Below, piece by piece: positions 1 through 55,612 of a DNA stretch of 55,612 bases; the stretch's first letter is position 1, and every line of letters starts with the position of its first letter. The position numbers were made by a program, and so were the translations under genes. The DNA is from a virus (Duplodnaviria; Caudoviricetes): positions 1 through 55,612 of the IMG/VR virus record IMGVR_UViG_3300031576_000053, one strand, 5' to 3'. Below the pieces are notes generated by a model. That model ran no database searches, was not told the origin of the DNA, and was given only the letters and a program-made list of their open reading frames with translations.

Positions 1-233
1 CAAGATTCAGCTCGTCAGAATCTTCACGCGCTCCGAGTATTGCCACGTCGGCATCGCTTGGGTGGTCGGCGGGCGCGTGTTCGCCCTGGAGGCCGTGCAG
101 ACCGGCGTGCGGATTTTCCCGCTTTCGCGTCTGCTGCCGTTTTACTGGCTTTCGCTGCGCGTCAAGTGGGAGCTAGAGGTCGAGGCGTGGGCGCTTCGCC
201 AAATCGGCGAGCCCTATTCAACCTGGCAGGCGA
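1..233. repeat. Terminal direct repeat, left copy (circular overlap)
   Basis: 1-233 matches 55380-55612 except at positions 84, 85, 102 and 106. Confidence 0.95.
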
Positions 234-409
234 TTCTCGCCGGGTTCGGCCTGCTACGAGCTGGCGAGGACGCGATCTGGCAGTGCGCCGAGTACGCACA
301 GGAGGTGCTAGCGCGGGCCGAGTTCAAGCTGGAGGGCTCGGCTACCCCGTCAAACCTCGTGCGCACGGCGAAGGCGCGTGGCGCGGTTGAGTATTACGTG
401 GAGGCTTGA
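1..409 (+). CDS. 3' part of a permuted papain-like NlpC/P60 (YiiX/YebB-like) protein that spans the circular junction
   Basis: Continues the frame that starts at 55294; order GDLL..YCHVGI..LEA..G..PY..WQCAE puts His before Cys, as in permuted NlpC/P60. Confidence 0.7.
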   Translation, partial: KIQLVRIFTRSEYCHVGIAWVVGGRVFALEAVQTGVRIFPLSRLLPFYWLSLRVKWELEVEAWALRQIGEPYSTWQAILAGFGLLRAGEDAIWQCAEYAQEVLARAEFKLEGSATPSNLVRTAKARGAVEYYVEA

Positions 410-738
410 TGGCACATATTGACGAAGAAAAACGTCATTGGCACATCGGCAAAGAGATCCCCGTTGCGGTGATCATCATGCTGGCGGTGCAGACGGTCGC
501 GTTCATAGTCTGGATCGCAGGCTTGGCAAAGACGGTGGAGCACCAGCAGCTCGCGATCACCAAGATTGAGGTCACACTCAAAGAACTGTCCATGTCGATG
601 TCGAATCCGATGGTGCCGATCAACACAGCGAACATCGTCGCGCTGGAGAAGAAAGTGGTGGCTCTAGAAGCGCGGCTGGATTTTGTCCAAAAAATTCAGG
701 CCGAGCGCACCCCATTCATCCCAAGAAGGACACAGTGA
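406..738 (+). CDS. Membrane protein with one TM helix and a coiled coil (holin/antiholin-like)
   Basis: Hydrophobic IPVAVIIMLAVQTVAFIVWIAGL; first gene of the lysis cassette; overlaps its neighbours. Confidence 0.55.
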   Translation: MMAHIDEEKRHWHIGKEIPVAVIIMLAVQTVAFIVWIAGLAKTVEHQQLAITKIEVTLKELSMSMSNPMVPINTANIVALEKKVVALEARLDFVQKIQAERTPFIPRRTQ

Positions 739-1097
739 TGGAACTCACCGACTGGATGGAGCTGGCGATGGGCGTAGCGTTCGTCGCGTTCGTGCTGGTG
801 ATCGTCGGATCTATCTGGCGGGTACACCGAGACAAGTCCCCCGATAAGCCCAGTCTACTCGACCTGCTGACCGCCACAGATCGCACCGGGCGAGTGCGGT
901 TCGACGCGCGCAAGTGCTGGGAGGCAGGCGCGTTTTTCTGCTCCTCGTGGGCGTTCGTCTACGTCGTAATGACCAAGGCGCTGACCGAGTGGTTCTTCGT
1001 CGGGTACATGGGCGCTTGGGTGCTTGCCCGCGCGCTACGGGATCGCGAGCAACGGTTGGCTAACGGAAATAATAGCAAGCAGGAAGGATCGCCATGA
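735..1097 (+). CDS. Putative holin
   Basis: About 3 hydrophobic segments and a charged C-terminus; directly upstream of the endolysin. Confidence 0.6.
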   Translation: MMELTDWMELAMGVAFVAFVLVIVGSIWRVHRDKSPDKPSLLDLLTATDRTGRVRFDARKCWEAGAFFCSSWAFVYVVMTKALTEWFFVGYMGAWVLARALRDREQRLANGNNSKQEGSP

Positions 1098-1525
1098 TCA
1101 CGCTAGCTCAATACTTCGCTAGCAAGCCGCACGACGCGGGGCACGACGTGTTCGCGGACGAGCTGCTCGGCGCGGTGAATGCGCTGCTCGCCGAGGCGGA
1201 GAGCGCGGGCGTGAAAGTACCGCCTTGCCCGAACACCGGCACGCAAATCAGCGGCTCCAAGGGCGGCTCGGGCGACGGTGGGTTCCGCCTCACGACCGCG
1301 ACCACTGGCGTAGCAACCTCCTCGCACAAGGAAGCGCGCGCCGTGGACGTGTACGACCCGGTGGGAGCGCTCGACGATTGGCTCGACCTGTTCGAGCACG
1401 GCGCTGGCGACAACCACAAGCTAGCCGAGCACGGGCTTTTTCGGGAAGCGCCAAACGCAACGAGCGGCTGGTGTCACCTTTCAATCCGCGCGCCCAAGTC
1501 CGGGCGGCGGACTTTTGTGCCATGA
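1094..1525 (+). CDS. Endolysin, peptidase M15-like Zn peptidase
   Basis: GFR...SSHKEARAVD...GWCHL (SxHxxxxAxD plus distal His); lies between holin and spanins. Confidence 0.75.
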   Translation: MITLAQYFASKPHDAGHDVFADELLGAVNALLAEAESAGVKVPPCPNTGTQISGSKGGSGDGGFRLTTATTGVATSSHKEARAVDVYDPVGALDDWLDLFEHGAGDNHKLAEHGLFREAPNATSGWCHLSIRAPKSGRRTFVP

Positions 1526-1532
1526 TTATGGT

Positions 1533-2009
1533 ATGAACTCATATATTTCTGAGGAGCGAAAAAGGACGTATTACTCTCGACCGCTTGCAGAGAGGTTCTG
1601 GGAGCGCGTTAACAAGACGGATGATTGCTGGCTGTGGACCGGGGTTATTGGAACTCATGGGTATGGCGTTGTTTTCATTTCAAAACGGCCAAAGGCAATT
1701 TTCAATCTTGCCCATCGCGTTTCATGGGAGTTAAGCGCCAGCAAGATCACAGAAGGTATGCAGGTTTTGCACAAGTGTGACGTGCGCGCATGCGTGAACC
1801 CAGATCATCTTTTTCTCGGAACTCAGAAAGACAATATCAAGGACATGATGAAGAAGCGGAGAGGTCCGGGTAAATTAACAGACGAGCAAATTGCTCAAAT
1901 TCGTTCCAGCACAATGCCGTCGCGTACTCTCGCTCCATTTTTCGGAATATCAAAAACCACGATCCTCGACATCAGGGCCGGTAAGACGTGGAAGCATCTC
2001 AACCCGTAG
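1533..2009 (+). CDS. Free-standing HNH homing endonuclease
   Basis: RFWERV..CWLWTG..GYG..AHRVSW..VLHKCDVRACVNPDHLFLGTQKDN plus a C-terminal HTH-like tail; AT-richer than flanks. Confidence 0.9.
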   Translation: MNSYISEERKRTYYSRPLAERFWERVNKTDDCWLWTGVIGTHGYGVVFISKRPKAIFNLAHRVSWELSASKITEGMQVLHKCDVRACVNPDHLFLGTQKDNIKDMMKKRRGPGKLTDEQIAQIRSSTMPSRTLAPFFGISKTTILDIRAGKTWKHLNP

Positions 2010-2017
2010 GAGGCCGC

Positions 2018-2185
2018 ATGGCAGATCCCGATTCGACCGACACGAAGTGGAAGGCCCGCTACGTGGCGAGCGAGATGTGGTTCGATGATCTCATCGCCAT
2101 TCTGCTGCGCTCGCCGTGGAGCCTCGCCCTATTCATCGGCTGGACGGTAGCGGCGGTGTTCTTCGGCTTTTGGGTAGCGCGGTGA
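2018..2185 (+). CDS. Small membrane protein in the lysis cassette
   Basis: AGGAGG RBS before ATG 2018; C-terminal TM helix; GTGA overlap with the next gene. Confidence 0.55.
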   Translation: MADPDSTDTKWKARYVASEMWFDDLIAILLRSPWSLALFIGWTVAAVFFGFWVAR

Positions 2186-2517
2186 TCTACGTCATCCTGA
2201 GCCTGGTGGTCGCGCTCGGTCTCTCGGGTGGCTACGGCTGGTATCAGGGCGAGAAGCGCGAACTCGCCGAGGCGAAGGTAACGACGCTGGAAGCGCAGAT
2301 AGGCCGTCAGAACGACGCCGTGGCGGCGACCAAGGCCGAGGGGGACCGCAGGGTAGCCGCCGCCACGAAGGGCGTAGCGGCCTCCGCAGCGGTCACGCAA
2401 GCGATGCTCGGCGAGGCGGCGCGGCTACGCAAGGAACTCGAATCAGGCATCCCCGTGGGGACCGACTGCCCCGCGGGCGCGGCAGTGGCGCAGGTCAGGC
2501 GGGGGCTGCGACCATGA
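2182..2517 (+). CDS. Rz-like inner-membrane spanin
   Basis: GTG start; N-terminal TM anchor followed by an Ala-rich coiled coil. Confidence 0.7.
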   Translation: MIYVILSLVVALGLSGGYGWYQGEKRELAEAKVTTLEAQIGRQNDAVAATKAEGDRRVAAATKGVAASAAVTQAMLGEAARLRKELESGIPVGTDCPAGAAVAQVRRGLRP

Positions 2518-2762
2518 GGCTCATCGCGCTGCTGCTCTGCCTCGCGCTCCAAGGCTGCGCGAGCGGCGCGCTGCGGGAGATCCTGTTCCCCACTCCGGTA
2601 GCCTGCGCGCCGAAGGATTCCCCCGCGCCGCCCAAGACCGTGAGCGATGCGCTGCTCGGGAAGATGGACGACTACCACCTAGTGCTGGTGATCGCTGCGG
2701 AGCGGCTGGAGTTGATCGACTACGCGGGGAAGGCCGACGCGATTATCTCTGCCTGCAAGTGA
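2514..2762 (+). CDS. Rz1-like outer-membrane lipoprotein spanin
   Basis: Lipobox LALQGC followed by a Pro-rich segment. Confidence 0.75.
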   Translation: MRLIALLLCLALQGCASGALREILFPTPVACAPKDSPAPPKTVSDALLGKMDDYHLVLVIAAERLELIDYAGKADAIISACK

Positions 2763-3125
2763 GTTCTTCCCACGGCTTGTAGGGGTCGTAGCCTGGGCGG
2801 TGCGTTGCAGTACGTAGAGCCAATTGTAGGCTTCGGCGTAATCCTCTTTCAGCATGGCGTTGCGACACGCTAGGATGCACTCGGCCTGCGCGGTGGTGAA
2901 GGAGCGCTGCTCGGCCGTAGCCTCCGCGGTAAAGCTGGCTGGCCGCAATGGATAGTGGTCAATATCTACTTCGGCAGAAGCGCCGCGCAGGTAGTCCGCC
3001 GCCATGTCAGCAACGTTGCTGGTGCGCGAGAAGTCCTCTAGCTTGTCTGCACTCGCGGCTTCGACTAATTTACGCAGAATCGTTTCGGTGGTTTGTAGGC
3101 GCTTCAGTGCATCGTCAGTGGTCAT
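2679..3125 (-). CDS. Hypothetical protein, last early gene (possible frameshift near 2810)
   Basis: Coupled to the upstream gene; an alternative frame reads GYDPYKPWEEL and would stop at 2743. Confidence 0.45.
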   Translation of the reverse strand: MTTDDALKRLQTTETILRKLVEAASADKLEDFSRTSNVADMAADYLRGASAEVDIDHYPLRPASFTAEATAEQRSFTTAQAECILACRNAMLKEDYAEAYNWLYVLQRTAQATTPTSRGKNSLAGRDNRVGLPRVVDQLQPLRSDHQH

Positions 3126-3480
3126 GGTTTCGCAGCAAAGGCAGTTGACCCGCTGCGGCTATTGCCGCCATGCGTGTTTTTCGGCGCGATTCTCTATGGT
3201 GCTCGATGTCATATCTGAGGTGACAACGGTTACACATCGCTTTCAGGTTCTCCGGGCGGCAGTCCATCGGTGTGTGGTTAAGGTGCGCGACTGTAAGGAC
3301 GATCTTCCCCTTGGCCCACTTCGCCGGCTCGCCGTTGCGCTCGACGCAGCGCCGCGGACCGGGGTGAGTGCGATGCAGCCCGCACTCCCCCTCGCACTCG
3401 CAGCGCCCGCCTGAGCGGTCCCGGATGGCCATGCTGATGGCCTTCCAGTCCTTCGGGTATTTGCCGTAGTCAACCGGCAT
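3115..3480 (-). CDS. HNH endonuclease-family protein
   Basis: YPKDWKAIS..RCEC..VLTVAHLNH..ENLKAMCNRCHLRYD. Confidence 0.8.
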   Translation of the reverse strand: MPVDYGKYPKDWKAISMAIRDRSGGRCECEGECGLHRTHPGPRRCVERNGEPAKWAKGKIVLTVAHLNHTPMDCRPENLKAMCNRCHLRYDIEHHRESRRKTRMAAIAAAGQLPLLRNHDH

Positions 3481-3871
3481 CCTTAGTCCCCTCGTCTGTC
3501 GGCACGCCCGGGACCACAAAGAATCCGAGCTGGCCCTTCCACGGGCGGAACGGCAGCGGCTTGGCGTCCGTCAGGACGAACCCGTACTTCCCGAAAAACC
3601 ACTTCGATTCGGTCTTGCTAACGCAGTTGATCAGCACCGCCGAACCGACGATCCCGCCGCGCTCCAGGGACTCGAAGGGCGGCAGCATGATGTCCTGGCC
3701 AACGTAGTCGATGGTGTCCACTGCGCCCTCGTATCCGGCGCGGCTCATGCCTTTGCCGGCGTGGACAAGGAAGCGCCCGCGCCGCCCGGTAATCCAATCG
3801 CGGTTCTCGATGTCCTTGTAGCCGTTGACGATGAGCCACGCCCACGGCTGGCGGATGGATAGGGCGATCAT
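3470..3871 (-). CDS. ASCH domain protein
   Basis: ALSIRQPWAWLIVNGYKDIENRDW...RGRFLVHA...GGIVG...KGQLGFF. Confidence 0.9.
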   Translation of the reverse strand: MIALSIRQPWAWLIVNGYKDIENRDWITGRRGRFLVHAGKGMSRAGYEGAVDTIDYVGQDIMLPPFESLERGGIVGSAVLINCVSKTESKWFFGKYGFVLTDAKPLPFRPWKGQLGFFVVPGVPTDEGTKDAG

Positions 3872-5301
3872 TTCTGAGCGTCCCCGCCGTCCATCGCCGC
3901 GTCGATTGCGGCGTCCACTTCCGCGTCGGCGGGTGGTGTGGTTGATGAATCGAGCAGTTCTCCCCAAGCACGCCATAGGGCAACAGTTGGCACCATAACG
4001 CCATCAATTTCAAACTCGTTTAGATTCCAGTCCACGGCAACACTTGCAAGTTGAACGGCTTGCTTCAGTGCGGCGTGAAGTGCTTTTATTTCCTTGCTCA
4101 TCGTGGTTTCCTTCGCGTCGGCTGGTAGTGTTGCGGACTGAGCGAAAAGCGGCGTCCAAAGAACACGCACGGCATCATCCAGCGTGAGCCATTGAGCGTG
4201 CTGCTCAGATTCAACGTCCTCCGGTTCTGCTGGGAGATGCGATAGCACAAGCTGCCACGCAGCGCGAATAGCCGACTGCCGCGTAGAGGTTGGTGCCGCG
4301 CCAGCAGGCTCGGTATCAGATATTGCCTCTTTGCGACGCGATGTTGCTGCGTGGGCATTAGGCGCTTCCGTTCTGCCAGCCTGCGGCGCGACGTGAGAGG
4401 AAACCGGAGTCGCTGTTTCATCGGCACGGTAGCGAATGTCGAACGACGACCAATGGGTGCCATCCTCAGCCTCGTACCACGGTTCACCATAAATCTTTCC
4501 TATATCTTGGAGAACCTTCCCGCGCTCTTTGTAATTACCGCCATGGAGCCAGCCTGTTCCCCACAACTTTACCGTAGACACCTGCGGTGCACTCGGAAGA
4601 TCACTACCCTTCGGCCCTCCGCTAGCCGGGATACCGGCGAGCATATTTCGCATCTCACGTAAGCGAGCAAGCCATTCTTGACTGTTCGGGTTGACCTTCA
4701 CTCCTTCATAGATTTCTAGCAGGCTAATCGCCCAATCCAGAATCTCGCGCGTCGGGCCCGTGTTGGCTGTTATACTCCAACCTATTTGTGCGACGTTGCG
4801 CATGAACTCGACGCTCTTAGACGGGATACGCCCGGTTAGAATGTCATTGCAGACGCGGTCAATTGCTGACCGCGTCTCCAGCGCCGCATCGCGCTTCCCT
4901 TCTTCTAGCTTGCGATATTCTTCCCTGAGAACCATGTAGGGCGTGTTTTCAGGAATAGGCAGAAAACTATCCGCCCTCGGCGTCTGGCTGGAGGGTGCAG
5001 CAGGAGCAGACACCAAGTCCTCGCTGGAATGAGTACCAGCTCTTGGGGGCATCTGTCCCGCTGCATTGCCTTCGCCGTGCCGTCTATCCCACTCAAGCTG
5101 CTCCAGCGCCGCGGCTTCCTTCATCAAGCTGGCGTCGGATAGTTTGCGCGCTTCGTCACGCTGCTGCTCAAGCTGCTCGATAATCTCGGCGGCGGCGTAC
5201 TCGTCAGAACCTCTCGGCCTGCTTCTCCAGACCGCGATCAGATCGTCGCCCTGTTCGTCCTTTACACGCCACCTCGGTGTCTGGCTGGCTTTGTCGGTCA
5301 T
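3868..5301 (-). CDS. Hypothetical mosaic protein (477 aa)
   Basis: Long ORF with ATGA coupling at both ends; small helical modules joined by P/A/S linkers (SQTPR occurs twice). Confidence 0.55.
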   Translation of the reverse strand: MTDKASQTPRWRVKDEQGDDLIAVWRSRPRGSDEYAAAEIIEQLEQQRDEARKLSDASLMKEAAALEQLEWDRRHGEGNAAGQMPPRAGTHSSEDLVSAPAAPSSQTPRADSFLPIPENTPYMVLREEYRKLEEGKRDAALETRSAIDRVCNDILTGRIPSKSVEFMRNVAQIGWSITANTGPTREILDWAISLLEIYEGVKVNPNSQEWLARLREMRNMLAGIPASGGPKGSDLPSAPQVSTVKLWGTGWLHGGNYKERGKVLQDIGKIYGEPWYEAEDGTHWSSFDIRYRADETATPVSSHVAPQAGRTEAPNAHAATSRRKEAISDTEPAGAAPTSTRQSAIRAAWQLVLSHLPAEPEDVESEQHAQWLTLDDAVRVLWTPLFAQSATLPADAKETTMSKEIKALHAALKQAVQLASVAVDWNLNEFEIDGVMVPTVALWRAWGELLDSSTTPPADAEVDAAIDAAMDGGDAQK

Positions 5302-5585
5302 GGCTTTACCTGTGTCCAGACTAATTCGGTCTTAGGTTCCAAGATGAATTTCTGTTCCTTGAGGATTCCGGTTGCCTTTGGCATGAGAATCTTGTGGAAG
5401 CAAACCACGATCTGCTTGGCGGCAATCTTCGATAGCCCGATTTTTGTGACTTTCCCCTCGGCATTGGTCAGGCGCAAGCCGTAGTGATTCTTCCGAAAGT
5501 GAATGCACTCCACCTTCCGATTTTCGTCCTGATATACGGCCACGTCCAGCACGGCCAACTTCTTATGGTGAGTTGTAAAGGTCAT
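5298..5585 (-). CDS. Hypothetical protein
   Basis: AAGGAG RBS; coupled overlaps. Confidence 0.55.
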   Translation of the reverse strand: MTFTTHHKKLAVLDVAVYQDENRKVECIHFRKNHYGLRLTNAEGKVTKIGLSKIAAKQIVVCFHKILMPKATGILKEQKFILEPKTELVWTQVKP

Positions 5586-5779
5586 GGTTTGAGTCTCCTT
5601 GCGGCGCCGGCCCATGCAGCGCGTTCTGTCTTAGCTCCTCCCAGGAACTCCCAATCCCTTGCATCAGCATGAATTTGGACTTTGTTCGGATACTGAATAA
5701 AAGTGGCGTCCGGGTAGACTGCCAGCACTTTTTCCTTCGCCGTTCTCCTGCGCTTGGGCGAGCGAGTCACGCGACGCAT
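5582..5779 (-). CDS. Hypothetical protein
   Basis: Coupled overlaps within the early operon. Confidence 0.5.
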   Translation of the reverse strand: MRRVTRSPKRRRTAKEKVLAVYPDATFIQYPNKVQIHADARDWEFLGGAKTERAAWAGAARRLKP

Positions 5780-6120
5780 CAGAGATCTCCCGGCTTACGA
5801 TCCAGTAGCTCAATCAACGCTTCTCGGTCAGTCAGCTTCATTAGACGTTCGACGAACTCGATGCGCCACTTTGGAACACCCTGAGAGCAGAACTCGTGCT
5901 GCACAGCCCAACGCACCATACCCTCGGCATACTGGCTGATGTCCTGGCCCATATTGAACGTGAGCGCCTTAAGATAAAGCGCGAGTTTCGAGTTGACCCG
6001 CATGACAAGATACACGTCGCTGCTTTTCGATTTCTGCGCGAGTTCGACGCCGCGAAAGCGCCAGTCTTTGATGTTTGCTTCTTTGCGCTTCTCGGGCGAA
6101 ATGATCGTGCGACAAGTCAT
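5779..6120 (-). CDS. Hypothetical protein
   Basis: Coupled overlaps within the early operon. Confidence 0.5.
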   Translation of the reverse strand: MTCRTIISPEKRKEANIKDWRFRGVELAQKSKSSDVYLVMRVNSKLALYLKALTFNMGQDISQYAEGMVRWAVQHEFCSQGVPKWRIEFVERLMKLTDREALIELLDRKPGDL

Positions 6121-6407
6121 CCCTTCTCTCCTATCCCGAACGCGGCGCGGATGGCTTTTGGCAATTCACTGCGACATACTCCAGCAACCTTATTGGCCCA
6201 ACCACCGTCCCAAGCATCTACACGATCCATGTTACGCGCAGACAACGGCCACTTGACACAAATCTCTGCGCAACGTTCCGTCGTTTCCTGCACGGCAAGC
6301 AGGGCGATGCGGGCGGTGAATTCGTTACGCCTTTCGATCCGTCCGTCTATTGCAATCCACTGCCGCCCCGCCTCAATCGCAGCGCGGGTTTTGGGAGGGA
6401 GGATCAT
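6117..6407 (-). CDS. Hypothetical protein
   Basis: ATGA overlap at 6404-6407; ERCAEIC motif common in small phage proteins. Confidence 0.55.
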   Translation of the reverse strand: MILPPKTRAAIEAGRQWIAIDGRIERRNEFTARIALLAVQETTERCAEICVKWPLSARNMDRVDAWDGGWANKVAGVCRSELPKAIRAAFGIGEKG

Positions 6408-6769
6408 GGGTTCCTGTGCTTGCAGGCCATGTGCCGCGCGATGTTCTGGAACGTCCGATTGCATTCGGGGCAAACGCCGCGCTTGACGCGCTTTAGTTTG
6501 CGTTCGACTTTTTCCTTGGCGGCACGTTCCTCGTTCTCCCGCGCGAGCGTCCGCGCATGTCGCCGCTGCTCCTCCTTTAACAAACGCGCATATTTATCGG
6601 CCTGAGTTTCCGATGGGAAGTACTGCCTGTGACCGTTCGGACACCAGAAGTCACGATGATCTTTTAAGCACTCTGTATAGTGCGATTGTTCCATCGCAAC
6701 TACGCAGCCACAGTTATAGCAGCGGGTGGTTTCAATATTCAACACAGTTGCCAATGAAAATATGCTCAT
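6404..6769 (-). CDS. Zinc-finger and coiled-coil protein
   Basis: CYNC..WCPNGH, then coiled coil, then C2H2-like CPECNRTFQNIARHMACKH. Confidence 0.7.
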   Translation of the reverse strand: MSIFSLATVLNIETTRCYNCGCVVAMEQSHYTECLKDHRDFWCPNGHRQYFPSETQADKYARLLKEEQRRHARTLARENEERAAKEKVERKLKRVKRGVCPECNRTFQNIARHMACKHRNP

Positions 6770-6830
6770 GGTGAAAGTCTCCGTGGAGGGCGCTGGCCCG
6801 GTACATGGCGGCGGTCAGTCATGGCTGCGC

Positions 6831-7370
6831 TCACTCTGTTCTCCCGATTGATTTCTTGAACTTACGAGACAGATATACGGCCTTGCTGTTCAGCCACGCC
6901 TTCGGTAGTCGTACTGACCCATAACCCCTTAAGAGACGCAAGGCGAGGTCGTCATGGCACGCGCACAATTCCGAGTTGTCCTTCCATCGCTTCTCTGCTG
7001 CGGCCTTTCTCGCCAGCTTGTAAAGCCACGTAAGAGCCAACAACAAACTTTTCTTGTTCCCTTTGCTACGGTGTAGGGCTTTGTCAGTGTGGTGCTTATC
7101 TCGGTTGCGCCAGCCGGCTATGGTTCTGACGTTCGCCGTGCCGAAGAAACTGCGAGTCATAGAAGATTGTCGCTCAAGCGAATCTCGACGCACTACGGAC
7201 GCGATGCACCGCTTGCAGACGCGGTACGGTTTCTCATCCTTGAACCGCTCTCGAACGCCAAGCTGCTTGTAGCGTTTCGAGCCGAGGTCGATCCGGTGAA
7301 TGCTGTCGTCGTGGTGCTTGGCAGAGCAAAGGGCCAAGTAGCCGATGTGCCTGATTGGGAGCCGTTTCAT
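6831..7370 (-). CDS. Hypothetical basic protein
   Basis: ATG 7370 overlaps the upstream stop; K/R-rich. Confidence 0.45.
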   Translation of the reverse strand: MKRLPIRHIGYLALCSAKHHDDSIHRIDLGSKRYKQLGVRERFKDEKPYRVCKRCIASVVRRDSLERQSSMTRSFFGTANVRTIAGWRNRDKHHTDKALHRSKGNKKSLLLALTWLYKLARKAAAEKRWKDNSELCACHDDLALRLLRGYGSVRLPKAWLNSKAVYLSRKFKKSIGRTE

Positions 7371-7666
7371 CGTTCGTCCTTGTTGCTGTCGTCTGTCGGT
7401 ACGTTGTGTGGAACGGGATCGCGCTCCGTGACGCTCAATACGCGCCTCGGAATGCAGACGATAATCCACCGCCCGCCGTCCGCCTGCTTCGCCAGCACGT
7501 CCATGCCTTTCGCGCTGCATCGCTTCGACCAGATCGGTGCAGGCTCGGCGGCTGACGCGGCCTTGCGCTCCTTGGCGGCGCCAACCTTGTCGTTGTAGCC
7601 CACCATCGTCCCGACGAAAAGATAGGCGAGGCAGAGGAAGGCGGCGATCAGCGCGGTGCGGATCAT
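7367..7666 (-). CDS. Membrane-anchored small protein (paralog of 12447-12754)
   Basis: N-terminal TM; PAP..C..AKQADGGRWIIVC. Confidence 0.6.
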   Translation of the reverse strand: MIRTALIAAFLCLAYLFVGTMVGYNDKVGAAKERKAASAAEPAPIWSKRCSAKGMDVLAKQADGGRWIIVCIPRRVLSVTERDPVPHNVPTDDSNKDER

Positions 7667-8922
7667 TTAACCTCCGCGAACAGCGGGGCATCTGAGGCAA
7701 TCCGTCTGCGCGCGATCTCGCAATACTCCGGGTCTATCTCGATGCCGACGGCCGAGAAGCCTTCCAACTCGGCGGCTTTGAGCGTCGAGCCGCTGCCCAT
7801 GAACGGGTCAAGAACCGTGCCGCCCTTTGGCGTCACCAGCCTGCAGAGGTAGCGCATCAGGTCTGTGGGCTTCACGGTCGGATGGTAGTTGCGGTTGCTG
7901 CGGTTGCTGCGGTTGCGCGGGTTGTCGCCACCTGGACCGTCAGACTTCACGCGGTCGGCGTCCCGCTTCGGCTCAAAATGGCGCAACCCGTCCTCGCGGT
8001 CATGCCGGTCGGCCTTGGTGCAGTAGAAGAAGCGTGCCGCGCTGCCAGAATCGCCTTGGAATGTACTTCCTTTTTCGTCTACGTTCCCGGCAAACGCGCC
8101 GTAGGTGGTGCGAAATTTGTCGCTACCACGTCGATACACTGGCGCGGCAGCTCCAGACGGGAATAGCGCAACTACTTCCTCGCTGCCGTCGTGGATCAGG
8201 TTGGCGGGCCAGCGGCCTAGCGCATCACCGCCACGCGGTCCTGGTGTTGCAGAGAAGTTCGTTGCTCCACGATCTGCGTAGGTTTGGAACTCGGTGCGCT
8301 CGCCTTTCCTCTGGCCACCACCAGCAAGCGTTCCTGATCCTCTCGACGTGCAACGACCAGCAGGGAAAGCGGCCAGCCTATCTTCTTCGCTCAAATGCTC
8401 GATACGGCAAGCGTCGATGTTGAGTGCCCCGGCGCCATGCTTGCGCCAGTTCTCCTCGACGGTGCCGATCAGCGGTTTGCGGGCAACGCAGATAGGTTCC
8501 CATGCTGGCTTGAGCGCGGTGCCGCCCCACGGCCCGTTGTGTGACTTCGGAAAACCTGACCCGTAGACCCACATCACCGTATCACGGATCTCCCAGCCCG
8601 CGTCCTCGATTGCCACAGCTAGCCGGTGATAGGTGCGCGTGCCGCCGAAGGCCAGCAGGTAGGCACCTGGCTTGGCGATGCGGAGAGCAGCCTGCCAAAG
8701 CGCGGTCTGGTGCGCTATATCTCCGCCATCCCACGCCTTCCCCATGAAGCCAGTCGTGATCCTAGCGCGACCAGATTCGAGGTTGACCGACGCCTCTCCG
8801 GTGCCGCCCTTCTTGCTAGTGGTTAGGTGGTAGGGCGGGTCGGTCACGATGGCGTCAATGCTGCAGGCGTCCATCGCGGCCATGCCTTCCCGGCAATCTT
8901 GGTTGAGGATGCGGACGGTCAT
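7663..8922 (-). CDS. DNA methyltransferase, N6-adenine/N4-cytosine, beta-type order
   Basis: IVTDPPY near the N-terminus; HPTVKP and VLDPFMGSGST near the C-terminus. Confidence 0.92.
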   Translation of the reverse strand: MTVRILNQDCREGMAAMDACSIDAIVTDPPYHLTTSKKGGTGEASVNLESGRARITTGFMGKAWDGGDIAHQTALWQAALRIAKPGAYLLAFGGTRTYHRLAVAIEDAGWEIRDTVMWVYGSGFPKSHNGPWGGTALKPAWEPICVARKPLIGTVEENWRKHGAGALNIDACRIEHLSEEDRLAAFPAGRCTSRGSGTLAGGGQRKGERTEFQTYADRGATNFSATPGPRGGDALGRWPANLIHDGSEEVVALFPSGAAAPVYRRGSDKFRTTYGAFAGNVDEKGSTFQGDSGSAARFFYCTKADRHDREDGLRHFEPKRDADRVKSDGPGGDNPRNRSNRSNRNYHPTVKPTDLMRYLCRLVTPKGGTVLDPFMGSGSTLKAAELEGFSAVGIEIDPEYCEIARRRIASDAPLFAEVK

Positions 8923-9052
8923 TTATCTATCAGCGCGGCTCATGCGCGCTCCTTTGCCAAGCGCCAGACATTGCGCATGCGCTTGGCTGCGCGTTCGGCG
9001 TCGGCCTTGGCGAACACAGGGTCGGCGTGGACTTTTATTTTGTCGTGGTAAG

Positions 9053-9295
9053 TCATGACCTGAGTGGCCAGTTCGTATACGGGTCCAACGGTCTATAGCC
9101 CGCGTTGATCTTAGCGCGAACCTGATCAACGGCGTTAGCGCAGGCCTCTTTATAACCCAGCTGCGGTTTACCGTTGTGCTTGAGCAACGTGATTGTCTTT
9201 CGCAGCGGCTCGGGTACCAAGCGCCAATGGCCGTGGCACATGAGTCGGTCGGCTAGAGGCGCCGTTGTGCACTCGTGGATTGCGCAGGCGCTCAA
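9053..9295 (-). CDS. Small Cys/His metal-binding protein
   Basis: TTG start overlapping the upstream stop; CAIHEC..LMCHGHWRLVP. Confidence 0.55.
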   Translation of the reverse strand: MSACAIHECTTAPLADRLMCHGHWRLVPEPLRKTITLLKHNGKPQLGYKEACANAVDQVRAKINAGYRPLDPYTNWPLRS

Positions 9296-9603
9296 TGGTG
9301 AATCCGTCCGCGCAAGAATACAGCCAGATCCTCCAGCATCCAGATCAAGAGGCCATATTCGGATTCGCCCGGGGGCCGGTACCGCCGCAGAAAACCGCGC
9401 GTACCTGCGCCGCCTATACGCGGGTGGAACTCGCCGTGGTGGGCGCCGCACATGGGCACCATCGCGAAGGTGCTGCGCAATCCCGAGCCCTCCGCGATGT
9501 GGTGAAGCTCCAAACGCCCAGAGCAGCAGCCGGGGACGCGCGGCGCGATCACGCACGGCAACTGCGCGATGAGTGACTTCCAGGAGGCCTCCGCAACCGT
9601 CAC
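9292..9603 (-). CDS. Ref/DUF968-like HNH-type nuclease
   Basis: LPCV..ELHHI..VPMCGAHH. Confidence 0.6.
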   Translation of the reverse strand: MTVAEASWKSLIAQLPCVIAPRVPGCCSGRLELHHIAEGSGLRSTFAMVPMCGAHHGEFHPRIGGAGTRGFLRRYRPPGESEYGLLIWMLEDLAVFLRGRIHH

Positions 9604-9676
9604 GCCAGCCCGCGCTCCTCGCCGTGTACGCTCACGTTGGCGAGCGGCGTCTTTTGATCCTTGAAGGAGAGGCCCA

Positions 9677-9892
9677 TCAATCCTCCTTTGCCATCTCGAC
9701 CTTGACGCCGTTGCCCATCAGCTCGGCTATGCGCTTCTGTTTCGGGATGCTGACCGGGCCGATGTATTTCGCGGCGATATGGTTCCGCGCCGCCGCTTCG
9801 CTCTTGGCCTCCACCAGAAACGTCTTGTTATAGTCCGATTCCGGAACCGCCTTCGGTTCCGCCGATACCTCATAAATTCTTGTGCGTGTCAT
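9677..9892 (-). CDS. Hypothetical protein
   Basis: AAGGAG RBS upstream. Confidence 0.6.
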   Translation of the reverse strand: MTRTRIYEVSAEPKAVPESDYNKTFLVEAKSEAAARNHIAAKYIGPVSIPKQKRIAELMGNGVKVEMAKED

Positions 9893-9909
9893 CGCTAGCC
9901 CACTCCTTG

Positions 9910-10305
9910 TTAGTAGACTTCAAAGTCCCCGAGGAAGACCCCGAGGTCGGAAATGTAAAACGCCTCAACTTGCTCCATGAACTCGGCGAATCGTTTCTTC
10001 GTGAGGTTGGCGGAACTGCTCAGCACCGCGCGCTCGTCCTTGCCGATCTTGAGGATTTTGCGCGGCAAGAACTTCGCTTTGCAGAATTCGTGCATCTCGT
10101 CGATCGAATGCCCGGTCTCTGCGGCGGCGAGTTGATGTAACGCCCAGAGCCTGCGGTTTGCCTGGAGCGACCGCCGGGGCTGATAGGGCGCGATGCGCAC
10201 ATCCCAAACCTGCCCATCCTTGACGGGGAGCTGCGCGATGACGCGCAGCAGCCGTTCGCGCTTGCCAGCGGCATCGTCGAGAATGAACAGGCGCGCTTCG
10301 GTCAT
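9910..10305 (-). CDS. ninB: NinB/Orf-like recombination protein
   Basis: RRSLQANRRLWAL..MHEFCKAKFL..SSANLTKKRFAEFMEQVEAF. Confidence 0.75.
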   Translation of the reverse strand: MTEARLFILDDAAGKRERLLRVIAQLPVKDGQVWDVRIAPYQPRRSLQANRRLWALHQLAAAETGHSIDEMHEFCKAKFLPRKILKIGKDERAVLSSSANLTKKRFAEFMEQVEAFYISDLGVFLGDFEVY

Positions 10306-11015
10306 GCCGATCTTGAGGCAAGCTGCCGCTCCTCGACCGCCTTGACCCCAGGGATGGCGAGCGCATCCTTCTGCGCCCTGGCAAGTCCATGCAAGGCCGT
10401 CATATTGATTTCGAAGATCCCAAGCCATTCCGGATGCTCGGCTACGTACTTGATTAACGCGGCCTTATCCGTGACCTCGGCTTTCCAGGTCGTTTTCGTC
10501 GTCAGACCGCCGATCTTCGGGGCGGCGGAAGCGATCTCGATCCGATCCGGAATCGCTGCGGCGGTGGCTTGCAGCGCTTCGGCCTTCTCGACTTTGCCGG
10601 CGGCGGCGGCACGGGCGGCTTGGGCCTCCAATTTCTCGCGTTCCTTCCGGGCAGCCTCGGCGGCGACGGCCTCGGCCTCCCGGCGCTTGCGCTCCTCGAT
10701 CTCCTGATAGCCGAGGATACCGCGCTTCACGATCCGTTCGGCCTCGGCCAAGGTATCGGTCGGCCCCTTGAATAGCGCGTTCACCGCCCGCTGAGCTTCG
10801 AGCAGCGGCTTGGTGATCGCGGTGCGTGAACCATCCAGGCGCTTCTGCGCGCCCTTAAGCGCCTTCAGATCCTCGCCCGCGGCCTCGCACATATCGCCCG
10901 TCGTGATGACGGCGTAGGCCTCCCTGGCGCGGGCCAGGAAGGCCGTAGCGCTCTGGATCAAGGCTGGATCGGGGCGGGCGATGATAACGGATTCCGGAAC
11001 GATAACGGCGCTCAT
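10302..11015 (-). CDS. Coiled-coil phage protein associated with the recombination module
   Basis: RTAITKPL..VNALFK..long Ala/Glu/Arg helix..IPGV; directly follows the exonuclease. Confidence 0.65.
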   Translation of the reverse strand: MSAVIVPESVIIARPDPALIQSATAFLARAREAYAVITTGDMCEAAGEDLKALKGAQKRLDGSRTAITKPLLEAQRAVNALFKGPTDTLAEAERIVKRGILGYQEIEERKRREAEAVAAEAARKEREKLEAQAARAAAAGKVEKAEALQATAAAIPDRIEIASAAPKIGGLTTKTTWKAEVTDKAALIKYVAEHPEWLGIFEINMTALHGLARAQKDALAIPGVKAVEERQLASRSA

Positions 11016-11614
11016 GCTGGCTCCTTGAGTAATCCATGCCGAGCGCTCCAATTGTGGACGCTGAGCAGGGACAGAAAAACGGCGAAGTCGGTCTTGTCGG
11101 TGAACGGTTCGAGCCGATAGGTGCCGTCCTGATCAAGCTGCAACGCATAGCGGCGGGCCGACGAACGGATCAGGCCGTCCTCCGATGCGGCGTGGAGATA
11201 TGCGGCGGTCTGAAGTCCTACCGACGGGTTAATACCAGCGGTGCATTTCACGTCGAGCAGGGCCTCTCGGTCGCTCACCATCCCCACGAGATCCAGCGTT
11301 CCGGCGTAGCGGTACTTGCCCGAATAGACCATGCGCTCCGAGAGGAAGCATTCGAACTTGTTCTGTGCCCTGAACGAGTCCCAAGCGAGCAGGTATCCGG
11401 AGATGGCCGGATCTATGCTCGCCTCGTCGAGGTTATCGGTAAGCCCTAATTGGATCGCCGCATGGACGGCTTCCCCGATCTGGCGCTTATGCTCAAGCAC
11501 CTCCCGCCGGATGCCGTCGAAGTCCTGGAGCGGCGCGAGAATTCGCGTCACGTTCGGCACATACCGCCCGTCAAGGCGGTACTCATGGCGCTCGGCATTG
11601 AACTCCAAGCTCAC
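11012..11614 (-). CDS. PD-(D/E)XK exonuclease
   Basis: HEYRLDG..VPNVTRIL..G..VH..E..YAGTLD..LLDVKC..QTAAY. Confidence 0.85.
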   Translation of the reverse strand: MSLEFNAERHEYRLDGRYVPNVTRILAPLQDFDGIRREVLEHKRQIGEAVHAAIQLGLTDNLDEASIDPAISGYLLAWDSFRAQNKFECFLSERMVYSGKYRYAGTLDLVGMVSDREALLDVKCTAGINPSVGLQTAAYLHAASEDGLIRSSARRYALQLDQDGTYRLEPFTDKTDFAVFLSLLSVHNWSARHGLLKEPA

Positions 11615-12450
11615 TCCTTCGCCTCGGTCATTTCCCGTATCCAAGCGGCTACGGCGTTGAACTGCGCCGCGGGGATATTGGCGAGCGTCGCCTTGAATTG
11701 CTTTTCGAGCTGCGCGTCGGTGATTTCCCCCGAGTCCATGCGGGCGCGTAGAATGCGCTGCTGGCCCTCGGAGAACATGCCGTTGGTGCTAACGGTTTCC
11801 TGCGTCTTCGCCTTCCCTGTCTTAGGTTTCGGCTGCCTGACGGGGCGTGGTGCGTCTTGATTCTCGTCTTCCGGTAGCAGTTCTTCCGGCAGGTCTTCGA
11901 TGTCCTGGGTGAAAATATCCGAGGCGGCGGTCACGTTCAGCGTCATTGCGACCTGCGCCCGCTTGCACGCCATCTTGAGGATCGTATTCGCTTGGTCGGC
12001 GCTCTCGGCGCGAACTTGCTTGATCTCGTACTCGGCCCGGTCCTCGCGGCTATAGCCGTGCTTGATCCGGCGCCGGTCCTCTGACATGGCTTCGAATTCT
12101 TTGATGCTCGATGCCTTGCGCCACTTGTATTTTTCCTCCATCGAGGAGCACTCGCCGTACCCCTCGCCCATCACGATTCCGGTCGCTTGATGCGTGCCGA
12201 TGCAGCAGACGCGATAGCGCACGAAGTCCAGACCGCTTAGATCCTCGACGCGGTACGAGGGCGCGATGTGAAACGTCGTGCCGAGAACCTCCGCCCCGGG
12301 CTTCCAGAGCGAAGGCTTCGGGGTACCTGGGATCTTTCCGTAGTGCGTGCCCTCCTTCATTACCGCGGCCATTACCTCCTGGATCAGATTTACCTGCGCC
12401 CGGATTTCGAGCGCAGTTTTCGGTTGTTCATATCTGACGATTTCATTCAT
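11611..12450 (-). CDS. Putative single-strand annealing recombinase (Rad52/Sak-like)
   Basis: HYGKIPG..KPSLWKPGAE..NTILKMACKRA..ASDIFTQDIED; paired with the exonuclease; GGAGGT RBS. Confidence 0.7.
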   Translation of the reverse strand: MNEIVRYEQPKTALEIRAQVNLIQEVMAAVMKEGTHYGKIPGTPKPSLWKPGAEVLGTTFHIAPSYRVEDLSGLDFVRYRVCCIGTHQATGIVMGEGYGECSSMEEKYKWRKASSIKEFEAMSEDRRRIKHGYSREDRAEYEIKQVRAESADQANTILKMACKRAQVAMTLNVTAASDIFTQDIEDLPEELLPEDENQDAPRPVRQPKPKTGKAKTQETVSTNGMFSEGQQRILRARMDSGEITDAQLEKQFKATLANIPAAQFNAVAAWIREMTEAKE

Positions 12451-12754
12451 CTGCCACCTCCTGGGTGAGAGTAATTCGCGTCTATGCACCGCATGATCCA
12501 CGCGCCCCGTCCGGTTGATCCGCGTACCATTGGCGCGGCGCGCAGTTGACACCGAGCGGCGCGGGTCTTGAGCGAGGCACATGGCGCAGCGCCGCAAGCT
12601 CGGTACGCAGCAAGGCGAGCTCCGCCTGCGCGTCGAGGCGGTCGGCGTAATCCATCGGGCCGACGACGGCGAGATAGGCGACGACAAAGGCCGCTGCGAT
12701 GATCCACGGCCAAGGTGAGTAAGACGCGCGGTAATGTTTAAGATCGTCGGTCAT
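12447..12754 (-). CDS. Membrane-anchored small protein with an apparent 1-bp frameshift at 12505-12508
   Basis: Adding one G gives QPDGGAWIMRCID, matching the 7367 paralog, and restores ATGA coupling at 12447. Confidence 0.6.
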
Positions 12755-13104
12755 TGCTCAATCTCACAGACCGTGAACTGCGCCACGGACCCAGCGGGTG
12801 TCGGCCGCGTGCCGTGCCAGACGACCTCTAGCCCCTCCGCCAGGGCGACGTGGTAGCCGATCCAGCGGGCCATCGCGTCCAGCGGCGATTCGACCGCGTA
12901 GGCCGTCTCCTCCGCGTTCCAGGTGACGGTGGCGCGCACGCCGCACAGGGCTTCCGTTCGGCTGATCGTGCGGTCAGCGCCTGGATCGAGCATCAGATGC
13001 GGATAGGCGCGCTGGAGCGAGTCAAGCCGCAGCCAGTCGCAATCGAGGATGGCCCTAAACGCGGCGTCGATCACGCAGGCGTCGTTCGGCAGCGGCTCGG
13101 TCAT
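12751..13104 (-). CDS. Hypothetical protein
   Basis: ATGA coupling on both sides. Confidence 0.55.
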   Translation of the reverse strand: MTEPLPNDACVIDAAFRAILDCDWLRLDSLQRAYPHLMLDPGADRTISRTEALCGVRATVTWNAEETAYAVESPLDAMARWIGYHVALAEGLEVVWHGTRPTPAGSVAQFTVCEIEQ

Positions 13105-13430
13105 GAGTTCCCCTTCATCTCCTGTTCTAGCGCCTCGACCGCGGCCAGGATCTGCGCCCCGGTAAGCGTCCACGCCTTGTCCCGCGGAAGTTGCGCGATG
13201 ATCCGCCACTTGAACGGCTGGTAGAACGCGAGCGCCTTCCGATCATCGCCGAGAAAATCGGCAAGGATCGCGAGCGCGAGCTGGGCTGGACCGGAACCGC
13301 CATATCCATGCGCGAAGCCAGTAGGCGAGTGATTCCGCAGGTCGAGGCGCAGCGGCAGCGGTCGGCTATCGACCACCACGGTGTAGTCATCGTTCTGCAA
13401 CATGCGGTAGAGGGTGGAGATCGTCTTCAT
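13101..13430 (-). CDS. DUF6166-like protein
   Basis: LRNHSPTGFAHGYGGSGPAQLALAILA..YQPFKWRIIA. Confidence 0.75.
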   Translation of the reverse strand: MKTISTLYRMLQNDDYTVVVDSRPLPLRLDLRNHSPTGFAHGYGGSGPAQLALAILADFLGDDRKALAFYQPFKWRIIAQLPRDKAWTLTGAQILAAVEALEQEMKGNS

Positions 13431-13849
13431 ACCAGCCCGCCGTACAACTTCTCCCACTGCGGCAGCCCAACATCAGATAGAAAGCGTTCAATCTGTCTCG
13501 GCGTCATCAGCGGTAGGCGCTTGTATTTCCAAAATCGATGCGGTCCCTCAAGCGAGCGCCGGATCTGCCCAATCATGATGTCCTCGGCCCAACAATGGAC
13601 GATTGGCCGTGCGCCGAAGCGATTGCGGATCGTGCACCGCAGCTCGTGGACGCGGAGCGGTTCCTTGGGTTTCGCCGAGACCGAGCGGAGGCCGCGCGTG
13701 TATGCCTGGCGTGCGCTGATGATCGGCGTGCTGTCCTTTATGATCCTGTGCGCGATGCTGACTGTGCCGCTCTTGCCCTCTGGCAGGTCGATGGGCGACT
13801 TGTACCATGCGGCAAGATAGCCGTTCGCGTTCGCGGGGGCGGAGTTCAC
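13427..13849 (-). CDS. Hypothetical protein, possibly chimeric
   Basis: Coupled overlaps; codon style changes midway. Confidence 0.45.
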   Translation of the reverse strand: MNSAPANANGYLAAWYKSPIDLPEGKSGTVSIAHRIIKDSTPIISARQAYTRGLRSVSAKPKEPLRVHELRCTIRNRFGARPIVHCWAEDIMIGQIRRSLEGPHRFWKYKRLPLMTPRQIERFLSDVGLPQWEKLYGGLV

Positions 13850-14139
13850 CGGAACGCCTCCGGTCGGTCGAGCGCGAGCCGCGCGACCTTCGCGCTCGGC
13901 GCGAAGAGTGTATAGGCGTGCGCGAGCGTGGCGAACCCCTCGGGTGAGTCGTCCGTCACGCGGATCGTGGAGAACCCCGAGCCGTTCCCCGGCGGATGGA
14001 CCTCGACCGAGACGATCGTTGATGCCTCGTCCCAGCTATTCTGTACCAGCTCGCGGAGAATGAACAGCTTCGTCCGGCGGGCGGCAACCTTCGCGAGCCC
14101 GGCGCGATCGACCTCGAACCATCCGGCGCGGGTGTTCAC
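13846..14139 (-). pseudogene. Truncated GHKL/HATPase_c N-terminal fragment
   Basis: LRELVQNSWDE (N box) and IRVTDDSPEG; ends before the remaining G boxes. Confidence 0.6.
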
Positions 14140-14336
14140 GAGACCTCCACAAAGCGCATCGCCGTCTGGAGCAGGTGATCGTAGTCGCCAGCCTTCGACT
14201 CCTTCAGGTACTCGTCGATCTGCTCCTGAGAGAGTCCCGCCTTGCGCATCGCGCGCTGCACTGCGCCCATGATCGCAAAGGCGTTCCCGTCCTCGCCGAC
14301 CAGCTTGACCTTCACCTGCGAGTATTTCGGTTCCAT
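14136..14336 (-). CDS. Conserved small phage protein
   Basis: VKLVGEDGNAFAIMGAV..SKAGDYDHLL; AAGGAG RBS. Confidence 0.75.
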   Translation of the reverse strand: MEPKYSQVKVKLVGEDGNAFAIMGAVQRAMRKAGLSQEQIDEYLKESKAGDYDHLLQTAMRFVEVS

Positions 14337-14431
14337 TGTCTTCTCCTTTTCTGGTTAGTGCGCCGATCGCGGCGCTCGGGGGAGGGTCGGCTCGCGGCCC
14401 TCTCCGGAGCGCCCCTCGCGGGGCGCTTTCC

Positions 14432-14761
14432 CTACGCTGCCACGGCCTCCTTTCTCGCGTTGTCGTCGTTCGCCGGCTCGATCACCGCCAGCGCCTTCTG
14501 GAACGCCTTCACCTTCAGGTCGGAACCGCGCCCGAACCACGCCGAATCCTGCCGCGTGTCGTCGCTGCGGGCGTAGGGGTTGTGGTCCACGTGCTCGGCC
14601 ACCGCCTGCACGAGCCCCCACACCGTCTGACGCGTGCTCTTCTTGTTGGACCCCGTCTGCGCCCCCTTGAACAGCTCCAAGATCTTCGCGAAGCCCCGCG
14701 GCGCGTCGTCCTCGGCCACGCCCAAGAGCTCGCGCAGGAGGGCGCTGGTCAGGTCTCGCAT
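14432..14761 (-). pseudogene. DUF932-like C-terminal fragment
   Basis: TVWGLVQAVAEHVDH..SAWFGRGSDLKVKA, with the N-terminal part missing. Confidence 0.6.
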
Positions 14762-14764
14762 CGG

Positions 14765-15016
14765 CTATTCCAAGCAAAAAGTGTCGAGCATAACCAGCGA
14801 AATGTCCGACATGTTCATCGTCACTTCGTCAATGCGCGGCACCTTCGTTTCGTCCGGCGCTTCCGCCGTGAACGCATCGGCTATCTGGCGCAGGTAAGCC
14901 GCCAGTTCTTTGCGGGACGCCGGGTGCATGTCTGGGACGAGAATACAAATCTCGTTCAGGGCACCCAACACGCTCTGAACATTGGCGTCCAATTTGAGCT
15001 TGGCGGCGGTTTTCAT
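14765..15016 (-). CDS. Hypothetical protein
   Basis: GGAGG RBS; ATGA overlap. Confidence 0.55.
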   Translation of the reverse strand: MKTAAKLKLDANVQSVLGALNEICILVPDMHPASRKELAAYLRQIADAFTAEAPDETKVPRIDEVTMNMSDISLVMLDTFCLE

Positions 15017-15471
15017 GCGGCCTCCCCGAGCTTGGCGAGCAGGGCGCGATTCCGTTCCGCGTCATGGTCGAGACGGTCTGCCGCTTGGTCCTTGGTAATG
15101 CCGTCGTAAGTGCGCGCGTCAATGCGGAGCGAGCGCGCTAGCAATTCTGCGCGCTTCGTAAACTCCGCGAGAGCCGCGACGAGTTCCGGATAGGCGTTGC
15201 AGCGGCGCTCAACTTCGCGTTTCTCATCGAGCGAAAGCGCCTGCGTCAAAGGCTGGTAGCGCCAATCCTTCGCGCTGATGTAGCCGTTTAGGTCAACGGC
15301 GATAATAGGCAGCGGCGTTGCGGGTGTGTGCTTGGTGGTCATGGTCACTTCATCGGCCATCTTGAATGTCAGATTGTCGGATGTCGTCAGGTTCACGCGA
15401 CCTCCCGAAAACGCCGCCATTCCAGCGCGGCGCTTCTCTGCGGTGTCGGGGTAGCTGTCTTTGGCGTTCAT
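15013..15471 (-). CDS. Hypothetical protein, first early gene
   Basis: GGAG RBS; HTPATP..RRCNAYPELVAAL motif seen in small phage proteins. Confidence 0.6.
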   Translation of the reverse strand: MNAKDSYPDTAEKRRAGMAAFSGGRVNLTTSDNLTFKMADEVTMTTKHTPATPLPIIAVDLNGYISAKDWRYQPLTQALSLDEKREVERRCNAYPELVAALAEFTKRAELLARSLRIDARTYDGITKDQAADRLDHDAERNRALLAKLGEAA

Positions 15472-15513
15472 CGGTTTCTCCGTTAGTGCCCGGAACCCCG
15501 GGCTGGTAGGCGA

Positions 15514-15542
15514 ATGTTACGCTCGTTTGCCAGCAAAGTAAA
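15514..15542 (-). promoter_or_regulatory. Leftward early sigma70-like promoter
   Basis: TTTACT-N17-TAACAT on the minus strand. Confidence 0.6.
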
Positions 15543-15615
15543 CCCCATCGCTAAGTCCTTGATCCAGCGAGGGTTTACCACTCGGGTTTACTTTTGCCCA
15601 CAACCAGCGGTAAAC
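15535..15615. promoter_or_regulatory. Operator-like GTAAAC/GTTTAC repeats
   Basis: AAAGTAAACCC (15535-15545) and GGGTTTACTTT (15584-15594) are perfect inverted copies; further copies at 15571 and 15609. Confidence 0.6.
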
Positions 15616-15616
15616 T
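15587..15616 (+). promoter_or_regulatory. Rightward promoter, likely giving a near-leaderless cro mRNA
   Basis: TTTACT-N18-TAAACT about 10 bp before ATG 15626; no RBS. Confidence 0.55.
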
Positions 15617-15625
15617 TGGCACATC

Positions 15626-15853
15626 ATGGCGTGGAAATACGTACACGACCGCGGGGTCGCTAAAGCGGTTACGGTGGCGGGCGGATCAACGGTGGTCGCG
15701 CAAACCCTCGGGATCACCAAAGCGGCAGTGTGGCGCTGGGGGCGCGTGCCGAGTAAACACCTGCACAAGTTCGCTCGGCTTGCAGGAATAAGCGTTCGGC
15801 GGCTACGCCCAGACCTCTACAAACGCAACGGAAAACGGAGGCAAGTAAAATGA
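15626..15853 (+). CDS. cro: Cro/YdaS-like HTH regulator
   Basis: AGGSTVVAQTLGITKAAVWRW..VP..LRPDLY; first rightward gene. Confidence 0.85.
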   Translation: MAWKYVHDRGVAKAVTVAGGSTVVAQTLGITKAAVWRWGRVPSKHLHKFARLAGISVRRLRPDLYKRNGKRRQVK

Positions 15854-16296
15854 AAAGCGAGTCAATACACCGTGTGGCGCGCGCGTTGAACGTGAAAGCG
15901 CGGTACGACACGAAGATCAAGGCCTGGTGGATCGGCGGCAAAACGTTCACCATCGCGGAAGTGGGCAAGATGACCTCTACTGGGCTGCGCAAGTTGTTTG
16001 CGGGTCGCGAAGCCGCGCTCGCATCCCCGACCGAGACGGCAGAACACGAGGCGCAAATTGCTAATGGTAAGCTGGCCAGCAAGCCAAAGGCGGCGGTGAA
16101 GAAGGCCAGCAGCTTTGACGAGGCAGCGAAGATCACGCTCCTCGTTGTTGGCAATCCCAAACGCAAAGACACCGAAGCCAATCGCATTTGGGCCATATAC
16201 CGCCCCGAGCTGACAGTGCGAGAGTTCCTCAAGGCTGGCGGCACTGTAGCTGCGCTGCGCTGGGACATCGCGCACAAGTTCATCGCGCTGGCTTGA
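15850..16296 (+). CDS. Basic protein with an NPKR..LTVREF..GG..LRWD domain (putative DNA-binding)
   Basis: Lys/Ala-rich linker followed by a compact conserved-looking C-terminal domain. Confidence 0.6.
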   Translation: MKSESIHRVARALNVKARYDTKIKAWWIGGKTFTIAEVGKMTSTGLRKLFAGREAALASPTETAEHEAQIANGKLASKPKAAVKKASSFDEAAKITLLVVGNPKRKDTEANRIWAIYRPELTVREFLKAGGTVAALRWDIAHKFIALA

Positions 16297-16302
16297 GAGC
16301 TG

Positions 16303-16950
16303 ATGGAGCTTGTTTGCTTCTCCGCGGGCCGTGCTGGCCGAACGTTGCTGCCATCTAAGTTGCCGCTGGGTATTGCGGGGCGGATGATACTACTGGTGCC
16401 GCACGGCCAACGCGGTGACTACGAGCGCTTCGGCAACCGTAACGTGCAAGAGACACCTGAGGGCGTGACTGGCATTGCGCGGCGCCGACAGTGGTGGCTA
16501 GAACAAACTGCTGCCGATAAACTCGTGATGCTAGATGACGACCTCCGCTTTGACACTCGCCGCGAGGATGATCCAGAGAAGTTTCTCGTGTCAACCTTTG
16601 ACGAGGTATCGCTGCTGTTCCGAGACATAGAGACGCAGCTGGACCGCTTTATCCACTTAACGGTCACGCCGCGCGAAGGCGGCAACCACACCGGAGCAGA
16701 AGGGCGCTACATGGAGGTCGGGCGCGCTACGCGCGTACATGGCTTGCGCCCGCGCCGTATTCGTGAGCTCGGGTGTCGCTACGATCACCTGCCGGTCATG
16801 GAAGACCTTGACATGAAGTTGCAACTCCTACGGCTCGGCCATCCGAACCTGATTGTGAACTATATGGTGCAGGGTCAGGGACAATCAAATGCGCCCGGCG
16901 GGTGCTCCGTGTACCGAACCCCAGAACTCCACGCGCAAGCCGCAGCATGA
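16303..16950 (+). CDS. TAGT/JGT/GREB1-like DNA-base glycosyltransferase, probably C-terminally truncated
   Basis: SAGR..GIARRRQW..VMLDDDL..MEDLDMKLQLLRLG..SNAPGGCSVYR. Confidence 0.7.
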   Translation: MELVCFSAGRAGRTLLPSKLPLGIAGRMILLVPHGQRGDYERFGNRNVQETPEGVTGIARRRQWWLEQTAADKLVMLDDDLRFDTRREDDPEKFLVSTFDEVSLLFRDIETQLDRFIHLTVTPREGGNHTGAEGRYMEVGRATRVHGLRPRRIRELGCRYDHLPVMEDLDMKLQLLRLGHPNLIVNYMVQGQGQSNAPGGCSVYRTPELHAQAAA

Positions 16951-17795
16951 ATTACTACCGAAGGTACGTCGGCGACTACCTCGGCAAGACGATGCGTCTG
17001 TCCACAACCGAGCACGGTGCGTATAGCCTTTTGCTCGACTTTTACTACGCCGAAGAACAACCAATCCCGGCCACGCCGGAGGAAATCTACGTCATCTGCC
17101 GCGCCATCAAAGCGGAGGATCGGCGGGCCGTTGACACAGTGCTGAAGCGATACTTTGTAAAACGTCAAGATGGGTACCACAACTCTCGGGCGGACAAGGA
17201 GATTGCAACCGCAAAGCAAGCCCGCATCAATGGCGCAAAGGGGGGGCGACCAATAACCGGAATTGAAACCGAAACTAAAACCGAGACTGAAACCGGATTG
17301 ATAACAGAAGAGGGGGGCGGATCGCTACATCCACCAACCACCAACCACCAACCACCAGCCTTCAGCCTTCAGCCTTTAACCCGCCAACCTTCAACCAAGG
17401 GCAAAAAGTGTTCCGCCGCGCCTCGCGCGTCGGCCCCAAGCGGCACCGAGACTTGGGAAGCCTACGCTACGGCCTACCTCGTACGCTATAAGATGCCTCC
17501 AGTGCGCAATGCCACCGTGAATGCCTGCATAGTGCAGTTCGTCAAGCGAATCGGGATCGTGGAGGCACCGCAGGTCGCCGCGTTCTACGTGGGGCATAAC
17601 AACGCCTTCTACGTTCGCAAGGGTCACTCGGTCAGTCCGATGCTCTCGGATGCTGAGAAACTGCGGACCGAGTGGGCAACTGGGCGGAAGATCACCGGCC
17701 TGGAAGCGCGCAGCGCGGAACAAAAGGACGCGGTGCGCGAGCAGGTGAAGCGCGTCGCCGAGAACATGGAGAAGGATCATGGCCGAAAAGAATAA
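16947..17795 (+). CDS. Replication initiator, YdaU/DUF1376 family (lambda O analog)
   Basis: MNYYRRYVGDY..LSTTEHGAYSLLLDFYY..NGAKGGRP; internal iterons. Confidence 0.85.
   Translation: MNYYRRYVGDYLGKTMRLSTTEHGAYSLLLDFYYAEEQPIPATPEEIYVICRAIKAEDRRAVDTVLKRYFVKRQDGYHNSRADKEIATAKQARINGAKGGRPITGIETETKTETETGLITEEGGGSLHPPTTNHQPPAFSLQPLTRQPSTKGKKCSAAPRASAPSGTETWEAYATAYLVRYKMPPVRNATVNACIVQFVKRIGIVEAPQVAAFYVGHNNAFYVRKGHSVSPMLSDAEKLRTEWATGRKITGLEARSAEQKDAVREQVKRVAENMEKDHGRKE
17254..17395 (+). repeat. Putative replication origin (iterons) inside the initiator gene
   Basis: Four 12-bp-period (A/T)AACCG units at 17254-17301, then 7-bp CCACCAA/CCTTCAG tandem units from 17331. Confidence 0.7.
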
Positions 17796-18369
17796 ACTCC
17801 TCGAGGCCCTCAGCGTGACCTATGCCGTCGTCGGCCAGGAGATCAGCGACGCAGCGATGGAGATGATCGCGCGCGACCTAGCGCCGCACGATCCGCAGGG
17901 CGTTTTCTTGGCTCTATCACGTTGCCGCAAGGAGCTGCGGAAGATCTCGCTCGCGGACATTCTGCAGCGCATCCCGGGAGGCCATCCGGGGGCGGAGGAA
18001 GCCTGGTCGCTCGTGGCGCGCGGACTCGCCGACGAGGGGCCGACGCTCGTCTGGACGGAGCAGATTCGGGAGGCGTTCGGCGTGGCGCTCGGCCTTACGG
18101 ATGACGCAGTGGCGGCGCGGATGGCGTTCAAGGAATGCTATACGCGGCTCGTCTCCGAGGCGGTGGCGCGGTGCGAGATCCCGCAATGGTCGGCTTCGCT
18201 CGGGCACGACGCCAGCGGAAGGGCGGGGCCGCTCATTGACGCGGCGGAGCGCGGGCGGCTCGCACCGGAGTTCGTGCGCGAGTTCCTGCTATCGCCGGAC
18301 CAAGGCTCGGAGCGGCTGATTGCGTTGTGCGCGAAGTCCGTGAAGGCGATCGAGGCGCCGAAGCCGTGA
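17779..18369 (+). CDS. Putative helicase loader (lambda P analog)
   Basis: ALSRCRKE..LADIL..HPGAEEAW..AARMAFKECY; directly follows the initiator. Confidence 0.6.
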   Translation: MAEKNKLLEALSVTYAVVGQEISDAAMEMIARDLAPHDPQGVFLALSRCRKELRKISLADILQRIPGGHPGAEEAWSLVARGLADEGPTLVWTEQIREAFGVALGLTDDAVAARMAFKECYTRLVSEAVARCEIPQWSASLGHDASGRAGPLIDAAERGRLAPEFVREFLLSPDQGSERLIALCAKSVKAIEAPKP

Positions 18370-18887
18370 TCATCGTCGCCAAGACCGACAAGTCGAGCGG
18401 GCGCGTCGCGCGCGTAGAGATCCCTGAAGGCAAGGACGTGGTCGCCGTGCTGAACGCAGTGCTCGCTGGCTTGGGATTCAAGACCGCAACCGAAGATCCG
18501 CTGCACGACGAGATCATGGCGGCGAGAAAACAACGGGGCTCGGCTGTCAGCACGCAGCCTCCGAAAGCAGAGCCGCCAGCATTGGAGCTCCGCCAGTCCG
18601 AGTCCCGCCAGTCCGTCGGCGTCCGCGAAACTTCACGCGACGCCTACCGCAAGGCGAAGTGGTCCGGGAAGTTGACGCGCCAGCAGGAACAGATCGTCGC
18701 CTGGTTCCGGGGCCGAGCTGGGGATGCGACGCGCCAGGAGATCGCGCGGGGGACGGGGCTCGGGATCAACTGCGTGACGGGCCGGGTGAACGAGCTGCTT
18801 AATCCGGAGATCGGCGTCCTGCGCGAAGTTGGCAAGCGCAAATGCCGCGTGACCGGCGAGACCGCTAATGGCTTGGTGCTGGTATGA
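18366..18887 (+). CDS. Protein with a C-terminal winged HTH
   Basis: TRQEIARGTGLGINCVTGRVNELL..RKCRVTG. Confidence 0.65.
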   Translation: MIIVAKTDKSSGRVARVEIPEGKDVVAVLNAVLAGLGFKTATEDPLHDEIMAARKQRGSAVSTQPPKAEPPALELRQSESRQSVGVRETSRDAYRKAKWSGKLTRQQEQIVAWFRGRAGDATRQEIARGTGLGINCVTGRVNELLNPEIGVLREVGKRKCRVTGETANGLVLV

Positions 18888-19159
18888 GCAGGAATCTTGA
18901 CGGGTTGAAGAACCTGAACAAATCCGCAGCTATCGCGGATGATGCGGTCATAACTGAAATGAAAATGCTGTGGCCGGAAGGATCTAAGGTCGCCGTGATG
19001 TTGCAGTCCAATCATTCGAACGCGAGTCGATGCATCGTACTCGGCCATGACAGGTTCAGCTTGCGGTGTCGGCCTGGCCGACACCGCAAGCTCTATCACC
19101 AGCGAAGGATGGGAACGCCGAGAGCGGGAGTTCAGATTACACGAGGAAGGTGGATGTGA
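18884..19159 (+). CDS. Hypothetical protein or fragment
   Basis: ATGA coupling; runs into the methylase remnant. Confidence 0.35.
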
Positions 19160-19529
19160 TCATGGGGCTGCGCGAAACGGTCAACGGCCCGGTCCTGAAT
19201 CTGGCGTCGGCCCCGTGGCCGACGCCAGATTGTCCGAACGGTGGGAGGGTGCTGTCGGACGAACAGACGGTCTCCATGAAATCGAAGCACGGGCGCAAGG
19301 TGCAGGTTGGGCTGGAGAACGTCGCCAACCTGGCCCGGCCAACGGATTCTGGGCCGACGCCGAATGGATCGCCTGCAGGGACGGCAAAGCGCGCCCAATT
19401 GAACCCGGCACATTCCCGCTGGCTCATGGGGCTACCGCCCGAATGGGACGATTGCGCGCCTACGGAAACAGCCTCACAGCTACGCAAGCGGCGGAGTTCG
19501 TCCGCGCCTACATGAGCCTGAGACCTTGA
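19047..19529 (+). pseudogene. C-terminal remnant of a phage C5-cytosine methyltransferase with an overlapping WPTP-repeat frame
   Basis: One frame reads [36 protein letters not shown]; another (19066-19515) reads [19 protein letters not shown]; no N-terminal FxGxG or PC motifs. Confidence 0.65.
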
Positions 19530-19723
19530 ACGGCAAGCGCAACCACCTCGGCCAGCGCGTCGGCGAATGGCACCAGCGCGCCAAGCAATCCGATGCCATG
19601 GTCCGCCGTGCCCTGGACATGCGGCGCGAAGGCCGGACCCTCGGCGAGATCGCCGAAGCCCTGGGCGTGAACGAGCGCACCGTCTGGGATTGGATCACCT
19701 ACCGGACGCGGGCCTCGGCGTGA
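19526..19723 (+). CDS. Small HTH protein
   Basis: GEWHQRAK..GRTLGEIAEALGVNERTVWDW. Confidence 0.7.
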   Translation: MNGKRNHLGQRVGEWHQRAKQSDAMVRRALDMRREGRTLGEIAEALGVNERTVWDWITYRTRASA

Positions 19724-20145
19724 GCCGCATGCTTCGGCTCTCCGAGGAGCAGTTCGCGGCCCTGCGTCGAAGGCTAAAGACGCCCGCTTCGCAAAGGATA
19801 GCGAAGACTTTGCCGACGCGTTTGAAGCGCAGCAGCCTGGAGGCCGAGCTCGCTTGGCAGATGGACGCGGCGGGGCTCGCCTACGTCTCCGAATACCGCT
19901 TTGACCCGGTGCGGCGCTGGCGTGTGGACTTCGCCTTCCTGCCTCAGAGGCTGGCGGTCGAGATCGACGGAGGTGTACACAGGATCAAGGATCGGTTCGA
20001 GCGTGACCCAGAGAAGCACAACGCGCTCGTTCTGGCGGGATGGCGGTTGTTGCGGTTCTCCGCGCCTATGGTGCGCGGCGGCCATGCCCTGCTGACGATT
20101 CGCCGTGCGGTTGTAGCCTTTGGCGAGGCGGCAGGCCGCGATTGA
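19720..20145 (+). CDS. DUF559/Vsr-like endonuclease (possible resolvase)
   Basis: EYRFDPVRRWRVDFA..LAVEIDGGVH..D.EKHN..GWRLLRF. Confidence 0.8.
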   Translation: MSRMLRLSEEQFAALRRRLKTPASQRIAKTLPTRLKRSSLEAELAWQMDAAGLAYVSEYRFDPVRRWRVDFAFLPQRLAVEIDGGVHRIKDRFERDPEKHNALVLAGWRLLRFSAPMVRGGHALLTIRRAVVAFGEAAGRD

Positions 20146-20172
20146 ACGCCGAGCTATAATTGCCCCCCGCAG

Positions 20173-20652
20173 ATGAAGCAGCGCGAGCCCCTCCTAGACG
20201 AGCCCGCCGAGGACGAGTGGCCCACCCACGAGGCGCTGCTCAACTGGGCGGAGTGGTGCCGGGTCAGGCGGCGCCCCGGACGGTGCTTCTCGGCCGAGGG
20301 GCACTACCGGCCGCCGGCCGGGAACGTCTACCATCCGCCCGAGCCGCGCCGCGCCCTCGACCCGCTCGCCGCCGAGCGGGTGAACGGGGCGCTCCTGGCC
20401 CTCCCCGAGAAGTGCCGGCGGGCGCTTCACTGGCGCTACCACCTTCAGGCCCCGGATCGCGTGATCGCCAAGGCCCTCGCTCTGCGCCCGACGGCCTACC
20501 AGGCGTTCATCAGGGCGGCCAGGCTGATGCTGCGCAACGTTTTACTTTTCCGGCGATCTAAGCCTATAATTCGCGCTGACAATCCGGCCCCCGAAGTAGA
20601 TGCCCGCAGGCGGGGCGTCTTTTACCCCGCGGGGGCGTTGGTTTCGGTCTAG
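20173..20652 (+). CDS. Q-like late antiterminator
   Basis: LLNWAEW..SAEGHY..AERVNGALLALP..ALHWRY; located immediately before the late genes. Confidence 0.6.
   Translation: MKQREPLLDEPAEDEWPTHEALLNWAEWCRVRRRPGRCFSAEGHYRPPAGNVYHPPEPRRALDPLAAERVNGALLALPEKCRRALHWRYHLQAPDRVIAKALALRPTAYQAFIRAARLMLRNVLLFRRSKPIIRADNPAPEVDARRRGVFYPAGALVSV
20541..20570 (+). promoter_or_regulatory. Late promoter (pR'-like)
   Basis: TTTACT-N18-TATAAT, followed by a GC hairpin and T run at ~20587-20623. Confidence 0.65.
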
Positions 20653-20743
20653 GGGTTTCACCCCGCGCGCTCGGCAATCTTGCCTTCTCCTCCCTTGGGC
20701 TTTGGGGGCGCGGGTCCTTCTGTTGTTTCCGGTAGAGGTTGCG

Positions 20744-21100
20744 ATGCCAAGGGCTGCGTTCCGGCAATGCCCCGCCCCGGGCTGCGGCGCCCTGACCTCG
20801 GGCGGCCCCTGCGAGCGGCACAGGCCCAAGGACGAGCGCCGACATCGGCACGCCGTCTACAACCTTCGGGCGTGGCGCGACCGCCTGAGGCCCGCGAAGC
20901 TCGCGGCGAACCCGCTCTGCGAGGACTGCGAGAGGCGCGGGAAGCTCGTTGCCGCGACCGACGTTGATCACGTGGACGGGGACGAGTGGAACTGGGCGTG
21001 GGAGAACCTTCAGAGTCTGTGCCACCCCTGTCACTCGCGGAAGACGGCCGCGACGCAAGGCGGGTTCGGGAACAAGATCAAGGGGTTAGGGGGGGCGTAA
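20744..21100 (+). CDS. Terminase-associated HNH endonuclease (HK97 gp74-like)
   Basis: MP...C..PGC..C..H; PLCEDC..VDH..NLQSLCHPCHSRKT; upstream of terS. Confidence 0.9.
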   Translation: MPRAAFRQCPAPGCGALTSGGPCERHRPKDERRHRHAVYNLRAWRDRLRPAKLAANPLCEDCERRGKLVAATDVDHVDGDEWNWAWENLQSLCHPCHSRKTAATQGGFGNKIKGLGGA

Positions 21101-21222
21101 GTCTGTGGCCGTGCGCCCGGCGGCCTTGCGGCTATCAGTTTATCCACGGGGGCAAGATAGGCCGGCCGAAGCTAGAAGGCTATATGACTGACTTGCGCAA
21201 CGCTTTGAACCAATAGGGAAAC
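21090..21222. other. Probable cos-site region
   Basis: G run and GC-rich spacer between the HNH and terS, the usual HK97-like cos position; exact cut site not identifiable. Confidence 0.4.
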
Positions 21223-21702
21223 ATGCCCGGTCCGGCGAAGATGGCCCCAGAGCTAAAGGTCTTGGCGGGGACGTTCCGCAAGGGCCGGGACGCGCCGACG
21301 GACAAGGCCGGCCCAGAAACGCAGGAAACGGACTCGGCGCCTCGGTTCGACCTGGTAGAGCAATTGCCCGCGTTGCCGAGGGGGCTGCGCGGCGAGGGGC
21401 GCGCGATGTGGCGCACGCTCGGCCCGATCCTGGTGCGCTGCGGGCAGCTCCAGAAGCCGGACCTGTACGCGTTCGAGCAGCTCTGCCGGCTCTGGGGCGA
21501 CGTGAAGCGCAAGTGGGAGAACGGCACCACGGTAACGCCCGCCGAGAACACGATGCTTAACACGCTGTTCAACTCATTTGGAATCAACCCAACGGCCAGA
21601 CGCCGCGTCGTGCGATACCTCGCGCCGCCCGCGCCCGCCGGGGCTGGCAAGCCGAACAGGTTCGCCGGCCACGGCAAGCGGCCCGGGGGCCAGGCGCCTT
21701 GA
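21223..21702 (+). CDS. terS: Terminase small subunit (P27-like)
   Basis: MPGP..LKVLAGT..W..L..D..FEQLC..FGINPTAR. Confidence 0.85.
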   Translation: MPGPAKMAPELKVLAGTFRKGRDAPTDKAGPETQETDSAPRFDLVEQLPALPRGLRGEGRAMWRTLGPILVRCGQLQKPDLYAFEQLCRLWGDVKRKWENGTTVTPAENTMLNTLFNSFGINPTARRRVVRYLAPPAPAGAGKPNRFAGHGKRPGGQAP

Positions 21703-23380
21703 CCACGCGGCGCGCGCGGTGCGCTACGCGCGGGCTGCGGTGCGGGACGAGGCGGGCGAGCGGCACGGGCGGTGGTTGAGGCTCGCCGCGGCGCGGTTTC
21801 TGTGGGACTTGGCGCGCGCGCGGCGCGGGACGGCGGGCTTCGGGTTCGACCCCTGGAGCGCGAACGACGCCTGCGAGTTCATCGAGAAGCTACCGCACGT
21901 CGAGGGCACCTGGGAGAGCCCGACGCTCAGGCTTCACGACTCGCAGGTCTTCTTGGTTGCGCAGGTATTCGGATTCCGGAACCGGGGGGGCGGGCGGCGC
22001 TTCACGGGGGTGTTGCTCAACGTCGCGAGAAAGTACGGGAAGAGCACGCTCGCGGCGGCGATCCTGCTCTACTGCCTTTGCTGCGAGGACGAGGCTGGCG
22101 CGCAGGTTATCACCGCGGCGAAGACGGGGCAGCAGGCGCGTATCGTCTTCAGCTACGCGAAGCGCATGGTCGAGCAGACGCCGGACCTTCGCGAGTGGTA
22201 CGGCCTGGAGCCGTTCGCGAACGCGATCGCACGCTGGCAGATCGGCGGCACGTTCAAGCCGATCAACGCCAAGGCGTCCTCGCAGGACGGGCTGAACCCG
22301 AGCCACTGCGTGCTCGACGAGATCCACGCGCACCAGACCCACGATCTGCTGAACGTGCTGCGCTCCGCGGCGGGCGCGCGAGCCAACCCGCTTTGGCTCT
22401 ACACAACGAGCGAGGGTTACGAGACGCCCGGGCCTTGGCCGGACCTGCGGGCGATGGCGCAGAACGTGCTGTTGCGCACGTTCGAGGCCGACCACTTTCT
22501 CGCGCTGATCTTCGCGCTCGACGACGACGATGCGGAGTTCGACGAGACGCGCTGGGTCAAGGCAAACCCGGTGATCGGATCAAACGCCATCCTTCTACGC
22601 GAGGTCCGCAAGGAGGCGGCGGAAGCGCGGCAGATGCCTGGCCATGCGGCGGAGTTCCGCATCAAGCGCCTGAACCGCCGGTCGGCAGCAGCGAAGAGCT
22701 GGGTGGACCTTGAACGGTGGCGGGCTTGCGCCGGCGCGGTGGACCTAGAGGCACTGCGGGACCGCGACTGCTGGGCGGGCCTTGACCTCGCGAGCACGAA
22801 GGACTTGTGCGCCTTGCGCCTCGTCTGGCCGGTGGACGGGATCTGGTTCACCTGGGGCTGGCGGTGGGTGCCGGCGCTCGCGGTCGCGCAGCGGACGGAG
22901 CGCGGCACGGTGCCCTACGCGAGCTGGGTGGCGCAGGGGTTGATCAAGCAAACCGAGGGCGAGGTCGCCGACTACGCGGAGATCGAGCGGGACATCGACG
23001 CGCTTTGCGAGCGGTTCCTGCGGATCAAGGAGATCGCCTTCGACCCGTGGAACGCGACCGAGCTTTCGAGCCGGATGATGGAGAAGAGCAGGATCATGGT
23101 GGCGTTCCGCCAGGGCGCGAAGAGCTATCACCCGGCGATGCAGGCGCTGGAGCGGATCTACTACGCGAAGATGCTGCGGCACGGCGGGGACCCCGTTCTG
23201 ACCTGGTGCGCGGCGAACCTGGTGCCGCGCTTCGATCCGAACATGAACATGGCGCCCGACCGGCAACGGAGCGGGGAGAAGATCGACGACATGGCCGCGT
23301 TGCTGATGGCGATCGGGCGGGCGGTGGCGGGCGGGGACCAGAGCAGCGTCTACGACACGAGAGGGGTAATCGCGCTATGA
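21671..23380 (+). CDS. terL: Terminase large subunit (start uncertain)
   Basis: VARKYGKST Walker A, VLDEIH Walker B, GLDLAS nuclease, KIDD. Confidence 0.93.
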   Translation, partial: TASGPGARRLDHAARAVRYARAAVRDEAGERHGRWLRLAAARFLWDLARARRGTAGFGFDPWSANDACEFIEKLPHVEGTWESPTLRLHDSQVFLVAQVFGFRNRGGGRRFTGVLLNVARKYGKSTLAAAILLYCLCCEDEAGAQVITAAKTGQQARIVFSYAKRMVEQTPDLREWYGLEPFANAIARWQIGGTFKPINAKASSQDGLNPSHCVLDEIHAHQTHDLLNVLRSAAGARANPLWLYTTSEGYETPGPWPDLRAMAQNVLLRTFEADHFLALIFALDDDDAEFDETRWVKANPVIGSNAILLREVRKEAAEARQMPGHAAEFRIKRLNRRSAAAKSWVDLERWRACAGAVDLEALRDRDCWAGLDLASTKDLCALRLVWPVDGIWFTWGWRWVPALAVAQRTERGTVPYASWVAQGLIKQTEGEVADYAEIERDIDALCERFLRIKEIAFDPWNATELSSRMMEKSRIMVAFRQGAKSYHPAMQALERIYYAKMLRHGGDPVLTWCAANLVPRFDPNMNMAPDRQRSGEKIDDMAALLMAIGRAVAGGDQSSVYDTRGVIAL

Positions 23381-23402
23381 CGCTCAAGACAGAGAAGGTG
23401 GC

Positions 23403-23564
23403 GTGATCGCCGTGAAGCCGCATGATTGGTTGTTGCTCGCGGGCTGCGCGATGCTGATTAGCGGGGTCGCCTGGGTCTACGCGCCCGCGGGGCTGATCCT
23501 CGCGGGGCTTGTCCTGGTGCGTGCGCACGCAAAGATCGAGGCGAGGAGGCAGCCGGATGCTTGA
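23403..23564 (+). CDS. Small membrane protein between terL and portal
   Basis: 53 aa, DWLLLAGCAMLISGVAWVYAPAGLILAG; overlaps the portal start. Confidence 0.65.
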   Translation: MIAVKPHDWLLLAGCAMLISGVAWVYAPAGLILAGLVLVRAHAKIEARRQPDA

Positions 23565-25038
23565 GGGCCTAAAGGTTATGCTCGGTGACGCGTACCGCGC
23601 ACTCGGTGTCGCATTTCGCGCCTCGCCCGAGAACCCCTCGACGAGCCTCTCGAACCCGGCGCAGTGGCTGCTCGAATGGGCTGGTGGTGGCCCCTCGGCT
23701 TCCGGGGTCGCCGTCACGGAGGACAAGGCGCTCGGCGTCCCGATCGCCTACGCATGCGCGAGCCTCGTTTCGCGCGTGCTCGCCTCGCTCCCGGTGCACG
23801 TCTACCGCCGCTCGGGCAAGTTTGCCGAGCCCGCCCCTGAGCACTGGGCGCAGCCGCTGCTCGCCGAGGCGCCGAACCTGCTCCATACGGCCTTCGTCTG
23901 GCGGGAGATCGTGGCGTTACACGCGCTTTTTTGGGGGAATCACTACTCCGCGATCACGCTAGACCCGCGCGGTGAGGTGACGTTCCTGCCGCTACTACCG
24001 TGGAACGTGCGGGTGCGGCTCACGACGACCGGCGACCGCAAGGTGTACGTCGCGCGGCTCGCGGACGGCGTGGACAAGGAGCTCCGCGAGGACCAGATCC
24101 TGCACATCCCCGCCCTGGGCTCCGACGGGCTGACGGGAATCTCGCCCGTGCGGCGGCTGCGCAATATGTACGGCCTCGCGATCGCAACGGAGAACTTCGG
24201 CGCGAAGTTCTTCGCGAACGACGCCCGCCCGAGCGTGATCATGGAGATGCCCGGGAAGATGGACGAGAAGGCGCAGAAGAACCTCGTCACCTCGCTCTAC
24301 GAGAAGTTCTCCGGCGCCGAGAACCGCTGGAAGGTGCTCGTGCTGGAGCAGGGCGCGAAGATGCACATGGTGCAGATGCCGCTGGAGGACGCGCAGTTCC
24401 TTCAAACCCGCATGATGGAGGACTCGCAGATCTGCGCCGCGTTCGGCGTGCCGCCCCACATGATCGGCCTGACCGAGAAGACGAGCAGCTGGGGGACCGG
24501 CGTGGAGCAAATGTCCATCGGGTTCTCCAAGTACACGATGGTCCCGTGGTGCCGGAAGATCGAGATGGAGCTGCGGCGCAAGGTCTTCACGGACGGCGAG
24601 CACTTCGCGAAGTTCGACCTGAACGGCCTCGAGCGTGGCGACTACAAGAGCCGCATGGAGGGCTACCAGATCGCGGTGATGAACGGCATCAAGACGCGGA
24701 ACGAGGTGCGCGAGCTCGAGGACGACCCGCCGCTCGCCGACGGGGACGTGGCGCTGGTGCCGGCGAACCTGACCACGATGGAGAAGCTCCAAGCCGAGCC
24801 GAAGGAACCCGCCGCGCAGGGCGAGGACGGCGCGCGCGGCGTGACGGTGACCGTCGCCCCGCCCGCCGTGACGGTGAATGCGCCCCCCGTCAACGTCGCC
24901 CCGCCCGCCGTGACGGTGAACATTGAGGGCAACAAGAAAAACAAGCGTGAGTTCGAGTTCATCGAGGACGAGGATGGGCGCATCCGCGGCATGCGCGAGA
25001 AGCGCGAGCCCGAGCCCGAGCGAGGGGCCGGCGGGTGA
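23557..25038 (+). CDS. HK97-family portal protein with a C-terminal extension
   Basis: LFWGNHY..ILHI..GISP..EDAQFLQTR..FGVPPHMIG..NEVRELED; GGAGG RBS. Confidence 0.95.
   Translation: MLEGLKVMLGDAYRALGVAFRASPENPSTSLSNPAQWLLEWAGGGPSASGVAVTEDKALGVPIAYACASLVSRVLASLPVHVYRRSGKFAEPAPEHWAQPLLAEAPNLLHTAFVWREIVALHALFWGNHYSAITLDPRGEVTFLPLLPWNVRVRLTTTGDRKVYVARLADGVDKELREDQILHIPALGSDGLTGISPVRRLRNMYGLAIATENFGAKFFANDARPSVIMEMPGKMDEKAQKNLVTSLYEKFSGAENRWKVLVLEQGAKMHMVQMPLEDAQFLQTRMMEDSQICAAFGVPPHMIGLTEKTSSWGTGVEQMSIGFSKYTMVPWCRKIEMELRRKVFTDGEHFAKFDLNGLERGDYKSRMEGYQIAVMNGIKTRNEVRELEDDPPLADGDVALVPANLTTMEKLQAEPKEPAAQGEDGARGVTVTVAPPAVTVNAPPVNVAPPAVTVNIEGNKKNKREFEFIEDEDGRIRGMREKREPEPERGAGG
24852..24920 (+). repeat. 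27-bp direct repeat (two copies) in the portal extension
   Basis: CGTCGCCCCGCCCGCCGTGACGGTGAA at 24852 and 24894, encoding VAPPAVTVN. Confidence 0.85.
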
Positions 25039-25418
25039 ACCAGCGCTACGACCGCGGCCGGGAGGCCTTCGGCGAGGCCGAGATCAACTGGGCCAAGGAC
25101 CAGATCGTCGCGTACCTCGTGAGCAACGCCTACGTGCCGAAGGTCGGCAAGCACCGCACCGTGAGCGACCTGAGCGACATCGTCGCCGGTCCGGTCGCGC
25201 TCGAAGGCAAAACGATCAAGGACGGTTATGCGGCAGCGGGGCAAGTGGTGTTCGAGGCCGTGAAGGCGGAGGCGATGATCCGCGCCATGGTGATCGCGAA
25301 GAAGAACGCCGCCCTGATCGCGTACATGGACGAGGTGACCGGGTTCCCGATGCGCTCGAACGGCGGCGACGTGGTGATTGCCACGCCAAAGGACAAGCCG
25401 TGGTTCTTCCGCCTGTAG
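25035..25418 (+). CDS. Putative virion structural protein
   Basis: INW..I.A.LV..Y..H..LIAYMD..GFP..NGGDV; coupled to the portal gene. Confidence 0.65.
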   Translation: MNQRYDRGREAFGEAEINWAKDQIVAYLVSNAYVPKVGKHRTVSDLSDIVAGPVALEGKTIKDGYAAAGQVVFEAVKAEAMIRAMVIAKKNAALIAYMDEVTGFPMRSNGGDVVIATPKDKPWFFRL

Positions 25419-25596
25419 GTTTTGGGGGCTAACGGGAAGATGCCACTCGCGGTGCTGGCCCTCACGCACGGCCGGTTAGAGTTCTATACGCCGTTGGAGT
25501 CCAGGCTATACGGGTGAGCGCGCGGCGCCAGTTCGTGCAGGCGTAGTAGGTGCCGCTCGTTTCCGAGGGACTTCCGGCGATGACTCCGAGGATTTG

Positions 25597-25782
25597 ATGC
25601 ACACCCTTTCCTTCGACTCAGAAACCGGCACCGACGCCATGTTCCGTTGCACGTCTTGCGGCCAGATCATCGGGTTCAAAAAGCCCGGCATAGGCGAACC
25701 CGCCGCAGTCCCGTTGGAAGGTGGCGGATGGACACACCCGGATAATTTCGACCAGTGGATGGTGCTATGCGAGCCAACCTGA
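25597..25782 (+). CDS. Small CxxC protein
   Basis: GAGG RBS; FRCTSCG. Confidence 0.5.
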   Translation: MHTLSFDSETGTDAMFRCTSCGQIIGFKKPGIGEPAAVPLEGGGWTHPDNFDQWMVLCEPT

Positions 25783-25871
25783 AGCCTATTCACTCCAAGC
25801 GCCTTGAGCGCTGGCTCGGCACCGAACGCATCGAAGTCTTGAGCCGCAAAATGAATGTTGACAACCTATGA
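25767..25871 (+). pseudogene. 34-aa stub paralogous to the N-terminus of the next gene
   Basis: IHSKRLERWLGTERIEVLS versus THSQRLERWVGSERLELIS. Confidence 0.65.
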
Positions 25872-27016
25872 TCTTCACTCCGTCTCGGCAACACGCGAGC
25901 ACCCATTCCCAGAGGCTTGAGCGCTGGGTTGGGAGCGAACGGCTTGAGTTGATCTCGGGAGCGATGCGCAACTGGCCGCGAGGCGCGCCCCCGATTCACC
26001 TGCTCGACGTGCCAGGCTCGGTGCGGGTCTGCGGGGGCGGGGATTTCAGCGGGCCGTTCGAGCGCGGAATGTTTTTCTCCGCGATGGATGCGTTCGAAGC
26101 CGCCATCAAGCGGGCGGTGCGCGGGACTGGGAGGGTTCACTACGGAGTCCTGAACGCGGGGTTCGCCTCGATCTCTGACGCGCTCTCGCAGGCTTCGCAA
26201 GGGTTCGTCCAATACCCTGCGGGGGTATTCAACAAGGTCGGACCGACGGGGGTGTTGGGCGTCACGACGAGCCTGCACAAGATCGGCCCTCAACCCGCCG
26301 CCGGTGTTGCCGCCGCCGCCGCGCCGGGCGGGACGGCATACGTCGATTCCGACACCGGTGGGATGGGGTTCGCCAACCCCGCGGTCGGCACGCTCCGGCT
26401 CACGGGGGCGAACGTCACCTGCTCGGCGATCAACAATTCGCTTCTTCTCTACGACCGCATCTTCGGCGTGGCAAAGACGATGAACAGCACAGCCACCGAG
26501 GCGGTGACTGGCGTGCCGACGCGCTACCAGGACACGGTTGCAACCGCTGAGGGCTACATCGGTGGCAATTTCGGTTTTGTCGAGGTCGGTCTTACCGCGC
26601 TTGCCGCGACGGCGCACAACTGGACGGTTTGCACCTATCTCGATCAGGCGAACGCGGCGAGCACGCTGCCCTCGCTCACGGGCAACTCAGCCGCGATCAC
26701 CCACCGGCTGGACCACCCGGTGCAGCAGTTCTTCGCTCCGCTCGCCTCTGGAGACACCGGCATCAAGGCGTGGACGCAGATGCAAGCCTCGGCGCTCGTC
26801 GCGACCGGGTTGATCGACTTCGTCATCGGCCACCCCATCGGGTTCATGTCCTTCCTGGTGAGCAACTCGGTGATACCCTTCGATTGGTTGACGAACCAGG
26901 ATCAAGCGCCGCGCATCTTCGACGATGCCTATCTCGCGTTCCTTGAGATCAACAAGCCTGGGTCGGGCACCACCACCTACACGGGACGCATCGCAGCGAC
27001 GAGCACTAGCTCATAA
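25868..27016 (+). CDS. Unknown 382-aa putative virion protein
   Basis: Long ORF rich in G/A/T, beta-rich appearance, within the head module. Confidence 0.7.
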   Translation: MIFTPSRQHASTHSQRLERWVGSERLELISGAMRNWPRGAPPIHLLDVPGSVRVCGGGDFSGPFERGMFFSAMDAFEAAIKRAVRGTGRVHYGVLNAGFASISDALSQASQGFVQYPAGVFNKVGPTGVLGVTTSLHKIGPQPAAGVAAAAAPGGTAYVDSDTGGMGFANPAVGTLRLTGANVTCSAINNSLLLYDRIFGVAKTMNSTATEAVTGVPTRYQDTVATAEGYIGGNFGFVEVGLTALAATAHNWTVCTYLDQANAASTLPSLTGNSAAITHRLDHPVQQFFAPLASGDTGIKAWTQMQASALVATGLIDFVIGHPIGFMSFLVSNSVIPFDWLTNQDQAPRIFDDAYLAFLEINKPGSGTTTYTGRIAATSTSS

Positions 27017-27061
27017 TGATGCGTGCTGCCGATGAAACAGTGGGTAAGGTGGTGATCTGAC

Positions 27062-27310
27062 GTGAGCGGCCTGCGCAGTCTAAAGTTGCGTAGCGGGCAG
27101 CTCATCTGGACGCCGCTGATCGGGTTCTGGCAGGCTCCGAAGACTCTTGATGCAGCAGACCCGCAGATTCCGAACCTGCCGTTGCTCTCTTCGGCGGACC
27201 AGATAGATCAATGGATGGCGGCGATGAACCGCCCCTGGCGAGACATAGTTTTTTCGCAGCCCAAGACGATGTCATCCGGGATGACACCGCCAGATACGAT
27301 GCCGACCTAA
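27062..27310 (+). CDS. Hypothetical protein
   Basis: GGTGGTG RBS-like element; fills the operon gap. Confidence 0.45.
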   Translation: MSGLRSLKLRSGQLIWTPLIGFWQAPKTLDAADPQIPNLPLLSSADQIDQWMAAMNRPWRDIVFSQPKTMSSGMTPPDTMPT

Positions 27311-27322
27311 AGGAGAAATGCC

Positions 27323-27775
27323 ATGGCAAGTTACAACGCATCCCACCAGACGCCCGCAGGGACGAACCTCACGATCATGGTGCTCGCCTCGGCGGCCGCC
27401 GCTCGCGGGAGGATTCACCAGTTGATCATCGGCTCGGACGCGACGCCAGCGGACGTCGCCACCGAGTTCGCCGTCCTGCGGCACACGGCCGCCGCAGTCG
27501 GCGGCACGGCGCTCACCGAGAAGCCAACGGACCCGACGATGCCGGCCGCATCCTGCGTGGCGACCGGCGGTACGATGACCGAGCCGACCTACGAGGCGGT
27601 CGCGACCGAGGGGCTGCTCCAGATCGCGCTCAATCAGCGGGCGACCTTCACCTGGATCGCGAACCCGGGTCGGGAGCTCGCGACCGTGGTCGGGACGGCG
27701 AACGGGATCGGGCTCCGCTCCATCGCCTCCGGCGGGACGCCCAACATCAACGCCACCATCGCCTGGGATGAGTGA
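27323..27775 (+). CDS. Putative virion/decoration protein (150 aa)
   Basis: AAGGAG RBS; A/T/G-rich, ends ATIAWDE. Confidence 0.7.
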   Translation: MASYNASHQTPAGTNLTIMVLASAAAARGRIHQLIIGSDATPADVATEFAVLRHTAAAVGGTALTEKPTDPTMPAASCVATGGTMTEPTYEAVATEGLLQIALNQRATFTWIANPGRELATVVGTANGIGLRSIASGGTPNINATIAWDE

Positions 27776-27776
27776 A

Positions 27777-28243
27777 TTATGGGTGCTTTAATTTAGGCGT
27801 CCATTTCATGCTGCCGTCGCCTTTTTGATTCAAGCGCATCAGCTTGCGATAGATTCTGAATCTCATATTGAGCACAGCCGACGAGAGAGGATGCACACCC
27901 TGACCGAGAAGAGTGTCCGTGAAAGATAAGTAAAGTAATGCGCGCTCTTTTTCAATACGAGATAAGGCGATAAAGACCTAAGAAAACGCACACTGGCATT
28001 GCTATGGAAATCAAGAGAGAAATAGGGTTTACATCCAGCTCGATGATGCCACGGTCTCAGTTTGCCGCCGAGTTTGTTTTGTATGGCTTTGAGCACCGAG
28101 ATTTCGGTGTTGCCGATATACACGCGTCGCGTCCACACTACATGGTTGACGCCACTGGAGCGTTTAAGACTTCCGGAAATTGTGATGCCACCTTCCCCAT
28201 CGAAAAATCCTGCAATATAGGCGGTGGATAAATGCCTGACCAT
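27777..28243 (-). CDS. Free-standing single-motif LAGLIDADG homing endonuclease with a -1 frameshift at 27948-27952
   Basis: AYIAGFFDGEG..YIGNT..PYLVLKK; the shifted frame continues ERALLYLSF..RIYRKLMRLNQKG to a stop at 27777. Confidence 0.8.
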
Positions 28244-28459
28244 AGCGTTCTCCGACCTCATGGATATATCTCCATCGTTGGAGATGGGATAAAACAAGAG
28301 TATGACACACTTTCTTGCGTTCATTGCGGCAAGCATTGGATGGTGGTGCCTGGATCTGGGCGCAGGCGTGGCTGGTGCATGAAGTGCAACGGGCCACATT
28401 GCGGCGGGCCAAAATGTTGGACGTGTAGGCCGCTAGAGGAACTGATCTACAGGGGCTGA
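28232..28459 (+). CDS. Small Cys-rich zinc-binding protein
   Basis: CVHC..CMKC..HC..C..C. Confidence 0.65.
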   Translation: MPDHSVLRPHGYISIVGDGIKQEYDTLSCVHCGKHWMVVPGSGRRRGWCMKCNGPHCGGPKCWTCRPLEELIYRG

Positions 28460-28465
28460 TAGTGT

Positions 28466-29545
28466 GTGGCTGAACGAAGTCAATATCAATACCAACAGAT
28501 TACCGGCCCGGTCTGGCGGGAACCTGTCGCTGAGAAGCTCGCGTGGCTACCTCGCGGGCAGCAGCCAGCACGAGCGCTCCCACCAAATCGGCTTGGCGAT
28601 TTCGCACGACCGGAATTCGCTGCGTTATATAAACCGGAATTGCTTGAGTGGTTCCCGACCGATAGATACCGCGGGCGCGAGCTGGCGAGGGCGCTTAACG
28701 ATTGGAGCGTCCTCCCGCAACGGGTCGAGGCGATCTACGACCCGCAGAATCTCGAATGGATGCCGCGCGGAGCATATCCACAGGTTCCAATCGAACGGCG
28801 TCGGCTTGGTGACTTCGCCAGGCCGGAATTTGAAGCGCTGTATGGGGCGGAAGGCCTGCAGTGGCAGCCCTCAGATCGATATGCTGGCAGATCGCTTGAG
28901 CGCTCGCTCACTAGACACTCGGTCCTCGATCCGTCACCGCCGATTGTCGTTTACGATCCGCAGAACCTTGAGTGGGTGCCAAGAGGCCAGCAACCAGCGA
29001 GGGTCGAGCCGCGTGGTCTGCTGCTCCAGGCGCTTCTTGATCCGCTTCCGCTGGTCGTCGCGTATGACCCGCAGAATCTCGAATGGCTTCCCGCCGGCGC
29101 GGCCCGCGGGCCGCTGGCGTTGCAAGGGATTTTTCTCGGTCCATGGGCTCTTGATCCAGCTCCCGTAGCGGTCACGGAGCCGAAAGCGCTCATCGGCGGC
29201 GTCACGCCATTCCGGCGTCCGCCGCTGCGGTTGCCGTCGTGGTTGGAGTTGGAGTGCCGCCCATTCGAGGAGCCTACGTTCTGGGGCCGGCCGGTGGCGC
29301 GGCAGGAGAGCCTGCACGAGTCCGCCTCTGTCGCGGAGCTGGCGGAATCGCTCGTCGCGCTGCGCGTAGCCGCGAGATTCACGGCGTCGCCGCACACGGT
29401 CGAGGCGCGCTACCAGCAGCTGCGGCTGCGCGCGCGCGTCATGCTGATCGCGAGGCCGGAGGAGAACGATTGCCCAGAGAGGCTGCGCTCGATCAGGCAG
29501 CCATCGCGCGCTGACCTGCTGATGGCCGCGATGAGAGTTCGATAA
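28466..29545 (+). CDS. Pro/Arg-rich repeat protein
   Basis: About six ~36-aa units with an LxWxP core; YDPQNLEW three times, LGDFARPEF twice. Confidence 0.7.
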   Translation: MAERSQYQYQQITGPVWREPVAEKLAWLPRGQQPARALPPNRLGDFARPEFAALYKPELLEWFPTDRYRGRELARALNDWSVLPQRVEAIYDPQNLEWMPRGAYPQVPIERRRLGDFARPEFEALYGAEGLQWQPSDRYAGRSLERSLTRHSVLDPSPPIVVYDPQNLEWVPRGQQPARVEPRGLLLQALLDPLPLVVAYDPQNLEWLPAGAARGPLALQGIFLGPWALDPAPVAVTEPKALIGGVTPFRRPPLRLPSWLELECRPFEEPTFWGRPVARQESLHESASVAELAESLVALRVAARFTASPHTVEARYQQLRLRARVMLIARPEENDCPERLRSIRQPSRADLLMAAMRVR

Positions 29546-29560
29546 CGAAGGAGAAACGAG

Positions 29561-30268
29561 ATGAAACCAGAAGAGATCAACTTCGACGTGGTGCGTAGGC
29601 GCGGCGCGGAGTGCGAAACGCGCTCTTTCGCCTTGGACGAGGTGCGGGTGGAGCCTGGCGCGGACGGGATCGGGCAGAGAATCATAGGGCACGCAGCGGT
29701 GTTCGATCTGCTCTCGGAGGACCTCGGCGGGTTCCGCGAGAAGATCTCCCCGGGGGCGTTCGCCGAGGTGATCTCGACGGACGACGTGCGGGCGCTCTTC
29801 AACCATGATGACAACATGCTCCTCGGCCGGAACAAGGCGAACACGCTCTCGCTCGCCGAGGACGAAAAGGGGTTGCGGAGCGTGATCGACCTCCCGGATA
29901 CGCAGCTCGCGCGCGACCTCGCCGTGCTGATGGCGCGCGGGGACGTGAACCAGATGAGCTTCGCCTTCGAAATCTCGAAGGACGGCCAGGACTGGGAGAA
30001 AACGGGCGATGGACCGTGGATCCGCACGATCAAGAAGATCAAGCGGCTGTGGGACGTGTCGGTGGTCACGTTCCCCGCGTATCCGCAGACCGACGCCGCG
30101 GTGCGGGCGATGAGGGCGGTGGAGGAGGTCGCGCTCGCCGCCGCGAGGACGAAGAAAGAGGACGAAGATGCGGTGCTCGCCGCCGCGGGGCTCGCGATCG
30201 CGCGGCGCGCCGAGGTTACGCGCCTCGTGCAGCGTCATCGGCTGCGGCTGATCGACCAGGGACTTTGA
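29561..30268 (+). CDS. HK97-family prohead protease
   Basis: GHAAVF..FREKI..ALFNHD..QMSFAF..DVSVVTFPAY. Confidence 0.95.
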   Translation: MKPEEINFDVVRRRGAECETRSFALDEVRVEPGADGIGQRIIGHAAVFDLLSEDLGGFREKISPGAFAEVISTDDVRALFNHDDNMLLGRNKANTLSLAEDEKGLRSVIDLPDTQLARDLAVLMARGDVNQMSFAFEISKDGQDWEKTGDGPWIRTIKKIKRLWDVSVVTFPAYPQTDAAVRAMRAVEEVALAAARTKKEDEDAVLAAAGLAIARRAEVTRLVQRHRLRLIDQGL

Positions 30269-30388
30269 CATCCGCCTCGCCTATTCGAGGGCGGGGTTTT
30301 CCGGCTTAGCAAGGGCTTGTAACGGCGCGCCCCTCCCGGGACGCACGCAGGGCCGCCTCGCGCGGCATTTTTTCAAGGAGATATTCAA

Positions 30389-31705
30389 ATGTTGCACAAA
30401 GCAAAGGCACTTCGCGAGGAGCGCGCCAAAATCGCGAAGACCATCAGCGACAACCTCGACCTCATCCAGAAGGACGAGACCGAGGAGGCGCGCAGGCAGG
30501 AGCTGATCGAGAAGAACGAACAGCTTTGGAAGGAAGTCGAGACCAAGAAGCGCGTGATCGACCAGATCGAGCGCCAGGCGGATCTCGAATCCGAGCTGAA
30601 CGACCGCAAGGGTCATCTCCAGCCCAATCCGAACCTCTCGGACGATCCGAAGGAGCGCAAGGAGCAGCAGAAGCTCGCCGTCGAGGCGTACATGCGCTTC
30701 GGCGCCGAGGGGCTCTCGGAGGAGGGGCGGGCGATCATCATGCCGAACACGAACGCCGCGCGAGCGGCGATCGCGGACTGCGTGCGGTCGCTCAAGGGGA
30801 TGTCGCGCGAAGTGCGCGACCTCGCCACGACGACCTCCGGCGCGGTGCTGCCGAACGAGTATTGGGACGACATCGAGAAGTCGATGCTCGCTTTCGGCGG
30901 GATGCGGGAAATCTCCCGCACCATTCGCACCGCGACGGGGAACTCGTTCATCATGCCGACGATGAACGACACCGCCAACGCGGCGACGCTCGTCACGGAG
31001 GCCGGCACGAGCGCCGGGGTGGATCCGACGCTCTCCAGCCTGACGTTGGGCGCATTCACGTATCGCTCCCGTATCAATCTTTCGCGGGAGATGCTGCAGG
31101 ACGCGAGCTTCAACGTCGACGCCTGGGTGCTCGGGCCGGATGGGCTGTCGCAGCGGCTCGCGCGGGGGCTGAACACCGCCTTCACGACGGGGGACGGTTC
31201 CTCGAAGCCGCTAGGCGTGATGGTGGCGACCTCCTCGGGGCTGACGATCAACGACGGCACCGCGATCAACTACAACGACTTTGTCGACCTGGAACACGCG
31301 GTCGATCCGGTGTACCGCCGGAACGGGCGCTACATGTTCCACGACGACTTGCTCAAGTCCGCGAAGAAGATCAAGGACACGCAGAACAACCCGATCTGGA
31401 TGAGCGGGCTCACGCTGCGTGCGCCGGACACGATCCTCGGCTATCCGTACACGGTTAATCAGGACGTGGCGCAGCTCAACCCCGCGGGCGGGGCGGGCGC
31501 GGCCGGCGACAAGGTGATGGCGTTCGGGGACTTCACGAAGTACATCATCCGCGACGTGGTCGGGGACGGGTTCCCGGTGATCCTGCGGTTGATCGAGCGC
31601 TATGCCGAGCTCGGCCAAGTGGCGTTCCTGCTCTTCAGCCGGCACGACGGGGATCTGCTCGACGCGGGCACCGACCCGATCAAGCACGCCATCACCCCGA
31701 GCTGA
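30389..31705 (+). CDS. HK97-fold major capsid protein with delta domain
   Basis: Coiled-coil N-terminus; SREMLQD..GDGSSKPLG..KIKD..TILGYPY..FGDF; AAGGAG RBS. Confidence 0.95.
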   Translation: MLHKAKALREERAKIAKTISDNLDLIQKDETEEARRQELIEKNEQLWKEVETKKRVIDQIERQADLESELNDRKGHLQPNPNLSDDPKERKEQQKLAVEAYMRFGAEGLSEEGRAIIMPNTNAARAAIADCVRSLKGMSREVRDLATTTSGAVLPNEYWDDIEKSMLAFGGMREISRTIRTATGNSFIMPTMNDTANAATLVTEAGTSAGVDPTLSSLTLGAFTYRSRINLSREMLQDASFNVDAWVLGPDGLSQRLARGLNTAFTTGDGSSKPLGVMVATSSGLTINDGTAINYNDFVDLEHAVDPVYRRNGRYMFHDDLLKSAKKIKDTQNNPIWMSGLTLRAPDTILGYPYTVNQDVAQLNPAGGAGAAGDKVMAFGDFTKYIIRDVVGDGFPVILRLIERYAELGQVAFLLFSRHDGDLLDAGTDPIKHAITPS

Positions 31706-31760
31706 CGAAGGCGTAGCACCGCCGTCGCCCGTTTCCTCCTCCTGAGGGCGAGGCGGTTTT

Positions 31761-31788
31761 GCCCCGGCTTACGGGCCGGGGCTTTTTT
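31761..31788 (+). terminator. Intrinsic terminator after the capsid gene
   Basis: GCCCCGGC-TTACGG-GCCGGGGC-TTTTTT. Confidence 0.85.
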
Positions 31789-31835
31789 CAGAGGGCAGGT
31801 TTGCGCCTGTCCTCCGAAAAAGGAGCTGTGAGATC

Positions 31836-32069
31836 ATGCGCATCCGCTTCAAATCCAGCGTTGCCGGGCCGCTCTGCACCTACCGGCCGGGCGAGGAGAT
31901 CGAGCACCAGGACGAGGCGCAATGCGTCCGTTGGATCAAGGCCGGGGTGGCAGAGCCGGTCAAGGTCCGGGCCGCCGAGACGGGCGTCGCGCGCGCGCCG
32001 GAGGACACGACCCTCCACCTGCCGCGCGGGAAGCGGTACGTCCCGCGGGCGAAGCGACCGGCGGGCTGA
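31836..32069 (+). CDS. Small head-associated protein
   Basis: YRPGEEI..RWIKAGVAEPV; usual post-capsid position; AAGGAG RBS. Confidence 0.7.
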   Translation: MRIRFKSSVAGPLCTYRPGEEIEHQDEAQCVRWIKAGVAEPVKVRAAETGVARAPEDTTLHLPRGKRYVPRAKRPAG

Positions 32070-32071
32070 GA

Positions 32072-32701
32072 GTGGGACCGTACTCGCTCGTCCTGCTCGA
32101 CGGCCCTTCCGAGGAGCCGGTGACCCGCGCCGAGGCGAAAGCGCACCTCGGGGTCGAGCACTCGAACGACGACGCGATGATCGACGCGCTGATCGAGGCC
32201 GCGCGCCAGGCCTGCGAGGTCGAGACGGGGCGGCAATTCTGCCTCGCGCGCCGGGAGATGCGCCTGGACGCCTTCCCGACCGCGGGGAACCAGCAGATCA
32301 CGGTGCCGCGCCCGCCGCTCTGGACGCTGGAGAAGATCGAGTACATCAACGCCGACGGGAACCTGACGGCGCTCGGGCCGACGGAGTATATCGTGGACAA
32401 GAGCTCTGAGCCCGGGCGGGTCCGGCCGACGTTCGACAAGAGCTGGCCGAGCGCGCGCGATGAGATCGGGGCGGTGCGCGTTACCTTCCTCGCCGGGTAC
32501 ACGCCCCACGAAGTCGGGAGCCCGACGGACTACGCGCGCAACGTCCCGAAGGCGCTCAAGCAGGCCGTGCTGCTGACGGTCGGGGATCTCTACATGAACC
32601 GCGAGAACGTGAACATCGGCAATATCACCAGCGAGCTGCCCGGCACGGCGAAGATGTTGCTCTGGCACCATCGCGTAGTGAACTACGACCTCACGGCCTG
32701 A
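32072..32701 (+). CDS. Head-tail connector (gp6/phiE125 gp8-like)
   Basis: EPVTRAEAKAHL..AARQACE..FLAGY..VPKALKQAVL..LYMNRE. Confidence 0.9.
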   Translation: MGPYSLVLLDGPSEEPVTRAEAKAHLGVEHSNDDAMIDALIEAARQACEVETGRQFCLARREMRLDAFPTAGNQQITVPRPPLWTLEKIEYINADGNLTALGPTEYIVDKSSEPGRVRPTFDKSWPSARDEIGAVRVTFLAGYTPHEVGSPTDYARNVPKALKQAVLLTVGDLYMNRENVNIGNITSELPGTAKMLLWHHRVVNYDLTA

Positions 32702-32704
32702 GCG

Positions 32705-33040
32705 ATGCCCGCCGGGTTGGCCGTCGGTCGCCTTCGAGAGAAGGTTACGATCCAGAGCCTGACGACTGTCCGCGACGCTCACGGCCAGCCGATCGAGACT
32801 TGGGGCACGTTCGCGGCGTGGCGCTGCGAGATCGCTCCGATTCGCGGGCGGGAATTCTTCGCGGCGCGGCAGTTCCAGGCCGAGACGACACACAAGCTCA
32901 CGGGGCACTGGATCAGCGGCGTGCTGCCGACGATGCGGATCTCGCATGGCAGCCGGATCTTCCGGATCGAGGCCGTGATCAACGTCGGGGAGAGGAACCG
33001 CGTGCTTGAGTTGATGTGCGCAGAAACGCTTGGCGGATGA
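32705..33040 (+). CDS. Head closure protein (SPP1 gp16-like)
   Basis: GRLREKVTIQ..D.HG..W..PIRGREF..MRI..LELMC. Confidence 0.9.
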   Translation: MPAGLAVGRLREKVTIQSLTTVRDAHGQPIETWGTFAAWRCEIAPIRGREFFAARQFQAETTHKLTGHWISGVLPTMRISHGSRIFRIEAVINVGERNRVLELMCAETLGG

Positions 33041-33771
33041 AATTGCCGTTTGGGAACGTCGAGCCGGAGTGGGCCGGGGCGACGGTTGCGATCATCGGCG
33101 GGGGGCCGAGCCTGACGCAAGAACAGGTGACGGTCTGCCGCGGGCGGTGCCGCGTGATCGCGGTCAACACGTCCTACCTGCTCGCGCCGTGGGCCGACGC
33201 CCTGTATTTTTGCGACGAAGCGTGGTACGGCTGGCATCGCGAGGCAAAGGCGTTCCGCCGGTTCGCGGGGATAAAGGTGGCGCTCGCAAACGCGCGCACC
33301 ACGTACTCGGAGCGTGGAGTCTTGAACGGCGACCCGGCGATCAGGGTGCTGCGAAACTATGGAGGGCCGCCGGAGTTCGTGGGGCTGTGCGAGAACCGCG
33401 ACGGCGTCTACACGGGGAGGAACAGCGGCAACCAGGCGATCCAGCTCGCCGCGCACCTGGGGGCGAGGCGCGTCCTGCTGCTCGGGTTCGATATGCGCGC
33501 CCAGGGCGCGAAGACGCACTGGCACATGGCGCACAAGCGCCCGACGGACCCGAATGACTTCAATCAGATGCTCACGTGGTTCGCGCCGCTCGTCGAGCCC
33601 TGCCGCAAGCGCGGGATTGAGGTCGTTAACTGCACGCCGGGGAGCGCGGTCGAGTGCTTCCCGAGGGCGACGATAAACGATGCCTTGGCGGCTGACGAGA
33701 GCGAGCGCGCCGGGGAGCGCGCGCGTCGGGAGGTGAATCAGAAGCAGGAATACTTTTTCCGCACGTCTTGA
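33037..33771 (+). CDS. Maf/DUF115-like (sialyltransferase-fold) putative glycosyltransferase
   Basis: AIIGGGPSL..IAVN..D..W..NSGNQAIQLA..LGA..LLGFD..HW..H..VVNCT. Confidence 0.65.
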   Translation: MKLPFGNVEPEWAGATVAIIGGGPSLTQEQVTVCRGRCRVIAVNTSYLLAPWADALYFCDEAWYGWHREAKAFRRFAGIKVALANARTTYSERGVLNGDPAIRVLRNYGGPPEFVGLCENRDGVYTGRNSGNQAIQLAAHLGARRVLLLGFDMRAQGAKTHWHMAHKRPTDPNDFNQMLTWFAPLVEPCRKRGIEVVNCTPGSAVECFPRATINDALAADESERAGERARREVNQKQEYFFRTS

Positions 33772-34580
33772 TGGCCCGCGCATGGTGCCTGATCCGCGAG
33801 CAGGTCCACTATAGGCGGGAAGCGTTCCTCCAAGGGCTCGCCGCCGCCGGATATGAGATAGCTCAGAGCGCGCGCGAGGAGGGGAATCCGAACTTCTCTC
33901 GCTCCGGCGCGGGCGACGTGCTGGTGATCTGGAACCGTTATGGGCACTACGAGGATTGGGCGCGGGAGTTCGAGCGCCGCAGCGGACGGGTGCTGGTGGC
34001 GGAGAACGGCTACCTCGGGGACGATTCGAACGGGCGGCAGCACTACGCCCTCGCCGTCGGGCAGCATAACGGCGGCGGGCGCTGGCACGTCGGGGGGCCG
34101 GAACGGTGGCGGGCGCTCGGGATCGGACTAAAGCCCTGGAGGACCGATGGCGGGCACATCCTGATCTGCCCGCAGCGTGGGATCGGCCCCAAGGACTACG
34201 TGCAGCGCGCGAACTGGCAGCACAGGCTCGCCGACCGGCTGAAGGGCGTTACCAAGCGTCCGGTGCGTATCAGGCCGCACCCGGGGAACGTGCCGCAGGC
34301 CGAGGCTCGGGCGTCGCTCGCCCGCGACCTGGATGGCTGTTGGGCGATGGTGACGTGGGCCTCGGGCGCGGGGATTCACGCGCTGGTCGCCGGAGTGCCG
34401 GTGTTCTATGAGGCGCCGTACTGGATCCTTGCCGGGGCGGGGGAACGCAGCGTTCTGGACATCGATAATCCGCACTACCTCGCGCGGGAGGAAGCGTTCG
34501 TAAAGTTGTCGTGGGCTCAGTGGACGCTCGCTGAGCTGGCGACCGGAGAGCCTTTTCGCCTTCTTGCCGCGTTGCCGTGA
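33771..34580 (+). CDS. Putative glycosyltransferase, KpsS/Capsule_synth-like GT-B (copy 1)
   Basis: ENGY..IRPHP..MVTWASGAGIHALVAGVPV..WAQWTLAEL..G. Confidence 0.7.
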   Translation: MARAWCLIREQVHYRREAFLQGLAAAGYEIAQSAREEGNPNFSRSGAGDVLVIWNRYGHYEDWAREFERRSGRVLVAENGYLGDDSNGRQHYALAVGQHNGGGRWHVGGPERWRALGIGLKPWRTDGGHILICPQRGIGPKDYVQRANWQHRLADRLKGVTKRPVRIRPHPGNVPQAEARASLARDLDGCWAMVTWASGAGIHALVAGVPVFYEAPYWILAGAGERSVLDIDNPHYLAREEAFVKLSWAQWTLAELATGEPFRLLAALP

Positions 34581-35419
34581 AGTTCGTCTTCTACCGTAGC
34601 CAGACGGGCCGCTCAAGGATGATCCTCGGTGCGGTCAAGGAGGGCCTTGCGAAGCTGGGACATGGCATCGTCGAGGTCCACGAGAGCGAGTACCGCGGGG
34701 TCGAGGCGGATGTGGCCGTTCACTACGGCCTCTGGGGTAATCTGCGGCGCATCCAGCAGGAGTACGCGGCGGCGGCGAAGTCCGTCTTGATCGACCTCGG
34801 GTATTGGGGCCGGGTCGAGGGCGGGAAGCTCGCCGGCTACCACCGCATCGCGGTGAACGCGCGGCACGCGACGGGTTACTTTCAGCGCTTCAGGCACTCG
34901 CCGGACCGCTTCCGGCGCTTCGGGATCGAGCCGAGGCCATTCCGTCGCGACGGGGGCCACGTGCTGCTCTGCGGCATGAGCGGTAAGGCGGCATGGGTCT
35001 ACGGGCTCGAGCCGCAGCAGTGGGAGCGGGCGGCAATCGCGCGGCTGCGGGCGCATACCGCACGCGCGATCCGCTACCGGCCGAAGGACTCCTGGAAGGA
35101 CGCGAGCCAGCTTGAGGGAGCAGCGTTCCACCAGGAGCGCGTGGACATCGGCGCGCACCTCGCGGGCGCTTGGGCGGTGGTGACGCACCACGGGAATACG
35201 GCGCTCGACGCGCTAATAGCTGGCGTGCCTGCTTTTTGTGAAGAGGGGCTCGCCTCGGCGCTCGCAAAACCGGCGCTAGAGGAGATTGAGTCTCCGTTCT
35301 ACCCGGACGAGGGCGCGCGCGACCGGCTGCTCTGGGACGCGGCCTGGACGCAGTGGCGGCCGTGCGAGATGGCGGACGGCTCGGCGTTTCGCTACCTGTT
35401 CGAGGAAGGGTTGCTTTGA
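34577..35419 (+). CDS. Putative glycosyltransferase, KpsS-like (copy 2)
   Basis: DLGYW..YRPK..VVTHHGNTALDALIAGVP..AWTQW..E..G. Confidence 0.7.
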   Translation: MKFVFYRSQTGRSRMILGAVKEGLAKLGHGIVEVHESEYRGVEADVAVHYGLWGNLRRIQQEYAAAAKSVLIDLGYWGRVEGGKLAGYHRIAVNARHATGYFQRFRHSPDRFRRFGIEPRPFRRDGGHVLLCGMSGKAAWVYGLEPQQWERAAIARLRAHTARAIRYRPKDSWKDASQLEGAAFHQERVDIGAHLAGAWAVVTHHGNTALDALIAGVPAFCEEGLASALAKPALEEIESPFYPDEGARDRLLWDAAWTQWRPCEMADGSAFRYLFEEGLL

Positions 35420-35474
35420 AATTCCAAGGTATCGTGCGCGAGGCTCAAAAGCGTGAAGCGCTATGGAGTGGAGT

Positions 35475-36320
35475 TTGAAGCTCGCGTTCTACGCGTCTGA
35501 CGGAGAGGGCGATAAATTGCTCGTCGCGGCGGTGATGGCCGGTGCCGCGCGCCACGGCGATGAGGCGAGATACATCCCGTGGCCGAGCTACGATGGCGTG
35601 ATCGCGGAGGCGGACGCCGTGGCGTGTTACGGCGTGCGGGCGTCTACCCGCATCATCACCGACGCCTATCGGCGCGCGGGGAAGCGCTCGCTTTACTTTG
35701 ATAAAGGCACGTGGGGTCGCGGCATCTATACGCGGGTCGCCGTAGACGCGTGGCAGCCAACAGCGTATTTCCGATGCGGACGACCGAGCGATCGGCTGGA
35801 GAAGTCCGGCATCGTACTGAAGCCGTGGCGCGGCGCGGCTGGTGCGAAGATCATCTTCGCGGCGACGACGCAAACCTGGCTCGATTTTTATGACATCGGG
35901 CATGGGCGCAGGCTCGACGAGCTGATGATCGGAATGCTCGCTGGCTTGGAACCGGGCATTGTCGTTTACCGCCCGAGGCCGGCCTACGCGAGGAAACACC
36001 CGGAGCTCTGCGGACCCATCGCTGGGGCGGAGCTCTCGGACCCGACGCAACCGCTGGCCGAAGCGCTCGCCGACTGTATGCTGCTCGTGACAATCGGCTC
36101 GAATACGGCGGTAGAGGCGCTCGCTGCAGGAGTCTCGGTGCTCGTGCTAGGGGACAATCCGTGTCGATTGCTCAACTGGCGATCCGTGGATGTAGAACGC
36201 GAACGGCCTCAGTTCTTCGCGGACCTCGCGTGGTGCCAGTGGAAGCTCGATGAGTACCTCTCCGGTGAAGCGTGGGCGGACATCAAGGAAACGATGAAAC
36301 GGACGGTGCAATGCGTGTAA
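35475..36320 (+). CDS. Putative glycosyltransferase, KpsS-like (copy 3)
   Basis: YFDKG..DAWQPTAY..YRPRP..LVTIGSNTAVEALAAGV..LAWCQWKLDE..SG. Confidence 0.7.
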   Translation: MKLAFYASDGEGDKLLVAAVMAGAARHGDEARYIPWPSYDGVIAEADAVACYGVRASTRIITDAYRRAGKRSLYFDKGTWGRGIYTRVAVDAWQPTAYFRCGRPSDRLEKSGIVLKPWRGAAGAKIIFAATTQTWLDFYDIGHGRRLDELMIGMLAGLEPGIVVYRPRPAYARKHPELCGPIAGAELSDPTQPLAEALADCMLLVTIGSNTAVEALAAGVSVLVLGDNPCRLLNWRSVDVERERPQFFADLAWCQWKLDEYLSGEAWADIKETMKRTVQCV

Positions 36321-37765
36321 TTTTTTGGGTAGCGGAGAAGGACAGAAATTACGGCTTGGCGGAGGCCGTTGCGGAGAGCGCGAAGGTACACGGCGACGAG
36401 GTCGAGATCGTGCCGCAGCGCATGTTCCAGGGCGTGCGCGGCGACGCGGACGCCGGGGCGTGCCTCGGCGTCAAGCGCGCCGGCAAGCGCCTGCTTCATG
36501 CACACCTGCAGGCTGGGCGTCATTTTCTGTATTTCGACAAGTCGTATTTTGACAGGGCGAATTACGTGCGCGTCTCCGTGGACGCCTGGCAGCCAACGGC
36601 GTACTACAGGCAGCAGCGCCCGGCTGATCGCTTCGAGCGCTTTAGGCTGACGATCGAGCCGCGCTGCGGCGGCGGCAAGGAGATCCTGTTCGCCGGGTCT
36701 TCGCAGAAGTACGCGAATTTCCACGACCTCGGCGACGCGACGGAGTACGCGGGGCGCGTCGTGCGGCGTCTGAAGAAGTCGATGAAAGTCCACGAGCGGC
36801 CTATCGTCTACCGGCCAAAGCCGAGCTGGGTCGCGCACCACCCCGAGGAGTGCAAACCGATCGAAGGGACGCGCTTCTCCGCGCCCGGGACGCCGATACG
36901 TGAAGAGTTGAAAAACTGCCATCTGCTCGTGACGCATGGCTCGAACGCCGCCGTGGACGCGCTCCTCGCCGGGGTTCCGGTGATGGCGCTTGGCTCGGGG
37001 ATCTTTAACCGGATGTCGATGGGCGAGCGCTACGATCTGATCGAGAACCCATTCTTTCCTACCGATGAAGAGCGGCGGCAGTTTTTCTATGACTTGGCGT
37101 ATTGCCAGTGGACGCTTGACGAGTTCCGCTCGGGCGAGGCGTGGGCGGACCTGCGCGGCACGTTCGCGAAGCTCGGGCCGGTCCAAGGGGCCGTCGGCAT
37201 GGAGGAGAGCAATAGCCTCGCCCATGTCGTGGGCCTGTACCGCAAGATGCACGAGCACCCGAAGTATTTCCGGGGCCGCGAGGCGCATAAGCACTTCTCC
37301 AAGATCGGGCGGCTGGTGCTCGCGCACGGCGCGAAGTCCATCCTCGACTACGGCTGCGGCAAGGGCGAGCAGTACGGGCCACCGATCAGTTTGCAGGAGG
37401 CGTGGGGCGTGGAGGTCGCCTGCTACGACCCTGGCGTGCCGCGCTTCGAGAAGATGCCAGAGGGGGCCTTCGACGGCGTGATCTGCTGCGACGTGATGGA
37501 GCACATCCCGGAGCCGCACGTCGGAGAGATTCTGCGCGATATTCTCTGCCGCGCCCGCAAATTCGCGTTCCTCTCGATTGCTACGATGCCGGCCTCAAAG
37601 ACGTTGCCGGACGGGCGAAACTGCCATCTGACGGTGCGACCGGAGGCATGGTGGCGCGAGCAGATCCAGGCCGCGCGCGTCGCGGTAGGAGCTGCGGAAC
37701 TCCAGATCGAGGCGGCGATCTACAACGCGCCGGTCGCGCCACCTGAAAAGGAGGATGACGATTGA
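36311..37765 (+). CDS. Fused KpsS-like glycosyltransferase (copy 4) and class I SAM methyltransferase
   Basis: N-terminal YFDKS..YRPKP..LVTHGSNAAVDALLAGVPV..LAYCQW; C-terminal ILDYGCGKG..DVMEHIPE. Confidence 0.8.
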   Translation: MRVIFWVAEKDRNYGLAEAVAESAKVHGDEVEIVPQRMFQGVRGDADAGACLGVKRAGKRLLHAHLQAGRHFLYFDKSYFDRANYVRVSVDAWQPTAYYRQQRPADRFERFRLTIEPRCGGGKEILFAGSSQKYANFHDLGDATEYAGRVVRRLKKSMKVHERPIVYRPKPSWVAHHPEECKPIEGTRFSAPGTPIREELKNCHLLVTHGSNAAVDALLAGVPVMALGSGIFNRMSMGERYDLIENPFFPTDEERRQFFYDLAYCQWTLDEFRSGEAWADLRGTFAKLGPVQGAVGMEESNSLAHVVGLYRKMHEHPKYFRGREAHKHFSKIGRLVLAHGAKSILDYGCGKGEQYGPPISLQEAWGVEVACYDPGVPRFEKMPEGAFDGVICCDVMEHIPEPHVGEILRDILCRARKFAFLSIATMPASKTLPDGRNCHLTVRPEAWWREQIQAARVAVGAAELQIEAAIYNAPVAPPEKEDDD

Positions 37766-38313
37766 CGCTGGAGGAGCTTCACCAGCTTTATCGCCGCACG
37801 CACGAGCAGAATCCGAAGCGCTTTCTCGGCTACACGACGAAGCTCTATGTCGAGCCAATCAAGAGGCTCATCGAGGAGACGGAAGCGACCTCGCTCCTCG
37901 ACTATGGCAGCGGGAAGGGCGCTCAATATCTCGGTGGTCGCCGAGTGCATGAGCGCTGGGGCGGGCTGCTCCCTTGGTGTTACGACCCTGGCGTCATCGG
38001 ATTGAACGAGAGACCGCAGCGCAAGTTCGACGGCATGATCTGCTGCGACGTGATGGAGCACATCCCGGAGGAATTGCTCGCCGAGGTCATCGCCGATGTG
38101 TTCTCGTTCGCGGAGCGGTTCGTTTTGCTCGGCATTGCCACCGTGCCATCGCACAAGGTGACGGCGGACGGACGCGGCTCGCACCTTACCGTCAGACCGC
38201 CGGATTGGTGGATGTCGGTCATTGACAGGATGCTCCCGCCCCGATGCGCGCTTCCGCCGTTTCGGTGGGAGGCGTGGTTCACGGATGAATCGAAGATCGC
38301 GAGGAAAGGATGA
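37762..38313 (+). CDS. Class I SAM methyltransferase (paralog of the preceding C-terminal domain)
   Basis: LLDYGSGKG..YDPG..CCDVMEHIPE..HLTVRP..WW. Confidence 0.85.
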   Translation: MTLEELHQLYRRTHEQNPKRFLGYTTKLYVEPIKRLIEETEATSLLDYGSGKGAQYLGGRRVHERWGGLLPWCYDPGVIGLNERPQRKFDGMICCDVMEHIPEELLAEVIADVFSFAERFVLLGIATVPSHKVTADGRGSHLTVRPPDWWMSVIDRMLPPRCALPPFRWEAWFTDESKIARKG

Positions 38314-38359
38314 TTCGGCTTTTCAACGGCTGGAAGGCGCTCAAGGAGGATGACGACTG

Positions 38360-39067
38360 ATGGACAAGTTGCGCGTTTTCATCGGCTATGATGCCGATGA
38401 GACGGTGGCGCTGCACGTGCTCTCGCACTCCATCATGAGGCACGCGCGCGCCCCGGTTGCGATCACGCCGCTGTGCCTGGGCCAAGTGCCGATGACGCGG
38501 GAGCGGGCCGAATATCAGAGCACGGACTTCTCGTTCTCCAGGTTCCTAGTTCCGTATCTGTGCGGCTACGATGGGCGGGCAATCTTCATGGATTGCGACA
38601 TGCTCGCGCGCGCGGACCTCGCGGAGCTGCTGGCGCTGCACGACCCGTACCGCGCCGTCTCGGTGGTTAAGCACGAGTACGCGCCCAAGCCGGGGGACAA
38701 GTTCCTCGGCTACAAGCAGTCGCTCTACGGCAAAAAGAATTGGTCCAGCGTGATGATCTTTGAGAACGCGCTTTGCCGGGCGCTGACGCCGCACGTCGTG
38801 AACACGGCGAGCGGCCTGTTCCTTCATCAGTTCAAGTGGCTGCAGGACGACTCGATGATCGGCGCGCTGCCGGTCGAATGGAACCACCTCGTCGGGGAGT
38901 ATGAGCCGAACCCGAGCGCGAAGATGGTGCATTTCACGCTCGGCACGCCATGTTTCGCGGCCTACGCGAACTGCGAATTTTCGGCAGAGTGGCATGAGGA
39001 AAAGAACCTGATGCTGGACTACAACAAGGCGGGGGAGTTCTCACGCAAGGCGAGGACTGGGACTTGA
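38360..39067 (+). CDS. GT-A glycosyltransferase (GT8-like)
   Basis: VFIGYD..STDFSFSRFLVP..FMDCDML (DxD)..NWSSVM..WNHL..HFT. Confidence 0.85.
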   Translation: MDKLRVFIGYDADETVALHVLSHSIMRHARAPVAITPLCLGQVPMTRERAEYQSTDFSFSRFLVPYLCGYDGRAIFMDCDMLARADLAELLALHDPYRAVSVVKHEYAPKPGDKFLGYKQSLYGKKNWSSVMIFENALCRALTPHVVNTASGLFLHQFKWLQDDSMIGALPVEWNHLVGEYEPNPSAKMVHFTLGTPCFAAYANCEFSAEWHEEKNLMLDYNKAGEFSRKARTGT

Positions 39068-39774
39068 GCGCTATCATGTCGGTGGAGGCGGTAGACAAAG
39101 GCGCATTCTGCAAGACCTGGGCTCGGCGCTGGCAGGATGCGCGGCCACAGCTCAAGGCGAAGGAGCCACACTCGGCTGTTCGTTCGGGCGTCGCTGATGC
39201 CGAAGCCTTGTCATTGCGCGTGCAGTTGAACAACGTGCGAACGTTAGACTTCGGTTGCGGTCACGGACGGAGCGCGCTCGGCCTCCTGCTTCATGGAGTA
39301 AACAACTACCTTGGCATAGACGCGCGCCTCCTGGCGATCGAGTTCGCCCGCAGGCTCTTTGCCGAGCAACCGGGCTATCAGTTCGAATACTTCGACTCGG
39401 CTAATGGTCGCTACAACAAGGGAGGCGGGCCTAAATTGTTTTTGCCTGTTACAGCCCGCTCCTTTGAGCTTGCCTTGGCGGTGTCGGTGTTCAGTCATGA
39501 GCCAGATGATGAGGTGGTGGCCCATTATCTGAGCGAACTGTGGCGAGTATTGACGCCGAACGGTGTGCTGGCATGCACCTGGATTACCAGTGCGCCTATG
39601 GATCATGCGGATAATCGTTTTTCCATCCGTACCCACGAGGGGATTTTCGCACTTCTGAACGCTTGGGCGGTGTCGGATTGTTGGGGAGCGGGGGAAGCGG
39701 GCGATCAATGGTGGACATTAGCCCACAAAAGTAACAAGTCGCCCACGGTTGCCGGGTCACATAACCATGCCTGA
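39064..39774 (+). CDS. Class I SAM methyltransferase
   Basis: LDFGCGHGR..YLGID..SVFSH..YLSELWRVLTPNG. Confidence 0.85.
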   Translation: MSAIMSVEAVDKGAFCKTWARRWQDARPQLKAKEPHSAVRSGVADAEALSLRVQLNNVRTLDFGCGHGRSALGLLLHGVNNYLGIDARLLAIEFARRLFAEQPGYQFEYFDSANGRYNKGGGPKLFLPVTARSFELALAVSVFSHEPDDEVVAHYLSELWRVLTPNGVLACTWITSAPMDHADNRFSIRTHEGIFALLNAWAVSDCWGAGEAGDQWWTLAHKSNKSPTVAGSHNHA

Positions 39775-40567
39775 GATCGCGGTCGTTACCTCGTGCTCGG
39801 CGGCGGGCTGGGAGCAGTACGGTCGGGGCTTCGTCGAGACCTTCACGCGGTACTGGCCTGCCAATGTGGCGCTGTATCTTTGCTCAGAGGATCTCGGGCC
39901 ACGCCCGATCGACGCGCAACTGATCGACCTCGCGGCGTCGGAAGGCTGGCTGGCATTCGAGGCGCGACACCGCGATAACCAGCGCGCGCACGGACGGGCC
40001 CGGCAAGCTGGCGACATCGGCTGGACGCCTAACAAGATCAAGGCGGGTTACAACTTCCGTTATGACGCATTCCGCTTCGCGAAGAAGGTTTTCTCCATCG
40101 AGGCGGCGATGCGCGAAGTTGGCAGAGGCCGACTTCTGTGGGTTGACGCCGACGTGGTGACGTTCGCGCCCGTGCCGGAGGCGCTGCTTGACGAACTGCT
40201 CCCGATCGGAGCGGCGCTCTCGGCGCTGCTACGCGATGGCTATCATCCGGAGTGCGGCTTCGTCGGCTATAACTTGGAGCACGAGGCGTGCCGCGCTTTC
40301 ATCGCGGAGTTTGCGAGGCTCTACGCATCGGACGAGGTCTTCGCGCTCCAGGAGTGGCACGATTCCTGGGTCTTTGAGTGGTTGCGAAGGAAGATGGGCG
40401 TGCCGACGCACGCGATCCCGCACTGCTCGCGGCGGCATCCATTTCCGAATAGTGCGCTTGGGCGCGTGGCGGATCATTGCAAGGGAGATAGAAAGATCGC
40501 CGGCAGGACTGATCCGCGTGAGGTGTTCACGCACAGCGACATCCCATATTGGCGTGGTGCCGCGTGA
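39767..40567 (+). CDS. GT-A nucleotide-diphospho-sugar transferase
   Basis: VVTS..YG..RFAKKVF..LLWVDADVV (DxD)..ECGF..WHDS..DHCKG. Confidence 0.8.
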   Translation: MPEIAVVTSCSAAGWEQYGRGFVETFTRYWPANVALYLCSEDLGPRPIDAQLIDLAASEGWLAFEARHRDNQRAHGRARQAGDIGWTPNKIKAGYNFRYDAFRFAKKVFSIEAAMREVGRGRLLWVDADVVTFAPVPEALLDELLPIGAALSALLRDGYHPECGFVGYNLEHEACRAFIAEFARLYASDEVFALQEWHDSWVFEWLRRKMGVPTHAIPHCSRRHPFPNSALGRVADHCKGDRKIAGRTDPREVFTHSDIPYWRGAA

Positions 40568-41151
40568 TTCTTCCGGAGGAACTTGCCGCCGGCACCAGCA
40601 CGACGGTCGAGCAGGCGGAGCGCCGTATCAGTCGTTATGAGCGGACTTTTCGTTCCATAAGGCCGTGGCTACCGCCAGGATTGGTTCTTAATTTCCTGGA
40701 CATCGGTTGCGGCACTGGGGGGGTGGCGATGCGGGTGGCGGGTCATTATCCGAACGCGACCGCGCACCTGATCGACGGCGATGCTTGGGGCGAGAAATTC
40801 TCATACCGTCCAGACGGCAGGCCTTGGGCCGACGTGAAATTGGCGCTAAAGCTGTGGGCGAAATATCTACCGAACCGTGCCGTGCGCGCCTGGCCCCCGG
40901 ACCCGGCGTTGACGATCCCATGCGAGCTGATCTACTCGAACTGCTCCTGGGGGCACCACTACGCGATCGAGACTTATCTCGGTCTCGCGCGGCGGAGTCT
41001 GCAACCGGGCGGCACGCTGATCGTGGATTTGCGCGTCGGGAATATCGGCGAACATGGTCGCAAGGCGCTCGGGGCTTATTTCGCGCATGTCGCGGACATC
41101 GAGGTTGGCCAGAAAAAGTACGCCCGCACGGTGTGGAGGAATGCGCGATGA
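40564..41151 (+). CDS. Class I SAM methyltransferase
   Basis: FLDIGCGTGG..LIDG..SWGHHY..LQPGG. Confidence 0.85.
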   Translation: MILPEELAAGTSTTVEQAERRISRYERTFRSIRPWLPPGLVLNFLDIGCGTGGVAMRVAGHYPNATAHLIDGDAWGEKFSYRPDGRPWADVKLALKLWAKYLPNRAVRAWPPDPALTIPCELIYSNCSWGHHYAIETYLGLARRSLQPGGTLIVDLRVGNIGEHGRKALGAYFAHVADIEVGQKKYARTVWRNAR

Positions 41152-41274
41152 ACTTGGAAATGATAGGTAGTTTTATTCGACGGCTGGCGAAGCGCCATTT
41201 TCGAGCGCGGCTGCGGCACTTAAAGGTTACGACCGGACCGAGCAAGGCCGAGAAGCGGGCCGAGAGAGAAAAGA

Positions 41275-41892
41275 GTGCGCTGGAAGCTTCCCGAGGCAGA
41301 TAGCTACTTCGCGCCCCTGCTAACGGACGACGGATTCCAGATCGATCACCTGCGCGTCGCGCTTGGGTATGTGCGGGCCTGGCGCACGGCGGTCGATGGA
41401 GGGGCGCACGTCGGCACTTGGACCTGCTGGATGGCGCAGCGCTTCGGTCGTGTGTTGGCGGTCGAACCGGCGGAGGATGCCTTCGAATGCCTGTTCGCGA
41501 ACACGCGGCGGCTCGACAACGTGGTGCGGCTGCGCGCGGCGCTGGGCGCCGCCCCCGGGGTGGCCTCCGTGCTGGACGATGCGCGGCGTCCAGGTAATAC
41601 CGGGGCACGCTATCTCGGCCCTGGCAACGACGTGGAGGTTCTGCGTCTGGACGACTTGGAGCTGGAGGATGTGGACTTCGTCAAGCTCGACATCGAGGGC
41701 GGCGAGTTCCACGCGCTGCAGGGCATGGAGGCGACGCTGCGGCTCTGCAAGCCGGTCGTGTGCGTGGAGGAAAAGCATTTCGGCGAGCGCTTTGGCGTGC
41801 GACCTGGGGCGGCGCTGGAGTTCCTGCGCATGCTCGGTGCGCGCGAGGCCGAGGCGATCGGCAAAGACCACGTGTTCCTGTTCGACCACTGA
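41275..41892 (+). CDS. FkbM-family methyltransferase
   Basis: AVDGGAHVG..AVEP..F..L..N..AALG..LDD..DFVKLDIEGGE..KPVVCVE. Confidence 0.9.
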   Translation: MRWKLPEADSYFAPLLTDDGFQIDHLRVALGYVRAWRTAVDGGAHVGTWTCWMAQRFGRVLAVEPAEDAFECLFANTRRLDNVVRLRAALGAAPGVASVLDDARRPGNTGARYLGPGNDVEVLRLDDLELEDVDFVKLDIEGGEFHALQGMEATLRLCKPVVCVEEKHFGERFGVRPGAALEFLRMLGAREAEAIGKDHVFLFDH

Positions 41893-41903
41893 GGTGAAGC
41901 GCG

Positions 41904-42458
41904 ATGGCTGATTTTAGGACGCAATGGAAGATAACCGGCCTGAAGGAGCTGGCAGAGTTTCTCAAAGACCTGCCGATGGATCTGCGCCGCGGCGTGGTCC
42001 GGAGGGCGCTGCGCAAGGCCGCCCTGCTCGTCGAAACGGACGCGAAGCGCCGGGTGCCAATCCTCAAGCCTCGTCTAATTAAGGGGCGGTCGGAGCTGGA
42101 TCCTAGGCGCACCCCCGGGACGCTCCTGAACGCGATCAGGACCGCGGGAGCGTTTAGCCCGGCTGGCGGCACGGAGGTGATCGTCAAGGTCGGCGTCAAA
42201 CGTCTTACGAAATCGGCCGTCGCCCGGTTCAAGCTGGCCAGCGGGAAGGGGGGGGCGTTCAACCCGAATGACCCGTTCTACGCAATGTACGTCGAGCGCG
42301 GAACCTCGAAGACGCCCGTTCAGGCGTTCATGCGTCCTGCTCTGGAGTCGCAGGGTTTCGCCGTGGTAGAGCGGTTCCGGGAGGAGTTCAGACGTGGCCT
42401 AGATGAATTCGCGAAGAAGTTATTGCTGCACAAGGGGCGGGCCGCCTCCGGGGCGTGA
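41904..42458 (+). CDS. HK97 gp10-like tail-completion protein
   Basis: ITGLKEL..RRALRKAA..TPGTL..FYAMYVERGT..FMRPAL. Confidence 0.85.
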   Translation: MADFRTQWKITGLKELAEFLKDLPMDLRRGVVRRALRKAALLVETDAKRRVPILKPRLIKGRSELDPRRTPGTLLNAIRTAGAFSPAGGTEVIVKVGVKRLTKSAVARFKLASGKGGAFNPNDPFYAMYVERGTSKTPVQAFMRPALESQGFAVVERFREEFRRGLDEFAKKLLLHKGRAASGA

Positions 42459-42461
42459 GCG

Positions 42462-42848
42462 ATGGCGAAGACGGAGGAGAGGCTGATCACGGTGCTGGAG
42501 GCGAGCGCGGCGGTGAATACGCACTTCGGCGCGACGCCCAACACGCGGATCACGCCTGGGCTGCTGCCGCAGAATCCGACGCTCCCGGCGATGACGTACC
42601 GGCGCATCGCTGGGGCACCGGTCAGCTCGATGGACGGGCTGGACCCGCTCGACAATGGTCTGTACCAGCTCGACGTTTGGGCCTCGACGCAGAAGGCCGC
42701 GCGCGAGGCCGCAGACGCCGCGCGGGACGCGATAGACGCCTCGGCTGATCTTGGCGCCGCGCTGCTCTCGGTATTCACCGACTACGAATCTGAGACCCGC
42801 ATTTACAGAGTCTCGATGGATTTTAGCTTGTGGTTTCACGAATCTTAA
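42462..42848 (+). CDS. Tail terminator (DUF3168-like)
   Basis: LPQ..PAMTY..YQLDVW..YE..IYRVSMDF. Confidence 0.85.
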   Translation: MAKTEERLITVLEASAAVNTHFGATPNTRITPGLLPQNPTLPAMTYRRIAGAPVSSMDGLDPLDNGLYQLDVWASTQKAAREAADAARDAIDASADLGAALLSVFTDYESETRIYRVSMDFSLWFHES

Positions 42849-42865
42849 TCCGATAGGAGATTGCA

Positions 42866-43282
42866 ATGCCAACGAAAGCGATGAAGTCGAAGGGCGTCCT
42901 GCTGCAGCGGTCCTCGGGTGGCAGCCCGGACGTGTTTGTGACGATCAGCGAGGTGGTGAGCTTTGACGGCCCGTCGAGGTCGCTGCCCACCGAGGACGCG
43001 ACGAGCTTCGACTCGACATGGCAGGAGCAGATCGCGGGCGTTCCGGACGGCGGGCAGTTGACATTCGGGCTGAACTACATCCCGAACAACGCGCAGCAGG
43101 CCGGACTGGAGGACGACCTGGAGAACGGCACCCTGCGAGCGTTCCGGCTCGTATACACGGACACGGACCTGTCGCGGAAGGAGTTCTCTGGCTTCGTGAC
43201 GGCGTTCTCGACCTCGTCGGGGAATCCGAACGCCAAGATCGCGGCGAGCGTGACGATCCGCATCAGCGGCGGAGCGAGCTAA
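42866..43282 (+). CDS. Major tail tube protein
   Basis: DGP..DATSFDS..GVPDGG..NY.P..FSGFVT..IRISG; AGGAG RBS. Confidence 0.85.
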   Translation: MPTKAMKSKGVLLQRSSGGSPDVFVTISEVVSFDGPSRSLPTEDATSFDSTWQEQIAGVPDGGQLTFGLNYIPNNAQQAGLEDDLENGTLRAFRLVYTDTDLSRKEFSGFVTAFSTSSGNPNAKIAASVTIRISGGAS

Positions 43283-43285
43283 CCG

Positions 43286-43678
43286 ATGACCATTCTTAGC
43301 GGCAAGGACCTGCTCGATGGCGGGCTCGCGCTCAAGACCGAGCGCGTTCCCGTCCCGGAGCTTGGCGACGGGGCAGAGGTGATCGTCCGAGAAATGACGG
43401 CTGCGGCCCGCGAGCACTACTCCGATGGGCTGTTAGTCGAGGACCCGGATGATCCGGACGAGTCCGGAGCGCCGAAAAGGAAGCCACGCATCGGGCAGAT
43501 GTATGCGCGGCTGGTAGCCTTCTCGGTGGTGAACGAGGCGGGCGAGCTCCAGTTTTCGGAATCGCACGTCGAGAAGCTCTCCGGGCTCCCGGCCACCGTG
43601 ATCGAGCGCATCGCCGCCGCCGCCGCGCGGGTCAGCGGCATTGGCGAGGCGGCGCTGGAGGCGGCAAGAAAAAACTGA
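43286..43678 (+). CDS. Tail assembly chaperone (G-like)
   Basis: VPELG..V.VREMTA..VVNEAG..F; ends at a slippery site. Confidence 0.85.
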   Translation: MTILSGKDLLDGGLALKTERVPVPELGDGAEVIVREMTAAAREHYSDGLLVEDPDDPDESGAPKRKPRIGQMYARLVAFSVVNEAGELQFSESHVEKLSGLPATVIERIAAAAARVSGIGEAALEAARKN

Positions 43679-44004
43679 GGAGCCGGCCCGAGCGCCGGTT
43701 CCTCCTACGCCTCGCCCTGAGCATGGGCGAGGCGGACCCTGATGCCCTTCTTACGCGCATGACCTCCAGCCAGCTCACGGAATGGCAGGCGCTTTTCGCC
43801 GAGGACCCGTGGGGCGAGGAGAGGGCCGACCTGCGCGCGGCGATCGGGCATGCGATGTACGCGAACGCGCACCGCGACGCGGCGCAGCACCCGGAACCAT
43901 ATCGCCCGGTTGACTTTATGCCCTACCACCGCCGCGAGCCCGAGAGGCCAGAGAGCCTCTGGGCGCGGCTGGCGCAGACCTTCGACAGGCTGAAGAGGAA
44001 GTAG
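43669..44004 (+). CDS. Programmed -1 frameshift extension (GT-like chaperone)
   Basis: A AAA AAC heptamer at 43669-43675; the -1 frame stays open (LRSRPERRFLLRLALSMG..EW..PWGEERAD) to 44004. Confidence 0.85.
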   Translation, partial: KKLRSRPERRFLLRLALSMGEADPDALLTRMTSSQLTEWQALFAEDPWGEERADLRAAIGHAMYANAHRDAAQHPEPYRPVDFMPYHRREPERPESLWARLAQTFDRLKRK

Positions 44005-44008
44005 ACCG

Positions 44009-46063
44009 ATGGCCGCACCGGCTGGCGAACTGTTCATCAAGATGTCGGCGGACGTGGCGCAGTTGCGCACGGACTTCGCGCACGCGACGCGCATGGCGCA
44101 GGACTTCGGGAACGGCGTTTCGCGCATCATGCGGATGGCGGGGCTATCGCTCGGAAGCGTGCTCTCGGCCGGCGCCTTTGTCGCCTTGGTCAAGCGCGCG
44201 ATCGACGCCGCCGACGAGATCGGGAAGCTGAATCAGAAAATCGGCGTCTCCGTCGAGCGGCTCTCGGAGCTCAAGTTCGCGGGCGAGCTCTCCAACGTCT
44301 CGTTCGACACGTTCACGAAGGGGCTGCGGGGCTTCAACCTCTCGCTGGTCGAGGCGAACAACCAGTCCTCGAAGGCCGCCAAGGTCTTCACGGCGCTCGG
44401 CGTGGACGTGCGGGCAGGCCCCTACGAGGCGTTCCGGCAGTTCGCCGAGGCGTTCTCCAAGCTGCCCGAGGGAGAGTTGCGCACTGCGGTGGCGATGGAG
44501 ATCCTGAAGAAGGCCGGTGCCGACCTGATCCCGGTCCTAGCGGGCGGCGCGGCTGGCCTGGACGCAGCGGCCGAGAAGGCGCGCGCCCTCGGTTTGGTGA
44601 TGTCACGTGAAATGATCAGGGACGCCACGGCGTTCAACGACCAGATGACGATCCTCGGATCGCGTTCCAAGAGCCTCGGGATCGCGCTCGCTAACGACCT
44701 GCTGCCGTTCCTCAACAGCGTGACGGGGGCGCTGGCCGAGGGCGCGTTGAAGGGCCGGTTCTGGGCCTCCGCGATGGAGGAGGCGCTGAAGATAGGGGCG
44801 GCGGCCGTGAAGGGTCTTAGCGAGTTGCCGGGCATGCCGGCGCTCTCGCCGATCACGGAGAAGAGATTCGAGGGGTTCTTCAACCCGCCGCGTCAGACTG
44901 TCACCGGGAAGATCGGCGGGGTCCAGGCTTGGCAGAGGGCTGTCACGCCGACGCCAGCGCCGGACCCGGAGGCTGTGCGTAAGGCCCTGGCTGATAGCGA
45001 AGGCCTGATGAAGCGCCAGATCGCAGCCATCCAGCAGATGGAGGAGAGGCGCAGGAGCCTTTTCGGCCTCAGCGAGCAGGAGATAATGATCGAGCGTATC
45101 AAAACCGGCACATACAGGGAGTTCGATGTCGAGACGAAGGCGCGGCTGCTGAGCCTCGCGCGGGAACTGGATCTTCGAAAGCAGACTATCGACCGGATCG
45201 AGGCCGAGTATGCAGCGATCAAGACCCTGATCGACCGACAGCAACAGGCGGCGGCGCTCTCGGAAGAGGCCCATCGCGCCATGAAGCTGGAGAACGACGA
45301 GGCTCAGTTCCGCATCGGGCTCATCGGGCGGACGGCCGCGGCGCAGGAGCGGCTGACGGTCGTTCGGCAGAGCGACCTCGCGACGCGGGAGCGCATGAGA
45401 GCGCAGCTCGCCCTGTTGCCGGAGGACGCGATGGGCGGCGACATCCTGCGGATCGTCGAGGAGCAGACGCGCCTCGGGGAGGAGCAGAAGCGCATCGCCC
45501 TCGCGAGCGTCGATGCCAGGGTCGAGGCCGAGCGCGACTGGGTGAGGGCCGGGGCGCTCGCGATGGATAACTACGTCGAGCACGCCACCAACGCCGCCGA
45601 GCAGATGCGGACGCTGTTCGAGGGTGCCTTCCGTTCCATGGAGGACGCGCTGGTCGATTTTGTCATGACCGGGAAGCTCGACTTCAAGAGCCTGGCAGAC
45701 TCGATCATCCGGGACATCATCCGCATCCACATTCAGAGGAACGTCACGGCGCCGCTCGCGGCGCTGAGCGGCAACCTTTTCAAAAGCATCGGATCGTTTC
45801 TTTTCGGTCGCGCGGGCGGCGGTGCGGTGTCGCCCGGCGGGGCGTACTGGGTGGGCGAGCACGGCCCGGAGATGTTCGTCCCGGCCGGGGCTGGCTCCAT
45901 CGAGCCGAGCGGCCGCGGCGGCGATGTAACGGTGAACATGAGCGTGAACATGACTTCGCTCGATCCGCGCGGGGCCGCAGCGGTGATCGCGCAGAACGCG
46001 CCCGTGATATTGGGAATCGTGCGCCGCGAGGCGAGCAGCCGCCTGCGGGCCTCGCCGATCTGA
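44009..46063 (+). CDS. Tape measure protein (684 aa)
   Basis: Ala-rich helical protein; FVMTGKLDFKSLADSII..RAGGG.V..VGEHGPEMFVP. Confidence 0.92.
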   Translation: MAAPAGELFIKMSADVAQLRTDFAHATRMAQDFGNGVSRIMRMAGLSLGSVLSAGAFVALVKRAIDAADEIGKLNQKIGVSVERLSELKFAGELSNVSFDTFTKGLRGFNLSLVEANNQSSKAAKVFTALGVDVRAGPYEAFRQFAEAFSKLPEGELRTAVAMEILKKAGADLIPVLAGGAAGLDAAAEKARALGLVMSREMIRDATAFNDQMTILGSRSKSLGIALANDLLPFLNSVTGALAEGALKGRFWASAMEEALKIGAAAVKGLSELPGMPALSPITEKRFEGFFNPPRQTVTGKIGGVQAWQRAVTPTPAPDPEAVRKALADSEGLMKRQIAAIQQMEERRRSLFGLSEQEIMIERIKTGTYREFDVETKARLLSLARELDLRKQTIDRIEAEYAAIKTLIDRQQQAAALSEEAHRAMKLENDEAQFRIGLIGRTAAAQERLTVVRQSDLATRERMRAQLALLPEDAMGGDILRIVEEQTRLGEEQKRIALASVDARVEAERDWVRAGALAMDNYVEHATNAAEQMRTLFEGAFRSMEDALVDFVMTGKLDFKSLADSIIRDIIRIHIQRNVTAPLAALSGNLFKSIGSFLFGRAGGGAVSPGGAYWVGEHGPEMFVPAGAGSIEPSGRGGDVTVNMSVNMTSLDPRGAAAVIAQNAPVILGIVRREASSRLRASPI

Positions 46064-46064
46064 C

Positions 46065-46700
46065 ATGTCCGGGACGCTGCCCGCATCGCCAGCCCCGGCG
46101 AGGGTCGAGATCGGCTCAATCCAGCCATCGCTGGTCTCGATCGCGCACTCGCTCGCGAGGAAGTCAAGGACGCTCGGCGGGCAGCGGTTCACATTTCGGC
46201 TTTCCTATCCGCCGATGACGCACGCACAGTTCGCGCCGATCTGGGGCTTTCTGATCGGGCAGCGCGGGCAGTACGACACGTTCTCCTGGGCGCTGCCCTC
46301 GCGCGTATGGCCGTTCCGTGGCTACGCTTCTGGGACCCCGACGGTGAACAACCAGTCCGGGAGTCCAGAGGAACTACAGACTGGGAGCCGAAACGTCGCA
46401 ACCTCGGGCTGGCCGCCGGCGCAGACCAACGTGATGCGCGCCGGGGATTTGGTTGCGTTTGTCGGACATGGAAAAATTTATAGTATCCGGCAAGATATTG
46501 ACGCAGATTCGAATGGCAGCGCGACGCTTGCAATTGAGCCAGCACTTGTTGCAGGGCCAGCGCATGCTTCGTTAATTACGCGCGGGACTGTGACTGTAAC
46601 GGTTTCGTTGGCTGGTGATGTTCAGAAATTTGAAGCCCTCCCGCGCGCTGGGAGTTTGCAAAAGTATCGTTTCGATCTAGACCTGATTGAGGCTTATTAG
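46065..46700 (+). CDS. Distal tail (Dit-like) protein
   Basis: Follows the TMP; GQRF.F.L.YPP..FL..RG..F..AGD..F..K.Y..IEPAL. Confidence 0.75.
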   Translation: MSGTLPASPAPARVEIGSIQPSLVSIAHSLARKSRTLGGQRFTFRLSYPPMTHAQFAPIWGFLIGQRGQYDTFSWALPSRVWPFRGYASGTPTVNNQSGSPEELQTGSRNVATSGWPPAQTNVMRAGDLVAFVGHGKIYSIRQDIDADSNGSATLAIEPALVAGPAHASLITRGTVTVTVSLAGDVQKFEALPRAGSLQKYRFDLDLIEAY

Positions 46701-46703
46701 TTC

Positions 46704-47504
46704 ATGCCGACAAGGGGCGTATATGCAATTGAAAACGTAGCCAACGGGAAGCTATACATTGGCAGCTCGATCAATGTGGAACACCGTTGGCGCGTTCATA
46801 GAATGCAGCTCAAAGCCGGGACACACTGCAATCTATATTTACAGGCGGCTTGGATCGAACATGGAGAGAAGTCATTCACATTTCGTGTGCTTGTTGACAC
46901 TGCCGATGCTGATTTGAGTATTGTAGAACAGCGCGAAATTGACCAACGCGGCCTAGCGTTGCTGTACAACATCTTGCCATTAGCATATAGCGCCGGTGGA
47001 GTTCACAGGAGGCCAGAGACGATAGCGAAGCATCGTCTGTTGCGGCACACCGAAAAAACGAAGGTCCAGATGAGCGAAGCCCGTCGGCGGTTCCTTCAGA
47101 CCGATGCCGGCAAAGCTGCGGTTAAACGTTTTGTTGTCGCATCCTTGACTCCTGAAGTGCGGGGACGCATCAACGGAAAACTAAGAGCACAACGCCTAAC
47201 TCCAGAATATCGTTTGGCGAGGTCTCGAATGGCAAAGGAACGCGGGTTTCATGTTCCGTCAGGCACAAGTCAAAAAGGCCGCACACCAGGATTCAAACAC
47301 AGCGAGGCTACGCGAAAGAAAATGAGCGATAGCCAACTTCAATCATACGCCGCAGGGCGCTTTCGTGGTCCACACTCACCTGAACATAGGGCGAAGATTA
47401 AGGCTGCTTTGATCGGGAAAAGACGCTCGCCAGAGCAATGCGCAAATATCAGGGCTGGCATCATAGCTGGCCGTAGAAGTAGAGGTTTGAACGATGGCCG
47501 ATAG
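46704..47504 (+). CDS. Free-standing GIY-YIG homing endonuclease with NUMOD3-like repeats
   Basis: GVYAIEN..LYIGSS..RW..H..YN; HTEKTK..MS, HSEATRKKMS, HSPEHRAKI; AT-richer. Confidence 0.9.
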   Translation: MPTRGVYAIENVANGKLYIGSSINVEHRWRVHRMQLKAGTHCNLYLQAAWIEHGEKSFTFRVLVDTADADLSIVEQREIDQRGLALLYNILPLAYSAGGVHRRPETIAKHRLLRHTEKTKVQMSEARRRFLQTDAGKAAVKRFVVASLTPEVRGRINGKLRAQRLTPEYRLARSRMAKERGFHVPSGTSQKGRTPGFKHSEATRKKMSDSQLQSYAAGRFRGPHSPEHRAKIKAALIGKRRSPEQCANIRAGIIAGRRSRGLNDGR

Positions 47505-48087
47505 GGGCGCGACCGCGGCGGTCAGGGCGGAGTGGGGCGCGGCGCAGACGCGCGTGGTACATCTCATGGAGATGTATCTGGACTCGACCACGGTGCGCGC
47601 CTCGGACGCGCCGTTCCGGATCGAGTGGCAGGGGAATGCTTTCCTGCCGAACGGGCAGTTCCTGAACTTTTCCGGCGTCGAGGACAGTGCGGAGTTGCGC
47701 GATTCCCGCGTGACGGTGACGCTCTCTGGCGTGGACCAGGTTCATATATCCGACGCCCTCCAAGAGAAGTATTTGGAGCGGAGGTTCGTGATTTACCGGG
47801 CGTTCCTCGACGCGGCCAACGCGCTGATCCTGGACCCGGTGCCGCTCTTCGACGGCAAGATGGACAAGATGCGGATAGCGGAGGATCCAAGCCCCGGCGC
47901 GACGCCGGGTCCTGGGATCGGCAATTGCTCCGTGACCGTCGAGGCGACCGCGCACTGGAGCGACTTCGGCCGCCGACCCGGGCGGCACACAAACGACAAC
48001 GAGCAGAAACTCCATTTTCCTGGGGACAAATTCTTCGAGTTCGCGAGCGAGATCAACAAGCCGATCCTCTGGGGGCGGGCCCCTTGA
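47494..48087 (+). CDS. Tail tip/hub protein (DUF2163-like)
   Basis: VTLSGVD..YRAFLD..LFDGKMD..Q..FPGDKFFEF..WG. Confidence 0.75.
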   Translation: MADRGATAAVRAEWGAAQTRVVHLMEMYLDSTTVRASDAPFRIEWQGNAFLPNGQFLNFSGVEDSAELRDSRVTVTLSGVDQVHISDALQEKYLERRFVIYRAFLDAANALILDPVPLFDGKMDKMRIAEDPSPGATPGPGIGNCSVTVEATAHWSDFGRRPGRHTNDNEQKLHFPGDKFFEFASEINKPILWGRAP

Positions 48088-48488
48088 GGACCGAGGCCCT
48101 GATCCTCTGGGCTCGGCGGGCGCTAGGCCGGCCGTTCGCCTGGGGGCGCGTCGATTGCGCGATCCTCGCCTGCGAGGCCTACGACGTGCTCACCGGACGC
48201 AATCTAGCGGCGCAGTACCGGGGGCGCTACTCGACCGCTGGCGAAGCTAGGCGTTTCCAGCGCCGACGGATTGACCTGTCAGAGGGGTTGAAAGCCGCCG
48301 GGTGCTTCGCGGCAAAGCCACCGACGCGGCTCGGCGACATCCTCGTGGCGGAGAAGGACGGCTTCCTTTGCGGGCACGTCTGCCTCGGGGACTTCGCGCT
48401 CTCGGCCTGGCCGGATAGGGGCGTTGCCCTCGGGCGGACGGCGGAGGTGATGGCGTTGCCCGGTGCCGTGGCGATGAGGATCGCCTAG
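48084..48488 (+). CDS. NlpC/P60-like tail protein (DUF6950-like)
   Basis: PFAWGRVDCA..YRGRY..GDI. Confidence 0.75.
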   Translation: MRTEALILWARRALGRPFAWGRVDCAILACEAYDVLTGRNLAAQYRGRYSTAGEARRFQRRRIDLSEGLKAAGCFAAKPPTRLGDILVAEKDGFLCGHVCLGDFALSAWPDRGVALGRTAEVMALPGAVAMRIA

Positions 48489-51260
48489 ATGCCGGCGGCG
48501 GTCGGAGCGGTCGCGGGGTATTTCGCGACCGAAGTGGCGATCGGCGTGATTGGCGGGGCGTTTGGCGCGGCGGCGATCGGCAGCGCCACCTCTTGGGGGG
48601 TGATCGTCGGCAGCGGGATTGGCCTCGTAGTCGGATCTGGCGTCACGTCGGCACTTGCGCCTAGCCCAAAGCGGCCGGAAGCTCAACCGGAAGTTCAATC
48701 GCAGCAGTTCGAGTCGCTCGCGCGTGGTGCGCTGGTCAACACCGCCTCTAACGTCGAGCCACTGCCCGTGATCTACGGGACGCGGCGCAAGGGCGGCACG
48801 CGCGTTCTCACGGAGGTGACGGGGGATTCGAACCAGTTCTTGCACCTCGTCATGGCCCTCGGCGAGGGCGAGGTCAGCGCGATCCGCACGGTGTACCTGG
48901 ACGATGTGGCCTCGACGGACAGCCGCTTCTCCGGCCTGGTGACGATTGAAAAATACGTCGGCGCGGACGCGCAGGCGGCCTCCGCCGCGATGGTCGCGGA
49001 CCTCGGCGGCAAGTGGACGAGCGCGCATCAGGGCAAGGGGATCGCGTACCTGTATCTTAAGCTTGAATGGTCCGAGACCGCGTTCCCGACCGGGCTGCCG
49101 GTGATCACGGCGGACGTGGAAGGCCGGACGGTGCTCGACCCGCGCACTTCCGTGACGGCGTTCTCGAACAACCCGGCGCTCTGCATCCGCGACTACCTGA
49201 CGAATAGCCGCTACGGGCGCGGCATAGCGTCGGCCCTGATCGATGACGCGACATTCAACGCCGCGGCGGATCATTGCGACGACATTTACTACCCGCTCGC
49301 CGGGTCCCCGGACGGGGCGCAGAAGCGGTTCACCTGCGACGGGCTCGTGGACCCGGACGCGGGGTGGGTGGAGAACCTGAGGGCGCTGCTCTCCTCGTGC
49401 CGCGGGATGCTCGTGTTTTCGGGCGGGAAGTATAGACTCGTGCTCGAAAAGGCCGAGACCGCGCTGACGTCCGGGTTTACGGAGAACAACATCGTCGGGG
49501 CGTGGCAAATCGAGAACGCCGGGAAGCGCGAAAAGTTCAACCGCGTGCGGGCGCGGTTCTTCAATCCGGACCGCGAATGGCAGCCGGACATCGCGATCTG
49601 GGACGATACGTCGCATAGAACGGATGACAGCGAGCTGCTGCTGGAGCAGGAGATCAGCCTGCCGTTCACGGCCGATCTGGTCCGCGCGCGGAGCATCGCG
49701 CAGCTCGAGGAGAAGCGCTCGCGCTTCGGCATCGTGGCACAGTTCCGCGCCATGATGGAGGGGATGCAGTGCGAGGTCGGGGACGTGGTGCCGATCACGC
49801 ACTCCACTCCGGGTTGGACCGCAAAGCCATTCCGGGTCATGCGTGTAGGGCTCCTGAGCGCGCACGAGGTCGAGGTCGAGGTCCGGGAGTACCAGGCCGC
49901 GGCCTATGCCCTGGACTCTCAGGCGCAACCGGCGATCGTTCCGGCGACGAACCTGCCGAACCCGCACACCGTCACGGCCCCCGCGGGGCTGACGCTCGCC
50001 TCCGGGACGAGCGAGCTTTTCGTCGCCGGGGATGGGACGATTCACACCCGGCTCCGCGTGCATTGGGTCTTGCCAGCGGACACGTTCGTGCGCAACGGTG
50101 GGCGGGCCGAGATTCAGTTCCAGGAGTTCGCGGGAAGCCCCTCGGAGTGGTCGCCGAGCCATTTCGTGGATGGCTCGCTGAACTTCGCGCATGTGGCGCC
50201 TGTGGACGACGGGCGGCAGTACGAGGTCAGGGTTCGCTTCGAGAACTCGCTCGGCGTAAAGTCCGCCTTCACCGTTGCGGGGCCGCACACCATCGTCGGG
50301 AAGACCGCGCTGCCCGCGGACGTGACCGGGTTCTCCGCCGTGCAGCAGGGCGCGGTGGCGCTCTTCGGCTGCGACCGGGTGACGGATGCGGATCTGGATT
50401 CCGTCGAGATCCGCTATGGCGCCACCGCCGGGTCGTGGTCGGACGGGGTGCCGCTCGTGAACATCCTGCGTGGCGAGACCTCGACCTCGGCGGGTCTGCC
50501 GTCGGGGGCCTGGGACGTGCTCGCGAAGGCGAAGGACACCTCGGGCAACTACTCGGCGAACGCCGCGCGGATCTCCATCACGGTCACGTCGAGCGGGTTC
50601 ACGTCGATCAAGGCCGAGGCGCAGGCGCCGAACTGGCTCGGCGCGAGGAGTAATATGGTCCGGCACTGGACCGGAGTGCTGACCCCGGAAAGCCGCAGCC
50701 TCGCCTCCGATCTTGGTTTCGAAGTGTTTGACCAGTTCGTGCCGAATGCGGAACCGGACTGTTACTACGAGGCAGTAGAGATCGACAAGACGATCAACGC
50801 GTCGGCGCGCGTCTGGGCCACGGTGGGAAGCGTGCTAGGCCCAGGCGAGACCTCGGGCGTCGCGGACCCGAAGTTCCAAATTGACTATAAGCTCTCCACC
50901 GGGAGCTATGACGGGTTCGAGTCCTGGACGATCGGGAGCGCGAACTTCCGCTACCTCAAGGGCAGGATCTACGTCAATACGGCGCTCGGGAAACCAGTCG
51001 TAACGGGCTTCACGCTTAACGTGGATAACCTCTCGCGGGTCGAGGAGTTTCTGAACCGGGCGATCGGTGCCTCCGGAACGACGGTCACGTTCGCGACGGC
51101 GTTCCACGCCGTGCCCAACGTGCAGATCACGCCCATCGGGACGACGGCACTCATTCCCGGGCGCGAGAGCCTTTCGACCACGAGCCTGATCGCGCACCTC
51201 TACAACACGGCAGGGACCGGCGTCGCCGGGAACGCCGACATCACAGTGACCGGACCTTAA
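48489..51260 (+). CDS. Central tail tip / host-specificity protein (J-like, with FN3-like domains)
   Basis: PVIYG..GEGE..GIAYL..NNPALCIRDYLT..RYG..GDVV..YEVRVR. Confidence 0.88.
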   Translation: MPAAVGAVAGYFATEVAIGVIGGAFGAAAIGSATSWGVIVGSGIGLVVGSGVTSALAPSPKRPEAQPEVQSQQFESLARGALVNTASNVEPLPVIYGTRRKGGTRVLTEVTGDSNQFLHLVMALGEGEVSAIRTVYLDDVASTDSRFSGLVTIEKYVGADAQAASAAMVADLGGKWTSAHQGKGIAYLYLKLEWSETAFPTGLPVITADVEGRTVLDPRTSVTAFSNNPALCIRDYLTNSRYGRGIASALIDDATFNAAADHCDDIYYPLAGSPDGAQKRFTCDGLVDPDAGWVENLRALLSSCRGMLVFSGGKYRLVLEKAETALTSGFTENNIVGAWQIENAGKREKFNRVRARFFNPDREWQPDIAIWDDTSHRTDDSELLLEQEISLPFTADLVRARSIAQLEEKRSRFGIVAQFRAMMEGMQCEVGDVVPITHSTPGWTAKPFRVMRVGLLSAHEVEVEVREYQAAAYALDSQAQPAIVPATNLPNPHTVTAPAGLTLASGTSELFVAGDGTIHTRLRVHWVLPADTFVRNGGRAEIQFQEFAGSPSEWSPSHFVDGSLNFAHVAPVDDGRQYEVRVRFENSLGVKSAFTVAGPHTIVGKTALPADVTGFSAVQQGAVALFGCDRVTDADLDSVEIRYGATAGSWSDGVPLVNILRGETSTSAGLPSGAWDVLAKAKDTSGNYSANAARISITVTSSGFTSIKAEAQAPNWLGARSNMVRHWTGVLTPESRSLASDLGFEVFDQFVPNAEPDCYYEAVEIDKTINASARVWATVGSVLGPGETSGVADPKFQIDYKLSTGSYDGFESWTIGSANFRYLKGRIYVNTALGKPVVTGFTLNVDNLSRVEEFLNRAIGASGTTVTFATAFHAVPNVQITPIGTTALIPGRESLSTTSLIAHLYNTAGTGVAGNADITVTGP

Positions 51261-51264
51261 GCGA

Positions 51265-51915
51265 ATGACGAGCGGTATTTATCAGATAAAAAATAACTCG
51301 AACGGGAAGTTGTACGTTGGTTCCGCAGCCAATTTTTTTGCTCGGTGGAGAGATCATAAGCATCGCTTACGCCTGAAGCGCCATCATTCCGTAGTTCTTC
51401 AGCGGGCGTGGGATAAATACGGCAGCGAATGTTTCGCGTTTGAGCCTCTGATGATTTGCGCGAAAAAGAATCTGCTGTTTTACGAGCAACGATTCCTTGA
51501 TGCGCTGCGACCGCATGAGATCGGATATAACATCAGCCCGACCGCTAATAGTCCCTTTGGCATAAAGCGTAGCATGGAGGTGAAGGCTAGGATTTCCGCT
51601 GCACTCAAGGGCATCAAGCTCAGCGCAGAGACGCGCGCGCGGATGTCTGCCGCGCGAAAAGGCATACCGAAATCTGCGGAGTGGATACGCAAGATTGCCG
51701 ATTCGAACAGAGGACAGAAGCGATCAGCCGAATGTCGCCTGCGTAATTCTTTTGCGCATAAGGGACAAATTGTCACCGAGGAACACAGACGAAAGCTGAG
51801 CGAGGCCGGCAAACGACGAATATTCTCAGATGCGACTCGCGCGAAAATATCTAGAGCGGCGCAAGGACGGATCATGTCGGTCAAAGCGATAGAGAAAATA
51901 AGGGGAATTACATAG
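51265..51915 (+). CDS. Free-standing GIY-YIG homing endonuclease with NUMOD3-like repeats; last codons altered by the IS
   Basis: SGIYQIKN..LYVGSA..GYN; SAETRARMS, TEEHRRKLS, SDATRAKIS. Confidence 0.9.
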   Translation: MTSGIYQIKNNSNGKLYVGSAANFFARWRDHKHRLRLKRHHSVVLQRAWDKYGSECFAFEPLMICAKKNLLFYEQRFLDALRPHEIGYNISPTANSPFGIKRSMEVKARISAALKGIKLSAETRARMSAARKGIPKSAEWIRKIADSNRGQKRSAECRLRNSFAHKGQIVTEEHRRKLSEAGKRRIFSDATRAKISRAAQGRIMSVKAIEKIRGIT

Positions 51916-52039
51916 ATGACTTGCTCGCCTGAACCTTCTTCGCGCGGCGAGCGCGTTTGCGCGCGGGCTTGCTTTTCGGCTTCGCGCGGAACGCCAGTAC
52001 CACGTCCGCGATCCGATCAAATTCCTTCGGCGGCTTCAT
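51908..52039 (-). CDS. Small basic ORF within the IS
   Basis: MKPPKEFDRIADVVLAFRAK..; ATGA-coupled to the transposase; stops inside the TIR. Confidence 0.55.
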   Translation of the reverse strand: MKPPKEFDRIADVVLAFRAKPKSKPARKRARRAKKVQASKSSM

Positions 52040-52956
52040 GCGGTGAGTTCCTTGTACGTGATGCGACGGCCGGCGGTGGCGGCGATCATGCTGTCCAGCC
52101 GCGCGAGCGTATGGCGCTTGACGTTCCCCTCGTTCAGCCGGAACGCGAACTCGCTCGCGTAGCGGCTGATGTGCTTCGGGCTGGCGTGGTGGTAGACGCC
52201 GTGCAGGCCGCGCTTCATCACGGCCCACACGGACTCGATACCGTTCGTGGTGACGTTGCCGCGCGCGTACTCGCCCGCGCCGTGGTTCACGGATTCGCGC
52301 TTGAAGAACAGACCTCCGAGGCCGTTGTAGGCCGCGTGTTCGTCGGTGTGGATGGTGCTGCCTGCCTTGATGTGCGTATGGATCGCGCGGTGCAGGTTAG
52401 CGGTGTTCACGTCCCCGACATGCAGGGCGACGGCGCGACCGCCGCGCTCACGCATCCCGAGGACCGCCGACTTTCCCACAGCGCCGCGCCCCTCCCGGCG
52501 GCGCTTCGATTCGTGCTTGTTCGCTTCCTTCCCGCCGATGTAGGTCTCGTCCACTTCAACGATGCCGCGCAGGGTGTCGAGCTGCTTGCCGCACGCCTCG
52601 CGCAGGCGCTGCAGGACGAACCATGCCGACTTTTGCGTGATGCCTGTTTCCTTCGACAGTTGCAGGCTGCTGATGCCCTTGCGGGCCGTGACGAGCAGGT
52701 ACATCGCGTACAGCCACTTGTGCAGCGGGACGTGGCTGCGCTCGAAGATGGTTCCGGTCCTGACGCTGAACGCCTCGCGGCACTGGAAGCAGCGGTAGAG
52801 GCCGGGCGAGTGCACGCCGATCCGCTCGCCCAAGCCGCAGACCGGGCAGCGCGGCCCGTTCGGCCAGAGGCGTTTTTCGAGGTAGAGGCGCGCGGCCTCC
52901 TGATCCGGGAACATCTTGAAAAGTTCGGCAGTGCTGATCGTGATGCGGTCATTCAT
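52036..52956 (-). CDS. IS1595-family (ISXO2-like) DDE transposase
   Basis: Zn ribbon CPVC..CFQC; GTIFE; EVDETYIGG; TDE; VNH; TNGIES; EFAFRLN. Confidence 0.95.
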   Translation of the reverse strand: MNDRITISTAELFKMFPDQEAARLYLEKRLWPNGPRCPVCGLGERIGVHSPGLYRCFQCREAFSVRTGTIFERSHVPLHKWLYAMYLLVTARKGISSLQLSKETGITQKSAWFVLQRLREACGKQLDTLRGIVEVDETYIGGKEANKHESKRRREGRGAVGKSAVLGMRERGGRAVALHVGDVNTANLHRAIHTHIKAGSTIHTDEHAAYNGLGGLFFKRESVNHGAGEYARGNVTTNGIESVWAVMKRGLHGVYHHASPKHISRYASEFAFRLNEGNVKRHTLARLDSMIAATAGRRITYKELTA

Positions 52957-53203
52957 GGTTCTTCTCCGAAAAAATGTCGCCCGCTTCGCGCAGCAGCCGC
53001 GCGAGCGTTCGCTCAAGGTCTTTTGTCCCGGCGGCTTTCAGCGCGCGGAACACTTCCTGCGCGTTCGGCGACTGACCGGACCAGCCGCCTTCAGGGTGTG
53101 GCTGGAAGCGCACAACAAGACCACTGGGGCCGTGCCTCGCTTCCATCTTCGCGAGGTCCACGGCCCAGCGGCCACGCCAGCCGCGATTCGGATGCGAGGT
53201 CAT
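52949..53203 (-). CDS. IS passenger hypothetical protein
   Basis: MTSHPNRGWRGRW..; coupled overlaps on both sides. Confidence 0.6.
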   Translation of the reverse strand: MTSHPNRGWRGRWAVDLAKMEARHGPSGLVVRFQPHPEGGWSGQSPNAQEVFRALKAAGTKDLERTLARLLREAGDIFSEKNHE

Positions 53204-53517
53204 TCCTGCGCAGCGATGAACGCTTCCGCGTCGGCGCGGTTGTTGAACGCGAGGATGTTCGGCGAGTTCCAAAAGTCGTAGGCGAAGGAATCTTCCAGCG
53301 CTTCCACGGCCTCGGCTTCGGTGTCGTAGGCGCGAACCAGCTTCGGGAAGTTCCCGGCGTGGCCCCACGTCCAGAGTTCCGTGCCACGAACGTGAAGCCG
53401 GGGCGCGACGCCGTGCGGGGTGGTCGTCTCGTCGATGTAGCCGCTCAGATCGCGGATCGCGGACTCGACAACCCAGCCCGCCTCGATGGTGAAAACAACT
53501 TGGTCGATTTTGCTCAT
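53200..53517 (-). CDS. IS passenger hypothetical protein
   Basis: AAGGAG RBS; MSKIDQVVF.. Confidence 0.65.
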   Translation of the reverse strand: MSKIDQVVFTIEAGWVVESAIRDLSGYIDETTTPHGVAPRLHVRGTELWTWGHAGNFPKLVRAYDTEAEAVEALEDSFAYDFWNSPNILAFNNRADAEAFIAAQE

Positions 53518-53577
53518 TTTCTGCTCCTTCGTGCCCCTGTTCCCGAGGCGCGGCGGGATCGTCGATCCCATGAACGA

Positions 53578-53606
53578 ATCATCCTCTCTTTTTACGCGCA
53601 AGTCAA
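53578..53606 (-). promoter_or_regulatory. Promoter for the IS operon
   Basis: TTGACT-N17-GATGAT on the minus strand. Confidence 0.5.
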
Positions 53607-53689
53607 GTATATTGTGAGCTATGGAAAAACCCTTATAAATCAACATGCAAGTTAACGGTATAAATCCCAAAACAAGAAGGGATTAGATA

Positions 53690-54511
53690 ATGACGACTGG
53701 AACATATTCGCGCCCTAATTACACCGTTGATTTAGCTGCTTCGTATAAGTCAAAAATCGACGCGATGGCGCGCGTCTTCGAACGCCTCGGGGACTGGTTC
53801 GCGCCGCACGAGCAGAGCGCGGGATCGCCATCTCCGGACATGACGGTGGTCGTGGACGCCGGCTCCGTCTGGGACGGGACGACCTTAGCGGAGAAGGCGC
53901 AACAGACCGTGACCGGGTTCACGATCCCGGCCTCGGGGACGCGGATCGACCGGATCTGCATCAATACGACCACTGGTGACGCGCTGCGCGTGACCGGGAC
54001 GGCGGTGGCGGGAAGCCCGAGCGCGACTCCGCCTGCGATCCCCTCCGGGCACATGCCGTGCTGCCAAGTTTCGATCGCGGGCACGGACACGGCGATCGCG
54101 AACTCGATGATCACGGACGAGCGTGTGTTCGTTAGCAATCTTAGTGCGGCAATACAAGCAGAGCAAGAAGCGGGAACTTCAATTTTGGTTTATACGTCTC
54201 CTGGTCGCCAGCAGTTTCATCCGAGCGCGGCGAAAGGGTGGGTGAAGGCGACTAATGCGGGGGGGATCGATGCTTCTTACAATGTGTCATCCATAACCGA
54301 TGACGGCCAAGGCTTGCTGACCGTCACTTGGGATGTGGACTTTTCCAGCGCGAATTATTCTCTTGTCGCCACCGGGCTTATTGGGGGCGGAGTGAGGGAT
54401 GTGACAGTTGGCAGCCAACTCGCGGGAAGCTGCCAGTTGCGGTGCAACAACAGCGCTGACTCACTGACCGATCCTACGAATTGGAATGTCATTGCCTGCG
54501 GAGACCAATAA
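53690..54511 (+). CDS. Tail fiber / receptor-binding protein
   Basis: APHEQ..MTVVV.AG..RIDRI..ITDER N-terminal module; AKGWV..SYNVSSITD.G.G C-terminal module. Confidence 0.75.
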   Translation: MTTGTYSRPNYTVDLAASYKSKIDAMARVFERLGDWFAPHEQSAGSPSPDMTVVVDAGSVWDGTTLAEKAQQTVTGFTIPASGTRIDRICINTTTGDALRVTGTAVAGSPSATPPAIPSGHMPCCQVSIAGTDTAIANSMITDERVFVSNLSAAIQAEQEAGTSILVYTSPGRQQFHPSAAKGWVKATNAGGIDASYNVSSITDDGQGLLTVTWDVDFSSANYSLVATGLIGGGVRDVTVGSQLAGSCQLRCNNSADSLTDPTNWNVIACGDQ

Positions 54512-54948
54512 TGCCAACGATAATCATCACCAAGATCAAAGGCGTTTCAATCATGAACTGTCCGGATGAAACTCGTCTCGATAGTGCGCTCTCAAAATGG
54601 CAAAAAGAACATCCCGGCAAGTACGTTTCTCACCGTGTTGGAGACGACAGCGAACGCCAGACCGACCGAACTTTCAGGGACGCTTGCAAGGATACGTCTG
54701 GCGTTCTTGAGGTCAGCATGCCTATAGCACGCGACATCCACCGAGAGGACCTGCGCTGTGTTCGAAAGCCCTTACTCGCCGCGCTCGATGTCGAATACAT
54801 GCGCGCAGACGAGCGAGGCGATGCCCTTGAGAAGTCACGCATCGCGGCGCTGAAACAGGCGCTGCGCGATGTGACGGCCGATCCCAGAATCGAAACAGCG
54901 CAGACACCGGAAGCATTGAAACTTGTCTGGCCCGATGTTCTCGCATGA
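54511..54948 (+). CDS. Tail fiber assembly chaperone-like protein
   Basis: DRTFRDA..R..R..LL..LD..KQALRD..WP. Confidence 0.7.
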   Translation: MPTIIITKIKGVSIMNCPDETRLDSALSKWQKEHPGKYVSHRVGDDSERQTDRTFRDACKDTSGVLEVSMPIARDIHREDLRCVRKPLLAALDVEYMRADERGDALEKSRIAALKQALRDVTADPRIETAQTPEALKLVWPDVLA

Positions 54949-55292
54949 AAGTAGAAGTCGCCTACCGCACCGACACACAGCGTCCGCTCACTGATCCGCT
55001 TCCAGAGGCGAACGGCGTCGTATTCCGGCTCGTCAAGGGCGACGTGTGCGATCCGTGGCTCGATCCAGACGGGTGGTTCGGGCCAGAAAAACCCCTCTGG
55101 CTGATGCGCTTTTGGTCTCCAGTGCCACTGCCGTTCTTCGCGTGGCGGGTTGGGTCCTGGCCAGGCTACGTCGGCTTCAAGATTTACGGCGTGGACAGCG
55201 CGGCCTACAGGACGATGCTGCCAGCCGAGGACGTATACGAGGGAAGTTTGGCGATGCATTTTTCCTTCCGTCCCTTCGCTAGGCGAACATAA
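54945..55292 (+). CDS. Hypothetical protein
   Basis: ATGA coupling; aromatic-rich. Confidence 0.6.
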   Translation: MKVEVAYRTDTQRPLTDPLPEANGVVFRLVKGDVCDPWLDPDGWFGPEKPLWLMRFWSPVPLPFFAWRVGSWPGYVGFKIYGVDSAAYRTMLPAEDVYEGSLAMHFSFRPFARRT

Positions 55293-55293
55293 G

Positions 55294-55612
55294 ATGCAAT
55301 ACGTCGTCGCCCGACCGCGAATCTATTCCGGCGACCTGCTTGCGTGGTCGCACCACGGCTGGCGATCTTGGTACGACATCAAGATTCAGCTCGTCAGAAT
55401 CTTCACGCGCTCCGAGTATTGCCACGTCGGCATCGCTTGGGTGGTCGGCGGGCGCGTGTTCGTTCTGGAGGCCGTGCAGAGCGGGGTGCGGATTTTCCCG
55501 CTTTCGCGTCTGCTGCCGTTTTACTGGCTTTCGCTGCGCGTCAAGTGGGAGCTAGAGGTCGAGGCGTGGGCGCTTCGCCAAATCGGCGAGCCCTATTCAA
55601 CCTGGCAGGCGA
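55294..55612 (+). CDS. 5' part of the permuted NlpC/P60 protein (continues through the junction to 409)
   Basis: MQYVVARPRIYSGDLLAWS..RIFTRSEYCHVGI. Confidence 0.7.
   Translation, partial: MQYVVARPRIYSGDLLAWSHHGWRSWYDIKIQLVRIFTRSEYCHVGIAWVVGGRVFVLEAVQSGVRIFPLSRLLPFYWLSLRVKWELEVEAWALRQIGEPYSTWQA
55380..55612. repeat. Terminal direct repeat, right copy
   Basis: Matches 1-233 with 4 substitutions. Confidence 0.95.

Follow-up and report, generated by a model that had tools for sequence, protein, structure and literature searches.

The window analysed here, the whole 55,612-nt stretch of the caudoviricete IMG/VR record IMGVR_UViG_3300031576_000053, carries 11 genes (g1 to g11), all on the plus strand at positions 33037-41892 according to the ORF listing and start refinement. 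These genes, their flanks and the nearby transcriptional signal are:

31761-31782, plus strand: terminator-like hairpin directly 3' of the major capsid gene (9-bp stem, 8 GC pairs, T-run)
32705-33040, plus strand: head completion (head closure) protein, left flank (PF05521, 2.2e-24)
33037-33771, plus strand: g1, GT42/DUF115 (Maf, Cst-II)-like glycosyltransferase (phrog_4603, 1.9e-45)
33771-34580, plus strand: g2, KpsC/WbbB-fold (beta-Kdo-transferase-like) GT-B enzyme (paralogy; His-Pro motif aligned to KpsC/WbbB)
34577-35419, plus strand: g3, paralogue of g2 (30% identity, E 2e-23)
35463-36320, plus strand: g4, paralogue (DUF6716; PF20471, 28.1 bits; modelled by AF2)
36311-37765, plus strand: g5, fusion of a fourth KpsC-fold domain (g5N; 41% identity to g4) and a SAM methyltransferase (g5C; Methyltransf_23 1.5e-7; phrog_24759 4.6e-25)
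37762-38313, plus strand: g6, SAM methyltransferase, paralogue of g5C (46% identity; phrog_24759 1.6e-20)
38360-39067, plus strand: g7, GT8-like DxD glycosyltransferase of GT-A type (phrog_28018, 3.3e-49)
39064-39774, plus strand: g8, class I SAM methyltransferase (Methyltransf_12/11/25, E 5e-10 to 4e-9)
39767-40567, plus strand: g9, virus-restricted DxD GT-A enzyme with a retaining GT6/GT8-like fold (AF2 model and Foldseek)
40549-41151, plus strand: g10, probable SAM methyltransferase (weak; six sub-threshold methyltransferase Pfam matches, E 1e-4 to 6e-3, over a glycine-rich motif)
41275-41892, plus strand: g11, FkbM-family methyltransferase (PF05050 4.2e-17, TIGR01444 3.2e-21, phrog_8156 5.9e-27)
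41904-42458, plus strand: HK97 gp10-like neck/tail-completion protein, right flank (phrog_5 'tail completion or Neck1', 1.7e-15; weak PF04883 HK97-gp10_like match, 0.0029, under the cut-off)

The initial annotation had described mostly translationally coupled enzyme genes lodged between two genes that normally adjoin, a description that the ORF listing and the PF05521 and phrog_5 matches of the flanks bear out. Specifically, the head-completion gene directly adjoins the gp10-like gene in the cassette-free relatives L137 and L181, 7 of the 10 internal g1-g11 junctions overlap by 1-19 nt, the ATG of g1 overlaps the stop codon of the head-completion gene (ATGA) and 11 nt separate the end of g11 from the start of the gp10-like gene. 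Coding sequence fills 8694 of the 8856 bases of the interval, and GC at third codon positions (0.65-0.87) is the same as in the structural genes. The cassette and the neck genes all lie downstream of the capsid-gene hairpin, the sole strong terminator found, and a terminator is annotated at the equivalent site of PMG1. Inside the cassette, neither a strong terminator nor a plus-strand promoter-like site was found. None of the 11 products contains a transmembrane segment (every 19-residue window is at or below 1.75 on the Kyte-Doolittle scale), and none is a flippase, polymerase, ligase or Gtr-like membrane protein. Sugar-nucleotide genes and an integrase are likewise missing among the scanned window ORFs of this record, which is ~73% complete, in line with the initial annotation. 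The view of g1-g11 as a late, soluble, co-transcribed operon is thus upheld. The host is probably Gram-negative and likely an alphaproteobacterium.

Profiles and two AF2 models reproduced the first tally of one Maf/DUF115-like protein, four paralogues, two DxD enzymes and five SAM-methyltransferase domains (g5C, g6, g8, g10 and g11), with g10 assigned solely from sub-threshold Pfam matches. The candidate initiating enzyme is g1. It is a weak member of PF01973/DUF115, the family of Maf flagellin nonulosonic-acid transferases (31.4 bits, under the 34.6 cut-off), and unlike Maf it is just 244 aa long and lacks the flanking domains. Its family profile (A4) can also be aligned to Cst-II of the Campylobacter GT42 enzymes Cst-I/Cst-II (2x63, 0.0036) over ~145 positions that include both nucleotide-binding motifs. 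In the cytoplasm, Maf enzymes attach glycans to a structural protein that self-assembles, and they would offer the best functional analogy for g1. To our knowledge, E. coli K-12, the host of P1, makes neither sialic nor pseudaminic acid; since the hosts of some homologues lack these sugars, the donor of g1-type enzymes may be CMP-Kdo or another compound.

The four paralogues g2, g3, g4 and g5N share 27-41% pairwise identity. Their initial designation as KpsS-like GT-B domains agrees with the AF2 model of g4 (pLDDT 94.3), whose best 14 Foldseek matches in the PDB are all retaining Kdo transferases (KpsC, WbbB, KrkA), and with a match of the family profile to KpsC (6.6e-4). The motif S..G.EAL..G is common to the paralogues and to KpsC/KpsS (GT107), WbbB (GT99) and KrkA, and g2 shares the His-Pro motif as well. 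By contrast, TM-scores of the g4 model reach only 0.43-0.52, no paralogue matches PF05159, and the proteins are single-domain, phage-borne and ~270-285 aa long. Kdo-transferase chemistry is not assured, because the profile position aligned with the Asp nucleophile of KpsC is not acidic and because g3, g4 and g5N, three of the four paralogues, have no His in the HP motif. Heptose-nucleotide genes next to a KpsC-like fold in some relatives point to other donors, and the phosphatidylglycerol linker is an unlikely acceptor.

Foldseek likewise identified g9 as a glycosyltransferase (model pLDDT 91.7), with matches to BoGT6a (1.2e-7), XXYLT1, alpha3GalT and glycogenin; W131, D133 and D135 are invariant in its family, and its clusters in the Atlas are exclusively viral, with fused forms carrying MptE-like and TylF-type domains. 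The g7 family profile (A6) matches the GT8 domain of WbbM (7.6e-4) and GlyE (0.0039), PF01501 is matched by 13 of 44 family members, and D78 and D80 are invariant. The lost HP-motif His, the lack of a clear acidic match to the KpsC nucleophile and the annotation of P1 homologues merely as 'putative morphogenetic function' would fit another late substrate (a phage protein outside the virion, a scaffold or a small molecule) or several paralogues serving as catalytically dead assembly factors. We regard this as improbable, given that the nucleotide-binding and DxD motifs of the cassette glycosyltransferases are unchanged across tens of diverged homologues and that sugar-biosynthesis genes co-occur in relatives.

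The system had been presented as exceptional, a view contradicted by its distribution. A relative of g2, the core gene of the cassette family (5071 matching clusters at 50% identity, E<=1e-3), is encoded in 195 of 318 IMG/VR pattern matches (195 contigs). Among 80 inspected viral loci, g1 occurs in 66, mostly immediately 5' of g2 in the gene order lists, g11 in 36, g7 in 34 and g9 in 11. All matches lie on a single strand at 111 of 111 loci; structural-gene matches occur at 61 of the 80 viral loci, with the cassette co-oriented, and upstream of 13 of 16 viral loci without such matches lie Pfam families of portal, terminase or capsid proteins, including lambda gpE/gpD heads, protease-capsid fusions and Mu-type portals. 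The synteny survey proposed at the outset thus revealed a recurrent, co-oriented late-gene location, and the one-strand loci and varied upstream families indicate that head modules of several unrelated types have acquired the cassette, in each case within the late operon. Cultured phages carry it too. In CcrBL9, the one record examined among the lytic Caulobacter jumbo phages, a six-gene version lies after the tail-fibre genes (g1, g2, another gene with the KpsC fold, one GT8-like gene, one methyltransferase and one GT9-like gene), and in 14 more Caulobacter and Bertelyvirus records a g2 match covers at least 80% of the gene. Reduced forms are present in D3/PMG1 and P1: in the D3-like phage PMG1, g1 lies immediately 3' of the capsid gene and a methyltransferase occupies the head-closure/gp10 junction, and in P1, PmgO lies within a late operon. 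Nine related cassettes exchange genes for heptoses, aminosugars, galactofuranose and C-methyl sugars, their variable content comprising SIS isomerase, cytidylyltransferase-like proteins, GDP-mannose-dehydratase-type epimerases, GT9-like enzymes, UDP-galactopyranose mutase, DegT aminotransferases, a sugar C-methyltransferase, radical SAM and TPP enzymes. Our literature search found no paper describing the cassette.

Given the observed genes, coupling, folds and families, recurrent location and variability, we consider it somewhat probable that the cassette serves to build, late and in the cytoplasm, a variable, methylated glycan attached to a virion component. Being transcribed together with the neck genes from downstream of the capsid-gene terminator and translationally coupled to them, it would act as follows: g1 would start the chain on a protein of the capsid, neck, tail or fibre; the four KpsC-fold enzymes, along with both retaining GT-A enzymes, would lengthen it from host-made donors; and O-methylation of the sugars by the five methyltransferases would follow, yielding a strain-specific methylated oligosaccharide coat. 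The donor of g1-g5 could be CMP-Kdo or another CMP-ulosonic acid, by analogy with the sole known donors of those folds, and g7 and g9 would use UDP-hexoses. Of the virion glycosylation first proposed, the late, soluble and co-transcribed character stands; acceptor, donors, order of action and biological benefit are what we infer. Position alone is indecisive, since morons also insert at head-tail junctions, and action during particle assembly is favoured instead by the occurrence in several unrelated morphogenesis modules and in lytic jumbo phages, together with the lack of Gtr-type membrane parts.

A serious rival, which we hold to be possible but rather unlikely, is late remodelling of the host envelope, with Kdo, heptose or hexose plus methyl groups added, on the inner side of the membrane, to lipid-linked intermediates of the LPS core, capsule linker or O-antigen; one possible benefit would be to destroy or mask the phage receptor and thereby spare progeny loss on debris or infected cells. 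KpsC acts on a phosphatidylglycerol-Kdo linker and WbbB on O-antigen, both lipid-linked, and the GT8 and GT9 families are typical of LPS-core synthesis; since the closest folds (KpsC, WbbB and KrkA for g4, WbbM among the GT8 matches, GT9-like genes in relatives) mostly build lipid-linked envelope glycans, the idea keeps some weight. Moreover, pairs of g5N-like and g7-like genes occur in Verrucomicrobiota and other MAGs, in one case (Rubrivivax MAG L110) beside heptose-nucleotide genes; the 5 kb upstream of such pairs at 10 genome loci held cellular genes and no phage structural families, so the enzyme pair has cellular uses. However, envelope remodelling sits poorly with the lack of a flippase, polymerase, ligase or membrane segment, with a cassette embedded in and coupled to neck genes, unlike an independently expressed moron, and with its presence in several head-module types and behind the tail fibres of lytic jumbo phages, and an inner-face product made only late would depend on export by the host to get to the surface before lysis.

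Two further models can be envisioned, both very improbable. Lysogenic conversion, in which a prophage-expressed moron alters the surface antigen of the lysogen, recalls D3, a relative of PMG1 and a known converting phage, and some carriers may be prophages, as they lie on large MAG contigs (277 kb and 275 kb) next to phage structural genes. Against it, no promoter-like site or terminator brackets the late-gene-coupled cassette, the window of this 73% complete record shows no integrase, and lytic Caulobacter jumbo phages carry the cassette. Gtr-type and other O-antigen-modifying serotype-conversion modules are also phage-encoded glycosyltransferase systems, but they comprise a prophage-expressed membrane flippase, bactoprenol transferase and periplasmic transferase, of which the cassette has none. 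The second model, equally remote, would attach the methylated glycan to modified bases in the phage DNA just before packaging. Glycans of several sugars can be built on DNA by phage glycosyltransferases (Pyle et al. 2024, as cited in PMC12619734), and the window encodes a TET-associated-glycosyltransferase-like protein; its gene (16303-16950), however, lies in the early/replication region outside the cassette, none of the 11 proteins matches a DNA-glycosyltransferase family, and across loci the cassette follows morphogenesis rather than nucleotide-metabolism genes.

If virion glycosylation is the true reading, this recurrent, widespread and variable cassette family would represent a system of the mycobacteriophage type. 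Short Pro/Ser tails end the capsid protein in 12 of 19 carriers versus 3 of 33 without the cassette, an association largely gone after phylogenetic correction (only 2 independent contrasts on supported branches); at the cassette-free loci L137, L151, L166 and L170, whose tails contain Pro, the scanned downstream ORFs include no glycosyltransferase families. The tails are thus a weak hint and a lead. According to PMC12619734, virion glycosylation cassettes occur in the mycobacteriophages Che8, Corndog and Myrna (Freeman et al. 2023, Cell Host Microbe), with glycans reportedly carried by the C-terminal ends of capsid and tail-tube subunits, a location that the Pro/Ser tails faintly echo. Both systems combine soluble glycosyltransferases and O-methyltransferases among or beside virion structural genes, and the use of host donors and late action would be shared. 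Unlike those phages, ours probably infects a Gram-negative host, likely an alphaproteobacterium, and its much larger set is distinguished by its families (GT42/Maf-like, KpsC-fold, GT8 and GT6/8-like), by its place inside the neck-gene block and by its high variability between relatives, the glycan here being predicted from the genes. Chlorovirus PBCV-1 also encodes a cytoplasmic multi-enzyme system that assembles a methylated capsid glycan, but in a eukaryotic virus, with atypical N-linked glycans, unrelated enzymes and dispersed genes rather than the one operon described here.

The window, 55,612 bp long, is a linear virus record from IMG/VR whose completeness is estimated at 73%. Its late region lies on the + strand and runs from the small and large terminase genes through the portal and an unknown-gene block to the prohead protease, after which eleven enzyme genes (the cassette, g1 to g11) are embedded among the head and neck genes:

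29561-30268, +, S78 prohead protease
30389-31705, +, HK97-type major capsid protein
31922-32701, +, gp6-like head-tail adaptor
32705-33040, +, head completion protein, followed by the eleven enzyme genes
41904-42458, +, gp10-like neck protein, after the cassette

Downstream of the gp10-like gene lie genes for gp17-type tail completion, the tail tube, chaperones, the tape measure and GTA-like distal tail proteins. The eleven cassette genes, with a third-position GC of 0.65-0.87, account for 8694 of the 8856 bases in 33037-41892. The stop codon of the head-completion gene overlaps the ATG of g1 (ATGA), seven of the ten internal junctions overlap, and 11 nt separate the end of g11 from the next structural gene. 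A consensus scan placed the single strong terminator-like hairpin at 31761-31782, just 3' of the capsid gene, detected no + strand promoter-like site within the cassette, and recovered only weak, intragenic hairpins there (16 sites in the region versus 11.1 +/- 4.1 in shuffles). In two insert-free relatives, L137 and L181, the head-completion gene abuts the gp10-like gene. The initial annotation, which described mostly translationally coupled enzyme genes placed exactly between head closure and the HK97-gp10 gene, is borne out on both points.

Four glycosyltransferase domains, namely g2, g3, g4 and an N-terminal stretch of 300 residues in g5 (g5N), are paralogues with 27-41% identity, and a 59-sequence profile of this family matches Escherichia coli KpsC (E = 6.6e-4) and WbbB (E = 0.15). 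The 14 best PDB matches of the g4 AlphaFold model (pLDDT 94.3, pTM 0.90) in Foldseek are KpsC, WbbB and KrkA (E 1.4e-7 to 4e-6, TM 0.43-0.52), all of them retaining beta-Kdo transferases, and generic GT-B enzymes such as WaaC reach a TM below 0.33. An S..G.EAL..G motif is common to the g2-type family and KpsC/WbbB, and g2 and the g2-type consensus carry a His-Pro motif aligned to the HP of KpsC and WbbB. In other searches, g4 and g5N touch Pfam DUF6716, PF05159 (Capsule_synth) matched no window protein and one of the 120 homologues listed (P0085), phmmer of g4 against the PDB gave nothing significant, the A3 and A5 cassette-family profiles retrieved nothing useful from the PDB, and searching for loci with g4 as the sole query recovered no relative. 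We regard the predicted KpsC/WbbB-type GT-B fold of g2, g3, g4 and g5N as a firm assignment. Kdo-transferase chemistry, as judged from the motifs, is not firm, because the HP position is Arg/Lys-Pro in g4 and g5N and Lys-Asp in g3, and because the nucleophile Asp of KpsC, D160 (D232 in WbbB), stands opposite a profile glycine in the HMM alignment; in g4 an Asp comes close to that position only under manual re-alignment.

The first gene, g1, matches phrog_4603 (‘alpha-2,3-sialyltransferase’, 1.9e-45) and scores 31.4 bits against PF01973 (MptE/DUF115, the Maf family), under the 34.6 gathering cut-off and over profile positions 134-167 only. Phmmer of g1 against the PDB returned nothing significant. 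A profile of 57 g1 homologues (A4) matches the GT42 enzyme Cst-II of Campylobacter over about 145 positions (E 0.0036-0.03), with both nucleotide-binding motifs aligned: the G-x-G-P-S-L motif of the consensus (GGGPSL in g1 itself) with the Cst-II N-terminus, and the central S-G ... L-G ... L-x-G-x-D motif column by column. Across the 57 sequences D159 is invariant and G134, G138 and G157 are nearly so, as are H168 and H173, candidates for the catalytic histidine, both beyond the end of the Cst-II alignment at position 163. Judged by its motifs, g1 is a candidate GT42/DUF115-type enzyme lying below the Pfam threshold. The top three PDB matches of the g1 profile, ferritin fusion constructs, were rejected as spurious, the match beginning on an artificial glycine/serine linker.

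The two remaining glycosyltransferases are candidate GT-A enzymes. The window g7 protein has no Pfam match; it matches phrog_28018 (3.3e-49), PF01501 (GT8) is matched by 13 of 44 family members (best 2e-8), and the family profile, in which D78 and D80 of the DxD motif are invariant, matches the GT8 domain of WbbM (7.6e-4), GlyE (0.0039) and also glycogenin. No sequence family was found for g9, whose model (pLDDT 91.7) resembles GT-A enzymes of the retaining families GT6 and GT8 (BoGT6a at 1.2e-7, XXYLT1, alpha-1,3-GalT, glycogenin and LARGE1); with a W-x-D-x-D motif invariant in its family, including D133 and D135, g9 is predicted to be a GT6/GT8-like GT-A enzyme with a DxD motif. The g4 and g9 models thus uphold, as GT-B and GT-A folds respectively, the glycosyltransferase folds first proposed for these reading frames. 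The nearest ESM Atlas clusters of g9 are virus-only, and g9-like domains, recognized by structure, are fused to MptE-like and Methyltransf_24/TylF domains in viral proteins of 699-761 residues, tying together g9, the g1 family and sugar-type O-methyltransferases. Among the methyltransferases, the g5 C-terminal and g6 domains are 46% identical (phrog_24759), g8 matches Methyltransf_11/12/25, g11 is an FkbM methyltransferase (4.2e-17) and the g10 call rests on sub-threshold matches; NCBIfam matches name generic methyltransferases only.

A complex system of this kind was at first thought exceptional. That view does not survive a survey of viral metagenomes: a g2 relative is encoded by 195 of 318 IMG/VR pattern matches, and cultured phages carry the cassette as well. 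Searched against 1.84 billion representatives, the g2-type profile matches 5071 clusters (50% identity level) at E<=1e-3, 827 of them at E<=1e-30. When the 80 best IMG/VR loci were checked by tblastn with the window proteins (the paralogue labels g2 to g5N being interchangeable), g1 was found in 66, g11 (FkbM) in 36, g7 in 34 and g9 in 11, and g1 usually stood immediately 5' of g2 in the gene orders printed. Synteny, which the initial annotation had proposed to survey, shows a recurrent cassette, with all matches co-oriented at 111 of 111 loci and homologues of window structural genes at 61 of the 80 viral loci. The insertion point shifts: the nearest recognizable gene on the left is gp6 (19 loci), the protease (10), head completion (7) or the capsid (4), and on the right gp6 (18) or head completion (10). 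Window-type structural matches were lacking at 29 loci, and upstream reading frames were scanned in 26 of them (all except L030, L092 and L107); in 13 of the 16 such viral loci scanned, the upstream genes encode portals, terminases or capsids from other families, including lambda gpE with gpD heads (L007, L061), protease-capsid fusions with a portal (L019, L024, L025), Mu-type portals (L029, L059, L073) and an encapsulin-like capsid (L047). The cassette occurs in 3 of 80 loci chosen by capsid similarity alone, which marks it as accessory and sporadic. None of 50,697 phage records was matched when the entire region was compared by megablast.

Two details of these loci deserve mention. At L073:1499-3463 the Mu-type portal match and an anti-CBASS Acb1 domain (PF23474, 4.6e-40) share one reading frame, which could be a genuine fusion or a merger of two genes. 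In four loci, ORF coordinates place collagen triple-helix repeat proteins directly upstream of the g1-like gene (L019:8204-9280, L049:7973-9181, L060:6509-7537, and L064:5522-5902 and 6392-8947), possible fibre acceptors of the glycan.

Cultured carriers include the Caulobacter jumbo siphoviruses (CcrBL9, CcrSC, CcrPW, CcrColossus and relatives), which match g2 over at least 80% of its length in 15 of 17 records. In CcrBL9, the one record examined, g1, g2, a second KpsC-fold gene, a GT8-like gene, a methyltransferase and a GT9-like gene stand together directly 3' of the tail/tail-fibre genes and 5' of the endolysin. Homologues of g1 alone occur in 74 phage records. In the D3-like Pseudomonas phage PMG1 a g1 homologue follows the terminator of the capsid gene and precedes the adaptor gene, and the head-closure/gp10 junction, the one used in the window, holds two unknown genes and a methyltransferase. 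The cassette-free relative L120 has four reading frames of 163-379 residues, with no Pfam family, between its capsid and adaptor genes (11779-15516), another uncharacterized insert at the same junction. In P1, g1 has two homologues in the late operon LPpmgL, PmgO and the adjacent PmgP; both are weak MptE/DUF115 matches (5995-7181 of the P1 locus) and hence two g1-family paralogues in one late operon. An alphaproteobacterial host is suggested by the genome and MAG carriers with phage context, which belong to Rhodospirillaceae, Kiloniellales and Inquilinus. More distant pairs of g5N- and g7-like genes occur in Verrucomicrobiota and other MAGs, with cellular genes in the upstream 5 kb (10 genome loci scanned).

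Non-homologous stretches of nine related cassettes yielded 58 reading frames for family scans. They encode a heptose-nucleotide-like set (SIS isomerase, cytidylyltransferase-like protein and dehydratase/epimerase), GT9-like proteins at five loci, UDP-galactopyranose mutase, DegT aminotransferases, a sugar C-methyltransferase, radical-SAM/SPASM and B12-radical-SAM enzymes, a TPP enzyme and further methyltransferases, and among them no export or polymerization gene was found. This is the repertoire of an O-antigen or capsule locus minus export and polymerization, and it makes it very likely that the cassette builds a glycan. To our knowledge, CMP-activated 2-keto-3-deoxy acids are the only known donors of the GT42/Maf and KpsC folds, which make up five of the seven cassette glycosyltransferase domains. 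Since CMP-Kdo is, as far as known, made by every Gram-negative host, and no sugar-nucleotide enzyme gene was found among the window ORFs scanned in this 73% complete record, a Kdo-containing chain is, by analogy, an attractive guess; it stays a guess because the nucleophile has no clear counterpart, HP motifs are altered, and the relatives carry heptose and GT9-like genes.

As to what would receive this glycan, we lean slightly, on contextual grounds, towards a virion component. The cassette is co-transcribed and coupled with neck genes, has been captured repeatedly by unrelated late operons, is carried by strictly lytic jumbo phages beside fibre genes and encodes soluble enzymes only, and the DNA-glycosyltransferase-like gene of the window stands apart in the early region. 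Weighing against a virion target, the nearest characterized enzymes act on lipid-linked envelope glycans, cellular homologues exist, and morons are known to insert at head-tail junctions. Late remodelling of the host envelope by the same enzymes is accordingly given some weight, though we consider it unlikely, and other targets are less probable again. Lysogenic conversion appears very improbable. Gtr-type serotype conversion employs the GtrA flippase, the GtrB bactoprenol transferase and the membrane protein GtrC; the cassette has no Pfam or PHROG match of these types, and no 19-residue window of its proteins exceeds a hydropathy of 1.75, the maxima falling on Rossmann-fold motifs, in keeping with the initial annotation, which had set the system apart from such conversion.

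Modification of DNA bases by the cassette is likewise highly unlikely: none of the eleven proteins matches a phage DNA-glycosyltransferase family (TAGT, T4 alpha/beta-GT), and the sole such gene of the window lies outside the cassette at 16303-16950. This early-region gene (+) is TET-associated-glycosyltransferase-like (PF20691, 1e-10; phrog_842, ‘beta-glucosyl-HMC-alpha-glucosyltransferase’, 7.5e-28) and suggests, by sequence similarity, that this phage has glycosylated DNA bases; Pfam detected no TET/JBP or hydroxymethylase family among 60 further ORFs of the 73% complete record.

One candidate signature of a virion target was examined in the capsid, with loci taken from an alignment search (a single-protein capsid search gave 2 loci only) and non-carriers each having at least 6 kb of downstream sequence. 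Proline occurs in the last five capsid residues of 12 of 19 carriers versus 3 of 33 non-carriers (Fisher 6.5e-5), carrier tails being for example PSP and SPQS, and the window capsid ending in TPS. The carrier label changes only 6 times on the capsid tree, leaving 2 independent contrasts on supported branches, both in the expected direction, so that a sign test cannot reach significance: strong in the raw counts, the association is unsupported once relatedness is allowed for, and we treat it as a lead, not as evidence. A six-member distant carrier clade has no proline tail, and L137, L151, L166 and L170 have tail proline, while their scanned ORFs show no glycosyltransferase family. In one proline-tailed ‘non-carrier’ with a related capsid, L145, another kind of cassette takes the corresponding place, comprising a GT2 and Methyltransf_24/TylF fusion and a GT1-like gene in the neck-gene region (12445-14741), which suggests that this region is a shared hot spot for non-homologous glycan cassettes.

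As far as we know, a few mycobacteriophages are the only tailed phages for which experiments have shown glycosylated virions (Freeman et al. 2023, as cited in PMC12619734). That system is the nearest in kind: in both, genes for glycosyltransferases and methyltransferases lie in the operon of the virion structural genes. The logic is common to the two, and as far as tested the enzymes, host type and scale appear to differ. Our literature search, with subscription journals mostly outside its scope, found nothing on DUF6716, the g1/PmgO family or KpsC-fold enzymes in phage virion operons, and the virion or capsid glycosylation papers found were mostly on mycobacteriophages or reviews, with none on this cassette among those listed.

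Tentatively, the cassettes may represent a hypervariable ‘coat-glycan locus’ in the assembly operons of many Gram-negative tailed phages, dressing virions in host-envelope sugars. A small GT42/Maf-like protein glycosyltransferase would start the chain, its homologues including P1 PmgO/PmgP and D3 Orf7, for which we know of no assigned function (PmgO/PmgP are annotated only with a ‘putative morphogenetic function’). A new phage branch of the beta-Kdo-transferase fold would extend it from host CMP-Kdo and other envelope precursors. The resulting O-methylated oligosaccharide would resemble LPS core (Kdo/heptose/hexose) and decorate capsid or fibre proteins, and the coat might diversify at O-antigen speed. 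If the cassette does glycosylate virions, glycan coats would be common among Gram-negative phages (195 IMG/VR contigs; 5071 core-enzyme protein clusters), highly variable and made by folds for which capsule and LPS synthesis are the only roles known to date. This would matter for the stability and adsorption of phages, for their recognition by immune systems and predators, and for the pharmacology of phage therapy, and P1 and D3 genes annotated only as hypothetical or ‘putative morphogenetic’ would gain a function. A direct test is feasible in the cultured carriers (Caulobacter phages, D3/PMG1 and P1).

Outside the cassette, five genes without an assigned function or family name (25035-29545, +) separate the portal and prohead protease genes, which are usually adjacent. 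One of them matches the unnamed phrog_644; the block includes a 382-residue virus-only protein with a Ser/Thr-rich C-terminus (25868-27016, +) and a 359-residue protein (28466-29545, +) in which a motif about 45 residues long recurs four to five times, and GC falls to 0.56 at 28-29 kb. The leftward early region encodes an N6/N4 DNA methyltransferase (7663-8922, -; PF01555, 1.2e-30). Five homing-endonuclease-like genes (1515-2009, 19567-20145, 20600-21100, 46704-47504 and 51265-51915, all +), comprising two HNH, one DUF559 and two GIY-YIG/NUMOD3 types, are scattered over the window, and two of them interrupt the distal tail module.
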